A DNA stretch of 63,987 bases, the filler included, from Craspedostauros australis (taxonomy: Eukaryota): NCBI GenBank assembly GCA_030167865.1. It is 9 parts of 9 records of this genome, joined end to end, with 100 filler letters (N's around TTAATTAATTAA, not from the genome) between each part and the next. Parts side by side here need not be neighbours in the genome. Positions count along the whole stretch, not along the records: positions 37,534 to 43,151 come from JALAGF010003738.1; 8 more parts are not named here. One strand, given 5' to 3'. Of this stretch, positions 1-63,987 are shown in pieces. The position numbers were made by a program, and so were the translations under genes. The stretch's first letter is position 1; each line of letters begins with the position of its first letter. Under the pieces are notes generated by a model. That model was not told where the DNA came from and searched no databases. It was given only the letters and a program-made list of their open reading frames with translations.

Positions 1-1017
1 CCCTTTGCTTCCACTCCTTCCGCTGTTTCCACTCGACAGTATCATGAAAGTATTGCAATGATCGCAACAATCATGCGTCAATGATCACGCCCCTGTCCGC
101 TGCTTTTCCCTCGGGTCGTCCTAAATGGACGAGACTGCATACCATGCACCCAACCAAACCCAACACTTGTGATTGTGATATGTTACAATACTTGTACTCG
201 GTCGGTCTCCCGAATGGGCTTAAACACGGGTTCTGCAATAATAACACCAAGCCCATCCATCATGCACCATGCATCATGGACCACATTCCATCTGTTGCGT
301 GGGATCCATGGAAGCGCAGTCATGACAAATGGCAGCGTGTTGCTTGGACTTGCCTTCGCGGCTTCTTGGTAGATGGTCGTTTTCGACCCGTGGATTTGCC
401 TTGGATCGGCTGGTGTCGCGGCTTTCATGCCAGGCGCGTCTGTGTTGGGAGCATGGTACGAAGGATTTGCTGCGACCAAACATCTGTCTTCTCCTATGAG
501 TAGCTCGTAGAACTCTGACACAGGTAGAGCAACGCGGGGCATGAGCATGATTTGGTGTGGCAGTGCGGTCGACTAAAGATACATAAGGATTATTCTGCTC
601 TGCGGAATAGCAATCTCCAAACAGTTGTGTGCAGGTTGGTGCCTCGGTCAGCCATTTCCTCTTCGCAGAAAATGGCATCACCGAGAATTCCAGCGTTGCC
701 AGCAACCCCCGTCCTCCGTCCCCCGTCACCCTTTGTACAGTAAATATGTTGGTCATTCGTCGTCGTCATTGTTGTCGTTGCGGTGCATGTAGTTGTGTTT
801 CGTCCGCTTCGTGTGCATGTGCGTAAGCGTGTCTGTTTCGTCGTTCAATTCCTCCTTGTGCAAGTAGTTCGTTCACACAACGCGAAAGAAGACCGATCCT
901 CCGCACGATCAGAGGATCAGGGGTATCTCAGCAGCAGTCGCAGCTCCATGGTGTGGAGCTGATGGCCGCTGCGGTAAGTGTTCACGCATGCATGTACACG
1001 TTTCATTCGAAAGGAGT

Positions 1018-2400
1018 TTAGACTCCCTCGATGCGGTCCTCGACCTCGGCGTACAGCTCCTGCAGACGCTCGATGTTCTCGTCGGTGGTCTCCCAGTATC
1101 CACGACCGTTGGCCTCGAGGAAGGTGGTGACCATGTCACGGAATGCATTTGGGTTGGTATCCAGGAGACGCTGCTGCATCTCGGCATCCTCAATGAAGAC
1201 AGAGTTGGCGTCCTCGAAGACGAAGTTGTCGACCTCACCAGCGGTGGCGGACCATCCCATGGTGTTGCGGAGACGCTTCTGGATCTCGCGGACACCCTCG
1301 TAACCGGTTCCGAGCATACCCTCGTAGAACTTTGGATTGAGGAGCTTAGTGCGGGCATCGAGACGGACGGTCTCGGAGAGGGTGCGGACCTGAGCGTTGG
1401 CGGTGGTGGTGTCGGCCATGAGAGACATTGGCTTTCTGCCGTCGTCCTGGAGTCCCTGGACGACCTTGGTTGGATCGGAATCGTAGTAGTGGGACACGTC
1501 GGTGATGGAGATCTCGGACGAGTCCAAGTTCTGGAAGGTGACGTCGACGTTCTTGAGGGCGGACTTGAAGAGATCGGCCTGCTGCTCCATCATTCCTGGC
1601 TTGTCGGCGTTGAAGGCGAATCCCTTACGGGTGAGGAACTGCTCCTGGAGCTGACCCTCATCCTCCCATCCACGGTTCTCGATGGCGAGACCGACGTTGG
1701 CACTGTAGGATCCAGAAGAGTTGGAGAAGACGCGGGCGGCAGCATCGCGCAGAGAGACTCCGAGCTCCTCCGCCTGCTCGATGGCGTGCTTGCGGACGAA
1801 GTTCATCTCGAGTGGCTCGTCGGCCCGCTCGGCGACCATCTTGATACCACTGTGCATGAGGTTCATCTGATTGATGAAGAGATCGCGGAAGACACCGAAG
1901 TAGGAGACGACGACGTCGATACTTGGGCGACCAAGCTCCTCGAATGAGATGAGTTCGACCTTGTTGACGCGTCCGAGGGAGGCAGCAACTGGGGAAATAG
2001 ACATCAATGAAGGTGAGGAAATCAGCCAGGGACCTTCCGTCGGTCTTGATGTTGTCGGTTCCCCACAAGGTGAAGGCGATGCTCTCTGGGAACTGACCAT
2101 CCGTCGGTCGTTGTCGTCGGCGGGCTTCTCAAGAAGCTTGCGAATGACATCTTCAGACACCTTGACAGCGGCGGCGGTGGTTGGGATGGCAGATTGGTCG
2201 AGGGCGTGCATGTTGCGGCCGGTTGGGAACACTTCTGGATTGCGGATTGGGTCCCCGCCTGGAGTGGGCATGAGGAACTGTCCGATGAGGAGCTCCATGA
2301 TTCCTGGGAGCTCGTTGTTGGCGACAACCTCCTTGAGACAGAACTCCAGGTATGGCACTTGATGGCACTCTTGAGGCGCTCCTCCTTGATGTCTGGGAAT
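1018..2400 (-). pseudogene. chlH: Mg-chelatase subunit H, C-terminal ~450 aa only; 5' part degenerate with two compensating frameshifts
   Basis: Motifs [41 protein letters not shown] (shifted frame ~2105-1995), [45 protein letters not shown]-terminal EVEDRIEGV*. No N-terminal two-thirds before the ankyrin gene. Confidence 0.85.
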
Positions 2401-2441
2401 CCAGCTTGGAATCTCGAAACAGCGACAAGCCAGCGCGCAAG

Positions 2442-4262
2442 CTAATCTTGCAGGAGGGTGAAGCAAAAGAGCATGTCGGTGTTGAGGAAGCTAGTGTTTG
2501 CGTTGTCCTCGTCGGCGGCACGATCAGCCTCCGGGCTTTCGTACTTCCTGGTCATCATGTACTCGACGATCTTTACGTGGCTGTTCTTGGCGGCAAGGTC
2601 GACGGCAGCATCACCGGCAATGTTGGTGATGTCGATATCCACCCGTGGCGCGCCGGACTGCGTCAGCAATGTGACGATCTCCAGATTTCCGTCTTGACAT
2701 GCCTTGTGCAGAACCGTGTTGCCGTCGGCATCCTGGAGGTTGACGTTGATATCGGCGTGCTCCGATTCCATCATGTACTCGACCACGTCGCCATGGCCGC
2801 GTGCGCATGCCAGGAAGAAGGGCGTGTCGTTGTCGTTGTTCTTGATGTTGGTGCCGATTTGTATCTTTTTGGATTCGATGAGGTAGACGACCGCCATCCT
2901 CTGGCCGTGGTGGCAGGCGAGGTGTAGGGGAGTGTTGCCGTTGTTGTTCTGGAGGTTGATGCCGCTGTTGGCCTGGTCTGATCGAAGGAGGTACTCCACC
3001 ATCTGTGTTTGGCCGCTCATGCAGGCGATGTGGAGCGGCGTGTTGCCATCCATGTCCTGAATGTTGATGTCCACATCGGTTCGATCGAGTCCGAGCAAGT
3101 AGTCGACCACCTGCTCGTGCTTGCAGGCGCAGGCGAGATACACCGGTGTGTTGCCGTAGTTGTTCTTTCCGTTGAGGTCCACGGTGATGCGATCGGATTC
3201 GATGAGGCAGGCCACCAGAGCCTTGTGGCCGAAGCGACAGGCGAGGTGGAGCGGCGTGTTGCCGTCGTTGTCCGGGATGTTGACATCGACATCCACGTCG
3301 TCCGATTGGATGAGGTAGTTGACGACACCCACCTGCCCCTTGTTGCACGCGTCGTGCAAGGGCGTTTCGCCATCCTTGTCCTGGAGGTTGACATCGACGC
3401 TGACCCTGTCCGACTTGATGAGGTAGTCCACGATCCGGGTGTGGCCGTTGGCGCAGGCCAGATGAAGCATGATCTCGCCATGGTTGTTCAATGCGTTGAG
3501 ATCCATGGGAGAGCATTCGGATTCGATCATGGACTTGACCACGTCGCGGTGGCCGTAGCGGCATGCGAGATGCAACGGCGTGTTTCCATGATGGTTGCGC
3601 ACATCGGTGTTGACGGCGCATCTTCCCGACTCGAGCAGGTACGCGACGACTTCAGTCTCTCCGTTGAAGCAGGCCCCGTGCAACGGTGTCTCGCCATCGT
3701 TGTCGACGATGTTGGGGTCGACCTCCAGCTCATCCGTCTCGACGAGGTACTTGACGACGTGGATGTGGCCGTTTCCGCACGCGTCATGCAGCGGCGTGTC
3801 CCCGTCATTGTCCCGCATGTTGACGTTGGCGCTGGCGTTGGGTCTGTCCGCTTCGATCAGCCACTGGAGGATCTGCGTGTCCCCGCAGAAGCATGCCAGG
3901 TGGATGGGCGTCTTTCCGCTGTTGTTGCGCTGGTTCACCACGACGGGAGCGTCGCCGGATTCCAGCAGGTAGTGCACGACGGCTCTGTGGCCGTTGAGAC
4001 ATGCCAGATGGAAGGGCGTGTTGCCGCCGATGTCTTGGATGGAGATGTCCACGGAGTGGTTCTCGAGCTGGAGCAGGAACTCCACGACGTCCCTGTGGCC
4101 GCGCCAACATGCCAGGTAGAGAGGGGTGTGGCCGAGCTTGTTGCGCTGATTGATGTCGAACTCCGCATCGGCGTCAGCGTCGCGCGCCTCCAGGAAGGCA
4201 CGCACTTTCTGCAGATTGCCGGACCTGCAGGCGTCGTGGAGTGGGAACTTGGACGGTGCCAT
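2442..4262 (-). CDS. Ankyrin repeat protein (~15 repeats)
   Basis: Repeated [15 protein letters not shown] units; probable ATG at 4262 ([12 protein letters not shown]); the upstream ORF extension is simple repeat. Confidence 0.93.
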
Positions 4263-5576
4263 GTTTGCTATGTTTGCTATGTTTGCTATGCTTGCCTGGG
4301 CTGTGGTAGTGGTGGTAGTGGTTGTGGTACGTGTAGTACGTGTGGTACGTGTGGTACGTGTAGTACGATCTCGTGCGTAGGTCGTATGTTCTGATTCTCC
4401 AATTCGATGGTATTCAGGAAACGCAAGGTGTGTGGAATGCAATGGAGTGCGAGAACAGGTATCACATGTGAGTAATAGTATCACATGTGAGTATCAGTGC
4501 GGCTAGAACGACAGTACACATGGAAAGGCAAGTGAGCGTGCGGCACACGCCCGATGTTGCTCCTGTGATGCAGATGCGATGCAGATGGTAACTGCTCTGC
4601 TCTGCTCCCATTTTCTCCTTTCCGTGGCTACTCCACTCCATCGCTCACTCCGGCCACAACTCGCACTCTAGAGATGTGCAGCCTTCGATGCGGAATACAC
4701 ACAACCCATGGTGGAGCGTCGTCAAGTTGTCGAGCAAAGGATTCCTTGTTTCTCATTCCGCTTTCAAAGGTGCAGGGGTTTGCAAGAGTACCCGTCCTCA
4801 CCTCAATTCGATGTTCTCGATGGTCTTAGCACAACGATGATTGATGACTGATGACTGATAGTGATGATTGATAGTGATGGCTTTGGAGGAGAGTGATGCT
4901 TCCTTGTGGACGAACATTACATTGTATTCCACAGAGAATAGCCGAAGATAATAGGATCTCAACAGGCGGAATGCGAGGATCTGATGCAGATGCGGGACGG
5001 AGAGTGGCGCGAAGAACAGTGAGAAAGAAGAAACGCTGGTGAGAATGTGCATCCGACACAATGACGCAACGCAACGCAGACCAACCCACCTTGGTGGCAT
5101 TGTCGACCGTTGAGATTTCCGTTGCCGCGGTTCTCCCTCTTCCTCACTTTCTTGTGTGTCAATCATTGTTTCCAAACCAATTGTTGTCTTAGCTCGGTCT
5201 GTCCGTATGTACGTATAGTGTGTGAAAGCGTTGCTAGAAACAGTCTAACACACAAGTGCAGGTTTTCAATTCAGAACAACAAACAGAATGATGAGCCATG
5301 CACAAAGGCACGCCATTACTCGAAAGGTAACCAGTTCTCGATTGCAGAGTCAAACATATGTACATGGTATAGGTATAGTAGAGAAGAACAGGAGTTGCAA
5401 GGCATGCTAATACCGCAGTAATTGCAGATTTCGAGGACCATGCTCTGTCTGCATTCGAGTCGTCGTACTCTCCTCCACTGCAAGTACTGTATTCTCGTCC
5501 AACGTTGATCATGACGGGGCTTCACGACCAACCATCGCATCACCCCCAGCCGCGCAGCATGCACAGCGTCGCGACC

Positions 5577-8500
5577 TCAACCTTCCACCTCTTGCGGTGC
5601 TGTTGCGTCGTTGGCAATTGGGACACTTTCACTGTTGCCAGGTTCTTCCTTCTTCTCGGCCTCAATTCCTTGTTCAGACTCGCCTTTACCGTTCACGTCC
5701 TCAACGGCAACCTCAACATCTGCGGCCGTCTCTTCTGTGGGGGACCCTTCCTTTGTTGCATCCTCGATGCCACCATCACTGGCAGCAACATCATTCTCAG
5801 CTTCATCGCCACTTGCGATTTCACCTGCATCCTGCGATTTCTCCGCCTGTGGTGCTGCCTCTTCCTCTTCTATTTGTTCATCTGTTGGCGTCGGCGTAGA
5901 CGATGGTGACGGGAGAGGATCGTCGGACAACGCCAACTCCGTTTCTTCGTCGGTCAGATTCATCGATTCCAACTCTGCCTGCAAGGACAAGAACACCTCG
6001 TGCAATTCGGCCGCCCGCTCGAAATCCTCGCGCGCTGCTGCAGCCTCCAGGGATTCCTCGGCCTCCTTCACACGTTTCATCAGCTCGCGGACCTTCGCAA
6101 TCTTCTCTTCACTCGACATCTCGGGCTTTGCGTCTGCCGGGGGTGACGATGCTGCAACACTACCGGCGGCATCCGCATTCGCATCCGCATCTCCATTTGC
6201 ATCATCTGCGCCTGCCCCTTCGCCAGTCTGCTCTTCATCTTCGGTCACAACAGGCGCAGCACTCGGTTCCGCTTCCTTCACGGAATCAGCTTTGGCAAGG
6301 CCATCATCGCCGCTCGGGCTCTCGGGTTCGGCGAACTCGGCCAGTACTTCCGCCCAGCCACCGTGTTTCTCACCCAACGCCTGTCCTTCTTCCAGCAGCA
6401 CCTCGATCTGCCCATCCAACACCATGCCACCCACTTGCTGGACGCTGTGTTGGGAAGCCGCCTCCTTACTCTCCGTATCGCCGGTGTTGCCGCTCGTCTT
6501 TGAGAGCAGCTGCTTCTTGATGTCGCGGACCTTGCGGATGCGCTTCGCGAGCTTTTTCATTTGATGCTTGCCTTGGATGGACTCCTGCTCCAGGGCGATC
6601 TGCTTGGCAGCATCGTATTCCCTCTGGCACACCTCCGAGGTGGCCTGCGCGTCGGACTTGCGAGTCGCAGCGGGACCAGCCAATTCTTCGGAAACCACCT
6701 TGCTGCGGGCGATGGCGTCGTTCATTTCCTTGGACGCCTTTCCAGCCGCCTTGAAATCACGGCGTGAGGCAGCGGCCTTTTTGTCGGCCTCCAGCTGCGG
6801 AATGCGCTGTAACAAGGTGCCATGTTCCGATTCCAAATCCGCAATGGTCCTGTTCGCCGCATCGAGCACCATCTTGGCCTCGTTAACCGCGGCCTCGCAC
6901 TTGACGACGTTTGCCTGCAACTCGGCCAGACCGGTTTGGCTGCTGCCTTGATCAGTATTCGATTCGCCGTCGGTACCGGCGCCCGTGCCATCCGTGGACT
7001 CCGCCGCCGTGGCAGCGCCCATTTCTTCGTCATCCTGCGTTTGGTTCCACAAATTGATGAACTTTTGGCACTGCGTCTGTTCTGAATCGATGGTGTCAAG
7101 GAGCTGCTCCTGTTCGAGGAGGGCCTTGGAGTGCGATTCAACTTGGACGTTGTGCGCATCCTTCTGGCGTTTCAACGAGGACGACTCGAGCTCCCACTCC
7201 GAACGGTTCTCCGCCACAGTGCGCTCCTTCTTCTCCACCCTGTTGAGCTGACGAGAGAACTTGACGCGGACCTTTGCGATTTGATCGTCGAAGCCGTACT
7301 TGGCGGTCCTGAGCTCGGTGGCCTTCTTCTGCGCATCATCGAGCTGCTTGCGAAGCTGCGTTATGAGATCCTCCGTGGCCTTGAGCTCGTTTGCGCAGTC
7401 CTCCTTCTGCTTTTCGAACTTTCCGGATTGTTCTGAGATGGTGTTTTCGAGTTCGTCGCGCTCCTCCTTGACGAGGTTCTCGTCTCTTTCGAGGTGCTTG
7501 AAGTCGTGCATGAGACGTTCCTCTTCGGCGGACAGCATCTTTGAGACCTCGGCGAACTTCTCTAGGGTGAGCTCTAGGTTGGTTGTGCCGGACTGGCTGC
7601 CATCCTTCTCGTTGTTTCTGAGGTCCTTGAGGTCGTCTGAGAGGGTGTCGAAGCAGGAGGAGACCGTCTTGACGACGGTGGATATCTTGGCTTGGACCTG
7701 CTCGAGCGCGCGTTCGGTTGATTTGAGGAGGGCGTTGATCTCTGCCTGCTCGGCCTGATGATTCTCCACGGCCTCCGAGAGCTGACCGGCCAGTTCGTAG
7801 TCCTCCTGCTCCGCGGCCACCTGGAGCTGCTGCTCTGCCTGCTGGATCTGCTGGTGACACAGCTGGTACTTGGCCATGGCGACGAAGCGCTCCTGCTGGA
7901 GCATGACCTGCTGAGATTTGGTGTTTTGGACCGCCGTCCATGCCTGCTGCACCTTGAGGGAGAACCTCCACTGGAGTTGCTCGAGCTTTTGCGATCCTTC
8001 GGATTTGGGAGCAGCGGTGGGTGTTCGGGTGGCAGCGCCAGCACCTGTGTTGGTAAAAGAAGCAGAAGCAGAAGCGGGGGCTCCCAATGTCGTTGGGAGA
8101 AGGACGGAACCAACAGTCGAAGGGGTGGTGGAGAGTGAGAATGATCCTGCAGTTTGGGTCGACGTGACCGAAGTGGTGGGTGCAGAGATGCCGAAGGATG
8201 ATAGCGACGGCAATGGTTTATTCTCCAATTTGGGCGGCTCCCACGAGGCGGAAGTGTTGGATTGAGCCAAGGACTGTGTCGATACTGCTGCTGCTGTTGT
8301 TGCTGCTGTTGTTGCTGGTGGTGCCGGTGTTGAGGTTGCTGCGGTTGAAATGGATTTGACATTGGAAGTCGTCGATGGAGCCGTGGCGGAAGCCCCCGCC
8401 TGCTGGGCAGTTCCTCCACCCCGGTCTTCGTTATGCTTGGTGACAGGATCGGTGGTTGTTGCTGCGCCTGGTGTTGCGCTGGATGGCTTGGCCGCGGGCT

Positions 8501-9743
8501 TCTGTCCCGCCTTGGTGGTATTGTTGGCATTAGCGTTGCCGTTTGCTCCTCCAAATGATTTGAAGAGCCCTCCCATGAACCTGTTCGATGAGGTTGCGGA
8601 GGACGTGGATGATTTGCGCGCCATCTGCGCCTTGGCTTCGACAGCAGCCCGTTCAGCTGCCGCGATGACCTCGTCCGTTGATGCCGTCGGTTGCAGACCA
8701 GGCGGCTGGAATCCAGATGAAGATGCTGTGGCGGTTGGCGCCGGCGTTGACGCTGCTGCTGATGCTGTGGAAGCCGACTCGACGGCCTTTTGTTGCATGA
8801 ACTCCTCTGCGCGACGGGCCGCATCCTCCGCAGCGTCGGCGGTGGAAACCTGGGACGACTCATGCGAAGCAGAGGCTGGCTCAGGTATGGAGGGAACAGA
8901 GGGAGTCGCTGCCACCGAAGGCGCAGACATGGCCGCACCGGCACCAACGCCAACACGCTTGACTCTGGTCTTTTTCTTCTTGACTCCTGCTGTGGTCCCA
9001 GGAACCGCCGCAAAGGTGATTCCAGCCCCAGCTGGCATCGCAGTTGGCATCGCAGCTGATGCAGTAGCTCCCGGTGCAGTTGCAGTTGCAGATGCAGATG
9101 AAGCTCCTGCCATGAAGGAGAAGCTGCTAGAGACGCTGCTTGCCTGCGATGCGACCTCGGCCTTCTCCAACAGAGCCGGCGTTGGTGCTTGTTCCATTGC
9201 TGGTGGTGCTGCTGCTGCATGGGCATCCGCAGGTGGTGGGGCTCCTCCTTGCAGGAAGCTGAAGCCAGAGCCTGATGTGGCCGTAGCAGCTGTAGCAGCT
9301 GCAGATGGTGCTGCAGATGATCCTTCCATTGAAGCTGGCGCAACGTTGGTGCTGGCGTCCGCAAGAGGGAGGGGAGGATTGGAAGGGGCAGCAGCATCCG
9401 GTGGTGCAGCAGTCATGAATGAGAATCCAGTCGCTCCGGTGGCTGGTGCACCAACAGTGGGAGCAGCCGTTGATGGAGGTGGAGCACCAGCACCAACAGC
9501 TGATACAGCAGGTGCTGAGTTGAGAAAGCCAAAGCCTGACGAAGGCGCTGCTGATGATGCTGATGCTGCTGCTGCTGGAGCGGCAGGAATGGATGAGTTG
9601 AGGAAGGAGAAGGAGCTGCCTGCAGGAGCCACGGCGGCGGCTGGCGGCTTCTGGACACCACCATCGCTGTGGGCGTTGCCGTTGGCATTGCCATTGGAGT
9701 TGCTGCCACCTCCTGATCCCTTCAGTTCCAACCCTCCGAACAT
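5577..9743 (-). CDS. Large coiled-coil protein with UvrB/UvrC (UVR)-like motifs and a disordered N-terminus
   Basis: 1388-aa ORF; UVR-like motifs AAEQEDYELAGQL, ASRRDFKAAGKA, AAREDFERAAEL; heptad-rich core; Ala/Ser/Pro N-terminus with repeated FxF[LM] motifs. Confidence 0.85.
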   Translation of the reverse strand: MFGGLELKGSGGGSNSNGNANGNAHSDGGVQKPPAAAVAPAGSSFSFLNSSIPAAPAAAASASSAAPSSGFGFLNSAPAVSAVGAGAPPPSTAAPTVGAPATGATGFSFMTAAPPDAAAPSNPPLPLADASTNVAPASMEGSSAAPSAAATAATATSGSGFSFLQGGAPPPADAHAAAAPPAMEQAPTPALLEKAEVASQASSVSSSFSFMAGASSASATATAPGATASAAMPTAMPAGAGITFAAVPGTTAGVKKKKTRVKRVGVGAGAAMSAPSVAATPSVPSIPEPASASHESSQVSTADAAEDAARRAEEFMQQKAVESASTASAAASTPAPTATASSSGFQPPGLQPTASTDEVIAAAERAAVEAKAQMARKSSTSSATSSNRFMGGLFKSFGGANGNANANNTTKAGQKPAAKPSSATPGAATTTDPVTKHNEDRGGGTAQQAGASATAPSTTSNVKSISTAATSTPAPPATTAATTAAAVSTQSLAQSNTSASWEPPKLENKPLPSLSSFGISAPTTSVTSTQTAGSFSLSTTPSTVGSVLLPTTLGAPASASASFTNTGAGAATRTPTAAPKSEGSQKLEQLQWRFSLKVQQAWTAVQNTKSQQVMLQQERFVAMAKYQLCHQQIQQAEQQLQVAAEQEDYELAGQLSEAVENHQAEQAEINALLKSTERALEQVQAKISTVVKTVSSCFDTLSDDLKDLRNNEKDGSQSGTTNLELTLEKFAEVSKMLSAEEERLMHDFKHLERDENLVKEERDELENTISEQSGKFEKQKEDCANELKATEDLITQLRKQLDDAQKKATELRTAKYGFDDQIAKVRVKFSRQLNRVEKKERTVAENRSEWELESSSLKRQKDAHNVQVESHSKALLEQEQLLDTIDSEQTQCQKFINLWNQTQDDEEMGAATAAESTDGTGAGTDGESNTDQGSSQTGLAELQANVVKCEAAVNEAKMVLDAANRTIADLESEHGTLLQRIPQLEADKKAAASRRDFKAAGKASKEMNDAIARSKVVSEELAGPAATRKSDAQATSEVCQREYDAAKQIALEQESIQGKHQMKKLAKRIRKVRDIKKQLLSKTSGNTGDTESKEAASQHSVQQVGGMVLDGQIEVLLEEGQALGEKHGGWAEVLAEFAEPESPSGDDGLAKADSVKEAEPSAAPVVTEDEEQTGEGAGADDANGDADANADAAGSVAASSPPADAKPEMSSEEKIAKVRELMKRVKEAEESLEAAAAREDFERAAELHEVFLSLQAELESMNLTDEETELALSDDPLPSPSSTPTPTDEQIEEEEAAPQAEKSQDAGEIASGDEAENDVAASDGGIEDATKEGSPTEETAADVEVAVEDVNGKGESEQGIEAEKKEEPGNSESVPIANDATAPQEVEG

Positions 9744-10268
9744 CGTGCCTCTCTCTCTCTCTCTCTTTGGCTTTGGCTTTCCTTGTCGTTCTACTTGTTG
9801 CTATCTCCACAGTTGTCGCTTTCTGTACGACCTATGGTGTTGTTGTTATTGCTATTGCTTGATGTTCAGAGCACATGCACGAGCGCATTCAATGGAATGT
9901 AATGGAATAGGTCGTAACGGTATGAATAGTAGTACATGTACCAGCAATGGCGCCATTGTCCACATCGCAGTGCGCGCGAAACCTCGTGTTACTGCTACCA
10001 CAACAACACGACACTGTGTCGTGCTTTCTTCCTTCCTCCCTCATCGTTGTTGTTGTTGTTGTTGTTGTTGTTGTTGGAGATTCGCCAAAACGAAGCCGCC
10101 AATGCTGGCAATTGAGGGTTATCTTGACGTTATCTCATGACTCACATGACTAGTGTGAGCCAATGGAAATCCGAGATTTTCAGTAGTCATTCGGTTTGAT
10201 CAAACGCTTCCAAAAGCGACATAAATAGTCCCAAATGGGGAAGCGGTGGACGAAAGAAGGAAGCGACA

Positions 10269-10985
10269 ATGACCGACGGCGTCACACCGACAACATCACA
10301 GATAAATGACATCCTTGCAAATAATCGCGTCAATACCGAGTTCGCAGATGGACACCGAGTTGGAACCCACGCAATTAAGCGTCGCGCACAAGGGAACGAG
10401 GCGACGAATGTGCGCGCATTCCTCCCAAACAAGTTGTTGTTCCACTCGGATGGATCACTGCGGACCTTCTTCGAGAAAATTGACGCGCAGAAGAGAAAAC
10501 GCGCGAAGCGCACACAAGGCAAAGAAGCGGGTCGTGCCGTGTTCACCACAGAGCAGAAACGGCGCCAACCGCCAAAACTCGAACACAAACAGATTGCAGA
10601 GAGAGTGGACCAGGAGCCGTGGAGGCACAAAGGACTAGTGGGCAACACAACTACACCACGATTGGCAGCCCCATTGCCGCTGCCACTCGACGACCAGCCG
10701 ACGACGAACACAACATCGACGGCCATAACATCAACAACATCAACAACTGTATCGACAGTATCGACAGCATCGACAACAGCATCAGTGGCGACAGCATATA
10801 GTCGAGAGACTCCTGAAGACGCGGCATCACCCTTTGCTGCTCCTCTCACCACAGAGCATCCATCACTGAGCACTATAGAGAGCACTACGACTATAGAGAG
10901 CACCGTAGCGGTCAGTGTCTTCAGACGAACGGAAGCACCCATCAAGTTATTGGGATCGTCATCTTGGGTTGGCCAACGTCTATGA
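10269..10985 (+). CDS. Hypothetical protein (basic N-half, Thr/Ser-rich C-half)
   Basis: 238-aa ATG-initiated ORF; no recognisable family. Confidence 0.3.
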   Translation: MTDGVTPTTSQINDILANNRVNTEFADGHRVGTHAIKRRAQGNEATNVRAFLPNKLLFHSDGSLRTFFEKIDAQKRKRAKRTQGKEAGRAVFTTEQKRRQPPKLEHKQIAERVDQEPWRHKGLVGNTTTPRLAAPLPLPLDDQPTTNTTSTAITSTTSTTVSTVSTASTTASVATAYSRETPEDAASPFAAPLTTEHPSLSTIESTTTIESTVAVSVFRRTEAPIKLLGSSSWVGQRL

Positions 10986-11118
10986 CGCCTTGCTCCAACG
11001 ACACTCTCTAGAGAGTATAACATCTTATTGAATATTATATTGAATATAATACAATACGATTGTGGAGGGAGAGTATTTGTGTTGAAAGCAGAGCATCAAA
11101 GGGTGGAGACCAGATACA

Positions 11119-11172
11119 CAACAATACACAACAACACACAACAACACACAACAACACACAACAACACACAAC
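11119..11172. repeat. (ACAACAC)n-type microsatellite
   Basis: Direct inspection; upstream of the DUF6824 gene. Confidence 0.8.
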
Positions 11173-11307
11173 GAGATTCACGAGATACAACAAGACGAAT
11201 CAAGAGGGAAACAATCAGCCGTTCCGACGTGTACTAGACATACCGTACATACAGTACATACCAAACAGACCCAAGCAAGTATTCTATTATACCAGCTATA
11301 ATATAAT

Positions 11308-13626
11308 ATGAAACGGACGTTCAGCTCGAGCAGCTCGCAGCCGCATCTGCAGCAACATGTGCGGCCGCATCTATCTTCGCACGCACATGAACAGGCACAA
11401 CGGCAAACGTCTGAGAAGCTGCACTCGTCTCCATCGATGTCGTCCGCCTCTTCATCAGCCTCGACATCATCTTCATCATCAACAACGAGACAATCGGCAG
11501 GATCGCCGGTGGAGTCACCAACAGCGATAATACCAACAACGGCACCATCAGCAGTCATTTCGCCGACCTTGGGACCTGCACAAGGACCTGAACTACAACC
11601 TGCACCTGGACCTGCATGGAAACAGCGATCTCCACCGCATGATGGGAGTGCAGAGGCAACCTCCGGCTTCCCCTCCGACCTCCTCTTCGACAATGGCTGC
11701 TTCGCCTTCCGAAGATTCGCTCCAACCTCGCCTCAACTTCCAGACATGCTGTCATCATCGGAGCAATCGGCATCGATGGCATCTGCGGCGACATCGGCCA
11801 CCAATGTCTCCCCCCTCTCTGTGCAAATCAACAACAACGGCATCGTCCCTTCCTTCCAGCGCTGCGGTGGAACCAACCATCCGAGCATTGGCACCAATGC
11901 CTACCATGCCAACCCAAATGCTTACTCCTACAATGGCAACACTAGCAGCAACACTAGCAACAACACTAGCAGCAACAGCAACAACAACGATCATGGAGAC
12001 CCTGCGTCCGGCTGCCTTGCTGGGCCCACCTCGATACTCTCCAACATATTCCAGCCCAACAAAACAAAGTCCAAATCGAACCAAAAGAGCGCCAACAAAA
12101 GCGCCATGCTCGATGCTTCCGCCTCGGCAGCTGTGGCGGGCGCCATTGCCGACGTGACCGACATCAAGACCAAGGGGGAAACGCCGGAGTTCCTCATCGC
12201 CAACGAAATGAAGCAGCTCTCCCTCAACGAACGGGACATCGCCTACGAGGAGATCCACGGAGTCGCCCCGGAACAGCCGGAGGACATGGAATTCATCAAG
12301 CTCTCCTGCGCCAAGCTCGACAAGGAGATCAAGAAGATCACCACCACCTCCACGAGGCATGCCTACGACCGCTGCGCCTTCCTCAACCCAAAGTACGTGC
12401 GATCCACAGCCTTTCGCATGCTATTCCTGCGATCCGAGCAGCACGATGCGCCACGTGCGGCCAAGCGCATCATGGACCACTTCACCAAGAAGCTCGAGCT
12501 ATTCGGCTACGATTTCCTCGCCAGAGACATCTGCTGGGACGACCTCAGCGACGACGAGGCAGAATGCATCAGGACCAGCGGCGCGAGCTTTCTGCCCACG
12601 GCCAGGGATCGCACGGGACGCTCCATCTTCCTTTTGCTCTATGGCATCCCCGACAACAACAAATCCGTCGAGTGCCATTCCCGCTCCATCTGGTACACCA
12701 TCATGTCCTGCATGCAGCTCGATGCCGAGACCCAGCGCAAGGGGATGGTAGGCGTCCTCTACTCTCACAATGCATCCGTCAACCAGTTCCTCTCCGTCTT
12801 CGCGGCTCAGCAGCACACCCTCTGGGTCAACACCTGCCTCCCCTTCCGCGTCACGGGCATGCACTATTGCATGGAGGATGACCGGTTGCGACGGTTCTTC
12901 TCGTTGGTCACCGTCATCGCGTCCAAGGAGATGCGAACGCGCACCCGCCTCCACTACGGTAGCAACACGGAAGTGCAGTACGCCCTCAACACATTCGGCA
13001 TACCGAACGAAGCCCTGAGGATCGATGGCAACGGCTACGCGCAGAGCGAATGGATGGACCGCAAGATGCAGGATCTGCGCAAAAAGGAAAAGGTCAAGGT
13101 CGATCACCAGAAAATGATCTACGAACAGGACATGTACCATCACGATGTCGATGGCAAAGGCAACGCCGTCAAGCTCGTCAAGATATACCATCCAGTGGCC
13201 AACGACGTCCTGCTGGGCCGTGGTCGTCCCTACCAGTACCATCCCGGCAACCACGTAATGATGGACATGGTCGAGGAGCAGAAGCCGGATCATGTGCAAG
13301 GCAGCCGCTTCGTCAAGAAGCACATCACGGAGCAGATCGTTAACCACATCCGTTCCAAGGGCGGCCGCTTCCTCAGGCGCATCGAGAAACCGAGTCCGCA
13401 TGGACCCGAAACCGACGCGGCCGCCGCGAATAGGAACACGGCGGACAACAACAGCGACTCTCTCAGGAATCAAGACCCGTGCGTATGGGAGTTGGACCGC
13501 ATTCACGACAAGGCATTCCACCCCTACTGGATCCAGGTCCCTGACTCCAAGGCGCACGAAAAGGTGGCGATGGCATTCCGGAATCTGACCAGGCGGGACA
13601 AGGATGCTCTCGTCACGGAGACTTGA
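11308..13626 (+). CDS. Diatom-type protein with CRAL-TRIO/Sec14-like central region and C-terminal DUF6824
   Basis: LSLNERDIAYEEIHG, FRMLFLRSEQHDAPRAAKR, RDRTGRSIF, PFRVTGMHYC, RTRLHYGS, then DUF6824-type NDVLLGRG...HPGN...GGRFL...HEKVAMAFR. Confidence 0.85.
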   Translation: MKRTFSSSSSQPHLQQHVRPHLSSHAHEQAQRQTSEKLHSSPSMSSASSSASTSSSSSTTRQSAGSPVESPTAIIPTTAPSAVISPTLGPAQGPELQPAPGPAWKQRSPPHDGSAEATSGFPSDLLFDNGCFAFRRFAPTSPQLPDMLSSSEQSASMASAATSATNVSPLSVQINNNGIVPSFQRCGGTNHPSIGTNAYHANPNAYSYNGNTSSNTSNNTSSNSNNNDHGDPASGCLAGPTSILSNIFQPNKTKSKSNQKSANKSAMLDASASAAVAGAIADVTDIKTKGETPEFLIANEMKQLSLNERDIAYEEIHGVAPEQPEDMEFIKLSCAKLDKEIKKITTTSTRHAYDRCAFLNPKYVRSTAFRMLFLRSEQHDAPRAAKRIMDHFTKKLELFGYDFLARDICWDDLSDDEAECIRTSGASFLPTARDRTGRSIFLLLYGIPDNNKSVECHSRSIWYTIMSCMQLDAETQRKGMVGVLYSHNASVNQFLSVFAAQQHTLWVNTCLPFRVTGMHYCMEDDRLRRFFSLVTVIASKEMRTRTRLHYGSNTEVQYALNTFGIPNEALRIDGNGYAQSEWMDRKMQDLRKKEKVKVDHQKMIYEQDMYHHDVDGKGNAVKLVKIYHPVANDVLLGRGRPYQYHPGNHVMMDMVEEQKPDHVQGSRFVKKHITEQIVNHIRSKGGRFLRRIEKPSPHGPETDAAAANRNTADNNSDSLRNQDPCVWELDRIHDKAFHPYWIQVPDSKAHEKVAMAFRNLTRRDKDALVTET

Positions 13627-14129
13627 ATATGTTGAGTCCTTTACGGGCCTACCAGTATGGCATTTACGAATATTGTAGTATTGCAGTACTTCACATTCCT
13701 ATGAAGCGAAGCAAACGAAAGCGTGCAGAATCGCAGGGGACAGCGCGATCACGCCGGGATAGACCGAAGGAAGCAGGCAGATAGGCAGGCAATGCATGCA
13801 TAATAGGAGACCCGCCATACAATACACGTACGAGTAGCACTGGCATGAATGTGATGCAAAGCGCACTGAACTCTCGTGAAACAGTATTACGAGTAGTACT
13901 CTGTGGATGCTCGCATAGTTCTATTCTACGCAACTTATTGCACAATACGTGTACGCATGATGCGAGTGAACACACCAACCACCTTACGACTATCAGTCGC
14001 TAATTTCCATCATTGCCCATGAGGTTGCGGGTGCCTCACAACAAAATTGGATCTCCCGTTCCACACTACTATACCGATGGAGAGTGGAGTTGTCACGCGC
14101 CGCCCCAAGACAGAGCAACACGCTTTGAA

Positions 14130-15005
14130 TCAGCCCTCGATCTTCTCGAATCGCAATTTCATGAAACTATGTTTTGTCTGATAACCTTTGTAGACGAGAC
14201 CAACCTCTGCGAAGCACTCATCCCACATCACCTGAAGCCCTCCGTTTTTGTATCTGGATGGATGCATTGCATCAATAGAGAACGGCAATTCTGATGGCTG
14301 GTTGCGGGAAAAGGGGATTTTCACGATGAAGCGTCCACTATCATCCTTGGGTGATTCTTTGGCCAACACCATTGCTCGGCACCATGATGCAAGGCACATG
14401 CACTCCTTGGTTAGCTCCAGCTTCGCGATCTTGTTTTCGTGCACCTTGATGTTCAAGTCAATCCCCTCCGCTCTGCTGAGGCCACAACTCAAAGTAGCCG
14501 CAACGTTGCCCTCGTCCACGACGATGTTGTAGTAATCCATGTCCGCCAGGAAGGCTTGCCGCGCAATGCATGCGGGGAGGAACACCTTCCCATGGCGCAT
14601 GTAGTCCAGCACGTACTCAAAACGAGCAGAGTTACCATCCACGAACACGGGCTCTTTTGTGCCTGGCGATGTTGTATCGGAAGGATTGCTGGTGACATTG
14701 GTTGGGCTATCTGCGTTGCGTTCATTGGTACAGCCTGCATCGCCGCTGCTCTGCCAACGAGCACTGACCAACTTGGTGAGCATGCAGTCGTCGAACTTCT
14801 CCAAAGTCGAGTGCGCGATTCGGAATACTTTTCCACCGACGTCGAATGTGACAGTGCCAGGAGGACTGGTAGTGTCGGTTTCAGGAGCGGTGCCAGGAGC
14901 ACTGGCAGCACTGGTGTCATTGTCGGCGGCAACTTCTGGAGCGGTGGCGACTTCTGGAGCGGCGGCAGCGACGGCGCCGGTATCTGCGAGTTGGGAGGTA
15001 TCCAT
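14130..15005 (-). CDS. BTB/POZ (KCTD/T1-type) domain protein
   Basis: VTFDVGGKVFRIAHSTLEKFDDCMLTKL...VFVDGNSARFEYVLDYMRHGKV...ADMDYYNI. Confidence 0.88.
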   Translation of the reverse strand: MDTSQLADTGAVAAAAPEVATAPEVAADNDTSAASAPGTAPETDTTSPPGTVTFDVGGKVFRIAHSTLEKFDDCMLTKLVSARWQSSGDAGCTNERNADSPTNVTSNPSDTTSPGTKEPVFVDGNSARFEYVLDYMRHGKVFLPACIARQAFLADMDYYNIVVDEGNVAATLSCGLSRAEGIDLNIKVHENKIAKLELTKECMCLASWCRAMVLAKESPKDDSGRFIVKIPFSRNQPSELPFSIDAMHPSRYKNGGLQVMWDECFAEVGLVYKGYQTKHSFMKLRFEKIEG

Positions 15006-15371
15006 GGTTCACCTGCGTCGCAATGTTGAACTATGGTTTCGCATTCGGAGACAACTCCTCCCGCGATCACTCATGTCATGATGAGCCCGTGTTCGCAGGA
15101 GTTGCTGTCTCTGCCAAACAACGAAGCGAGCAGCCGGGGCGGTTGCTGCAACACGTTGCACGTAGAATAGTACTGATACGTAATACACAAGCTCGATGCG
15201 TGGACAGAAAGCCAAGCTCGCCGAAGCCAGGTTTAGATGTGAAATCGTACAGAAATCAAATCATTTTTTATGTACGTACATGCTGTATATGCCATACACA
15301 TAGTACCAGCATCGTGGTCCTTTTGAGAGGAGATGCCACACTCTGCCATAGTAGTACTGGCACGCCCACGA

Positions 15372-15779
15372 TCACAACCTTTGCTTCGACCGTTCCAAAT
15401 CGAAAGTGTACTCATATTCGCCCATCTTGCGGACGGCCACGATGTCCAGATTGATGTCGGCAAAGCACTTGTGGTAGAGATCTTTGTTTGTGCGGTATGT
15501 GTTGGGGTTGTGGTGATCGATGATGAAGGGAAGATATTTGGAACCCACCTCAACCTTGACCTTGAATCCATTGGGGCTCCGAACCGCACGGTCGCTGGCA
15601 ATCTCCTGGCGACAGTAGGCCGCCAGACACGTGCAATCCCTCTCCATAGCAGCGAGCCAAAGATCGTCTGCGGGATCCGGCTGTGACGGTTGCAGAGACC
15701 TTATGGTCGGCGGTGGCGCGGAGCAATCAATCTGATGGATGTCACGAAGTTGGGCCGTTCGTTTGTCCTCGCAGTTCAT
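15372..15779 (-). CDS. Small paralog of the C-terminal domain of the adjacent BTB protein, lacking BTB
   Basis: DCTCLAAYCR/ECMCLASWCR, YLPFIIDHHNPNTYR/ELPFSIDAMHPSRYK and YHKCFADINL/WDECFAEVGL are collinear with 14130..15005; ATG at 15779. Confidence 0.7.
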   Translation of the reverse strand: MNCEDKRTAQLRDIHQIDCSAPPPTIRSLQPSQPDPADDLWLAAMERDCTCLAAYCRQEIASDRAVRSPNGFKVKVEVGSKYLPFIIDHHNPNTYRTNKDLYHKCFADINLDIVAVRKMGEYEYTFDLERSKQRL

Positions 15780-16579
15780 GTTGATTTCCGAGGTGATATC
15801 CCGACCACCGAACGGATGCGACGTGCTCGACGTCTGTGACCGAGCAGAGTGTGGCAATGGCAGGTTTCGAAGGAAGCGAGCGATCCGGCAACAACGTCGT
15901 CAAGTGCTGTCCACCTCTGGATGTCCGCTTGGGCAGCCGACTCTTCTTGTGGTTGTTCTGACTCTTGTTGCTTCTGTTGATGGGTGACAGCGATCTCGTC
16001 CCGCGATCCCGATCGAGACGATGTGACATGATGTGATTTGATGTGATGGCGAACGAGATCGTCGCGTGACCACGAGAAAGGAATCCTCCATTCCCGCATG
16101 AGTGATCGAAACTTCAAGAGAAGCAGAGCGTGATGGACGTTATTATACCGGTATCTTCTTGACACGATCGTGATAGTCGAACTCCAATGAAATGCGACAG
16201 CCAATGGTGGGAGTTCGTTCGTAACGGGACTGCAACAACAAGAAACCAAGTTCTGCTTCGCGTGTGGCAGTTGCGCGCACCTTGCAGTCATCGTGTCCGT
16301 TTCCACGCTGCGCGTTGGTGACGCAATCAAATTTGTGCGAGAGAACGCCGTTCCGGCATGCAAGGCTTTCCACGATGGCGGAAAAGGACGGGCAAGACAG
16401 GACAAACACGAGCCATTCGTGCGACAACGACCCACAAGGAAAAGCAAGAGCAAGAGCAAGAGCATTCTTACTGCATCTCTCCATCTCTCCATCTCTTGAA
16501 TTTGTGCATTTGCAGAGCTGATCGCTTGATTTGAAGGTCAGCATCGCGAAGATCGATAGCTGCATTGAGAAAGAGGACT

Positions 16580-18334
16580 ATGCCGAACGCCAACATGACG
16601 CGGAGCAGGGATGTCAGCGGTGATGACCATAATGGCGACCATCATGGCGGCACAAACAGAGACAGAGACAATGGAGGGAACCGGCCTCTGTCCGCATCGC
16701 AGTTCGAACCGCAGACTCCGGATGGCCAGACTCACACTTATAATCACAGCACTCCCACTGGTGTTGCCAGCAGCGGGGGTGGGTCTGCTTCTCGACCATC
16801 AGCCTCAGCTGCAAGCCCTGATCATGCATCGGGAGAACAAGGCATGAGGAATGTAGATCATGCAAGTGGAGACATTGCAAACAGCAACAGCAACAGCAAC
16901 AGCAACCAAGGCCCTAGGCCGGACATCGACCCTGAGCTCGGTGCGACTACTCGTCTATCCAGCCACACTAGTACGAGTACCAATACAACGACAACTCCAA
17001 CGACAACTACAGCTGCTCACAACAGTGTTCCTGATATTGCCATGGCCACCGCAACTGCCACGGTCCTGCGCGATGGACTCATGATCGACGAAAGTGCGGA
17101 CGACTATCATAATCATCATCAGCAGCAGCATCATCATCAGCTGCAACAGCTGCAACAACAGCAACAACAACAACAACGGCGACGCCGCTCCCAACGAAAC
17201 AAGCAGAGGCTCAGGAAGCGAAGGGCGAAGATATCCTCGTCCACGGCTGCCTCAGCGTCAGCGTCCACCTCACGTTGCTGGTGCAGGCTGCTCCCGCACG
17301 GCGGATACACGCTGCTCATCGCCACCCTCTCCACGATGGCCTGGCTGGCATCCATCATACAGGATGGCTGCGATTACGCGACCGTCACGGGAACAGGCAT
17401 CATCAACGACCTCCGCGTCTCCTCGCCGAAGCACATCCCGCCCTACCTGGAGCTGGGGATGGAGGCCTACCGAGAACCCACGCGCTACGTCCAGGACAAC
17501 GGCCACGACGAGGACTACCAGATCAACATCGACGGTGCCTGCCTCGAGTACCCCGATCAGTTCCTGCAGACCCGCATGGACACCATGTGGGAGGTCTCCA
17601 GGATCTGCAAATTCGTGGCGCTCGTGCTCGGCGGCGGCGGTTCCCTCTTCGTCTGCTGTTCCACCTGCTTCGTCTTCTCGAGGGGGACCTGGAAGATGCT
17701 CGTGGGGTACGAGCTCATGCTCGCCGCCATCTGTCAGGGGGTCGCCTTCATTTGGTTCTTCAACGAGGTCTGCACGGACACGGAAGATGCTTACGTGGAT
17801 TCATGCCAGATGAGCTACGGAGCCAAGGCGGATATCGCCTCCTGCGTCCTTTGGTTCGTCTCCGCTCTTCTCGTCATTTGTCACTATCCGCAGCCAAAGC
17901 CGAATGTCAAGTACTCCAAGGCGGACACCACCATGGATGCATCGGAGACGGGTGACAATCATATTGACGATGATGATGACAATCATGATGATGATATTAA
18001 CGATCATCACGGTGTTGACCATGGTGGAGATGAGAATGACTATGACCTGGACGATGACTGTGATGACGATTACAGCCATGAATACAGCCACAGCAATGGC
18101 GATGACTACGAAGACTATCCCTATGATTGCGACTACGACGAGAAATATGGTCATGACGACAACATCAACGATGGCGTGCAAGGCAGCAAGAAGGGTGCTG
18201 ATGGCTACGCTTCACGTGCTACTAAACGCAGATCCACACAGCAACAGAGGCACAGCAGCCCGGTCTTTGCGATCTCGGTGCCCGATCATCACGACTTTGG
18301 CGAGCCTGTTCATCCAGAGAAAGAGGTCTTGTAG
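16580..18334 (+). CDS. Four-TM claudin/PMP22-like membrane protein with polyQ/H N-tail and Asp/His-rich C-tail
   Basis: Four hydrophobic segments; Cys-containing loop (DGCDY...GACLEYP...DTMW); C...C..SYGA motif before TM4. Confidence 0.75.
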   Translation: MPNANMTRSRDVSGDDHNGDHHGGTNRDRDNGGNRPLSASQFEPQTPDGQTHTYNHSTPTGVASSGGGSASRPSASAASPDHASGEQGMRNVDHASGDIANSNSNSNSNQGPRPDIDPELGATTRLSSHTSTSTNTTTTPTTTTAAHNSVPDIAMATATATVLRDGLMIDESADDYHNHHQQQHHHQLQQLQQQQQQQQRRRRSQRNKQRLRKRRAKISSSTAASASASTSRCWCRLLPHGGYTLLIATLSTMAWLASIIQDGCDYATVTGTGIINDLRVSSPKHIPPYLELGMEAYREPTRYVQDNGHDEDYQINIDGACLEYPDQFLQTRMDTMWEVSRICKFVALVLGGGGSLFVCCSTCFVFSRGTWKMLVGYELMLAAICQGVAFIWFFNEVCTDTEDAYVDSCQMSYGAKADIASCVLWFVSALLVICHYPQPKPNVKYSKADTTMDASETGDNHIDDDDDNHDDDINDHHGVDHGGDENDYDLDDDCDDDYSHEYSHSNGDDYEDYPYDCDYDEKYGHDDNINDGVQGSKKGADGYASRATKRRSTQQQRHSSPVFAISVPDHHDFGEPVHPEKEVL

Positions 18335-18738
18335 AGGCCAACGCATTACCAACACACGCAGACACACAGACACAGACACAGACACACAGAGTAGAGGATT
18401 AGAATGTATACTATGACTAGTGCACCAGGATGCCACTCGACAATACTTTTAACAGTAGTACAACTCTAGTCGTATGTACCATACGAGGACAGCGAGAATA
18501 CATCCACTCGGACGACCCGGCCAAGTCAACAAGCAGACATGAATGGAGCGGAGCGAGTAGGTACGAGCTATGCACTTCAACATCCCAGCACTTTGCTCCA
18601 CGTTCATATTCTATATAATAGTACGAGCTGACTGTTATAGGATTATGTGATGACGATCACAACCCGACGAATCGAATCGAATGGAATTGAGTTCAATGAA
18701 ATCGAATTGCGTTGCATTGGGCCCCAAATGGAATGAAA

Positions 18739-20050
18739 TCATGGCTGAGGCAAGCAGGCATCGGTGTTGGGCGGTGCCGTGCCGGTGAACCACGCATGGA
18801 GGTAGATGATCATGATGGAGAGGGCACCCCAGGACAGACCGATGACGACGCCGCCATCCACGATGGCCCGCCATGGCTGGGACAGCCGCTTCACCATCGC
18901 CACGATGCCAGCGACGCCGATGCTGACGCACCAGCTCACGATGGCGCGCTTCTTGGTGGCCTGGAACAGCCCCATGCTGTACAGCGGCGCCAGCACGAAC
19001 TGCAGCAGCTTCATCACGATGTTGGTGTCGGGACGTGCCACCAGCGACAGGGAACGCTTCACCACCAGCGGGCTGAATTTGGTTTGGAATCCCTTGTATC
19101 CTTCGTAGTAGGCGAAGAACGCCGCTGTCAATGCGTAGGCACTGCGGTCGCAAATGCATTGGTTGGACCGCACATACGACGCCAGTTGCAATCGGGGAGA
19201 CGTCGCAGAATGGCTCAGCGCAGTGGAGAAATGGAGCAAAGATTCGAGGGCATGAAAAGAGCAGAGAGGGTTAGAGCATCATAAGAGTACCATGCAGTCG
19301 GGGCGCATTGGTGGAGTGCTCCGCAATGCTGCAGTTCTCTATTCATGAATATAGTACTCTGCACATTTCGATATGAAGCTGCGAAGAAGACAAAGCACAC
19401 AAGGCAAACAAGGCACGACGGAAGAGCAATCTGCGAAGATCTCTTGGCCACCGCAGAGCATGCACCGACTGCATCCATCACATCAATCGTCAGATGTATA
19501 ATAGTGTGATACAGCACGGTGCCAATATTGGTGGCAAGACACGGCGTTGCGTACGAGTAGCATTCCATTGACGTGGCGTGTCCGCACTGACATCCGCGCA
19601 ATCTCACCTCCATTGAAAGGGCGTCAAGACCATCGCGGAAGACGTGAAAGGTTCGAGCGCGATGGGTAGTACGCGCTTGATGGCCTTGGCCAGAATGTAC
19701 ACAACCCCCGTCGTTCCCCAGAGACTCCCGATTGCGCCGATGAATTTCGTAAAGCCGGATGGCCCCTCTGCAGACTCAGAGGCTTCCGTGAGGAGCGGTG
19801 ATCCTGCCATGGAAACGACGGTGCTGCCCGCTCCGCCAGATGGCACGGCCGCAGCCATCAGAGAAGCCTTGGGGGTTGCTGGTGCTTGAGAGATCCCCGA
19901 GGGGCGGACGAAGGACACGGAGGGATGCTGCTGACGGAGATCGGGGAAGGCTGATGCCATCCGTTGTCGGGCGCTGATGGTGATATCGGTGGAACCGAAG
20001 CCATGAGCGAGAGCCACGGAGCTCAGGCAGAACATCAGCAGCAGCGACAT
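18739..20050 (-). CDS. Two-exon, probably plastid-targeted membrane protein (exons 20050-19608, 19141-18739)
   Basis: Intron 19607-19142 (GTGAGA...CCGCAG) joins TPFQW-S-AYALTAAFFAYYEGYKGFQTKFSP in frame; signal peptide MSLLLMFCLSSVALAHG-F then Ser/Ala-rich transit-like segment. Alternative ATG at 20110. Confidence 0.8.
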
Positions 20051-20923
20051 GGCGCGCTTTTGCTTGTTTCCGTTTTCGCAGGTGAGGCTGCTGATCATGC
20101 TGCTGATCATGCTACTGACGATGATGTGGCTCTCTTTGCTTCTAGCTGTCTCTGACCGTCTCTAGCTGTCTCTAGCTGCCTATTGGTATACTTGTAGAGC
20201 AATATATAATGTAATAATAGAATATTATGACGGTCCTCTGAAATGGTAACGATTTGTGCACAATGCCAGCCGGTCTTTTTGCTGATGTCCCCCTTCTCCC
20301 ACTCTCCAACCAACCAACCACACACGCACTCTTCCACTCCACTGCCCTCTTCCAGTCGATTGATGTTGGTTCCGCGATCTTCCACTTCATGTTGTTTTTC
20401 GCGATGCGAAGGGCTGATGGATTGGAAGCGTTTCGAAGGATCTTCCCTTCACAGAATTGAGAGCGTCTGTCCGTCTGTAAGAACGGCTACGAACTGTGAG
20501 AAGACCACCAATGAGATGACTGGGGAGAGTGAATACCATCCAAGTGTCGAGTAGAGAGCATCACCTATGGCGATTTGTATGTGTAAATTGGGTAGAATAT
20601 GCTCCAATGCAATACATTATATAATATATAATCGTGTTATACTCTGTTTGTGTTATCGTGATCATTGCCGCGGGAGTTTCGCAGCCTGCGCCTCACACGC
20701 CAACGACGACGGGTGCCTGATTCTCCTTGTCCCGGGGGAGATTGCTACCTTGGCTACGTCGGTGCGCTGATTCCATTTCAGTTGATGCCGAATGCGTTCC
20801 TCTGCGGCTGCTGGCCAGAACTTCGCGGTTCCACCGGCGATCCCCAAACTGAATCGTTCTGCTCTTGACGCTCAAAGCATCGCGTGATCCATTCATCGCA
20901 TGCCTCCGAACATGGTGCGTTGG

Positions 20924-21910
20924 TTAGAATGGAGCAGCGAATGGTGTAAGCGGTCGGAGTGGCTGTGATGATGCCGAGACAGCACTTGATTTTCGTTCCG
21001 TTGCTACTAATGTTGCATCACGCTTGTGGCTCGACGTATCTCGGTCGCAGCGATCGAATGCTTGCGTGCGACGGTTGCCGGTTGATGGCATTGAGCGACG
21101 TTGCACGTTCTGCGAGCGTCCTCGCTGCACAGCCAGCTTTGATGCGATCATCCTTCGTCTCATCTCCGGTGCAAAGTCTCGGAGGGATTGGCACACCTTC
21201 TCGTACGACTTGCGCTCACCGATATCGTACCAGATGTTGCGGGCCTTGTCCTTCTTCACGAACCTGGAACCATCAGACTTGATCATGCCCACTATCTTTG
21301 TGGCGATCATCGCCTTCTCAGCTCTTCTTGCATGGATGTACTGCACCTGGTGCTGCTTGATCAACGATCGGAAGGCTTCGTTACCGGGGTGATACTGGGT
21401 GTTCGTACCTCTGCCACACACGATGTCAATGTCTCGCAAGACGCCAACGGAGGTTTCTGTGACGGTTTCCGATCCATGAACTTGCGAGTCTTGAGACGTC
21501 GTGGAAGATGTGATGGATGCCGCTGCTGGGTGCTCTGATGCTTCGATCTTCACAGGAATCAAAGTAGATTGATCCGATGACTGCTCCATCTTCGACAGCT
21601 TTGTTGGCGATACAGCATTCTGTCGTCCAACTTGCTGACTATTCGATTTCGCACTTGGCTGAGGTGATGAGTAGGGGCGTGACAAGATGATCCGTTGCTT
21701 CTGCTTGCTCGCGCCACTTTTTGCAAAAGCATGGCGGGGTGGGAGGAAGGCGCTGCCCCAATCGCTGTGTTCGGATGGGCATGCGGTGTGATTCATAGTT
21801 GTTGATATCATCGTTATTATCTTTGGCTGTATAGCAGAACAGCTGGCTGTTGTGTCGTGATTCGAGTTGATGATGTTGGTTTGATTTGGGCTGGTGTTCG
21901 TCTTTGACAT
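20924..21910 (-). CDS. DUF6824-domain protein
   Basis: DIVCGRG...HPGNEAFRSLI...YIHARRAEKAMIA..IV..I...GSRFVKK...WYDIGERKSYEKVCQSLRD. Confidence 0.85.
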   Translation of the reverse strand: MSKTNTSPNQTNIINSNHDTTASCSAIQPKIITMISTTMNHTACPSEHSDWGSAFLPPRHAFAKSGASKQKQRIILSRPYSSPQPSAKSNSQQVGRQNAVSPTKLSKMEQSSDQSTLIPVKIEASEHPAAASITSSTTSQDSQVHGSETVTETSVGVLRDIDIVCGRGTNTQYHPGNEAFRSLIKQHQVQYIHARRAEKAMIATKIVGMIKSDGSRFVKKDKARNIWYDIGERKSYEKVCQSLRDFAPEMRRRMIASKLAVQRGRSQNVQRRSMPSTGNRRTQAFDRCDRDTSSHKRDATLVATERKSSAVSASSQPLRPLTPFAAPF

Positions 21911-24900
21911 GATCACTTGTTGAGCTTGCAGTGAATGGGTTGTGATGATGTGGAGTGCGAGTCTGAGTGTTTTGTTTTATGACCAGGTTCGAAGTTGAGA
22001 ATGCACGGAATGCTCTCTCCTTCCCCTCCATCTCTGTGTCTTGACGTAGCATCGCTTTTGAAGCTGCAAGTCGTCGTCATGTTGGTGTCGATGCGGATGC
22101 ATATGCGAACACGGATGTGAGCTTGTGTCGATGATGCCTTGTCTGCATGTGCTCAGGTGGGATTCATCCTTCCAATCTCCTCTATATGAGAGCTATGTAC
22201 CGTAGCTTGGTGGCTTTGGAAGTCTGGTGGCTTTGCATTGGCAGTCCTTGTGGGAATGGAAAGACGGGCAGAGTGGTGCAGCTCGTTCCGATTCGGTATC
22301 CGCATGATCATGGCACTCTCATGCATTACATTGGGCATTCTCCGTTCACGGAGAGCCAATGAGATGTCTGGTGGGTTGGAAGACATCATCCGAATTGTCC
22401 TCATGGAATCGTTCTAACTGGGAGGGAACGTGCCAATTGTCTGTTCTCTTCAGCATTCAGTCACATGGCATGGCATGGCATGATGTGTGGTGCGTGGTCG
22501 CTCAACTCCTTCCGCTTGGTTTTCAATCGTCACAACCATGCGTCAATTCGTCGAATGATCCATGTCAGCTGCCGGCTTCAGAAGTTGTTGGAGTACTTGT
22601 GCCTCGTCGCACTTGTGCCATACTCGGACGTACGGGTGTCCCGTAGATTGATCGATGTGATTGAATCGTGATGATGATCAGTTTGATCTCCTCAAGTCCA
22701 GAGGTTGGAGCATGCATGTGGGAGTACCAATACATAGCATTCACCTCAGAGAAGTGCATCGTGGCATGCATGCCATCTCCATCTCCAACACCGTAAGACA
22801 CACGAGTACTGCCAACAATTCGAACCAATCGTGATGCCGAGATGGCGACCGTTGGTTTCGTTGGTGTGTTTGCACTCGATTTGCCGAGTGGCGCTGCTCA
22901 CTTCATTGTCATCTCCTGTTGTCGCACGATCACTGCTCACGTCCAACACATGATTACATCGTCATCTGATTGGAGCACCGTCTCACTTTCGATTCAATTC
23001 CGAATGGTCCAATTGTTGTCGAGCAGCGCCGAATGATCGACGAAATTGTGAGTTGGCTGGCGTCTGTTCTGTGTGTTTGTGTGTATTTTTGTGTGATGGC
23101 GCTTTGTCCACCTCTCGTATCTCTTAACGTCTATCACATGAATATTGTCCGTGTTGTGTGCTTGTGTTCGCAATAGTCCGTCAATATTCCTTCGCAACTT
23201 CAAGCGAACTCGAACATGATATTGTCCTTCTTGAACACGCGTGTGAGAATATCTGTTCAATACTTCGTCTGCACAAGCACCGCAATACCAATAGAGCGCT
23301 GCACTTTCCTGTCAGTGCCGACAAACGACCTTCACTTGGAAGAACGTCCAAGATCTCGTTCATCGGTTGTGGTGGAATGTTCCTCACCATTACTCCTGTG
23401 GAACAAGCAAGATGGATCAGAGCCACGCAGCCTGGTCATTTGCACGAGCACGAGTACACGTGACACTTGGACAGAAAACGAGACGAGAATCCCTGCTGCG
23501 ATCCTCGAATGCCGCAAAGCGATCCGCTGTGCTATGGACCAATTCGTCCAGGAACAGGTGTGTGGGACCTCTGGACGCAGCAGTCCACCCACTGGACAAG
23601 AAAAGAGGCCTCCAGAGAAATGAAGTTTCCGGACACGACGAAACATGGCACCATTCCAAAGAACATCAGCCTGGTGTGGATTGAGTTCTCTGTCTCGCTC
23701 TGTTTTGTCCTCTCTTTGAGAAAAGAGGAAACGAGTGGCGGCAACGAGAGGCGGGTGAGGAAAAACGGACGCGAACTCGTGGCTGCCCATCAAGCAAGAA
23801 CCGTCGACTGTGTTTCGTTACCGCTTGCGCAATCGCAAGGGACGCGGGCAGTCCGCTCCCAACGAACTCGAAAAGGGTTCGCATCCTCGTGGCCTGTTGA
23901 GTAGACACGGCACAGCCACGGGAGTACTCCCATGATGCTGCTCAACAACAACCTTGTGGACGCAGTGCAGAGGCGCACCTTGAAGGCAACAAAGGAGTGC
24001 CTTCACTTCGGAACTATTTTGTCTTCAAGCGTTCTTTGCTTATAGTATTCTACACTGTTCTACACATGACTGTCGGTCTGGAGATAGGTACTGGCGGGGT
24101 TAGTGAACATCGGTGTTTGGCATACCGTGATGGGCGAATATTGCTATTCCCTGCCCTTCTTCCAAAACACAGTCAAGGGCCACAACGACGGGCAAAACGA
24201 CGACAGGACGCCACCAACATTTCGAGACGGCACAAGATGCGTTGGTTGGGTACAGGACAATCACAGAGGTTACACAGAGATGGATCACGACCAGGGACGG
24301 AAACGAACCACGACCATCACTCTCTCTCCCTCTCTTTGGGGGCACCAAAGCAAACCACGTCCAATCAAGAGCGAAGGAATGGGCAGATGTCAGGGCCAAC
24401 ACAGGCGGAACGCAAGCATCCTTGACAGTAACCAGGAGAGATGTTGGGTGACACTGTTCCTTCCTTTGGGGGAGCCGTTTTGGCATGCGCTGGGAGGCGC
24501 TTCAGTGACCCTCCACCTCCCACTTCCTTGCGCGTGATTCATCGTATATCCCCATACGACCTCCAGGTCGCAGTTGATGCACTCACGATAACACTAGTTG
24601 TGGAGTGTTTTTTGAGTTTTACTCGTGATGAGTCGTGATAAAGTAGACTAAANTAGAGCACACCNAAAACCATCCAAACAACTGCTTATGATGTTATATC
24701 TCAACAACGCACCATTTAAAATTAAAACTAGACAGTTCATTCGGACGCTTGGCTATCGTTTATTCTGAATATCTTAGTTAAATTTGTATGAACTTTATTT
24801 TTAATGTCGTTTTGGCTTGCTGTCTGTCAGGTGGTGGGTGCAAAAAATTCTCGATGGCACCATGCTGCCCTACCTTCAGCACCCATGATCATCATTATCA

Positions 24901-24926
24901 TCCCTGGCATTTTCACAATCTGCGCA

Positions 24927-25026
24927 NNNNNNNNNNNNNNNNNNNNNNNNNNNNNNNNNNNNNNNNNNNNTTAATTAATTAANNNNNNNNNNNNNNNNNN
25001 NNNNNNNNNNNNNNNNNNNNNNNNNN
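24927..25026. other. Artificial contig spacer (44 N + TTAATTAATTAA + 44 N); same spacer at 28589-28688, 32342-32441, 37434-37533, 43152-43251, 49139-49238, 51936-52035, 62566-62665
   Basis: Eight identical 100-nt spacers with a six-frame stop linker. Confidence 0.98.
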
Positions 25027-25234
25027 CGATGGTTTCGACTTTGACCTTGCGGAAGGTGAATTCACATGGCTGAAAGAAGGCACCGTAGAATCCATGTGGC
25101 TCCTTGTTGGTGAGGCAGTCCTCGATGAGCTGGTTCTCCAGCTCGTGCGCTTTCGTGGTGAAGTCGACGTCGCGAGCGGCTGCAGAGGAGAATGCCAGGG
25201 CCAGAACGGTGGTTTTGAGGAAGAGTGGTGCCAT
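25027..25234 (-). CDS. N-terminus of a secreted protein, truncated by gap
   Basis: MAPLFLKTTVLALAFSSAAA signal peptide; ORF runs into the spacer. Confidence 0.6.
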
Positions 25235-25999
25235 GGTGATCGTGCAATGTGTGTTGTGTACAAGTAGAGTCGTGTGGAGTGCGTGTGTGGGATCGTTGTT
25301 TTCTTGAGATGTTGCTTATTTTGTGAGCATGTGATCAATCTTCTTTGCGCCATCGCTATTGCTTGCGGTCTCTTTTGTGTTGGTGTGTCGGACATCGAAC
25401 ACGATCCTTTGTTCCAGTTAGTTGTTGAATCCCACACAAATTGTGACCAGTTCCGCCCCCACGCACAAGACTCGATTCGATTGTTCTACCCTGTTCCTCC
25501 AGATTGGCCTAATTCGCCACGGTGTTGGGTCGAGGCATCCAATGCCCACGGGTCGTACCAAACGCCCTTCCTCCTGGACGATCGCAGTCGCACCTCGTAG
25601 TCATGATTCTCACGATTTACCGCAAAAGGCAGAACCGTGGGCGCAGCAGTCCCAGATTTACTCGCTGCATGGTACTAGTGTGGCAGAGCATCGCCATCAT
25701 AAATGTTGAGTTGAGATCGTGCATCCTCCAGTACCTCCTACTGGCTACAAGCTAAAAACATGAACGGTGTGGAGCGTAGATGGAGAGCATCTAAATTTAA
25801 TTGTGGTGTACGTGTATGAGACAGTAGCATTGCGGCGATGGGGCTCCTTTGGCACGATTATCTCCGCCGGAGACAGATGGGGAGTTGGAGGCATGTGTCT
25901 TCTCGTTTGAGGCCCCGGCTGTTTTCACCCTCAGTCGGCGCACCACCCGCTCTTCCATTCATCACGTAGACGCAAATCCAAAGCTGAAAACCAACCCAA

Positions 26000-28588
26000 T
26001 CAGTTTGTGGTCGGCCCAAGAAGCACCTGTTGCGGGACGCGATTGTGGGGCATGCTCGATCGCGACGCGCGTGGTGACATCGGGTCGATGTATATGGAAC
26101 GGCATTCCTGGAGGTACTCGGCCTTGGCCACGCATCCCCAATCCTTGTACAAATACAGAGCACGTTGGAAGAAGTTNNNNNNNNNNNNNNNNNNNNNNGA
26201 ACGCAGAAAGTGCTCACCAGCCAACTCGCATCCCAAGGCCGCCGTCTGGACTTGGCCATGGTGCAAGGCGGTCTGGATCGCGAGGTTGTAAGCCCCCAGC
26301 ACCTTGTAGGGGAGCTTGCCACCTTGGAGCGAGACCAGCTCTGCCTTGAGCAGCAGGCGCCGGTCTCGGCAGTTGCAACCTTGGATGGAGAGCATCTTCT
26401 TCAGGGCCTTGTACATCTTGCGCAGCTTCATCCGATATCCCGGCCGTCGTGTCTTGCGGTAGAGGCCAGATGCGATCAGACCAGACAGAAACGGTCTCCA
26501 CATTTCGTTTTCGTAGCTCTTGTCGTGCGCTGATGCCTCCCAGTACTTCTTGATGAAGGCTTCTGCCAGCTCGTACTGGAAGAACATGAGCGCCATCTGC
26601 GTCTTGGCCCAGAACCGGAACGTGGCGCGTGTCTTGAGGTCAGATTCAGACATCTCGATGTCCGTTTCATCCGTCGACGTCTCCTCAAGGCTGTCTTGGT
26701 CAGTCGTTGACTTGATGGTGTCGTCATTGTTGCTGCCCTTGTTACTTCCTTCGCCCGTCGTGTCCTCGTTCTTGAAGCTCTCCCAATCCATCTCCTTGTA
26801 CGAACTTGTGAGAAACCGGATCAGCCGGATGATCTCGGAGCCCATACCAATCACACCTTCCACACGGTACACAGCAGCTTGGTTGAGCATGGACTCGCCG
26901 TTGGTCAGGATCTGGCCCAGGTTGCAACTTGTGGTGTAGGCGTGTATCACACCAAGTTGCCAATTCAGAAAGCCAGTCTCGAAGTCACCATCCCCCATCG
27001 AAACTCGATATCCTTGCTGGTATGATGCGATGACGTCGACGGGATCCTTGTAAATTGAGTATACGTACAGGCTGCTCACGAGATGAACCCAACCAGCGCG
27101 TACGTTGTTGCCAGGGATCTCATCCAGAATGCGGTGGGCCAGATTCGCGAATCGAACACCGCCTTCGTGATCCCCGGTTGTGGAGGTGATGAGCGCGTAC
27201 GAAGCCAAGGCGCATCCACAATCTCCGTTGATCCCATTCTTCATGATCCACCGCATGAGCTTCCCAATGGAAGCCAGAAACTCTGCCACACGACCAGTCA
27301 TCATGGCGCGCATCGAGAATTCCTGCAGCAACCGGTATGAATCCACAGTCTCCGCGTCAGTCACACGTGGCAGGCCCAAGATCTCATCGTCTGTTACATT
27401 GCGGAAGAATGACTTGATCTTACCCATGTCTCGCAAGAAGTGGACCATGTAGAAACGGGCAGGGAACATACCCGCCTTCACCAATGGGGATCTCGCGGAC
27501 TCGAACGCATCCACCAGCAGGTTCTCGCGTCCCAACGACGCGGACAGAGCCAGGTACGTCGGCAGCTTATCCGACAGACATCTCGCGTTCGACAAGATGA
27601 GCTGGACCATCTCACGTCCCAAAGACAGATTGCCCAGACCCAGCTCCACCTTCGATCGCGTCTCGAATAGACGCAGCGTCAGATCGTAGTTATCCACCCA
27701 CTGGCTTGCACGATCCAATGCCTGATTGGATTGGCCATCGAAGTGGGTCAGCTTGCACCAGGCGCGATGTGCATTCTGCAAATAGATGGAAGCGGCTGAC
27801 AGAGCGGCCTTGCTCAACGCCAACTCGCCGATCTCAGTGTTGAGAGTGGTGATGTAGAGATGGTCCTTGCTCGGTGCGCTGTTGATGTGATCCGCAGCCA
27901 CGAACAGCAGAGCCTCGTCTTCCAGGATGGTTCTTTCGATATCATCTGTGTTGTCGGTCTCCGTTTGGAACTCTCGGAGCTCCTCGTTGGCTTCNCACTG
28001 CTTCCACACCTCGATGATCCGCTTGCCGATCCTTCCTCTCATTCGATTGCGTTCCTCGCCGTATTCTATCAGCTCGTATGCCGCTTGCTGGATCCGATCG
28101 TGAACAAAGGCATACCGGAGCTCCGACGATACCGATGGCTTGAGCACCTTCTCCTTCACACCCCCGTCCAGGATCTGCTGCAGCTGAGAGATGCTGAGCG
28201 ACTCCATAGCGCTGGCGCTGCCGTTGGCAGTGGCACTACCATTGGTGGTCCCATTGCACGATGCTGGACCGTGCTCGATATGACCATCATCATGACCTTC
28301 CAGAACGTTGCCGTGCAGGATGGCGAGCAGCGTGTAGATATGAAACTCGGAACGTTGGAGGTAGGATGCCACCGTCAGCACACAGCGCAACATGGAGCAT
28401 GACAGCTGCTGCAGCTTGAGGGTCATCATCTGGACGACGGAGTCGGCGATCATTGGCAGCGGATCTCCATCTTCCGCTTTGACGTGGTTGAAGTTCCACT
28501 CCCACTGGAAGAAGATGCGTGAGTAGACCAGACAGTTGTGCCTCTCGAGCTGTTCCAATGCTTGCATCATGAAGAGCCAGTTGCCGTG
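26000..28588 (-). CDS. STAND/AAA-ATPase-type protein, C-terminal part (winged helix + TPR-like helical repeats); 5' truncated
   Basis: HGNWLFM (GxP-like), YAFVHDRIQQAAYELI, AYNLAIQTA...AALGCELAGEHF...RALYLYKDWGCVAKAEYL; ends without GAF or histidine kinase domains. Confidence 0.8.
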   Translation of the reverse strand, partial: HGNWLFMMQALEQLERHNCLVYSRIFFQWEWNFNHVKAEDGDPLPMIADSVVQMMTLKLQQLSCSMLRCVLTVASYLQRSEFHIYTLLAILHGNVLEGHDDGHIEHGPASCNGTTNGSATANGSASAMESLSISQLQQILDGGVKEKVLKPSVSSELRYAFVHDRIQQAAYELIEYGEERNRMRGRIGKRIIEVWKQXEANEELREFQTETDNTDDIERTILEDEALLFVAADHINSAPSKDHLYITTLNTEIGELALSKAALSAASIYLQNAHRAWCKLTHFDGQSNQALDRASQWVDNYDLTLRLFETRSKVELGLGNLSLGREMVQLILSNARCLSDKLPTYLALSASLGRENLLVDAFESARSPLVKAGMFPARFYMVHFLRDMGKIKSFFRNVTDDEILGLPRVTDAETVDSYRLLQEFSMRAMMTGRVAEFLASIGKLMRWIMKNGINGDCGCALASYALITSTTGDHEGGVRFANLAHRILDEIPGNNVRAGWVHLVSSLYVYSIYKDPVDVIASYQQGYRVSMGDGDFETGFLNWQLGVIHAYTTSCNLGQILTNGESMLNQAAVYRVEGVIGMGSEIIRLIRFLTSSYKEMDWESFKNEDTTGEGSNKGSNNDDTIKSTTDQDSLEETSTDETDIEMSESDLKTRATFRFWAKTQMALMFFQYELAEAFIKKYWEASAHDKSYENEMWRPFLSGLIASGLYRKTRRPGYRMKLRKMYKALKKMLSIQGCNCRDRRLLLKAELVSLQGGKLPYKVLGAYNLAIQTALHHGQVQTAALGCELAGEHFLRXXXXXXXXNFFQRALYLYKDWGCVAKAEYLQECRSIYIDPMSPRASRSSMPHNRVPQQVLLGPTTN

Positions 28589-28688
28589 NNNNNNNNNNNN
28601 NNNNNNNNNNNNNNNNNNNNNNNNNNNNNNNNTTAATTAATTAANNNNNNNNNNNNNNNNNNNNNNNNNNNNNNNNNNNNNNNNNNNN

Positions 28689-31600
28689 CAGTTCATTATT
28701 CCCTGCGAATCGACTGGGAGTCAATGCCTTGCGCACTGTTCAGCTGTCAGACCACCATCTTACTTCGATCTACATTGGTACAGTCCTAATCTTCACTACT
28801 ATTTGTGTTGGATGTTACCCTGCTTACATTTGCCATGCTTGTGTTGTTGGTGGGAGCCGTTTATGCTTGCTTTTGTGCCAATGTTGCATCTCGGCGCGGA
28901 TGCTACTGTCAGTTGCGAGCAAGCGTACGCGCACCCTCCCTTTCTCTCCATCTTCACAGTTTCGATCTTTGCCCAGTGCATTCTGCCAAGGTGCGATGCC
29001 TTGTCGTCGCACGAGTTCGTCTCCTTTGCACTGGCAGGTCGGTTGTGGGGCTCCTGCTTCTTTTCCTTTCCTGCTTCTTCTGTAGTCGAGTCCGTGGCCG
29101 GTTGCATCTTGGTTCAGGGGCTTGAGGCTGCACATTATTGTCCTTCGGCTTCTTCTGTGCGCTATTCATGGCATTCCACTTCTTGTAATCATTCTCCACC
29201 TTCGTTGTCCATGACCTGTCTGCGCCATGCAGCATGCGATAACATGTGTTCGATGCAATGATCTCTTCGTTGTCGACAACGAGGTTGTTCATTGTCAATT
29301 TGCTTGTGATTCCACAATCCTTCTCCCACCGTATGTGGCCTGCTGTTGGGGCAACACATGCAAACATGTGACATTCCATGCACATCCATTTCGTGTGTAC
29401 TCCGCAGACGACACATTCTTTTCGAGCCTTCACGCAATGGATCGGCTCATGGTTGCCCTCTGCAAGGCGTTCGTTCAGAGCGACACCCTCCTGAGGCAGC
29501 GCATCGCCTGTCATTGACAGCAACTTCCGTATCTCGTCATTACTATGCGTCTTTGCTCTCTCCTGCGAGGGTCTTCCATCGTACACACGCTGTGTTCCAT
29601 TCGGTTCCACTGGAGGGGCGACAGCGTTGAACGCCTGGGTGCGCTGCATGTGAGTTTCTGCGTCTGCAGCTCGTTCAGTCATCCACGCCACTGTATCCCC
29701 CATCACTCTGCATAAGATCTCCATCGATGCAGCAACGGATTGCCTCTTGTTGACCATGCTTCTGTAGTGTCTGATGGTTGGCGTTGCATCCAGATCTGCA
29801 TTGGTATGTATGTCCGGTGTGCAGCAGTAATGCATGAGCTTGTGAAGGAACAGCATCACTACCTCCAAGATTCGCACCACAGCATTACATTGAAAAGTAG
29901 AATATGGTGGGTGAGGTTGGTGCTGCCGAATCATACGCGTCATCACATCCGAGCCACCCTTGAATCCGTTCCACCGTGCAATCACGCCTGGAACAAACGT
30001 GTGTGTTCTTGGAACTGGTATTGCCAACTCCTGACATGCCCTCCAGATATATAGCTGGTGAAAAACATCTTCTTTTGTCAGGGCAGCAATGTGGTGGCCG
30101 CCAGATCCTTTCTTGTTGCCGTGTCTATCCGAGAGAAGATACTCCTCCAACATCTTGCCCGAGGACGTCGAAGTCGGGTGCACACCTTCGTCAGTGTACG
30201 CAAACGTCAAACCCAGCCGATACATATCCCTCAAGACGATACCATAAGATTGCAGGAGAGATGGTTTGAATCTTGTTGAGAGGGATCTAAGGATTTCAGC
30301 CGTCGAACCACCTACCAGCAACATGAGTGCATCGGTAGTATGGCGATTGCAGCCAGTAGCGGAGACCAAGGGCAGGTGATGTGAGTATATCATGTTGGGA
30401 CTGTTGCGTTGCATACAATCCAACTGCGCCGGATCACGTACCAATTACGACCATCGCACCAGGCACCCCGAAGACGTACGAATGATGCAACAGCTGGATC
30501 ATTTCTGACTTGTGCTGGAACATTGCCCGCCATGCCTCTCCCTCAGCATCGCGAAAGACATGCTCGTCCTCACTGAAACCGAACGAAATGCTTGCATTGC
30601 GCTGTTGTTGCTTCTCTCTGTCTTCTGTATTCGTCTTTGTGCGCGTCTTCATCTCCACGACGAACACCTCGTCTGTGCCATCATCCAGTGGGTCTCCCAC
30701 AATGGCCAGGAAGTCCACGGAAGCTCGAGCGTACTTCTCTGTGCTTTTGGCCACAATGCCAGCACGGTATGCGGCTTTCACACGACGAGCATCACCACCA
30801 ACCCCAACACACTCCATGGCTGCCTTCATGAGTGGGAGTTCATTTGCATGTCCGATTTTCGCATTCTTTGCTGCCTTGCCTTTCAACCCCTTCATAAACC
30901 ACGATTGTAGCTGCATGGTTGTGACCTTGTACTTCGGTGCTTGCATCCATGGCGTGTCACCAGTTGTTTCAGTGGAGGAGGTCGCTGGCTCCAGGCGTTT
31001 CTCCATATCGATGAGCTCCAATGTCACCATCCTGTCCATCAGTGTGCTTTTCATGTCTTTGTCTAGCTTGGACTTTGGCAGTCGACCTAGTAATCGTTTC
31101 TTTAGAATGGCTTCAGTGAAAGCCACGAATCGTCGCCGCACCTTGTTTTCTTCCTCCAGTACAGTTTGAAGCGTCTTGAATTGCGTTGGTCGGCGGCGCT
31201 TGATTTTATTCCCATAGAACAGGTGCATGAGAGCGGTCAGGTCCCCGTCAGAGATGGCGTCTGTATCTTCTTCTGCCCTGAGAAGACTTGCTTCGAGATC
31301 CCTTGAATCCTGTGCAGGGTCTGTCAACTGTTGGTACATCATCACAGCTTTCATTCTTGTACTCTCTGTTGCGACGTCGTTGGTGTACTGCTGCTTCTTG
31401 CCATCGACGTCGAAGCCAATGTAGCGACCAACCTGTTCCCATGCAGCCTGGTTGAAGGTTGCCTGGTTGTTGGAGTTGCACCATTCACCACTGCTGAGAA
31501 TGGCGTCGATAATGTGGTAGGTTGATGTGCTCGTAAAGGCAAACCGCCTCTGCATGAACCAGAGGTGATCACCCTGCTCGCACGTCAGCCCGTCGACGTG

Positions 31601-32257
31601 AAGATCCCATACCTTTCCTGCCCAGCGTTCCTGAACCATTTCTGCTGTGGTGGCAGCGCAACTCAGGGGATTGTTCTGAGGCAGGGAGGCCGCGGCCGCC
31701 ACTGTTGATGACAGCTTCAGGTTGATCAAGGCACCTTGGAAGTAGTGAGGGTACAGCGGAGATCTTGGATTGTCTCCATCCTTCTTGGCTACCATGTCTT
31801 GGTACATGCGCAGATCCCGTTGATGGAGGAGGTTGAGGTCCCATTGGAACCGCGGAGCCTTTGTGGACAAGGCTAGAACATTTTTCTTGTTGTGACGGTA
31901 GGAGTAGCAGGTAAGTTGTTTCTTACTGATGCTGTTGGTTACTGCAATTTGCAGGTGCCGTGGTCCATTGTTGCTGACGTCAATCTGCTCGTGCCCAAAT
32001 GACACACCGTCGAAAGTGAATGGAAGATATCCACAGCGCTTGTGTGTGCCCTCGAGGTCGGCATCCTTTTCCATCAAGATTGCAGTCATATCTTCACTGT
32101 TGTACCCACGATCGGCCATGAGTGTGATATGACGGAGCAGTCCATTGGTCTGCGCAACCTGTGGCAAGAGGACCATGTTGTCATCGTCAAGGCTGTCGCG
32201 AGAGGCAGAGATTCCAGCAATAAGGCCAGACGCAGAGTGGACGAGAGTGTTCAGTGT
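28689..32257 (-). mobile_element. Copy 1 (5'-truncated) of piggyBac-like/YqaJ transposon
   Basis: Matches 32442-36010 at offset 3753; I noticed only two substitutions, both near 32170-32185; diverges at 32258. Confidence 0.85.
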
Positions 32258-32341
32258 TATCAACATCTAGATCGAAATTAGGTACCCATCTCCCATGACT
32301 GAAACGTGATTCATTATTTTGATTCGACTCGATTTTGAGAG
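32255..32341 (+). mobile_element. Possible LTR-retrotransposon end inserted into transposon copy 1
   Basis: Abrupt switch to unrelated AT-richer sequence beginning TGTTATC at the breakpoint; only 87 nt visible. Confidence 0.4.
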
Positions 32342-32706
32342 NNNNNNNNNNNNNNNNNNNNNNNNNNNNNNNNNNNNNNNNNNNNTTAATTAATTAANNN
32401 NNNNNNNNNNNNNNNNNNNNNNNNNNNNNNNNNNNNNNNNNCAGTTCATTATTCCCTGCGAATCGACTGGGAGTCAATGCCTTGCGCACTGTTCAGCTGT
32501 CAGACCACCATCTTACTTCGATCTACATTGGTACAGTCCTAATCTTCACTACTATTTGTGTTGGATGTTACCCTGCTTACATTTGCCATGCTTGTGTTGT
32601 TGGTGGGAGCCGTTTATGCTTGCTTTTGTGCCAATGTTGCATCTCGGCGCGGATGCTACTGTCAGTTGCGAGCAAGCGTACGCGCACCCTCCCTTTCTCT
32701 CCATCT

Positions 32707-35700
32707 TCACAGTTTCGATCTTTGCCCAGTGCATTCTGCCAAGGTGCGATGCCTTGTCGTCGCACGAGTTCGTCTCCTTTGCACTGGCAGGTCGGTTGTG
32801 GGGCTCCTGCTTCTTTTCCTTTCCTGCTTCTTCTGTAGTCGAGTCCGTGGCCGGTTGCATCTTGGTTCAGGGGCTTGAGGCTGCACATTATTGTCCTTCG
32901 GCTTCTTCTGTGCGCTATTCATGGCATTCCACTTCTTGTAATCATTCTCCACCTTCGTTGTCCATGACCTGTCTGCGCCATGCAGCATGCGATAACATGT
33001 GTTCGATGCAATGATCTCTTCGTTGTCGACAACGAGGTTGTTCATTGTCAATTTGCTTGTGATTCCACAATCCTTCTCCCACCGTATGTGGCCTGCTGTT
33101 GGGGCAACACATGCAAACATGTGACATTCCATGCACATCCATTTCGTGTGTACTCCGCAGACGACACATTCTTTTCGAGCCTTCACGCAATGGATCGGCT
33201 CATGGTTGCCCTCTGCAAGGCGTTCGTTCAGAGCGACACCCTCCTGAGGCAGCGCATCGCCTGTCATTGACAGCAACTTCCGTATCTCGTCATTACTATG
33301 CGTCTTTGCTCTCTCCTGCGAGGGTCTTCCATCGTACACACGCTGTGTTCCATTCGGTTCCACTGGAGGGGCGACAGCGTTGAACGCCTGGGTGCGCTGC
33401 ATGTGAGTTTCTGCGTCTGCAGCTCGTTCAGTCATCCACGCCACTGTATCCCCCATCACTCTGCATAAGATCTCCATCGATGCAGCAACGGATTGCCTCT
33501 TGTTGACCATGCTTCTGTAGTGTCTGATGGTTGGCGTTGCATCCAGATCTGCATTGGTATGTATGTCCGGTGTGCAGCAGTAATGCATGAGCTTGTGAAG
33601 GAACAGCATCACTACCTCCAAGATTCGCACCACAGCATTACATTGAAAAGTAGAATATGGTGGGTGAGGTTGGTGCTGCCGAATCATACGCGTCATCACA
33701 TCCGAGCCACCCTTGAATCCGTTCCACCGTGCAATCACGCCTGGAACAAACGTGTGTGTTCTTGGAACTGGTATTGCCAACTCCTGACATGCCCTCCAGA
33801 TATATAGCTGGTGAAAAACATCTTCTTTTGTCAGGGCAGCAATGTGGTGGCCGCCAGATCCTTTCTTGTTGCCGTGTCTATCCGAGAGAAGATACTCCTC
33901 CAACATCTTGCCCGAGGACGTCGAAGTCGGGTGCACACCTTCGTCAGTGTACGCAAACGTCAAACCCAGCCGATACATATCCCTCAAGACGATACCATAA
34001 GATTGCAGGAGAGATGGTTTGAATCTTGTTGAGAGGGATCTAAGGATTTCAGCCGTCGAACCACCTACCAGCAACATGAGTGCATCGGTAGTATGGCGAT
34101 TGCAGCCAGTAGCGGAGACCAAGGGCAGGTGATGTGAGTATATCATGTTGGGACTGTTGCGTTGCATACAATCCAACTGCGCCGGATCACGTACCAATTA
34201 CGACCATCGCACCAGGCACCCCGAAGACGTACGAATGATGCAACAGCTGGATCATTTCTGACTTGTGCTGGAACATTGCCCGCCATGCCTCTCCCTCAGC
34301 ATCGCGAAAGACATGCTCGTCCTCACTGAAACCGAACGAAATGCTTGCATTGCGCTGTTGTTGCTTCTCTCTGTCTTCTGTATTCGTCTTTGTGCGCGTC
34401 TTCATCTCCACGACGAACACCTCGTCTGTGCCATCATCCAGTGGGTCTCCCACAATGGCCAGGAAGTCCACGGAAGCTCGAGCGTACTTCTCTGTGCTTT
34501 TGGCCACAATGCCAGCACGGTATGCGGCTTTCACACGACGAGCATCACCACCAACCCCAACACACTCCATGGCTGCCTTCATGAGTGGGAGTTCATTTGC
34601 ATGTCCGATTTTCGCATTCTTTGCTGCCTTGCCTTTCAACCCCTTCATAAACCACGATTGTAGCTGCATGGTTGTGACCTTGTACTTCGGTGCTTGCATC
34701 CATGGCGTGTCACCAGTTGTTTCAGTGGAGGAGGTCGCTGGCTCCAGGCGTTTCTCCATATCGATGAGCTCCAATGTCACCATCCTGTCCATCAGTGTGC
34801 TTTTCATGTCTTTGTCTAGCTTGGACTTTGGCAGTCGACCTAGTAATCGTTTCTTTAGAATGGCTTCAGTGAAAGCCACGAATCGTCGCCGCACCTTGTT
34901 TTCTTCCTCCAGTACAGTTTGAAGCGTCTTGAATTGCGTTGGTCGGCGGCGCTTGATTTTATTCCCATAGAACAGGTGCATGAGAGCGGTCAGGTCCCCG
35001 TCAGAGATGGCGTCTGTATCTTCTTCTGCCCTGAGAAGACTTGCTTCGAGATCCCTTGAATCCTGTGCAGGGTCTGTCAACTGTTGGTACATCATCACAG
35101 CTTTCATTCTTGTACTCTCTGTTGCGACGTCGTTGGTGTACTGCTGCTTCTTGCCATCGACGTCGAAGCCAATGTAGCGACCAACCTGTTCCCATGCAGC
35201 CTGGTTGAAGGTTGCCTGGTTGTTGGAGTTGCACCATTCACCACTGCTGAGAATGGCGTCGATAATGTGGTAGGTTGATGTGCTCGTAAAGGCAAACCGC
35301 CTCTGCATGAACCAGAGGTGATCACCCTGCTCGCACGTCAGCCCGTCGACGTGAAGATCCCATACCTTTCCTGCCCAGCGTTCCTGAACCATTTCTGCTG
35401 TGGTGGCAGCGCAACTCAGGGGATTGTTCTGAGGCAGGGAGGCCGCGGCCGCCACTGTTGATGACAGCTTCAGGTTGATCAAGGCACCTTGGAAGTAGTG
35501 AGGGTACAGCGGAGATCTTGGATTGTCTCCATCCTTCTTGGCTACCATGTCTTGGTACATGCGCAGATCCCGTTGATGGAGGAGGTTGAGGTCCCATTGG
35601 AACCGCGGAGCCTTTGTGGACAAGGCTAGAACATTTTTCTTGTTGTGACGGTAGGAGTAGCAGGTAAGTTGTTTCTTACTGATGCTGTTGGTTACTGCAA

Positions 35701-37080
35701 TTTGCAGGTGCCGTGGTCCATTGTTGCTGACGTCAATCTGCTCGTGCCCAAATGACACACCGTCGAAAGTGAATGGAAGATATCCACAGCGCTTGTGTGT
35801 GCCCTCGAGGTCGGCATCCTTTTCCATCAAGATTGCAGTCATATCTTCACTGTTGTACCCACGATCGGCCATGAGTGTGATATGACGGAGCAGTCCATTG
35901 GTCTGCGCAACCTGTGGCAAGAAGACCATGTTGTCGTCGTCAAGGCTGTCGCGAGAGGCAGAGATTCCAGCAATAAGGCCAGACGCAGAGTGGACGAGAG
36001 TGTTCAGTGTCAATCTGGAAGAGAGATGGAATAAAGAAGAAGAGGAATGGATGAGAAGAATTGAAAAGAAAAGGAAAAATGATCCACCAATCAATTGCTC
36101 ATATCCAAGAGAACACCATCTATTGTATCTTACCCTTTGCGGTTGGTTTGTGTGTGATGCATGCTCCGCAAGCAGCTACTGTCTGAGTGACTGCGGCAGT
36201 GCACTTTGTCGTCATCGAGCGTGATGATTCTTGGTGCGTCTCCGTGATTGAGGCAAATCTTCTGAACGCAACGATTCACTGCAACCTCGAGATCTGCCCA
36301 AAGAAATCGATGTTCAAACAGTGTGGGTGCCTCTCCATTGACCTGAAGCTTGGCCCAAGTGGAAAGGTACAACTCTTTGGACGGGAAGTCGCGAAGCTGC
36401 TCGTTGACACCAGCATCATACAGCCTCTTTGCAGTACATCCATGAATCATTTGGGCCAGGAAACCATACAAGAATTGTGAGAACTCCATGTATGATAACC
36501 CCAACCCACCTGGCCCAAACGCATCAGTGTAGATGNTGGAGGCTGGACCAAGGACGTGCCGCACCAAATCGTGTGGCGTTGGCACGAAAGGCGCGGATCC
36601 NGGTGGTGCCTTTGGGAAGAGTTGGAGGATGGCTCGACGGAGACTTCGAATCTCCATGCGCGCGTTCGACAGCAGTGCATCATCTGCATGTCCAACAGAC
36701 ACAGTCGTGCGGTAGAATTCTGGACAGAGGATGTGCCACTCGATGGCACCCCGAGTGCCTCCCTTTCCTCCTCCGATCGGTTTTGCTTTGGATCCTCCTT
36801 CAGTGGGAGGAATGATGACATGCTGCGTGGCATCCCTCCGGTTGGAAGGAAAGATACCAAAGTCTTTCGTAGGTTGGGGAGGAACAAGGCCAATGGAGAC
36901 ATTGGCGTCGTCACTGCGGACCGAAGCCACATCCACATCCTCCAAGGGTGGGTGACCGTTGCCATGAGAGAGTTGATCAACATTGAAGGGATGATCGTCA
37001 GGATGGGTGTTACCATGGCCATTGGGATCAGCAACAGGGGAGATGTCACAGGTGACAGCATGGGCATTGGATGGCTGCAT
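32707..37080 (-). CDS. piggyBac-like DDD transposase with nested YqaJ-like PD-(D/E)XK nuclease and C-terminal Cys-rich domain; exons 37080-36134, 36014-34195, 34064-32707 (~1374 aa)
   Basis: D1 ITLDDDK, NRKG-LTLNTLVHSASG, D2 MADRGY, GTHKR, D3 WNGFKGGSD, CVVCGVHTKWMCMECHMFAC; two GT-AG introns (36133-36015, 34194-34065) join the three ORFs in frame. Confidence 0.75.
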
Positions 37081-37401
37081 GACAAAGCGTGAGGCAGAGA
37101 ATGCTTCAGAAGCTGTAGAGAGACAAGAGGATGAAAGTCGCTGCGGAACGACGTGTTGTGAACGAAGGGCCACCGGAGAGGTGTGGCAAGGGCAAACATG
37201 TTGCTGTCACGCAAGTGCATCACAAGGACGTGCAACGCATCATGGTGTTGTTGTTGTCATGGAGGAAGGAATCTGCAAGCGTGGAAATGCCAAGAACCCA
37301 ATCGATTCGGTGTCGAACGGAAAAGGGAGGAACGTTCCACTTAATCAAACTAGTCGAGCGGAAAATGTCTTCCGTGTTAAACGTCCACGCTAAATTCAAT
37401 T

Positions 37402-37417
37402 TTGCGTCCTGACGCAA
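37402..37417. repeat. Subterminal palindrome TTGCGTC-CT-GACGCAA
   Basis: Perfect 7-bp inverted repeat 16 nt from the contig end, upstream of the transposase. Confidence 0.7.
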
Positions 37418-37533
37418 CCAATTTTATCCATCCNNNNNNNNNNNNNNNNNNNNNNNNNNNNNNNNNNNNNNNNNNNNTTAATTAATTAANNNNNNNNNNN
37501 NNNNNNNNNNNNNNNNNNNNNNNNNNNNNNNNN

Positions 37534-37727
37534 TCTTGTGCGTCGATGGCTGCCGCACGGATGGTTGTGTGACACAAGTCATACCAAATCTCTGCGACGT
37601 CCAGTGGGTTGGAACCATAATGCTGACGGAACAGAACCGTCAGGGCTTCAATGGCCTTCCACTTCGTGTCCTGGATCCCCACCAACTCGAGCCCAAGCGT
37701 GAGGACGGTGTTTGCGCTGAGGAACAT
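37534..37727 (-). CDS. N-terminus of putative PIF/Harbinger-like DDE transposase, truncated by gap
   Basis: FRQHYGSNPLDVAEIWYDL resembles the F...[YF]G..P.....IW.DL N-terminal motif I associate with diatom DDE_Tnp_4-type transposases; catalytic core not visible. Confidence 0.55.
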
Positions 37728-37858
37728 GATGCGTAGAATAGATGAGATGATGTTGACTATCGTGATTGATCCTGTGAATTGGTGGAGTTGTTGTTCTTAT
37801 GATTGGTGCATTGACTGTTGCTGCCATGTTTGTTTCCGTCGTAGTCGTAGTCGCAATC

Positions 37859-37893
<35 letters not shown>

Positions 37894-38281
37894 CCGTGCT
37901 GCGACGTTGATGTTCGTCTTGTTGTTGCTGCTGCTGATAGCGGTGATGATGATGTTGGCTCTGAATTAGCGAGCGTGTTAGGCATGCGCCGGCCGCTGGC
38001 AACACATCAGTCCAAAATAACGGAAAGACGGGAAATAGCAGCGTGCAAGCATTCAACTACATGTATGCACTATGACAGGGATAGAGCAAGGTAGTTTGGC
38101 GACGTGTAGCAAACACGGGAGATGCCATTCTGCGACGGTTGCTCGTTGGTTTCGATGAACCCATTGTCGCCAAGTGGTAGGCATGACACAGATCGTCGTG
38201 ATTGCGCCCGTTGTTGCTGTTGCCCATGTTACTGTCGAGGAACGCACGATGCCATCACAAATCAACCAATTACAGAGCAGG

Positions 38282-38719
38282 ATGGTGATGAAAGGCAAAC
38301 CAATTTCCGTCATTGGCGGCAAGTACAAGGGTCTGATTGGGTGGGTGAACGTGGACAAGAAGCCAACCAAGACTCGCCTTCCAGTCGTCTTGCAGCTCCA
38401 CGATGGCGAGCAGAAGGCGACTGCCATCAACAAGGAGAACGTCAAGCGCCGCAAGATCCCAGCAAACAGAGCCGAGGCAATCATGCAACAACAGCCTGAC
38501 ATCAACAAAATGGTTAAGAAGCTCGCGATGGCGTTGTGCGACTGCTGCAATCTCGGTGTTGTGGAGGGGAACAGCCGCATGACTCTCCGTAGCGGGGATC
38601 TTCTAAGCTTCAATACAATTCTCCTGCAGAAGATCCACGAGGCCACAGATATTCGCAAGGAGCTTGGCGATGACGCAAACATCCGTGTGGTTGATGTGAG
38701 CGAAGTCAAGATGGGGTGA
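38282..38719 (+). CDS. Small KOW/SH3-like motif protein (element cargo)
   Basis: KGKPISVIGGKYKGLIGWV is a KOW-like motif; helical C-terminus; start uncertain (upstream ATGs exist). Confidence 0.6.
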   Translation: MVMKGKPISVIGGKYKGLIGWVNVDKKPTKTRLPVVLQLHDGEQKATAINKENVKRRKIPANRAEAIMQQQPDINKMVKKLAMALCDCCNLGVVEGNSRMTLRSGDLLSFNTILLQKIHEATDIRKELGDDANIRVVDVSEVKMG

Positions 38720-38896
38720 CGGGCAACAGCAAAGCGCATCAAACACCAACCCCACCATGTCAATAGGAGACTAAAATAGGCAACAGACCAAGCACCATTT
38801 CTCTTCACTTGTTCACTAGTTATTATTGTTACGATTGTGCTGACTGCTCATGGCAGTTGCTCCTTCCTCTTGCTGTGCTACTCGTCTGAGCTGCCC

Positions 38897-40249
38897 TCAT
38901 GCGCCAGCGCCATTGCCATCCTCTTCGTCAAACAACTCGAGGTACTTTGCCATTGCGGTCGGTTTGGGCACTGAATTCAAGCGGCCGCCTTGCAAAGCCA
39001 CCTTCCAATACACAGAAGCTCCGTAGGTCACACGCCCAAGCTCTGTTGTGCCTTCACTGGCACGCTGGAGAGACAAGTGGGTCACGATGGTGTTGTCAAT
39101 GAGCCGTGGGAACACGGTGTGATCGAACCGGACGTTGATCGGAAAAATCACAAGCCAGTACGAGAACTGACGTTCTTGGGAGGCCTGGATGCTTGCGATC
39201 GTAGAACCCAGGGCGTTTTTTGCCGTTCCGCAATCTTCATCCCCAGCGTAGTAGCGCTCTGCGTCGCGATGCCAGCCGGAGGTGCTTGGGCCGCGAATCA
39301 TGATTGCACGCTCGGAGAGGCTGGGGGCGGATACAGGGATTGTTGCCGTCCACTCCTTGATGTCGTGGAGGGAAGTCGGCACCCGAATGTGATAACCCGA
39401 GAAGTTCGCATTCTTCACAGCAACGTCATTGACGTGGTCAATGAGAAAGGGACCGTTGCGTTCGGGGAACCTGGTATTAACCGGGATTTTGTACGGGTTC
39501 TCTTTTGTTCCGTCTTGGGCATTGGCAAAAAGAGAAGCGAGCGCATCGTTTCCAACATTGGCCTCCCCAAGTCCACGGGCAGACATGCCAGGGGAAGCAA
39601 AGGAAGGGGCCGGCGAAGCGAACGATGGCGGTCCGAAGGCGCGCTGTGGCGTCTCCACCCGGTTTGGCAAGAGCTGATCCTTGCTTGGGGTGGACATCCC
39701 GTCGAGATTCATGTGTACAGTGTTGCGTTGGAGTGGTGGTTTGTGAATGGCAGCTGTTGATGGCGGAGCTCGGACGGAGGTTTTGTTCACAGAAGAAGGA
39801 GCAACGGGCGGTTGTAGTGAGATGCCATTAACCGCGTCAACAAGATCATCAACACTGTCACCGACATCATCCGTGTGCGACCCATCTGAACTGCCCAAGC
39901 CATCTGAGTGATCCGAGGCATCCGAGGCATCCGAACTGTCCGAGTCCTTCTCCTTTGTCTTCTTCTCATGCTCCTTGAGCTCGGCGAGAGTCCCTTTGCC
40001 GACTTCGATTTGCGATTTGCGAAGGAGCGACATGTAGCTCGTGATCGTCCGCTTCTTGAGCCCGCTGAACAACCGACTGCTCTGCACGCGACGATTGGAT
40101 CCTGGTGCACCAAACAGAACGTTGTCGTCGTCACAAACTTCTCTTGAGAATCTAACTTGCTGTCGACTCTTGCCAATCTTCTCAACGGCTCGAGCGATGC
40201 TTTCGGCCAGACACTTACGATCGTTCTTGCTGAAGCTGGTGTCTTGCAT
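38897..40249 (-). CDS. 450-aa hypothetical protein (element cargo)
   Basis: Intact ORF: basic helical N-domain (VCDDDNVLFGAPGSNRR), disordered linker, beta-rich C-domain (DGTKENPY..VNTRFPERN...YWKVA). Confidence 0.7.
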   Translation of the reverse strand: MQDTSFSKNDRKCLAESIARAVEKIGKSRQQVRFSREVCDDDNVLFGAPGSNRRVQSSRLFSGLKKRTITSYMSLLRKSQIEVGKGTLAELKEHEKKTKEKDSDSSDASDASDHSDGLGSSDGSHTDDVGDSVDDLVDAVNGISLQPPVAPSSVNKTSVRAPPSTAAIHKPPLQRNTVHMNLDGMSTPSKDQLLPNRVETPQRAFGPPSFASPAPSFASPGMSARGLGEANVGNDALASLFANAQDGTKENPYKIPVNTRFPERNGPFLIDHVNDVAVKNANFSGYHIRVPTSLHDIKEWTATIPVSAPSLSERAIMIRGPSTSGWHRDAERYYAGDEDCGTAKNALGSTIASIQASQERQFSYWLVIFPINVRFDHTVFPRLIDNTIVTHLSLQRASEGTTELGRVTYGASVYWKVALQGGRLNSVPKPTAMAKYLELFDEEDGNGAGA

Positions 40250-40877
40250 TATCGGTGGAGATTATGAGATGATGTTGTTTGGAAGCGCTGCTGTTGAGGA
40301 GTTGGCCGTGTTGTTACTTTCCGCAGAGGTTGTGAACGAATCATCGCGTGGTTCCAGCTTCACATCATACGAGTGCTCGCGACAGCTTGCGATTCCGTCG
40401 GACAAAAACCATCAGCGAGGGAACCAATGCTGCATTTCAGACCGGATGCCCGCCAAGTCTGAACGGAAGAAGGACCATGAAATTGGGAGGATTGTTCACC
40501 AGACATTCCAACCAAATCAGAGCTATTGTGGTTTCTGTACAATGATCTCGGCATGTATGTGCAAAACTATTCAGCAGGTTGCTGCACATGACCAAGACTG
40601 CCGTGGCAAGAAACACATGAGCCAGCTTTCTGTTGTGAGATTGTGAACGGGGAGGGAAAGATGGAGCATTGGGTCCAGCTTTGTGGCTGTGTGATGGTGT
40701 GAACAAACACACGACTGCTTCAAATTGTATTGTTCTAAGCGTCACTCTAGAGCACCTGCGTGCGCGCCATCATTGGCGCCAGTACTGATACTGCTATGGG
40801 CAAGGAACCAATGGAGACACTATTAAATTGCAATGCATTTGAAATCATAATCGTCACATGAAGGGCAAGCTGGAAAG

Positions 40878-41403
40878 ATGGCATCCAACACGCCGAAATT
40901 CACCTGGCGCTGCAATCCAGCTGGCGCAATGATGAAGAACGACTTCGACATTGGCGGCATCTTCCACGAGGTGGATGTGTCTGTGGACGAGGCGTGGGCG
41001 CACTACCGCGTCCTGGAGCAATTCAAGGTTCCAGGGATGACGCAAGCTGTGTTCGCGAGATACTTCAAGCAATTCGAAAAACGCGTGAGCAAGAATCGTG
41101 GCCGCTCTGCCACTGAATTGCGTGCGCTTGAACATGACCGAACGTTGCATCCTCAGCAACGACGCAACATCCGTGGGAAGCCCGTCATGTACCTGTCTCC
41201 CGCGAAGCCCCTTGCTCGTCCAAGATATCAAGCAATCGAAGCATTTGGAAATGACACCAGCCGAACTCAAGGCTAGCAGACCAGAGTATGCTGCGTTCGA
41301 TTTGGTGCAGTTCAAGCAGCACATCTACCAAGAAGCCAAGGCGCAGAAATTCAACAATCACTTGCAATCGAAGAGAGAGCAGGCAGAACGCATGAAGAAG
41401 TGA
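40878..41403 (+). pseudogene. Two-repeat basic helical protein with a +1 frameshift (element cargo)
   Basis: Removing one C from CCCC at 41208-41211 fuses 40878..41276 and 41098..41403 into ...YLSPAKPLLVQDIKQSKHLEMTPAELKASRPEYAAF...FKQHIYQE. Confidence 0.65.
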
Positions 41404-41508
41404 AGATAATTGCATAGTAGCCTTGATATTACTATTTTATTGCTCTATACTATAGTTGTTCCTGTTGTTGATTGCACTTGGTTGTTGTTGTTGGTGTTCT
41501 GTGTGCTC

Positions 41509-42111
41509 TCAGTGGTAGCGAGCATTTGGAATTCTGCCGCGAACGAGGACTCCTCCAACGGTTGTGACAAGTCGCTTCATGGCGGAAACGGCGAAACCTG
41601 CGGTCTTCACAACCACAATCAAATGCACGAACATCAGAAAGGCCACGTATCCCAGCAGCCAGAAGATGTGGCCAGACATGAAACAGAAGCCGGACATGCA
41701 CCCATCGAAGTAAAATGTCGCGACGCTTCCGGCATCGACCAGATCGCCCATCGACGCGAAAGCGGCACGAAAGGAAAGCTCGACAGGGCTACTGCGGCGC
41801 CCACGAGAATGGGATTTGCCCATGGCGAAGAAGTGCCCATCGGGCAGGCCAAAGAATGTTGGGGATGGCGCCTTCCCAGTGTCGTGGATGACGGAGCAAG
41901 CAGCATGGACTGCTCCTGGGCGGTTGTCATGCTTGGTGTTTTGGTTGGTGGTTTGGGCAGCTGTCCCGCCAAGCATCATGTTTGTTGCAGCTGTGTCGAC
42001 CAAGTTGGCCGCATGGGCGCTGGGGAGAGAGAATGGAGGTGCTGGTGACCCATGGTGATGGCTTCCCCGTGCGCTTCGGGGGGGGGGGGATGCTGGGAAA
42101 GAGAATTTCAT
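41509..42111 (-). CDS. Hypothetical protein with C-terminal hydrophobic segment
   Basis: ATG at 42111 directly after the microsatellite; 200 aa; HIFWLLGYVAFLMFVHLIVVV. Confidence 0.4.
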   Translation of the reverse strand: MKFSFPASPPPRSARGSHHHGSPAPPFSLPSAHAANLVDTAATNMMLGGTAAQTTNQNTKHDNRPGAVHAACSVIHDTGKAPSPTFFGLPDGHFFAMGKSHSRGRRSSPVELSFRAAFASMGDLVDAGSVATFYFDGCMSGFCFMSGHIFWLLGYVAFLMFVHLIVVVKTAGFAVSAMKRLVTTVGGVLVRGRIPNARYH

Positions 42112-42216
42112 TGTGGTTGTGGTTGTGGTTGTGGTTGTCGTTGTCGTTGTCGTTGTGGTTGTGGTTGTGGTTGTGGTTGTGGTTGTGGTTGTGGTTGTGG
42201 TTGTGGATGTGGATGT
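42111..42216. repeat. (GTTGTG)n hexanucleotide microsatellite
   Basis: ~17 units with GTTGTC/GATGTG variants. Confidence 0.9.
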
Positions 42217-42680
42217 GCCTTGTTTTGTGAGCCGAAATTTGGTCAGACAGGCTTCTGTGGACATCGGGTTTCGCGCACACCATTCGCGTTCACAAGGCCT
42301 ATGACACTTTGTGATGATCGGGAGAAAAGATGCGATTGCCGGTCACAGCAAAACGACCGAACAGGGCGGCATTCACGTTTGGGAAGGCGCGGAATGCCCG
42401 AGGAAAGTTCTTGTCATTGATGTTTGAGCGTTGGCCAGCTCCGGCGAAACCATTCCGGCAGCACTGTGGGATACACAGAGCCATCATCACGAGGCGTCTG
42501 AAGTTCTTGAAGAGTATCGCGATTTGTGTGGAGGCCTTTCCACCTCCGTGGTGATCATGCACTCAAGATAACTGGGGCTGCCGTGGAACGACACGAAGCA
42601 ACGTGAACAGATGGACTTCCAAACCAATCGCCAACCCACACAACCATCTCCAGCGAGTCACGCAACCTGTGCGCTCCCAC

Positions 42681-42811
42681 CAAAAAATGCATGTGGAGTG
42701 CATTAAATGCAGTTGAAGTGCATTAAATGCATTTGAAGTGCATTAAATGCATTTGAAGTGCATTAAATGCACTTGGAGTTCAAAAAATGCATTTGAAGTG
42801 CATTAAATGCA
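42681..42811. repeat. 20-bp tandem array (consensus TTTGAAGTGCATTAAATGCA), ~6.5 units
   Basis: Direct inspection; same unit as 53147-53380. Confidence 0.92.
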
Positions 42812-43251
42812 CTTTCATTTGTGCACCAGATTAATTCGTGACTTAAGCAACTATAGGCACAAAGACGGTCATTGAACACCACAACACGATCTCATTAAAT
42901 AATGTACTTAACGACAAGACGTTTCATGGTCATTTTCATCGAATGCAAAGACAAAGATCTTAGAGAGAAGACTAACTCGATTAAATAGTCTCGATTTATT
43001 TTATGGTCAAACGAGTCAAACGACACACGTTTCAATGCATTTGCCGGGTGTCCCGGAACTGCCTCCGTCTTGTGCAAAAATCCAACACATCCGCCTTTCG
43101 GCATCCAACGCAACAAGCCAAGTCAATGCGTGAGGACGAGCAGGCACAACTNNNNNNNNNNNNNNNNNNNNNNNNNNNNNNNNNNNNNNNNNNNNTTAAT
43201 TAATTAANNNNNNNNNNNNNNNNNNNNNNNNNNNNNNNNNNNNNNNNNNNN

Positions 43252-43940
43252 TGGAATTCATGTGACATTGGTCTTGCTGGCAAAGGTGGTAACAACTGGG
43301 ATGGTGTGGTTGGCATCATCTGGCTGATCACGGGTAGTAGGGTTGAAGTAGTCAAGTGCAGCTTGATTGTTGACCTCGAAGATGAAGATCTGAACGTTCT
43401 GTCCCTTGTAGAAGGCGGTGATGGGCTTGACTGGGGGCGGTTCCGGTCTTGTCCACAGGGCTCTGGAGGGAGGATCCAGTTGGGACGACCAGGAAGTTCA
43501 TGATGATGTCGGTCTCCTTGAGAGTGTTGCCGCTGTTGATGACATCTCTGGCACTCTTTCAGAGTAAGAGTTGCCATCACTGGTGTGAAACTCGAGAATT
43601 GGCTTTTCGACGACACCGGTGAAGTGTCGGTGGTGGTTTCCATGATGACCTTCTGGATCGGGATATCTGAGGATGTGCTCATGTTTGGTGGGCCGCTGAT
43701 GAGATCTGGGTAGGTGCCTGGAGTGAAGATGCGGAACTTGTAGTATTGGATGAGGCGATTGTTGTACCATCCTCCATGGGCAATGAACTCATAGTCCATG
43801 TTCTGTGGAGAGAGATCGGCGGCCTCATAGATGGTGGCAGGGATGGAGTCGATGTAGTCATCACCAATCGCAGCCATGGCACCGTGGGCGGCCATGGCGA
43901 TGGCAGCGATGATGAAGGAAGTCGCCTTTCGGAAGTTTGT
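43252..43940 (-). pseudogene. Secreted-protein pseudogene, copy A (start codon ATG>ACA, frameshifts)
   Basis: Signal peptide NFRKATSFIIAAIAMAAHGAMA; GWYNNRLIQYYKFRIF; frame changes near 43630 and 43550; the paralog at 49017 retains ATG. Confidence 0.65.
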
Positions 43941-45599
43941 GTTGACAAGCTGTCGGCTGTCTGCTTTTTTGGTTGTTTGAGTGTGGAGTGTTTGCTGTTG
44001 GTTGGTTTGTTGATGTGTTTGCTTTTTCTTTGTGCTGAGCTTGGATCTGCGAGATGAGCTGAATGAGGAATGGAGGAGTGGACAACTTTCTGTCATTTGC
44101 AATGGAAAACACAACGGTTGCTGCGTCGCATTCAGCCATCCTTAATGAACGGCTCTGTTTGCTCTGTTCCCCGTCGTGTCACCTGAAAGGATTTGACAAC
44201 GGTTGGATCTGTGGCGACCACGAGAGATTGCCAATCATCTTCCAGTGACGACGAGAGAAGATACGGACATCAAACGCGCTGGAGCACTGTCGGTCCGTGT
44301 GTGCTTCCCTTGTGTGTCGTTACACCGATTCGGCACTATCATCTTGAAGGATCGAAGATTGCTTGAGCGCTTTTGTTGTTGTAGGAGTGTGTGTCCGGCG
44401 AGGTTGAATGTTGAGCCTTCGTGAGTGGTTGTGGTCTTTTGGGGGAGTATCTTTGGGAGAACTGGTCGCCGGTGCTGCTTGCGAAACACGGACCTGCCAA
44501 GATTTCGCGTTCCTTCCATCGCTCGTCAACTTTGCGGACAGCACAAGTTTCACCATTGCGCGCTCTTTCCTCGCAAAGATGCTGCCCACGAAGCACGCAT
44601 CGCGCCAACCGATCCAACTGCGGATCCGTTCGTTGGGCGAGCGTGTTACCACACCTACTCGTGCCATACTCTGCTAACTTACTCCCAACCTACTGTGTTC
44701 TGCTTTCGTTTTCTCTATCCCATTCAAGTCAGCGCACACAAGGCAAGATGTATTGCTGCTCATGACGAAATCGCCTGGATGCACCACGGCGGAGACGGAT
44801 GCGTGGGGGTAGAGTCCGACATGGAGCCAGTCTCCACTCGATTTCACAAGATGACTACCGTCACAGCGGCAATGTGAAGACGAAGATGTGCATCAGGAGT
44901 AGTCGTATGCACGAGTAGCGAAACCCCTCGCTCGCACGTGGAATCGATGAGCTCTTCATCCACCAAAGCTATTGAAAGCGCTTGCTGCGCGGACGGCCTC
45001 ATCTCCGAATGCTCCACACAGATGAACGCATCAGTACCACACAATGGTAGTGGGCACCCAATGCTGCTGGCCATATCTACAAATGGTACAAACAAGGATG
45101 GAGTTGGTTGCGGCGTGCGGGATTTATCACCGAATGTGCGAGTATGGATTCGCGGAGATGCGCCAAATCGTCTTGCTCCGCAGAGTACTCCGGACTTGAG
45201 AAGCGTGGGGTATTCAATTCTTCTCTAACCTACTCTATTTTGCATTGTGGCAACGACTTCACGATCGAGAAGACCAACAAGGAATAGCCAATGCAAGGGG
45301 CAACCGAGAAAGGAAGACAGCATCCCCCCTTGCCATGGTTGCGGCATGATCCATTGAACGGCCGCCCGGAAATACGATACTCCATTGGGCTTTGCATGGC
45401 CGAACCGCGCACTCTGTCAGCGATGCTGCTGCTTTGTTGTCCAGTTGGTCTGTGCGATCGCGTTTGTGATGATATTGGTGATGCCGTGACGCTCATGTTG
45501 ATGCTGGCCGACCGCGCAGCGCCACGCCGAGTTGCGGGCAATGCTGCGCCGATGATGCCTGGCGACAAAGTGAGTCTCACAAACGCAGGACGATGAGAT

Positions 45600-47850
45600 C
45601 CTTGCAGCTGAAACGATGCTGACAAGGAAGCTAAGCCAAGACTCGAAACCCCATCGACCGTCGAAGGTGAGGAGGTGCCGCAACCAGTGCGATTGTCCAA
45701 ATCCGAGGCGGAGGCAGAGGTAGAATATATCCCAGACGACAAACTCGAGGACGACACGGAGGCGGCAGCCAAGATCCACGACAAGACCGAAGTCGCAGGC
45801 GATGATGAACTGAGCGAGCAACCGGCATCGTTGACCCAGCCAGAGATAGTTGCTGTGACCGAATCAGAGGTCGCCATCGACGCCTACATTTCACAAGCAC
45901 CTGAAGTCGACCAGGAAGTAGAATGTGTTGATGCGCAACAAGGCGACGTTCTGCAACAGGAACTGTTCGAATATGGTGAAGACTTGGGGCCTGCGTTGGA
46001 GGGCGAACTGGAGCCATCATCTTCCATCGAGATCTACCAAGATGCAGAATCGGATATCGAACGAGATATCAAGGACGATGCGAATGACGATGATGGTGCT
46101 GCTGAAATTGAAGCAGCCACATCACAAGTCGATGAAGGCTTGGAATCTCAGTCCGTTCTCGATTCGGACACTGTTACATCTGGAGCGGATGTGCGACGTC
46201 CAGTCGTGAACGAGGAAGATGCTGAGCCCGTGGCTCTGCAGGATGCCCCACTGGCCGTGAAGTCTGACAAAGATGAAGACGAAGCCACCATTCGCGACAG
46301 CGACGACAAGCAAAACGATGATGTAGCAGGTTTGGAGAAGCATGCTAACACAGCAGCGCTGATTGGAGTTGCAGTGGTTGCGGCAACAGGAGCTGGGGTT
46401 CTTGACACCACGGATGACCAAAGTGAAGAAGGAAACGCGGAAGAGTTCAAGCTGGAGCCAAAGGTGGAGGAGCATCCCGAACAGAATGCACTCGACTCAA
46501 TCACACTCCTTGACGCTGCAACACCTGCAGACAACGAAGATGAAGACGACTTGGTCCCGCCTGCGTCCGCTCCAAGCTTCATGCGAGGCACACAGCCAGG
46601 CAACGAGTACGTGGACATGCCTAACAAGGCGATGGAACACTCCGCAAATCTTTTGCCGGACAACAACGAGGATGTGGATGCTGACGCTGATGATGACGAC
46701 GTAACCGAGGATTCCGTCGCAGAAGCTGAACAGTTGACAGCGATTGCGGATGCCTTGAAATCAGAGCCATCTGTCAGCTCCAAAGGGCACGACGACCGTG
46801 ACGCCGAAGTCGACTCAAAGTCTACAGAGACATTCCAGTCTTCTCAAATGCTTGAGACCGAGCATGGCACCGACACTGCGCAAGTTATCGATGCCACAGC
46901 ACGTGCGCTCGACCTGCCGGAGGAGATCAGGCCATGCCAAGACGTCAAGGCTGATTCTTTGGAGGACTTTTTTCCGCTGCAGAGTCCGAGCCAGAAGATG
47001 ACGCAGAATCACCGACTGCGCCCGTGCTGACCGAAGACGCAAGGTCCAACAACGAGGCCGACAAGAAGACCAACGAGTTCGCACCAAAAGAAACGAAGTG
47101 GACAGATGTCGAGCCAGAGGATGAATCCAAACCGGAAGTGGAAGAAGTCAAGATGTCTGCTCTGAAGGTTGCCAGGGTGGAAGAAGACGAGGAGGCAGCG
47201 CTTGAGCATGCGCTTGTGCTGCTGAAGAGGCTCACTCAGGCTACGGATGCGGACGTGCCAGCATCAGAGTCGGCCGCCGCTGACAGTACTGGAGAAGAGG
47301 ATCGTCAGGAAGCAGGTCTTGAGCGTGGGCTCCTGTTGCTCCAGACCTTCAATCAAGAGGAGGACATGTCACAGGCAAATGCAATGGCTAACAGCTCCGA
47401 CGACGACAAAGACAATAAGGAAATGGAGCTCTCATAAGTCCTCGAACGAGGAGCAAGGTTGGAGGTGCATGCGCAACCAATGAAGACGTCAACTCTGACA
47501 TCGGAAGACAAGAGTATCATGCGTGACGATACAGACGTGGGCCATGATACCAATCGAGAGGTAGTGGCTGACGAAGACGGGGATGCCACAAATGAAACTG
47601 CTTCCGCCACTGATACTCCTAACCGAGAATAGCAGGAACGCGCAAGCTCAATCATTGCGGAAATGGCCGCGTTCGTCGTGGACGCCAAGGTTATCATCCA
47701 GCCAGCACCCAAAGCTCCAACCCATGATGCCCATGGTGCCGACGGCAATGGTAGTGATGGTGCCATCGTCAACGAAGACAAGCAAATCATGAGCGAAGCG
47801 TTCACGACACGTTATGCACACCAGACAGACTGAGCCAGCAATGCGTCCCA
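45600..47850 (+). pseudogene. Long acidic low-complexity protein broken into several frames
   Basis: Asp/Glu-rich ORFs 45675..47030, 47024..47437 and downstream pieces of the same composition separated by frameshifts/stops; no proper ATG start. Confidence 0.5.
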
Positions 47851-48562
47851 TGATGATACCGAGGGCTTAATTTCGCACCCAGAAAAGGGCGAATGCTTTG
47901 GAACTCTGTGCCAAATCGTGTAATCGTCGCACAGAGGGAGTAGCACCCGCAGTAGAATAAGAACATATGTTATGTTATATAGTGAGGAAGGTCCTAGGAA
48001 TTACACAACACATCAGAGCCCAACACGACTGCAGTCAAAGTATGCACAAGTAGATCGTAATCTACTCAAAGCCGAGCAGATCGCAGAGCATGCTTTCCCC
48101 CACGAATTCAACAGTTCCACTGATTCCGCGCTATGATTGCGCATCAGAACTGAGAGGAAACCGAAAACGGAGTTCTTCGCGAAACTTGACGATAAGGATT
48201 GTGATGAGACCATGCATCCTATTCAATATACTCTGCGCACAAAACCTTTGCTGATAGAGACATTGAGTGTGCCCAACAAGATTGTTGACTATTGTGAGTG
48301 CTTGCGCCACCTATCTTGGCTGTGCAATCTGCGTGTTCTCTGTTCCAGGACGAGTGATCGGATGCACAGGGCAACAACTCACCTGCGTCATGGTTGAACA
48401 GGACTGGAGTTACAACACGATTGATGGCCCAAATGAGTGATCGTTATGGTGTGCTCGGATTGGTCTTGTGCAGAGCATGGTACTCGTGCTTGTGCACAAT
48501 ATACGATTCCATTACATCATCTGTCGATGTCCGCTCTTGGGAATTCGACTCCATGTTGCGAA

Positions 48563-49017
48563 TTAGACATGAATATTCGTGAGCGTTCCAACCAGCATGG
48601 CTGGGACCATGCCCATGCCAATGGTGATGCTGGATGCATCAGAGGAGGTGTCCTCAATCTTGAGTGTGCAGATGACCTTGGCTCCATACATGACGTTGAG
48701 CTTGGTGGTGCCATCCGGGATGTCGGACGACTTGACCTCAATCTCGTATGCTCCCATGATGTTGGTCTTCGTCGAAGCCACCATCGTTCAATCATCTGCC
48801 ACGATTGTCACGTCCAATCCTTGCTGCAAGAGCAAGTCCGAATGAGATCCAAGGATGAAGTTGGATGTCTGCGAGATGTCGACCTTCAGCTGGTGACGGC
48901 CTCGTAGACAGTGGCAGGGATGGTGGCGATGTAGCCATCACCAATTGCAGCCATGGCACCGTGGGCGGCCATGGCGATGGCAGTGACGATGAAGGAAGTC
49001 GCCTTTCGAAAGTTCAT
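48563..49017 (-). pseudogene. Secreted-protein pseudogene, copy B (internal deletion)
   Basis: 48898-49138 is homologous to 43821-44058; after ...IPATVYEA it jumps to a segment with stops ending in a GPI-signal-like hydrophobic tail. Confidence 0.6.
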
Positions 49018-49499
49018 GATGGCAAGCTGTCATTTGTCTACTTTTTCCGGTTGCTCGAGTGTGGAGTGTTGGCTGTTGGTTGGTTTGTTGATGTGCTTGC
49101 TTTTTCACTATGTGTTGATCTTGGATCTGTGAGATGAGNNNNNNNNNNNNNNNNNNNNNNNNNNNNNNNNNNNNNNNNNNNNTTAATTAATTAANNNNNN
49201 NNNNNNNNNNNNNNNNNNNNNNNNNNNNNNNNNNNNNNTGACTGTTGGTGCGAGCGACTTGGTTGCTGTGATAGCTTTTCCATCACGCTCGTTTCCCTTG
49301 TTGTGCACTTCCCACAGAACACCTCGCACACCATGATATCCGACTACCACAATAGCAATATCCGCCTGAGCACACCTCCTTCCGCAAATGCCGTCAAGAT
49401 GATGAGCGCGGTGGCTGGTGCTTCAATTCCCCCATCTGAACAAGTTCGAGTGGAGGATGCACGCGTTGTACAGAAACGTGAAGCTGACGGACGACACAG

Positions 49500-51159
49500 C
49501 TGAGACTGGATCACGCATCATGCTGGAGATGTGTGCGATGGCTCAGTGTTGATGCCAATGCCGCACATCTTTTATCCAATGATGCCTTTGGCCAAGTTGT
49601 CAAGCTGGAGCATTGCTCAAGACATGCACCCTGAGGCGAATTGGTCCTGAGATGCAAGAAACAACAGCTTGGCACCGATTCATCATATGGTACCAATGCA
49701 TTGCACACAAAATGCATTGCTTTGAGCACCAGAATATTTGCAAATCCAACCAATTGGTTGGACCAAAGCAAGCCTTGCACACTCCAACAGCAGCAATCCA
49801 AGACAGTGCAAGAGTAGAGCCAGGTGAGCATAGTTTCGCTACCAGCACATACTTTATCACATCAGTGACAAACTTCAATTGGTGTCACATGACATCCTGT
49901 TGGTCGCTCTCCTGCTTGCATGCCATCTCTTGTTCTCTCTTATCGCTCAGCTCGATCCTAATTGCACACCAAATCCAGATCAAGAGCCACCCACACCTGT
50001 CAAGTCAGATGTCATTGCAGTATTCACAAGCTCCATCAAGTGATCATTCAGAGCATCGTTAAGCACAGCAATGAGAGAACAAGTGTTGAAAATCCTCTGG
50101 GTATTGCAAAGATACGCTTCAGTTGCATCAAGGTTGACCAAAGCACAAATATCAAGGTGCATGGCGTTTGCTTTGCTCATTGGCTCACCAGCTGCCCCAC
50201 GGCTGGTCCAAACAATCAGGTGAACGATCGCATATCGCAAGGACCCAACAATGTGATGGCGACGAAAGTGCCAATAGTGACTCTGGCTGAGGTTCCATGC
50301 TGCTGATATTCCAAGCTTCTCACCCACTCACAGCCACATCCATCCTGTTTCACTATCCACAACCGAACCAAATCATGAAGTGTGAGCTAGCAGTTGTGTG
50401 ATGAAGGGCATCCCTGCACCACCTTCTGCACAACATGCACACTTGCCATCGTCTTTTCTCTGCATGTGTGTGGAAGTGTTGAGCTGATGAGTGACTTGGA
50501 ATGTGTGACACAGCAGTGGACTGATTGCCATTTCCACTTTGCACCATCACCATCACTCTAACGAATGAAATTCTGATCACAAGTCAATCGCTTGCCTCTA
50601 GAGCAACTTAGTGATGACTGAGCTAGTCGTCTGGAGTGTTCAATTCCATGGCACGTTGGCTTCCCATGGCTGCTACTACAGTGTTCCGCTTTGCTCCTCT
50701 TTCCCTTTCTTGGCACCAGTCTCAGCTGTCCACAGGATGATTTGATGAAGTGCACAAAGTCCACTAACGTGCCATGATGAATGTACAAATCAACTTTCCC
50801 AGTACCCTCGTCTTCATCCATGACCTTGCACAACTCCATCATGGACATTGCAATGCACACATCATCAAATCTGTTGCTTATCGTTCCACCACAAAAGAGG
50901 GCATGAATGCCTCCCATCAGCTGAGGCTTCTGACACAACTTGCTGGAATCTCTGTGGGTAAACAATGAATGTATGTCTTCAGTGACCATCCTCATTGTTG
51001 CTTGCCATGCATGCTTGTGGAATGAAGTGGAGTGCAACCCTGGCTGTTTTTCATCTTGTTGATATCATCTCTTTCATTCTGCTTCTTCCATTTCTTCATT
51101 GCCAACAGATCGCCTGTGCTGGCAGCAGCAAAGAGTTGCTTGTTTGCGACATCTGGCAT
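49500..51159 (-). pseudogene. Highly decayed, CpG-depleted gene relic with N-terminal ankyrin-like repeat
   Basis: KQLFAAASTGDL...DINKMKNSQGCTPLH then multiple stops and frameshifts; left boundary approximate. Confidence 0.4.
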
Positions 51160-52035
51160 GTTGAGATGATGGTCGATAGCTGTCGAGGGGTTGCCAGGTG
51201 GGAGTTGGATGATTGGATGATTGTTTGAATGGTTGGATGTTGTATGGTGCCTCTTGACATGGTGCGAGCATGGACTCATGCTGTACATGGCTCGTCGAGG
51301 AGGGCCGTCAACGTGGAATGCAGATCCTCGTCGTGTCCAGGCTTGAGTTGTGCGAAGTGTTGGGGACGAACGAAACGAAACGAGATGAGACGAAGCGGAG
51401 TGGGACAAGAGGCGTCAATCTGGACATGTTGAGAAAAGGGTATCCATGACTGGTAGGACCACCAAAGTCGACGGAACACTGGTGTCATGAACAACACACT
51501 CGTCGCAGTCAAGCTGGGGAACACGGTAATTTGTCCACTCACGACTCGACGAGCTCGTGATTGAGCTGAATCGAGTCGTGCTTTATGACGTAGTTCCCGT
51601 CAAGCTCTGAAGTTGCGCGCCGGGCGTGCCTGATCCCGGATGCCGCTCTCGCCCGATTCCCAATCGCGCGCTTGGTTAGTTGTGAGGTTCGCTTGTGCAA
51701 ACGAGTGTCACTTTCGTGTCGTTTGGCGAACGGACGTGATGCCGAAAACAAGCTTCAAAGTACTGCGACATGTTACATTGTGTCAATTCGGACAAATGTG
51801 TTCTTCATTTTTGGACAAGTCACGATTTCGTGTCGCATACACATAATATGATAGCTATTTCGATTATGTTTGAAATGTCCTACCACCAATGAAAAATATT
51901 GTGTACAAATATACGTAGCACAAGTACCAAGTTTGNNNNNNNNNNNNNNNNNNNNNNNNNNNNNNNNNNNNNNNNNNNNTTAATTAATTAANNNNNNNNN
52001 NNNNNNNNNNNNNNNNNNNNNNNNNNNNNNNNNNN

Positions 52036-52611
52036 GCAGAAGGTATCGACCAGCTTGGACTTTCCTGTGCCGCTGATACCCCACACGAACACAGCTGGCA
52101 GCAAGGTGTTGCCGACGGATGGAGATGTAGTTGCCAACTCATCAGGCGTGGTGGGTCGTGACCTGGTCTGAGCTTTTCTGTCTCTTCCGACTGTCTCGCC
52201 AGCCACTACCATCTGATCAAAGGCAGCGCGCAGCGTCTCGAGTTCTTTGTCACGACCGAACATCACTGCACCGCTGTCATCAAACAGAGTGTGTGGAACT
52301 TCCGTGTCTAGCTCGACCTCGTTGTATCCGTCATCGTAGAAGTCGTTGCCGGAGGTGAGGACGGCGTCATGGAGGACGGACGATGGTCTGCTGGATGCCG
52401 CTTTTGTTGACGCTGGTGACGACAGGTCAAAGACTTGGGATACAGAACTGCCCTGCGTCGATGCCTTGGAATGCAACGGACGAGGAGATGATCTGTGGGT
52501 AGTGTTTGGAGTGTGCGGACTTGTCGTCATGGAGGAAACGTTCTTCGGCGCTGGTTTGGATGGATGCATCAATGATGTTTCAACATGCTCGATTGATCTC
52601 TCGCCATCCAT
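52036..52611 (-). CDS. STAND/AAA-ATPase N-terminal part with Walker A, truncated by gap
   Basis: MFGRDKELETLRAAF...VFVWGISGTGKSKLV (AAA_16-type). Confidence 0.8.
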
Positions 52612-52903
52612 GCTGCCGTTTGCGATGGAGCTGGACGGTGCGATGTGGAGGTGCCATGCCCGTGGATGTGTGGCGAATTGGTGTTTGGCTTGCCTCTCAG
52701 TCTCTGTTTCTCTCGCGTGTCTTGGTGGCAACTGTTGGCCGATCTGCCGACCTTTGTTCCTCTTGTTTTGGCGGTGTTGTTCGGCAGCTTTTTGCTTCTC
52801 ACATGTTCGCCAATTGCGTCACAAAAGCGAAACCAATCCGAACACACACGTGGCTCGTCGTCACGTATTTATGGAATGCCACAGATGATGACTTGCCCAC
52901 CGT

Positions 52904-53628
52904 GTCGGGGACACCCGGCAAGTGCATCGAATACTTCAGTTTACGACTAGTACGACTCGAAAGTGCTTTTTGTCATTTGTTGCGTTTCTTCGCTGTTTGT
53001 GAAATGTTGACAAAGCAAATGTCGCAGCGACGTCTTGTTTTGATTCATTTATATTAATTGTTTGTCAATCGGTGTTACTCGGACATATTCAGTCATTGCT
53101 TCCGTGTTGTTGAAGCGTCATCGAGTCCCGTCGAACCTGCTTCCTTTTGCAAAAAATGCATTTGCAGTGCATTTAATGCATTTGGGGTTCAAAAAATGCA
53201 ATTGAAGTACATTAAATGCAATTGGAGTGCATTAAATGCACTTGGAGTTCAAAAAATGCATTTGAAGTGCATTAAATGCAAATGGAGTGCATTAAATGCA
53301 TTTGGAGTGCAAAAAATGCAAATTGAGTGCATTAAATGCATTTGCAGTGCATTAAATGCATTAGGAGTGCATTAAATGCACTTTCAGTTGTGCATCAGAT
53401 TGATTCGTGACTTAGACAGCTACAGTCACAACGGCGGTCATTGGACACCAATAGACGATCTCGTTAAATATAATACTTAACGGTACGACATCAATAGGTC
53501 ATTTTCAGCGAATGCAACGACACAGATTGTGGAGGCAAGACTAATTCGATTAAACAGCCTCGATTCATCTCTCTGGTCAAATGAGTCAAATGATACACGT
53601 TTCAATGGACTTGCCGGGTGTCCCGGTC
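52904..53628. mobile_element. ~725-bp MITE with 28-bp imperfect TIRs
   Basis: Left GTCGGGGACACCCGGCAAGTGCATCGAA vs reverse complement of right end GACCGGGACACCCGGCAAGTCCATTGAA (24/28); no real ORF; no clear TSD. Confidence 0.8.
53147..53380. repeat. 20-bp tandem array, 11 full units plus a partial one
   Basis: Units such as ATTGGAGTGCATTAAATGCA in exact 20-nt register. Confidence 0.93.
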
Positions 53629-54072
53629 TAAGTATTCGGTCATGGAATCAACCAAGCTGACGTCCCCATGTCCGTATAACGAGTCCCGTATATTCTGGAT
53701 TCAGATGAATAGGTACTTCACAAGCTCTTTCTGTTGATGTTCCAAAATTCGCAGAATCTGTGACGTTGGCATCACAAACCACACAGATCAATGAGGAATG
53801 GCGAGATGTCGCCAAGATCTTTGTTGGTTCTTTGTTGATGCGTGGCCCTTTCTCGTTGTCGTGCAGATCGTAAGTACCGCGAGTAAGGCAGGAGCGGAAA
53901 GGGTTATTGCCGGGATGTAGTGTGTCTGGCTCCTCTCTCGGCGCATGCGGAAGAATGAGAGAGTGGACCATCCTCGGACGGCACGCAGGCACACACGCAC
54001 ATACGCACATACCAGCACTATCCACAATACATAACATTACACACAAGCAAGAGGCGGAAGGCGAAAGGCAAG

Positions 54073-55104
54073 ATGCAGGTTGTGTACTACGACATCTTTG
54101 ATGTGAACGAGGAAGAAGCGTTCTCCGAGTCCGAGGCAAAACGCATCGACCGCGAGATCGACGTATTCGTCGAAGAGATGGAACGTGGGACTCGTTCGGA
54201 AGTCCATGTCGACGGGGCGATCAATGAACTGCAGATGCGGCGTCTGCTTTCCCTCGTGGCGAGAAGCCGCGGCGTGAAGAAGCTGGGCTTCCGTCACTGG
54301 GGCATGGGAGACTTGGGTTGTTTTCTGTTGGTGGAACTGTTCGCGACCATTACGGAATCATCAGGGTCGCTTGGAATGGGACGCATTGAGGAGCTATCGA
54401 TTCGGTCGTGCGGCATCACGAGCAAAGGGACGTCGGTGCTTCTGAGCACGTTGCAGCGATACCATGGGCTCGTCAAGCTGGATTTGGGCCGGAACAATCT
54501 CCAGAATGCATGGGAGCAGCACGACTGGGTGGGGGCATTGCATCATACCATTCCGCGCCTCGAGTTGCAGGAGCTGGATCTATCAGCTGTGAATATGGAC
54601 GTTATCTCCATCGATGCCATCCTGAGTGGGTTGCACAACAACGGTCACTGCCTGCGGTCGCTTGATATCTCGCACAATATCGAGAGCCTGGCATCACTGT
54701 TGGAACTGCTGGAACCTCATTTGCCCCACATCCGGATCAGGCACTTGATGCTCACCAAAGGTGCCAGCAGCGCGTCGTGTGTTGAGATCTCTCAGGTGCC
54801 CCTCCTGAAGCGATTCGCCGATGGCGTTGCGAAGAACCAGGATCTGATCAGCTTGGGGTACTTTTCTGTTCTGCCGATCGATCGACAGTCGTCGATGGAA
54901 GAGCAGCTCATCCATCGTCGCGGAATGGAGCAGCTCAGACGGGTGCAGTTCGTGCTGGATCGCAACAGATTCATCCCGTGGCTCAAGGCCCAACATCGTG
55001 CTGCGTGCTTACCTCAAGCACTGCGCAAGTCCTTCGGTTCGCGCAGCTCACATTCTGCCGCGTTCCATGTTCTTCGTGAGTGCTCTGATTGTCTCGGATG
55101 TTGA
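54073..55104 (+). CDS. RNI-like leucine-rich repeat protein
   Basis: IEELSIRSCGITSKG, LVKLDLGRNNL, LQELDLSAVNM, LRSLDISHN; LDRNR C-cap. Confidence 0.85.
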   Translation: MQVVYYDIFDVNEEEAFSESEAKRIDREIDVFVEEMERGTRSEVHVDGAINELQMRRLLSLVARSRGVKKLGFRHWGMGDLGCFLLVELFATITESSGSLGMGRIEELSIRSCGITSKGTSVLLSTLQRYHGLVKLDLGRNNLQNAWEQHDWVGALHHTIPRLELQELDLSAVNMDVISIDAILSGLHNNGHCLRSLDISHNIESLASLLELLEPHLPHIRIRHLMLTKGASSASCVEISQVPLLKRFADGVAKNQDLISLGYFSVLPIDRQSSMEEQLIHRRGMEQLRRVQFVLDRNRFIPWLKAQHRAACLPQALRKSFGSRSSHSAAFHVLRECSDCLGC

Positions 55105-55765
55105 CTTATGGTGATGCTGGTGTGGCTCCGCCACGCGATGCTGACATCGCGCGGTTACCGTAGCAAACAAGGGAGTCGAAAGTATGCGCCAACAGTGATG
55201 AAAAATCGTCCGACCGACGCATAGCTACCGAGCTAACCTCTTCCATGTGGTGCTCCAACGACACAATGTGGCGCACGATGGCGAAAGGTGCCGCTATGGT
55301 CGCCGTCAGAAAGTCCAATCTGTTCCTCGCGTAGCTTCTGGAAATTTTTTCAACACTTCGCCAAGCGCCGCGCTATGTGGATTCACGCGAAGGCCTCCAC
55401 AGTGAATTGTGCTACCATGGTACAATTGCATTTCGTGTCGATGGTGGTGGGATGTGGCTCTCCTGGCTCGTACTCTTAATCTCTATCCATGACGTAAAGT
55501 ACTGTTGTATTTTGTTATTGTGTTTTGTTTGTTTAATCGATATTCTATTGTATGGTGTGGTATATGTCCGAAGGATGAAACGGGGCGCCCAACGCTTTCT
55601 CCCAGTCTCTCTTCTGCTCCTCCTCTCTATTTCTCTCTCTCTCGTGCAATGATCTCCCTGTACAGTTCGTGCATGATATGTAGGTGGGCATGATAGGTCG
55701 TACCTTGCCGTGCCATGGTTTGTTGCGGCCCGGCATGGCATGCTAAAAAACGGAGTCCGCGTCGT

Positions 55766-56659
55766 TCACGCTGCTGCGGCCGCCGCTCCGGTCGACCGGC
55801 AGCCAATCCATTGGATGGCATTGCGCAGGAACAAGCGGAACTGCGATGCTTCCGCCGTGCAGCCATCGTCTTGCTGTTCCAACATGACGATGGATGCCAA
55901 CAGACTCCGGAAGCACCGCATCGCCGCATCCTGCAGCTGCAGCTTGAGGTTGGCAACGCCGAGGTTGTTGACGATGGCGGCGACGAGCAGGGAACTGCCA
56001 TCGAGGCTGCGATCTTCGTACAGCATCAGCGCCAGATCGTACAATCGGATGGCCTTGCGCAGCTTGCTGCTGGCCTTGGTGGGACTTGCAGCATGCGTGC
56101 TGTAGAGATGGTGCGAGATGGCGAGATTGAATACGATGACAGCAGATGTAGCCAAGGAGATCTCGTACATGCCCGCCGCATCGGCAGGTGCGCGCGGCGT
56201 GATGAACATGGGGGTGGTGTAGATGTAGTGCCCATTGACCGTATCATCATCATCATCATGATCGTTCGCAGAACTACTGTTGGTTGCGGCAGCGGTGGTG
56301 CCGCCGTCGTTGTTGGTGGTTGGGGCAGGAGTGATGGTGCATGCAGGGTTGGCTGCCTGGGCAGGCACGGTTGGTGCGGATGCCCAAGAAGGCGTCCCTG
56401 CATGCTGCGCAGTGGTGTCACGGGTCGTCACCATCTGATCCAGCCGGATGACCTGACCTGGGCGCAGGATGTCAGCCTTGTTCGTTGCGTTGTGGTGAGC
56501 AGCGAAAGTGCCATCGATTTCACAGGCGCGAATGTAGTGCTTCGAGGCCTTCAAGGCGTTGGACAGATGCTTGATGGCATCGTCGTAGTTGCAGTCATGC
56601 AAGGCGTGAGCACCATGGTTGTTGAGTTCGATGGCGCATTGGAGTTCCTGGTGAAGCAT
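55766..56659 (-). CDS. TPR-like helical protein of a diatom-type family
   Basis: AIELNNHGA, YIYTTPMFI, SAVIVFNLAISHHL, KAIRLYDLA, IVNNLGVA, terminal GAAAAA*. Confidence 0.8.
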   Translation of the reverse strand: MLHQELQCAIELNNHGAHALHDCNYDDAIKHLSNALKASKHYIRACEIDGTFAAHHNATNKADILRPGQVIRLDQMVTTRDTTAQHAGTPSWASAPTVPAQAANPACTITPAPTTNNDGGTTAAATNSSSANDHDDDDDTVNGHYIYTTPMFITPRAPADAAGMYEISLATSAVIVFNLAISHHLYSTHAASPTKASSKLRKAIRLYDLALMLYEDRSLDGSSLLVAAIVNNLGVANLKLQLQDAAMRCFRSLLASIVMLEQQDDGCTAEASQFRLFLRNAIQWIGCRSTGAAAAAA

Positions 56660-57932
56660 GGCTGGGTTTGCTGCTACTATTGCTGTTTGTGATGGAGGAG
56701 TGCCGGGATTGTTGGTTGTCGATTTTATGAGCTGGTGGACTGGTTGTCTTCTGCCGCTCTGTCTGTCTCCGTACACTCCGTGCAAGGGTGTGGCGTGGCG
56801 TCAGTACAATCTACAAGCACCGATGGCGTTGGTGACGTCCGATGATGTCGGTCATGGACGGACACCAACGATGGGACCAACCGGGCTGTGTGCACACAAG
56901 GTGACGCAGCGAACGACCAATCCAGTACGAGAAGACACGATGAAAGGAACAAGGGCGAGGGCGATCCAGGCTTCGCGGGGATCGCCATTGATGCCGTCAT
57001 CCACTGCGGCGGCCGATAGAGTCGTTCAACCACCCGTGTGTGTGCGTGTGTTTTCCTTGCGGTTGTGCATGACCGTGTCTGCCGAGTGCAGAGTGTTCTT
57101 CGATGCGTCGACGGTGCTTCGGCGGTGGAGTGACAAGTCACCCGCCTTTTTAATCTGTATCGCCATTCCCACCCACCGCATGATCGGGCTGTCCACATGT
57201 GGTCCTCCATGACTGGGTGAGTGGACTCCTACGCCTGCTTCTTCTGCCACGATCTGTTGGATGCCGTTTCTCTGTGCATAGCCGTACCATACGACCTCGC
57301 TCGTACCATACATGCCACAAGCATAGTACCATACATGCCACAAGCATAACTGCTGCAGAATGTTTCTATCAATGTGATGAGTGGACACACGCAACGAGGG
57401 ACGGAAAGGATTCTTTCTCCTTCTCCGTGGTGTTCGGTCACACTGCGCAAATGGCACTACGAGTGGAAAGGAAGTGGCGAAACTGACCGGTGTCGACAGA
57501 ATAACCAACCGCAACAATCCACGCAACAGTTGGAACGCACAAATTGTCGTTGCGTGGGCGGTCATGGCCTCCGTTCGTTGTGGAATGTGTCGATGACTAA
57601 ACACAGAGAGAAAGAGAGATGCCGTTCCCTTTGTAGCCGCCTTTGGCACAGCAACCAACAGATGCGAAAAGAACTGTCCGATACAAAGCAAGACCTATCA
57701 ACGGAGAGGCACAAACGTTCTGCAAATGCCGGTTCCAGTCGAATACTTCCTCTCAGAGTACAGTTTCTCTCCGCGGATTGATTTCACTTGCCGTTCATGT
57801 CGCTTCACCATAGGTCGTACTCATGTCGACAGATGACACAGATGTTTGTGCATGCCTCTCGCACCATGGCTCTATACGATCAACTCTACCAAATTCTCAA
57901 TTCGACTCTACCCACGAGTACGACCTGGTCCA

Positions 57933-60088
57933 CTACTTGCCGCCATCGCCCAATCCCAATTGATTGGCAATATATATGGCACCCAGCGGGTTGCCCGCCT
58001 CAGACATGGCACGCAGCCGATCCTTGACGCAATCCAGTAGACATTCCATGCTGCCGTCGAACGCATCAGGCTTGGGTCGTTGATCCTCCGCAATGACTTC
58101 CACCATCGTCGATACCGTTGCCGCCGGCGCCTTGCTGAAGTCGAGGTTGGCGTCCGACAACGTGCCACCCGTTCCTTGCACCATCGACGCGACGTGAGCA
58201 TCGAGCTTGCACAGATGCGCCACCAACTCTTGCAGTTCCAAGAATGCGCCGCAGATGTAGTGACGTGTGGCCTTCGAAGCATGCTGCCCCGGAGTCCAAT
58301 CGGGGATGGGTTCAAAACGAGAATCCTTCGTCGCGACAGTGCGCGAACAGAAGGGGTGGATCAGATCATCGGGCGGCATATCAAACTCCAAAATGAGCAT
58401 GCCCGGAATCTCCCACGGATCTTCGCTGGACGACGACGATGACTGCTGCAACAGCCGGATGCCGCAAATATGCGCAATGGGAAAACAAAAGCGGAAACAT
58501 TTGGAACGAAAGAATTCGCCCGACATGGCCTTGACGTGACAGATCTTGCGCACGGTCTGCTGCGACCGCACGTCGCTGCCGATCGATTGGATTCCGGCCG
58601 GCGGATTGCACGTGATGGTCGTGTTGTACTGATGCAGCAGGGCGACGTCGGGCAGCTGCTGCATCCGATCGCTGCGCAAGCGGCCGGCGCCTGGGGGCGG
58701 TTTGTACTCGTAGCAGTCGTATATGAAGAAGTTGCGGGCGGCGTCCAACCGGATGCTGAATTGGTTGGGATAGGCGGCGACGAGGCGTCCGAATGCATCG
58801 GCATGCACAAAATGGATCGCCTTGAGATGGTGCGAGGCCTTCGTGACTACGGGTGCGTACTTGTTGGGCGTGGCGATGCCCATGTGGGAGACCTGCTCAT
58901 CGTCTTGCGGTCGCGTGCCGGGGTGGCGGAATGTGAATTCGTCCGTGCCTTGTCCAATGACCGAGAGGTCGACATCGGAATGCCTGTGTCGATGATCGTG
59001 GGCTGTCGCATCGCGGCTGGTTTCGGTGTCGTAGGCACCCAGATCGACGATGGGTCCCCTCTGCCGAAATTCCTTGAGGGATGTCATGGAGACGTAAGCA
59101 CGGAATCGGCAGTCTTGTGGCGTGACGCGCACGCCGATAGAATCGCTGAGCATCGATTGGATGCCCTTGGCGGTGAGGAAGATGCGGCGGATGTGATAGT
59201 TGGACCAGCCGTAGAGCTCAATGGGTTCATCCAGCAGCTGCTTTACGACGTGTTCGTACACCATGTAGTCGTTGGCCCGTTTGTCAAAATGCTTAAAGAT
59301 CTGTAGCGCCACCAAGGTGATGGGGTCCGCGTGATTCTTCTGATCTTGTACGCTGATGTTGGATGGCGGGGCGGCCTGCAGCAGAGGTGCGATGGCGACG
59401 GCCCGGACATCCGACAGTCGCTTGCAAACTGGCTTGTGGTGCTTCCAGTGTGTACGTTGGCATTCCTTGTTCTGCGGAGCACGGCGTGTTATCGAGAGCG
59501 CCGAGGATGCCCATGGGATTTTGGAGGCGGCGGCGGCGCAAAGATTGGTGGTGGTGGTGAGCGGCAGGAGAGAGCAAAAAGTGGCAGCGCAATGCAGTCA
59601 AAAGAAGAGGATAGCAGAGCCAAGCATAATATGCTAGGATCTGCTCTGCCACACTTCCTCCAACACGCGACGAAAGAACATGCAAAAATGGAGAAAGAGC
59701 CCGAACTTACGCAATAAACGGCCAATCGACAGGCTGAGCAGAAGCTCTTGGCATTGAGCTTGCCGCAGTATCCGCAAATGCCCGGCATGCTGGTGTGGAA
59801 GACCGAACAGTGCGCCGTCTTGAATTCGTTGGCATGCGCTCCATGATTGTGGTTATGCGGGCGCGTTGCTTGCTGTTGTGCGGCGACTTGAGTATTGCTG
59901 GTGCTGCTGCTGTTGTTGTGATGCCGATGATTGACACGTCGATGCGGACCTGGTGGTGCTCGTCGCGATGCCAATTGTGGGAACCGATCCTCGATGCTCT
60001 GAGCTGGAGTGTGCACAGGATTGCGCATGGGGTGATGCGATGACAACGCAGGTCTCGCAGCCTCTGGAGGCGTCGTGGTTGTCGTCAT
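57933..60088 (-). CDS. MYND zinc-finger protein, two exons (60088-59711, 59471-57933)
   Basis: Intron GTAAGT...CCGCAG joins CGYCGKLNAKSFCSACRLAVYC to NKECQRTHWKHHKPVC, continuing in frame into the 460-aa ORF. Confidence 0.88.
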
Positions 60089-60269
60089 TCTGTCCTGTGC
60101 CTCAGTGGAGTGGCGCTGCGAGGTATGGACTGAATGAATGAATGAATGAGGTGATTGGTGGAGCGATTGCTTCGCTCACGTCTCTCTCGCAGTTTGCTTG
60201 TTGTCCAACCCACCGTTGCCTCTCGATTGTCGGGGCTTCCCTCGTCGACCAGCAATCGTCCACTTCGAA

Positions 60270-60272
<3 letters not shown>

Positions 60273-60306
<34 letters not shown>
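60273..60306. repeat. (CT)n microsatellite
   Basis: Direct inspection. Confidence 0.9.
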
Positions 60307-60309
<3 letters not shown>

Positions 60310-60884
60310 CTCTATCCTTATCAACGGATCAGGAAATGGTCAGTTCTGTCGATGATGTCCTTCTTATCTCTTGACTTGTGCGTGCGTGTGCCTGTTGGTA
60401 TCGTGATAGTGGTTGTTTGAGTGGAGCAGGAGAGCTATCATCAATGAATGCGCTCCAGGTGCGAAATTTCGCTGCGTGGTTGTGCATGTGATTGTGAATG
60501 AGATTGCGTGCGTTGTTCAGGGAAACGCTTCGGGTGACAAAAAAGTTTGATGCCATCTGCGTCGGTCATTTCCAAAACAAACAAATCGGAGTAGACTTTA
60601 GCGTTGGGACTAGTGGCTAATGGCTAATTTCCGGTTTTTGGCGCTTTTTGGAAATTTTTGGTAACCATTGGCATATCGCCGACGGCACAAGCAACCATTC
60701 GATGAGTTGATGGCCGTTGCCTGACATCGTCACATTATTAGAGAGAGGAGAGTGAGAGCTCTCTGTTGATGTGGTCATTGTTGGCAAACGGTCTCCGCTT
60801 CATGTTCATCTTGATGCCTCTGTTAACCCTTTATCGGCCTTTTTCATACGGACGACGTACGGACAAGAATCCGGAATTTTTTCG

Positions 60885-62429
60885 TTGGTAACCATTGGTA
60901 ACTGCGTAGAGCCTACGACATTCTGGTACAGAAATTTGTTGCTTCTTGGTCCAATCTCGGCCGACGGCCTTCCAAAGACCCGCATCCAATTCTGTTTCGT
61001 CTATTGCTCAAGTGGATGGCATGGTTGTATTCGTTGCTTCATTCCGCTTCGGGTGGTGTGCTGGTCAACGGTCCAGACTGCTTTTGTGCGTTGCTTTGGG
61101 TGTTTGAAGTCAGTCACTACTGCTCGTGACAGCCATGATCATCGATCCGTGAACGCACAAAAGTTCGCGCCAAAAATTATCGTGCGTTTTTACGTGTTGT
61201 TGAGTCGGACTGTGCTCCTCATCTGACTCTCTCTTCGTTGTGCAAGGTTGTTCATCGCCCTGTCGTAGGATCATCGTGCCGTTGCTTTCAATCGATGCAG
61301 TAGTCTCTCTTGCACCTGCCCGTGTAACATTGGTCATAGTCCTTCACTTCCTCCAAAGATATACAACTGCAAGTTCATCTCGTGGCTTTACCGCGTACTA
61401 TCCTCGCGAGGAAACACCGCTTCCTACTCACGCGCCACAACTGTCTTCGTTGACACTGGTTGCTACACCCTCGCAAAGACTAGCCCCCCATCTCACGCTC
61501 ACGCCATGGATGAATTCGTTGACGCAGGCGCTGTTCATGCTCTATCAAAACGCGTTCCAACCGTTCTGTGGAGGAAACCTGATGTTCGTTACTGATCTTC
61601 AGCGCCGCTGTGGCCAATCGAACGCTGGCCTCTACATTGCGCGCGCGATACATGCTAAAATGCGCGCACATGGCGTGGAAATTATGCGCAGCGCAGTTGC
61701 ACATGCTCAGCGATGTGGAGGATCCAATGAAGAGCGATCGGAGCATGGCGAGATTGAACTCCTCAGTGTGAAACAGTCGACTCTGCTCTATTCTGGACTG
61801 CTATTGTGTGCTGCTGCTAACCAAGGGATCATTGCTCTCCCAAGCAGGATGGATGCAACGATACACATGCCTCCAAGTTGCTGTTGCCGAGAAGGTTGCT
61901 GGTGTACGGCATTCTGGAGTAGAACTGAAACGCTATTGTAGAAATTATCAACCGAAATCAACTACAGTGCAAGTGCAATACGATGAACGAAGTCGCAATG
62001 GATGATACCAGGATACAAGGAACTGATCATAGCATGTGAGGAACACATCGGTTGGCACCACATTGTTTTGTGATCATTTCAACCACGTGTTAACACGCGC
62101 TGGGGCACACAGAAATTCGCCACGATACATCGCGGTGATTGGCATTCGTGAATGGGAACAAAGAGTGCCTGCTCCAGAGAAACAAGCAGATCTCGACAAA
62201 TACCCAACCAATCACCACCAAAGTTGGAGAGGGCGATGAAAAGCCACATATGAGTGCTCGAGAAAGGAGAGCTCAAACAAAAGGAGCGGCATGAACTTGC
62301 CGAGGAGGTTTGTGGCAGAAAAGGTGATTATTGGGCCGGTTCACGTGGGACTGACGTACAAAATGTACCAGAGTCTACAGAGAAATTGACTCATACGACT
62401 AGTAACCAATTGTTACCAATGGTTACCAA
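60885..62429. mobile_element. Possible degenerate non-autonomous element delimited by inverted repeats
   Basis: TTGGTAACCATTGGTAAC (60885-60902) perfectly inverted at 62412-62429; no convincing ORF inside. Confidence 0.4.
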
Positions 62430-62665
62430 AAGAATTGGCCTCCACTCAAGCCAAAGACACTAGAGAATAGAATACGCCGCGCGCTGAACATAAACCTTGA
62501 CAGTGATCGGATAGAACAGTTTAGACACACTATTATAGAGCCCAATGGGACGGCTTAAACCTGTGNNNNNNNNNNNNNNNNNNNNNNNNNNNNNNNNNNN
62601 NNNNNNNNNTTAATTAATTAANNNNNNNNNNNNNNNNNNNNNNNNNNNNNNNNNNNNNNNNNNNN

Positions 62666-63502
62666 AAGGTGCAGAGAGACGCCATCTCGTACTCCTCCAC
62701 GTATCCTTACCTCATCGTCACGATCGGAACAGGAGTGTCCATCCTGCGTGTGGATGGACCGCGCAAGCACGAGCGTATCTCCGGTTCCACCATCGGCGGC
62801 GGAACGTACTGGGGGCTGATCCGGCTGCTCACGGATGTGGAAGACTTCGAGGATGTCCTGAAGCTCGCATACCGCGGTGACCCCACCAAGGTCGACATGA
62901 TGGTCGGCGACATTTACGGCAACAACAGCGACGCCCTGGAGAAGCTGGGGCTGCCTTCGCACGTCGTCGCCTCGTCCTTCGGCAAGCTGGTGGCCAAGGA
63001 AGATCCGGCCGAAGGGCTGACTCAGGAGGATCTGGCCCGCGCCCTCCTCCTTATGGTCACCAACAACATTGGCCAGGTCGCCTACCTCAACGCCAAACTC
63101 CACAAAACACCCCGCATCTATTTCGTCGGCAACTTTCTGAGACGCAACAAGCTGTCGCAGAAACGACTCAGCTACGCCATCTCCTACTGGAGCAAGGGTG
63201 AGATGGAGGCCTTGTTCTTGGAGCACGAAGGGTACTTCGGAGCGCTGGGTGCCTTCCTGCTCTCCCAAAACATCTCCGATGATACACAAGGATTTACAAA
63301 TTGGAATGAACGTCAGGGGTCATCCGGCAGCAGTAGCGACAGTGGAAAATCGAATGCTGCTTCTTGTACCGCAAAAGACGATGGGACTGCATCTGTATCT
63401 GGAGATGGAACGGAAGCTGAAGCAATCCCGCCACCAACATCGCAAAAACGATCCGTCTCCAGCTCGTTCTTTCAAAAACGTAGCAAAACATTTGCGACGT
63501 GA
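62666..63502 (+). CDS. PANK: Type II (eukaryotic, Fumble) pantothenate kinase, C-terminal part
   Basis: YPYLIVTIGTGVSIL, GSTIGGGTYWGL, VDMMVGDIYG, VASSFGK, NNIGQVAYL, FLEHEGYFGALGAFL. Confidence 0.93.
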   Translation, partial: KVQRDAISYSSTYPYLIVTIGTGVSILRVDGPRKHERISGSTIGGGTYWGLIRLLTDVEDFEDVLKLAYRGDPTKVDMMVGDIYGNNSDALEKLGLPSHVVASSFGKLVAKEDPAEGLTQEDLARALLLMVTNNIGQVAYLNAKLHKTPRIYFVGNFLRRNKLSQKRLSYAISYWSKGEMEALFLEHEGYFGALGAFLLSQNISDDTQGFTNWNERQGSSGSSSDSGKSNAASCTAKDDGTASVSGDGTEAEAIPPPTSQKRSVSSSFFQKRSKTFAT

Positions 63503-63741
63503 TGATGATGATGATGCGATGATTATGACAATTACGACTTCGGCTACAATGACGAGGATGCAAGGCGAGAGTGCCGCGCGGCGATTCGAATTGCAGAAAT
63601 CGAACAGTGCTTGATAAAGTTGAGCAGTATCATTGACTATAGCGAGAGTAGTCGAGTGGAGTGGCAGAGGAGCAGAGTAGTAGAATAGTTTGGTTTGATT
63701 TGCCATTTCTTGTCTCAGATTNTNGCTTCGGTGCTACGATC

Positions 63742-63987
63742 TCAGCTCGGCTTGCTGCGCTTTGCCGGACGCACCAGCACCCCGTCCAACAACTCGACGA
63801 TGCCATTGTGGCCCTTCTCCTTCGCGATTTCCCGCGCGGTTTGACCGCTTGTGTTCTTTACGCTGAGATCAAATTTCACAGCATGTCTGGGATCGATCAG
63901 TAACTCCATGCATCTCCTTCCATTCTGCCTACTCGCCAAGTGCAAGGGTGTATCGCCGTCCTGATTTTGAATCGTAGCATCTGCTCC
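63742..63987 (-). CDS. Ankyrin repeat protein C-terminus (continues beyond window)
   Basis: GADATIQNQDGDTPLHLASRQNG...KNTSGQTAREIAKEKGHNGIVELL. Confidence 0.85.
   Translation of the reverse strand, partial: GADATIQNQDGDTPLHLASRQNGRRCMELLIDPRHAVKFDLSVKNTSGQTAREIAKEKGHNGIVELLDGVLVRPAKRSKPS

Follow-up and report, generated by a model that had tools for sequence, protein, structure and literature searches.

A contig of Craspedostauros australis probably carries a new multi-gene variant of PIF/Harbinger transposons

Results

Genes and repeats of the contig

The window, i.e., the whole stretch of DNA analyzed here (63,987 nucleotides of Craspedostauros australis, filler included), consists of nine contigs chained by N44-TTAATTAATTAA-N44 joiners. 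Positions 37534-43151 are one entire contig of 5,618 bp, and because of this chained structure its left edge at 37534 is an assembly break and not the end of an element. The ORFs and repeats that a preliminary description had listed for this contig were all found in place, and the features are as follows.

37434..37533, no strand: contig joiner N44-TTAATTAATTAA-N44; left boundary of the contig rather than of the element
37534..37727, minus strand: first 64 codons of a PIF/Harbinger-type (DDE_Tnp_4) transposase, by homology to the 324-aa protein of metagenome contig L002
38183..38719, plus strand: KOW-like basic protein, 178 aa, pI 9.6; homologue in L002
38897..40249, minus strand: 450-aa protein, by family homology; tail-to-tail with the KOW-like gene
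40878..41403, plus strand: gene for a two-repeat basic protein, about 175 codons, frameshifted; matches L002 3301-4119 (minus strand)
41509..42264, minus strand: 251-aa ORF (ORF only); its poly-Thr run overlies a microsatellite, and it has one hydrophobic segment
42681..43056, no strand: terminal region, common with the right half of the MITE at 52906-53626
42685..42811, no strand: subterminal tandem array, 6.3 copies of the 20-bp unit AAATGCATTTGAAGTGCATT
43031..43056, minus strand: terminal inverted repeat (TIR; CCGGGACACCCGGCAA...), outer end away from the genes
43152..43251, no strand: contig joiner; right contig end, 95 bp past the TIR
52906..53626, no strand: complete non-autonomous relative (MITE) of 721 bp on another contig, with both TIRs and a longer 20-bp array

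In-frame codon scores of the four conserved ORFs were 0.29-0.53 per codon, which is within the range of the Pfam-supported genes in the window (0.13-0.73). None of the genes had a second copy on the eight remaining contigs of the window. Two proteins of contig 1 carry DUF6824, a domain typical of diatoms.

Transposase fragment

The transposase ORF begins with an ATG and is open into the contig end (codon score 0.38). Codon 64 is the last one on the contig; the window does not include the catalytic domain, and its eight remaining contigs contained no further piece of the gene. Over 51 aa, the fragment shared 43% identity (E 3e-14) with the N-terminal part of the 324-aa protein encoded by L002 (2168-3142, plus strand), in agreement with the Harbinger-like transposase N-terminus proposed for the minus strand in the preliminary description. 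The L002 protein matched DDE_Tnp_4 (PF13359) over residues 173-297 with 26.2 bits (E 6.9e-6), 1.4 bits above the cut-off of 24.8, and this was the sole Pfam match among the four L002 proteins. It also contains the motifs TIDGVDC, IVDRGY and RHETFNGRLK, which, judged by eye, we take to be the D, D and E regions.

Two-repeat basic protein

The two-repeat gene, previously described as a single plus-strand ORF, was present on that strand as two overlapping frames, 40878-41276 and 41134-41403, which a +1 shift in the C4 run at 41208-41211 joins into a protein typical of the family. These frames matched consecutive parts of L002 3301-4119 (minus strand), with 31% identity (E 1e-13) for the first and 47% identity (E 4e-15) for the second. 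The frameshift may be a homopolymer sequencing error. The window copy is both cut by the assembly and interrupted in this gene. The family has 38 homologues. An AF2 model of the protein (pLDDT 92) consisted of two three-helix units, for which VIA-align returned FF, homeodomain, Myb and SANT domains at Z 4.4-6.2, a range common for helical proteins. Foldseek gave no match to this model at E<=0.001, and no Pfam family, including Myb/SANT, was detected for the window frames or for the two-repeat protein of L002. Most likely, this protein is the counterpart of the second protein (ORF1) of canonical Harbinger elements.

KOW-like and 450-aa proteins

An ORF with a KOW motif had been reported on the plus strand; the ORF was confirmed and shared 28% identity over 94 aa (E 1e-11) with L002 1465-1929 (minus strand), and the motif was represented by leads only. 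No Pfam family, including KOW (PF00467), matched the window protein at E<=0.1 or the L002 protein at E<=1. The leads were PHROG 7007 (MotB-like; residues 33-85, E 6.8e-5), which was the best library match, NCBIfam UpxY (E 0.091), and Atlas leads to KOW families with scores of 0.78-0.81.

The 450-aa protein contains a helical N-domain (residues 8-104), a disordered acidic/Pro-Ser linker (110-231) and an alpha/beta C-domain (235-430); its AF2 model had a mean pLDDT of 75.7, with both domains above 90. It was 32% identical to protein P0001 (E 3e-22), and its L002 homologue, used as a tblastn query on the window, recovered it over 412 aa with E 2.9e-22. In public metagenomes, the family comprised 609, 362 and 103 clusters at E<=1e-3, 1e-10 and 1e-30, respectively. 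For the 10 clusters that were looked up, JGI, ENA and Logan were the sole sources of members, none of which bore a name other than 'hypothetical protein'. Neither the window protein nor any of the 72 family members scanned had a real Pfam domain. Small heat-shock/CS domains (HSP20/p23-like) were the top matches of the C-domain in three fold searches, all of them weak (Foldseek against PDB, best E 0.16; VIA-align, Z 4.2-6.2 with rmsd up to 11.7; BFVD, best E 8.9e-3). The C-domain may be beta-sandwich-like, and the helical N-domain may resemble a winged helix.

251-aa ORF

The minus-strand ORF that had been counted as a gene encoding a transmembrane protein was present and does include a hydrophobic segment (best 19-aa window at residues 200-218, Kyte-Doolittle mean 2.49). 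However, its place in the gene set was not supported: scans of Pfam, NCBIfam and PHROGs yielded no homologue, and its codon score was 0.15-0.23 per codon, compared to 0.29-0.53 for the four conserved ORFs. No comparable ORF was found in the L002 ORF list. We regard it as a putative gene whose membership in the element is doubtful.

Element end, subterminal array and MITE

The TIR-bearing end is real, with its boundary at 43056 rather than at 43059 as first placed. It is common to a separate, complete MITE: 42681-43056 and 53250-53626 were 82.5% identical over 377 columns and had the same TIR and 20-bp array. Each 20-bp unit contains two ARTGCATT half-sites about 10 bp apart, making the array a candidate protein-binding platform, and the TIR holds one further AATGCATT site at 43034-43041. 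ARTGCATT occurred 49 times in the window (6.9 expected), concentrated in the two arrays and with one site in the TIR. The MITE has no coding capacity, and its 20-bp tandem array extends over more than 200 bp. Inward of the array, the two sequences are no longer homologous, as would be the case for a MITE that arose by internal deletion.

No inverted partner of the TIR was found in the gene contig at up to 3 mismatches, and the left 242 bp of the MITE had no match there. The absence of this left half is expected if the left end of the element lies beyond the contig, and it fits an unrelated truncated MITE as well. The idea that the 43056 end is an independent truncated MITE is disfavored because the outer side of this terminus points away from the genes and the contig contains no left TIR. 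The single complete copy of the MITE is flanked by TGT and TCT, which agree in two of three bases and correspond to neither TNA nor ANT, the 3-bp target-site duplication expected for Harbinger elements (ANT for the Pangu group; PMC12477816).

Conserved linkage in a second locus

L002, from a very distant environmental relative, is a 4,791-bp metagenome contig with 36% G+C and a base composition very unlike that of the window; contig L001, 100% identical to it, extends it by 127 bp. Within 4.1 kb, it carries homologues of the transposase, KOW-like, 450-aa and two-repeat genes side by side, with protein identities of 23-43% between the two loci. Co-occurrence of the ORFs with DDE_Tnp_4, the check proposed in the preliminary description, was therefore positive in the one independent locus examined, and support for linkage comes from two independent loci, the window contig and L002. 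The 450-aa, KOW-like and transposase genes have the same order and strands in both: the first two are tail-to-tail, and the KOW-like gene is head-to-head with the transposase gene. The two-repeat gene lies on opposite sides of this conserved block. In the window, the KOW-like and 450-aa genes are located between the transposase and two-repeat genes, with the TIR outside the latter; in L002, the transposase and two-repeat genes are tail-to-tail and 158 bp apart. Tail-to-tail orientation of the transposase and second gene has been reported for all autonomous Harbinger elements of Ectocarpus (PMC12477816). L002 has no recognizable TIR, and no gene-bearing copy with both ends was seen in the window or L002.

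Discussion

PIF/Harbinger is a textbook example of a two-protein DNA transposon. The locus resembles canonical members (Ping/Pong and PIF of plants, Harbinger3_DR of zebrafish and the 15 Harbinger families of Ectocarpus) in the DDE_Tnp_4 transposase of L002 with a tail-to-tail basic helical protein, in its short TIRs and subterminal repeats, and in having short non-autonomous derivatives. It differs from them in two further conserved genes, the KOW-like and 450-aa genes, and in a second protein in which no Myb/SANT signature was detected and which is built from two copies of a repeat of its own. In addition, the MITE flanks are TGT/TCT rather than TNA/ANT, and the L002 transposase is short (324 aa) and barely passes Pfam. 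If the two-repeat protein is the canonical second protein, the real surplus is two genes and not four: of the four accessory genes first proposed, the KOW-like and 450-aa genes stand as additions, whereas the two-repeat gene takes the place of the second gene and the 251-aa ORF is unsupported.

With moderate confidence, we interpret the contig as the right-hand part of an autonomous cut-and-paste PIF/Harbinger transposon of a four-gene lineage, encoding a DDE_Tnp_4 transposase, a basic protein with two three-helix repeats, a small basic protein with a KOW/SH3-like barrel and a protein of about 450 aa. These four genes would lie between two TIRs and move together, and the window copy may itself have been active. 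By analogy with known elements, the two-repeat protein would act as the canonical ORF1/Myb-like second protein, bind ARTGCATT sites (about every 10 bp in the array and once in the TIR), and bring the transposase to the ends; the transposase would then cut out and reinsert the element. Short derivatives, the 721-bp MITE among them, would be mobilized through the same ends. The KOW-like and 450-aa proteins would be extra element-encoded factors that, as a guess, couple the element to host transcription or chromatin.

The locus could instead contain a canonical two-gene Harbinger, composed of the transposase and two-repeat genes, with the KOW-like/450-aa pair outside the mobile unit as a separate small element or as an adjoining or captured host pair. 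Canonical elements encode two proteins (PMC2836001, PMC13668399 and PMC12477816). In L002 the transposase and two-repeat genes do form a classic tail-to-tail pair beside a second such pair, the KOW-like and 450-aa genes, and the position of the two-repeat gene relative to the latter pair varies between loci. However, the KOW-like gene remains head-to-head with the transposase gene in both loci despite identities of 23-43%, and chance adjacency is unlikely to have occurred twice. Moreover, in the window the pair is flanked by both canonical genes and so cannot be outside an element that holds both. We consider this arrangement unlikely.

About as improbable is an immobile domesticated cluster, in which the host has retained a Harbinger-derived transposase and its partners as a conserved module, much as with HARBI1-NAIF1 or ALP1-ALP2, and in which the MITE-like end would stem from an unrelated, truncated insertion nearby. 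Hosts have repeatedly co-domesticated the two Harbinger proteins (PMC9710019, PMC5339849 and PMC9392472). Codon usage like that of host genes, the lack of a second copy in the window and the missing left half of the MITE are consistent with such a history, and the large metagenome family of the 450-aa protein could also represent a single-copy host gene across many species. On the other hand, the two-repeat gene in the window is frameshifted, unless the C4 run was misread. Among the 10 clusters looked up for the 450-aa family and the 38 hits of the two-repeat family, none came from a named reference source, a pattern more in keeping with masked transposon genes than with a module conserved by the host. 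The terminus not only faces outward but has the same ARTGCATT sites as the array, and the short contig is broken within the transposase gene, as is seen for repeats in assemblies. HARBI1-NAIF1, ALP1-ALP2 and HDP1-HDP2 likewise combine a Harbinger-type nuclease with a partner DNA-binding protein, but they are unlinked single-copy host genes without TIRs, whereas the genes described here are clustered by a transposon end and one of them is frameshifted.

An integrated virus or virus-like fragment (Polinton-like or giant-virus-derived) with a DDE nuclease is very improbable. In its favor are the compact, intronless genes, which lack annotation and alternate in strand, and the phage family that is the best match of the KOW-like ORF. 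However, there are no genes for a capsid, a polymerase, packaging or an integrase, the 450-aa and two-repeat families had no relative in 2.9 million viral contigs, and the 450-aa model had no viral fold match at E<=0.001.

Returning to the four-gene transposon, accessory proteins have precedents in other superfamilies. MuDR (mudrA/mudrB), CACTA/EnSpm and KDZ elements also have lineage-conserved proteins beyond the transposase. These belong to other transposase superfamilies, and we know of no accessory protein in them like those described here. Tourist-like MITEs, which PIF/Harbinger transposases mobilize, are similar to the 721-bp element, which has both TIRs, is non-coding and shares its right half with the gene contig; the differences are its identity of only 82% to the gene-bearing copy, a 20-bp array of more than 200 bp and the lack of a clean 3-bp duplication.

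We see an even chance that these genes represent an undescribed, widespread PIF/Harbinger lineage of marine protists, in which a protein with two three-helix repeats replaces the Myb-like partner and is always accompanied by KOW-barrel and winged-helix-like/beta-sandwich proteins. If so, two more proteins have been kept over deep divergence, and the lineage would demonstrate that additional factors encoded by an element can become indispensable to it. This would also provide a context for three unannotated protein families, one of them with more than 600 environmental clusters, and explain a set of 'hypothetical proteins' of diatoms and marine protists as transposon genes. The two-repeat protein and the 20-bp array with its two half-sites form a directly testable pairing. 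Finally, the gene orders of the two loci are circularly permuted, and this difference could reflect rearrangement via a circular or tandem intermediate.

Gene content of the contig

The four-gene locus is one entire contig of the window (37534-43151, 5,618 bp) with the following features:

37534-37727, minus strand, transposase fragment (64 aa)
38183-38719, plus strand, KOW-like ORF
38897-40249, minus strand, 450-aa ORF
40878-41403, plus strand, two-repeat gene
41509-42264, minus strand, TM ORF
43056, TIR end

Since the window is made of joined contigs, the left edge at 37534 is an assembly break within a gene, and adjoining contigs may not be physically adjacent. All ORFs listed in the preliminary description were found on this contig, and none of its six ORFs, including that for the KOW-like protein, had a Pfam match at E ≤ 0.1. 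A codon table was trained on Pfam-supported genes of the window, which themselves score 0.13-0.73 per codon. The four conserved ORFs scored 0.29-0.53 per codon in frame and were negative in other frames, and the TM ORF scored 0.15-0.23. The two-repeat gene, previously taken to be a single basic ORF, is split between two overlapping frames, which merge to the family-typical ...SPAKP / LLVQDIK... only via one surplus base in a C4 run (41208-41211). This base reflects a genuine frameshift or else a sequencing error in the homopolymer. In a word-index search of the 64-aa transposase fragment against longer proteins, none of 84 candidates scored. Two hexamer microsatellites were observed: (GCTGTT)n at 37859-37893, between the transposase and KOW genes, and (TTGTGG)n at 42111-42217, within the TM ORF, where it is the source of the poly-Thr run.

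Conserved gene linkage in a metagenome contig

A word-index search identified one relative of the 450-aa protein, P0001 (32% identical over 196 aa at the C-terminus). When metagenomes were scanned with the 450-aa alignment, using patterns drawn from its low-complexity part, 0 of 593 stretches were confirmed. Use of the C-terminal domain in a scan of metagenome contigs revealed two loci, L001 (1,549 bp) and L002 (4,791 bp), which are 100% identical over 1,422 bp, with L001 adding 127 bp. The G+C content of L002 is 36%, so its source organism is quite different. Four genes were found on L002, in this order:

Gene 1, plus strand, relative of the 450-aa protein
Gene 2, minus strand, 154 aa; 28% identity to the KOW-like ORF (E 1e-11)
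Gene 3, plus strand, 324 aa; first 54 residues 43% identical to the 64-aa fragment of the window (E 3e-14)
Gene 4, minus strand, 272 aa; aligns with both two-repeat frames of the window (E 1e-13 and 4e-15)

The 324-aa protein matched DDE_Tnp_4 (PF13359) with 26.2 bits, compared to the Pfam gathering score of 24.8; a PDB sequence search with this transposase found nothing significant (best E 0.27). When the four L002 proteins were searched against the nine window contigs by tblastn, significant matches occurred only on contig 37534-43151, and the rest had E values of at least 0.24. In both the window and L002, the 450-aa and KOW genes are tail-to-tail and the KOW and transposase genes head-to-head. 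Relative to this three-gene block, the two-repeat gene has the same strand at both loci and lies on opposite sides: past the 450-aa gene in the window, and tail-to-tail with the transposase gene, 158 bp apart, in L002. The two gene orders are circular permutations of one another.

Palindromic motifs of the CGTACGGTACG type recur in an AT-rich region of L002 beyond the two-repeat gene (4240-4580); among them is an inverted pair of 26 nt (4470-4495 and 4559-4584). In the L002 element, these motifs may serve for subterminal binding. A TIR could not be delimited.

Probable relationship to Harbinger elements

The initial proposal was that the contig carries a Harbinger-type element together with a set of accessory genes of its own. 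The conserved four-gene linkage supports this proposal, but the composition of the set had to be revised, as the TM ORF, originally counted among the accessory genes, is probably outside it. On balance, we favor the view that the locus is a four-gene autonomous element, and we infer that the whole set is mobile. The two-repeat protein is probably this lineage's version of the canonical Harbinger partner; in zebrafish Harbinger3_DR, the Myb-like protein reportedly attaches to subterminal repeats and brings in the transposase. A two-gene element accompanied by a passenger pair seems an unlikely description of a locus whose four genes are linked in both the window and L002. Such an element would have the gene number of canonical PIF/Harbinger elements, which, according to PMC2836001, depend on two proteins that they encode themselves, ORF1 and the transposase. 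Harbinger-like elements were reported for Thalassiosira pseudonana (PMC2806351). In the literature searched, we found no description of Harbingers that carry additional conserved genes, KOW-like or other.

Proposed element end and related MITE

The TIR reads CCGGGACACCCGGCAA, and the terminal 376 bp up to 43056 align at 82.5% with positions 53250-53626 of another contig. The latter belong to a complete MITE:

52906-53626, 721 bp, MITE with TIRs of about 26 bp, in which the 20-bp unit AAATGCATTTGAAGTGCATT is present about 11 times

Its inverted termini are CGGGGACACCCGGCAAGTGCATCGAA... and ...CCGGGACACCCGGCAAGTCCATTGAA on the opposite strand. The 20-bp tandem array is longer in the MITE than in the gene-bearing contig, where similarity to the MITE does not extend inward past the array. 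By local alignment, the leftmost 242 bp of the MITE had no counterpart in the gene-bearing contig beyond the TIR (score 22; in a related comparison, shuffled sequences averaged 17.8 and reached 27 at most). Judged from sequence, the shared end and its orientation look like those of an autonomous element and a putative internal-deletion derivative. A domesticated cluster that happens to lie next to an unrelated MITE fragment would also place these genes beside such an end, and is an explanation that we consider improbable. Alternatively, the end at 43056 would be a truncated independent MITE, as its similarity to 53250-53626 might imply; against this, its TIR has the outer end pointing away from the genes, and no left TIR was detected in the contig at up to 3 mismatches.

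The window holds 49 matches to the octamer ARTGCATT, compared to 6.9 expected. Nearly all of them fall in the two arrays, at a spacing of about 10 bp, and the TIR contains one. A lone AATGCATT site, an array half-site, is located at 40832-40839, 39 bp upstream of the two-repeat ATG, and could be due to chance or autoregulatory. A AATGCATT pair at 49695-49718 appeared unrelated on inspection. The MITE flanks, TGT and TCT, show no clean duplication and are neither TNA nor ANT.

Protein families of the proposed element

A three-sequence profile of the 450-aa family, searched against 1.84 billion representatives, detected 609 clusters at E ≤ 1e-3; the count falls to 362 with a cut-off of 1e-10 and to 103 with one of 1e-30. 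Members from ten clusters were derived only from JGI, ENA or Logan and were nameless or annotated as "hypothetical protein". An alignment of 72 members (the 70 longer of 150 listed matches plus the window and L001 proteins) had no Pfam domains except for one low-complexity SR-25 match. In the structural model, a helical N-domain (8-104) and an alpha/beta C-domain (235-430) flank a disordered linker (110-231), and pLDDT exceeds 90 in both folded parts. The top matches of the N-domain were helix-turn-helix domains of the PadR, MarR or TrpR type, and those of the C-domain were beta-sandwiches of the small heat-shock, CS or p23 kind, all weak (Z 4-6.2; Foldseek E at least 0.16 in PDB and 8.9e-3 in BFVD). 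An Atlas search with the 450-aa protein gave no usable match, and no relatives of the family were found in viral and prokaryote-genome scans.

For the two-repeat family, 38 homologs were identified among 86 candidates (E ≤ 0.001). ENA, JGI or Logan is the source of each, and Pfam domains are absent from all of them. They are mostly 170-270 aa long and strongly basic (pI about 10), and the alignment revealed an extra stretch resembling a third repeat in two of them. AlphaFold2 predicted residues 1-175 of the L002 protein (40-row alignment, mean pLDDT 92) as two helical units, with a long helix at the end of each. Foldseek found nothing at E ≤ 0.001 for this model; VIA-align matched it to FF domains (Z 5.1-6.2) and to homeodomain, Myb and SANT folds (Z 4.4-5.4), values unremarkable for helical folds. 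Viral and prokaryote-genome scans with a seven-sequence alignment detected no relatives. Kinship between the 450-aa and two-repeat families was ruled out (profile-profile probability 0.5%). Among 213 fetched proteins, 174 fit the 450-aa profile, 38 the two-repeat profile and none the KOW profile; no fusions between families were present, the profiles being without overlap.

Several leads were obtained for the KOW-like protein: residues 33-85 matched a PHROG MotB-like family (E 6.8e-5), the KOW part of UpxY was matched at E 0.091, and the Atlas pointed to clusters that contain KOW families (0.78-0.81). A PDB sequence search with the KOW alignment found nothing significant; the best match, a histone H4 chain (E 0.67), falls in the C-terminal part (residues about 129-178).

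Window layout and other contigs

The nine contigs are separated by eight N44-TTAATTAATTAA-N44 joiners, and features seeming to cross a joiner are artefacts:

24927-25026, 28589-28688, 32342-32441, 37434-37533, first four joiners
43152-43251, 49139-49238, 51936-52035, 62566-62665, last four joiners

The genes of contig 1 are ordinary for the nucleus of a photosynthetic eukaryote. They encode Mg-chelatase H, ankyrin and BTB proteins and two proteins with DUF6824, the last at these positions:

11308-13623, DUF6824 protein, Pfam E 4.7e-18
20927-21910, DUF6824 protein, Pfam E 1.7e-27

Two other contigs have their first 3,569 bp in common (28689-32257 and 32442-36010, 99.94% identity). This shared part codes for a 486-aa ORF and a 580/610-aa ORF, both without a Pfam match. 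The latter contains the stretch ...MADRGYNSED..., and the 316-aa ORF upstream of it in contig 4 includes ...ITLDDDKVH... On inspection, these stretches may resemble piggyBac- or IS4-type DDE transposases.
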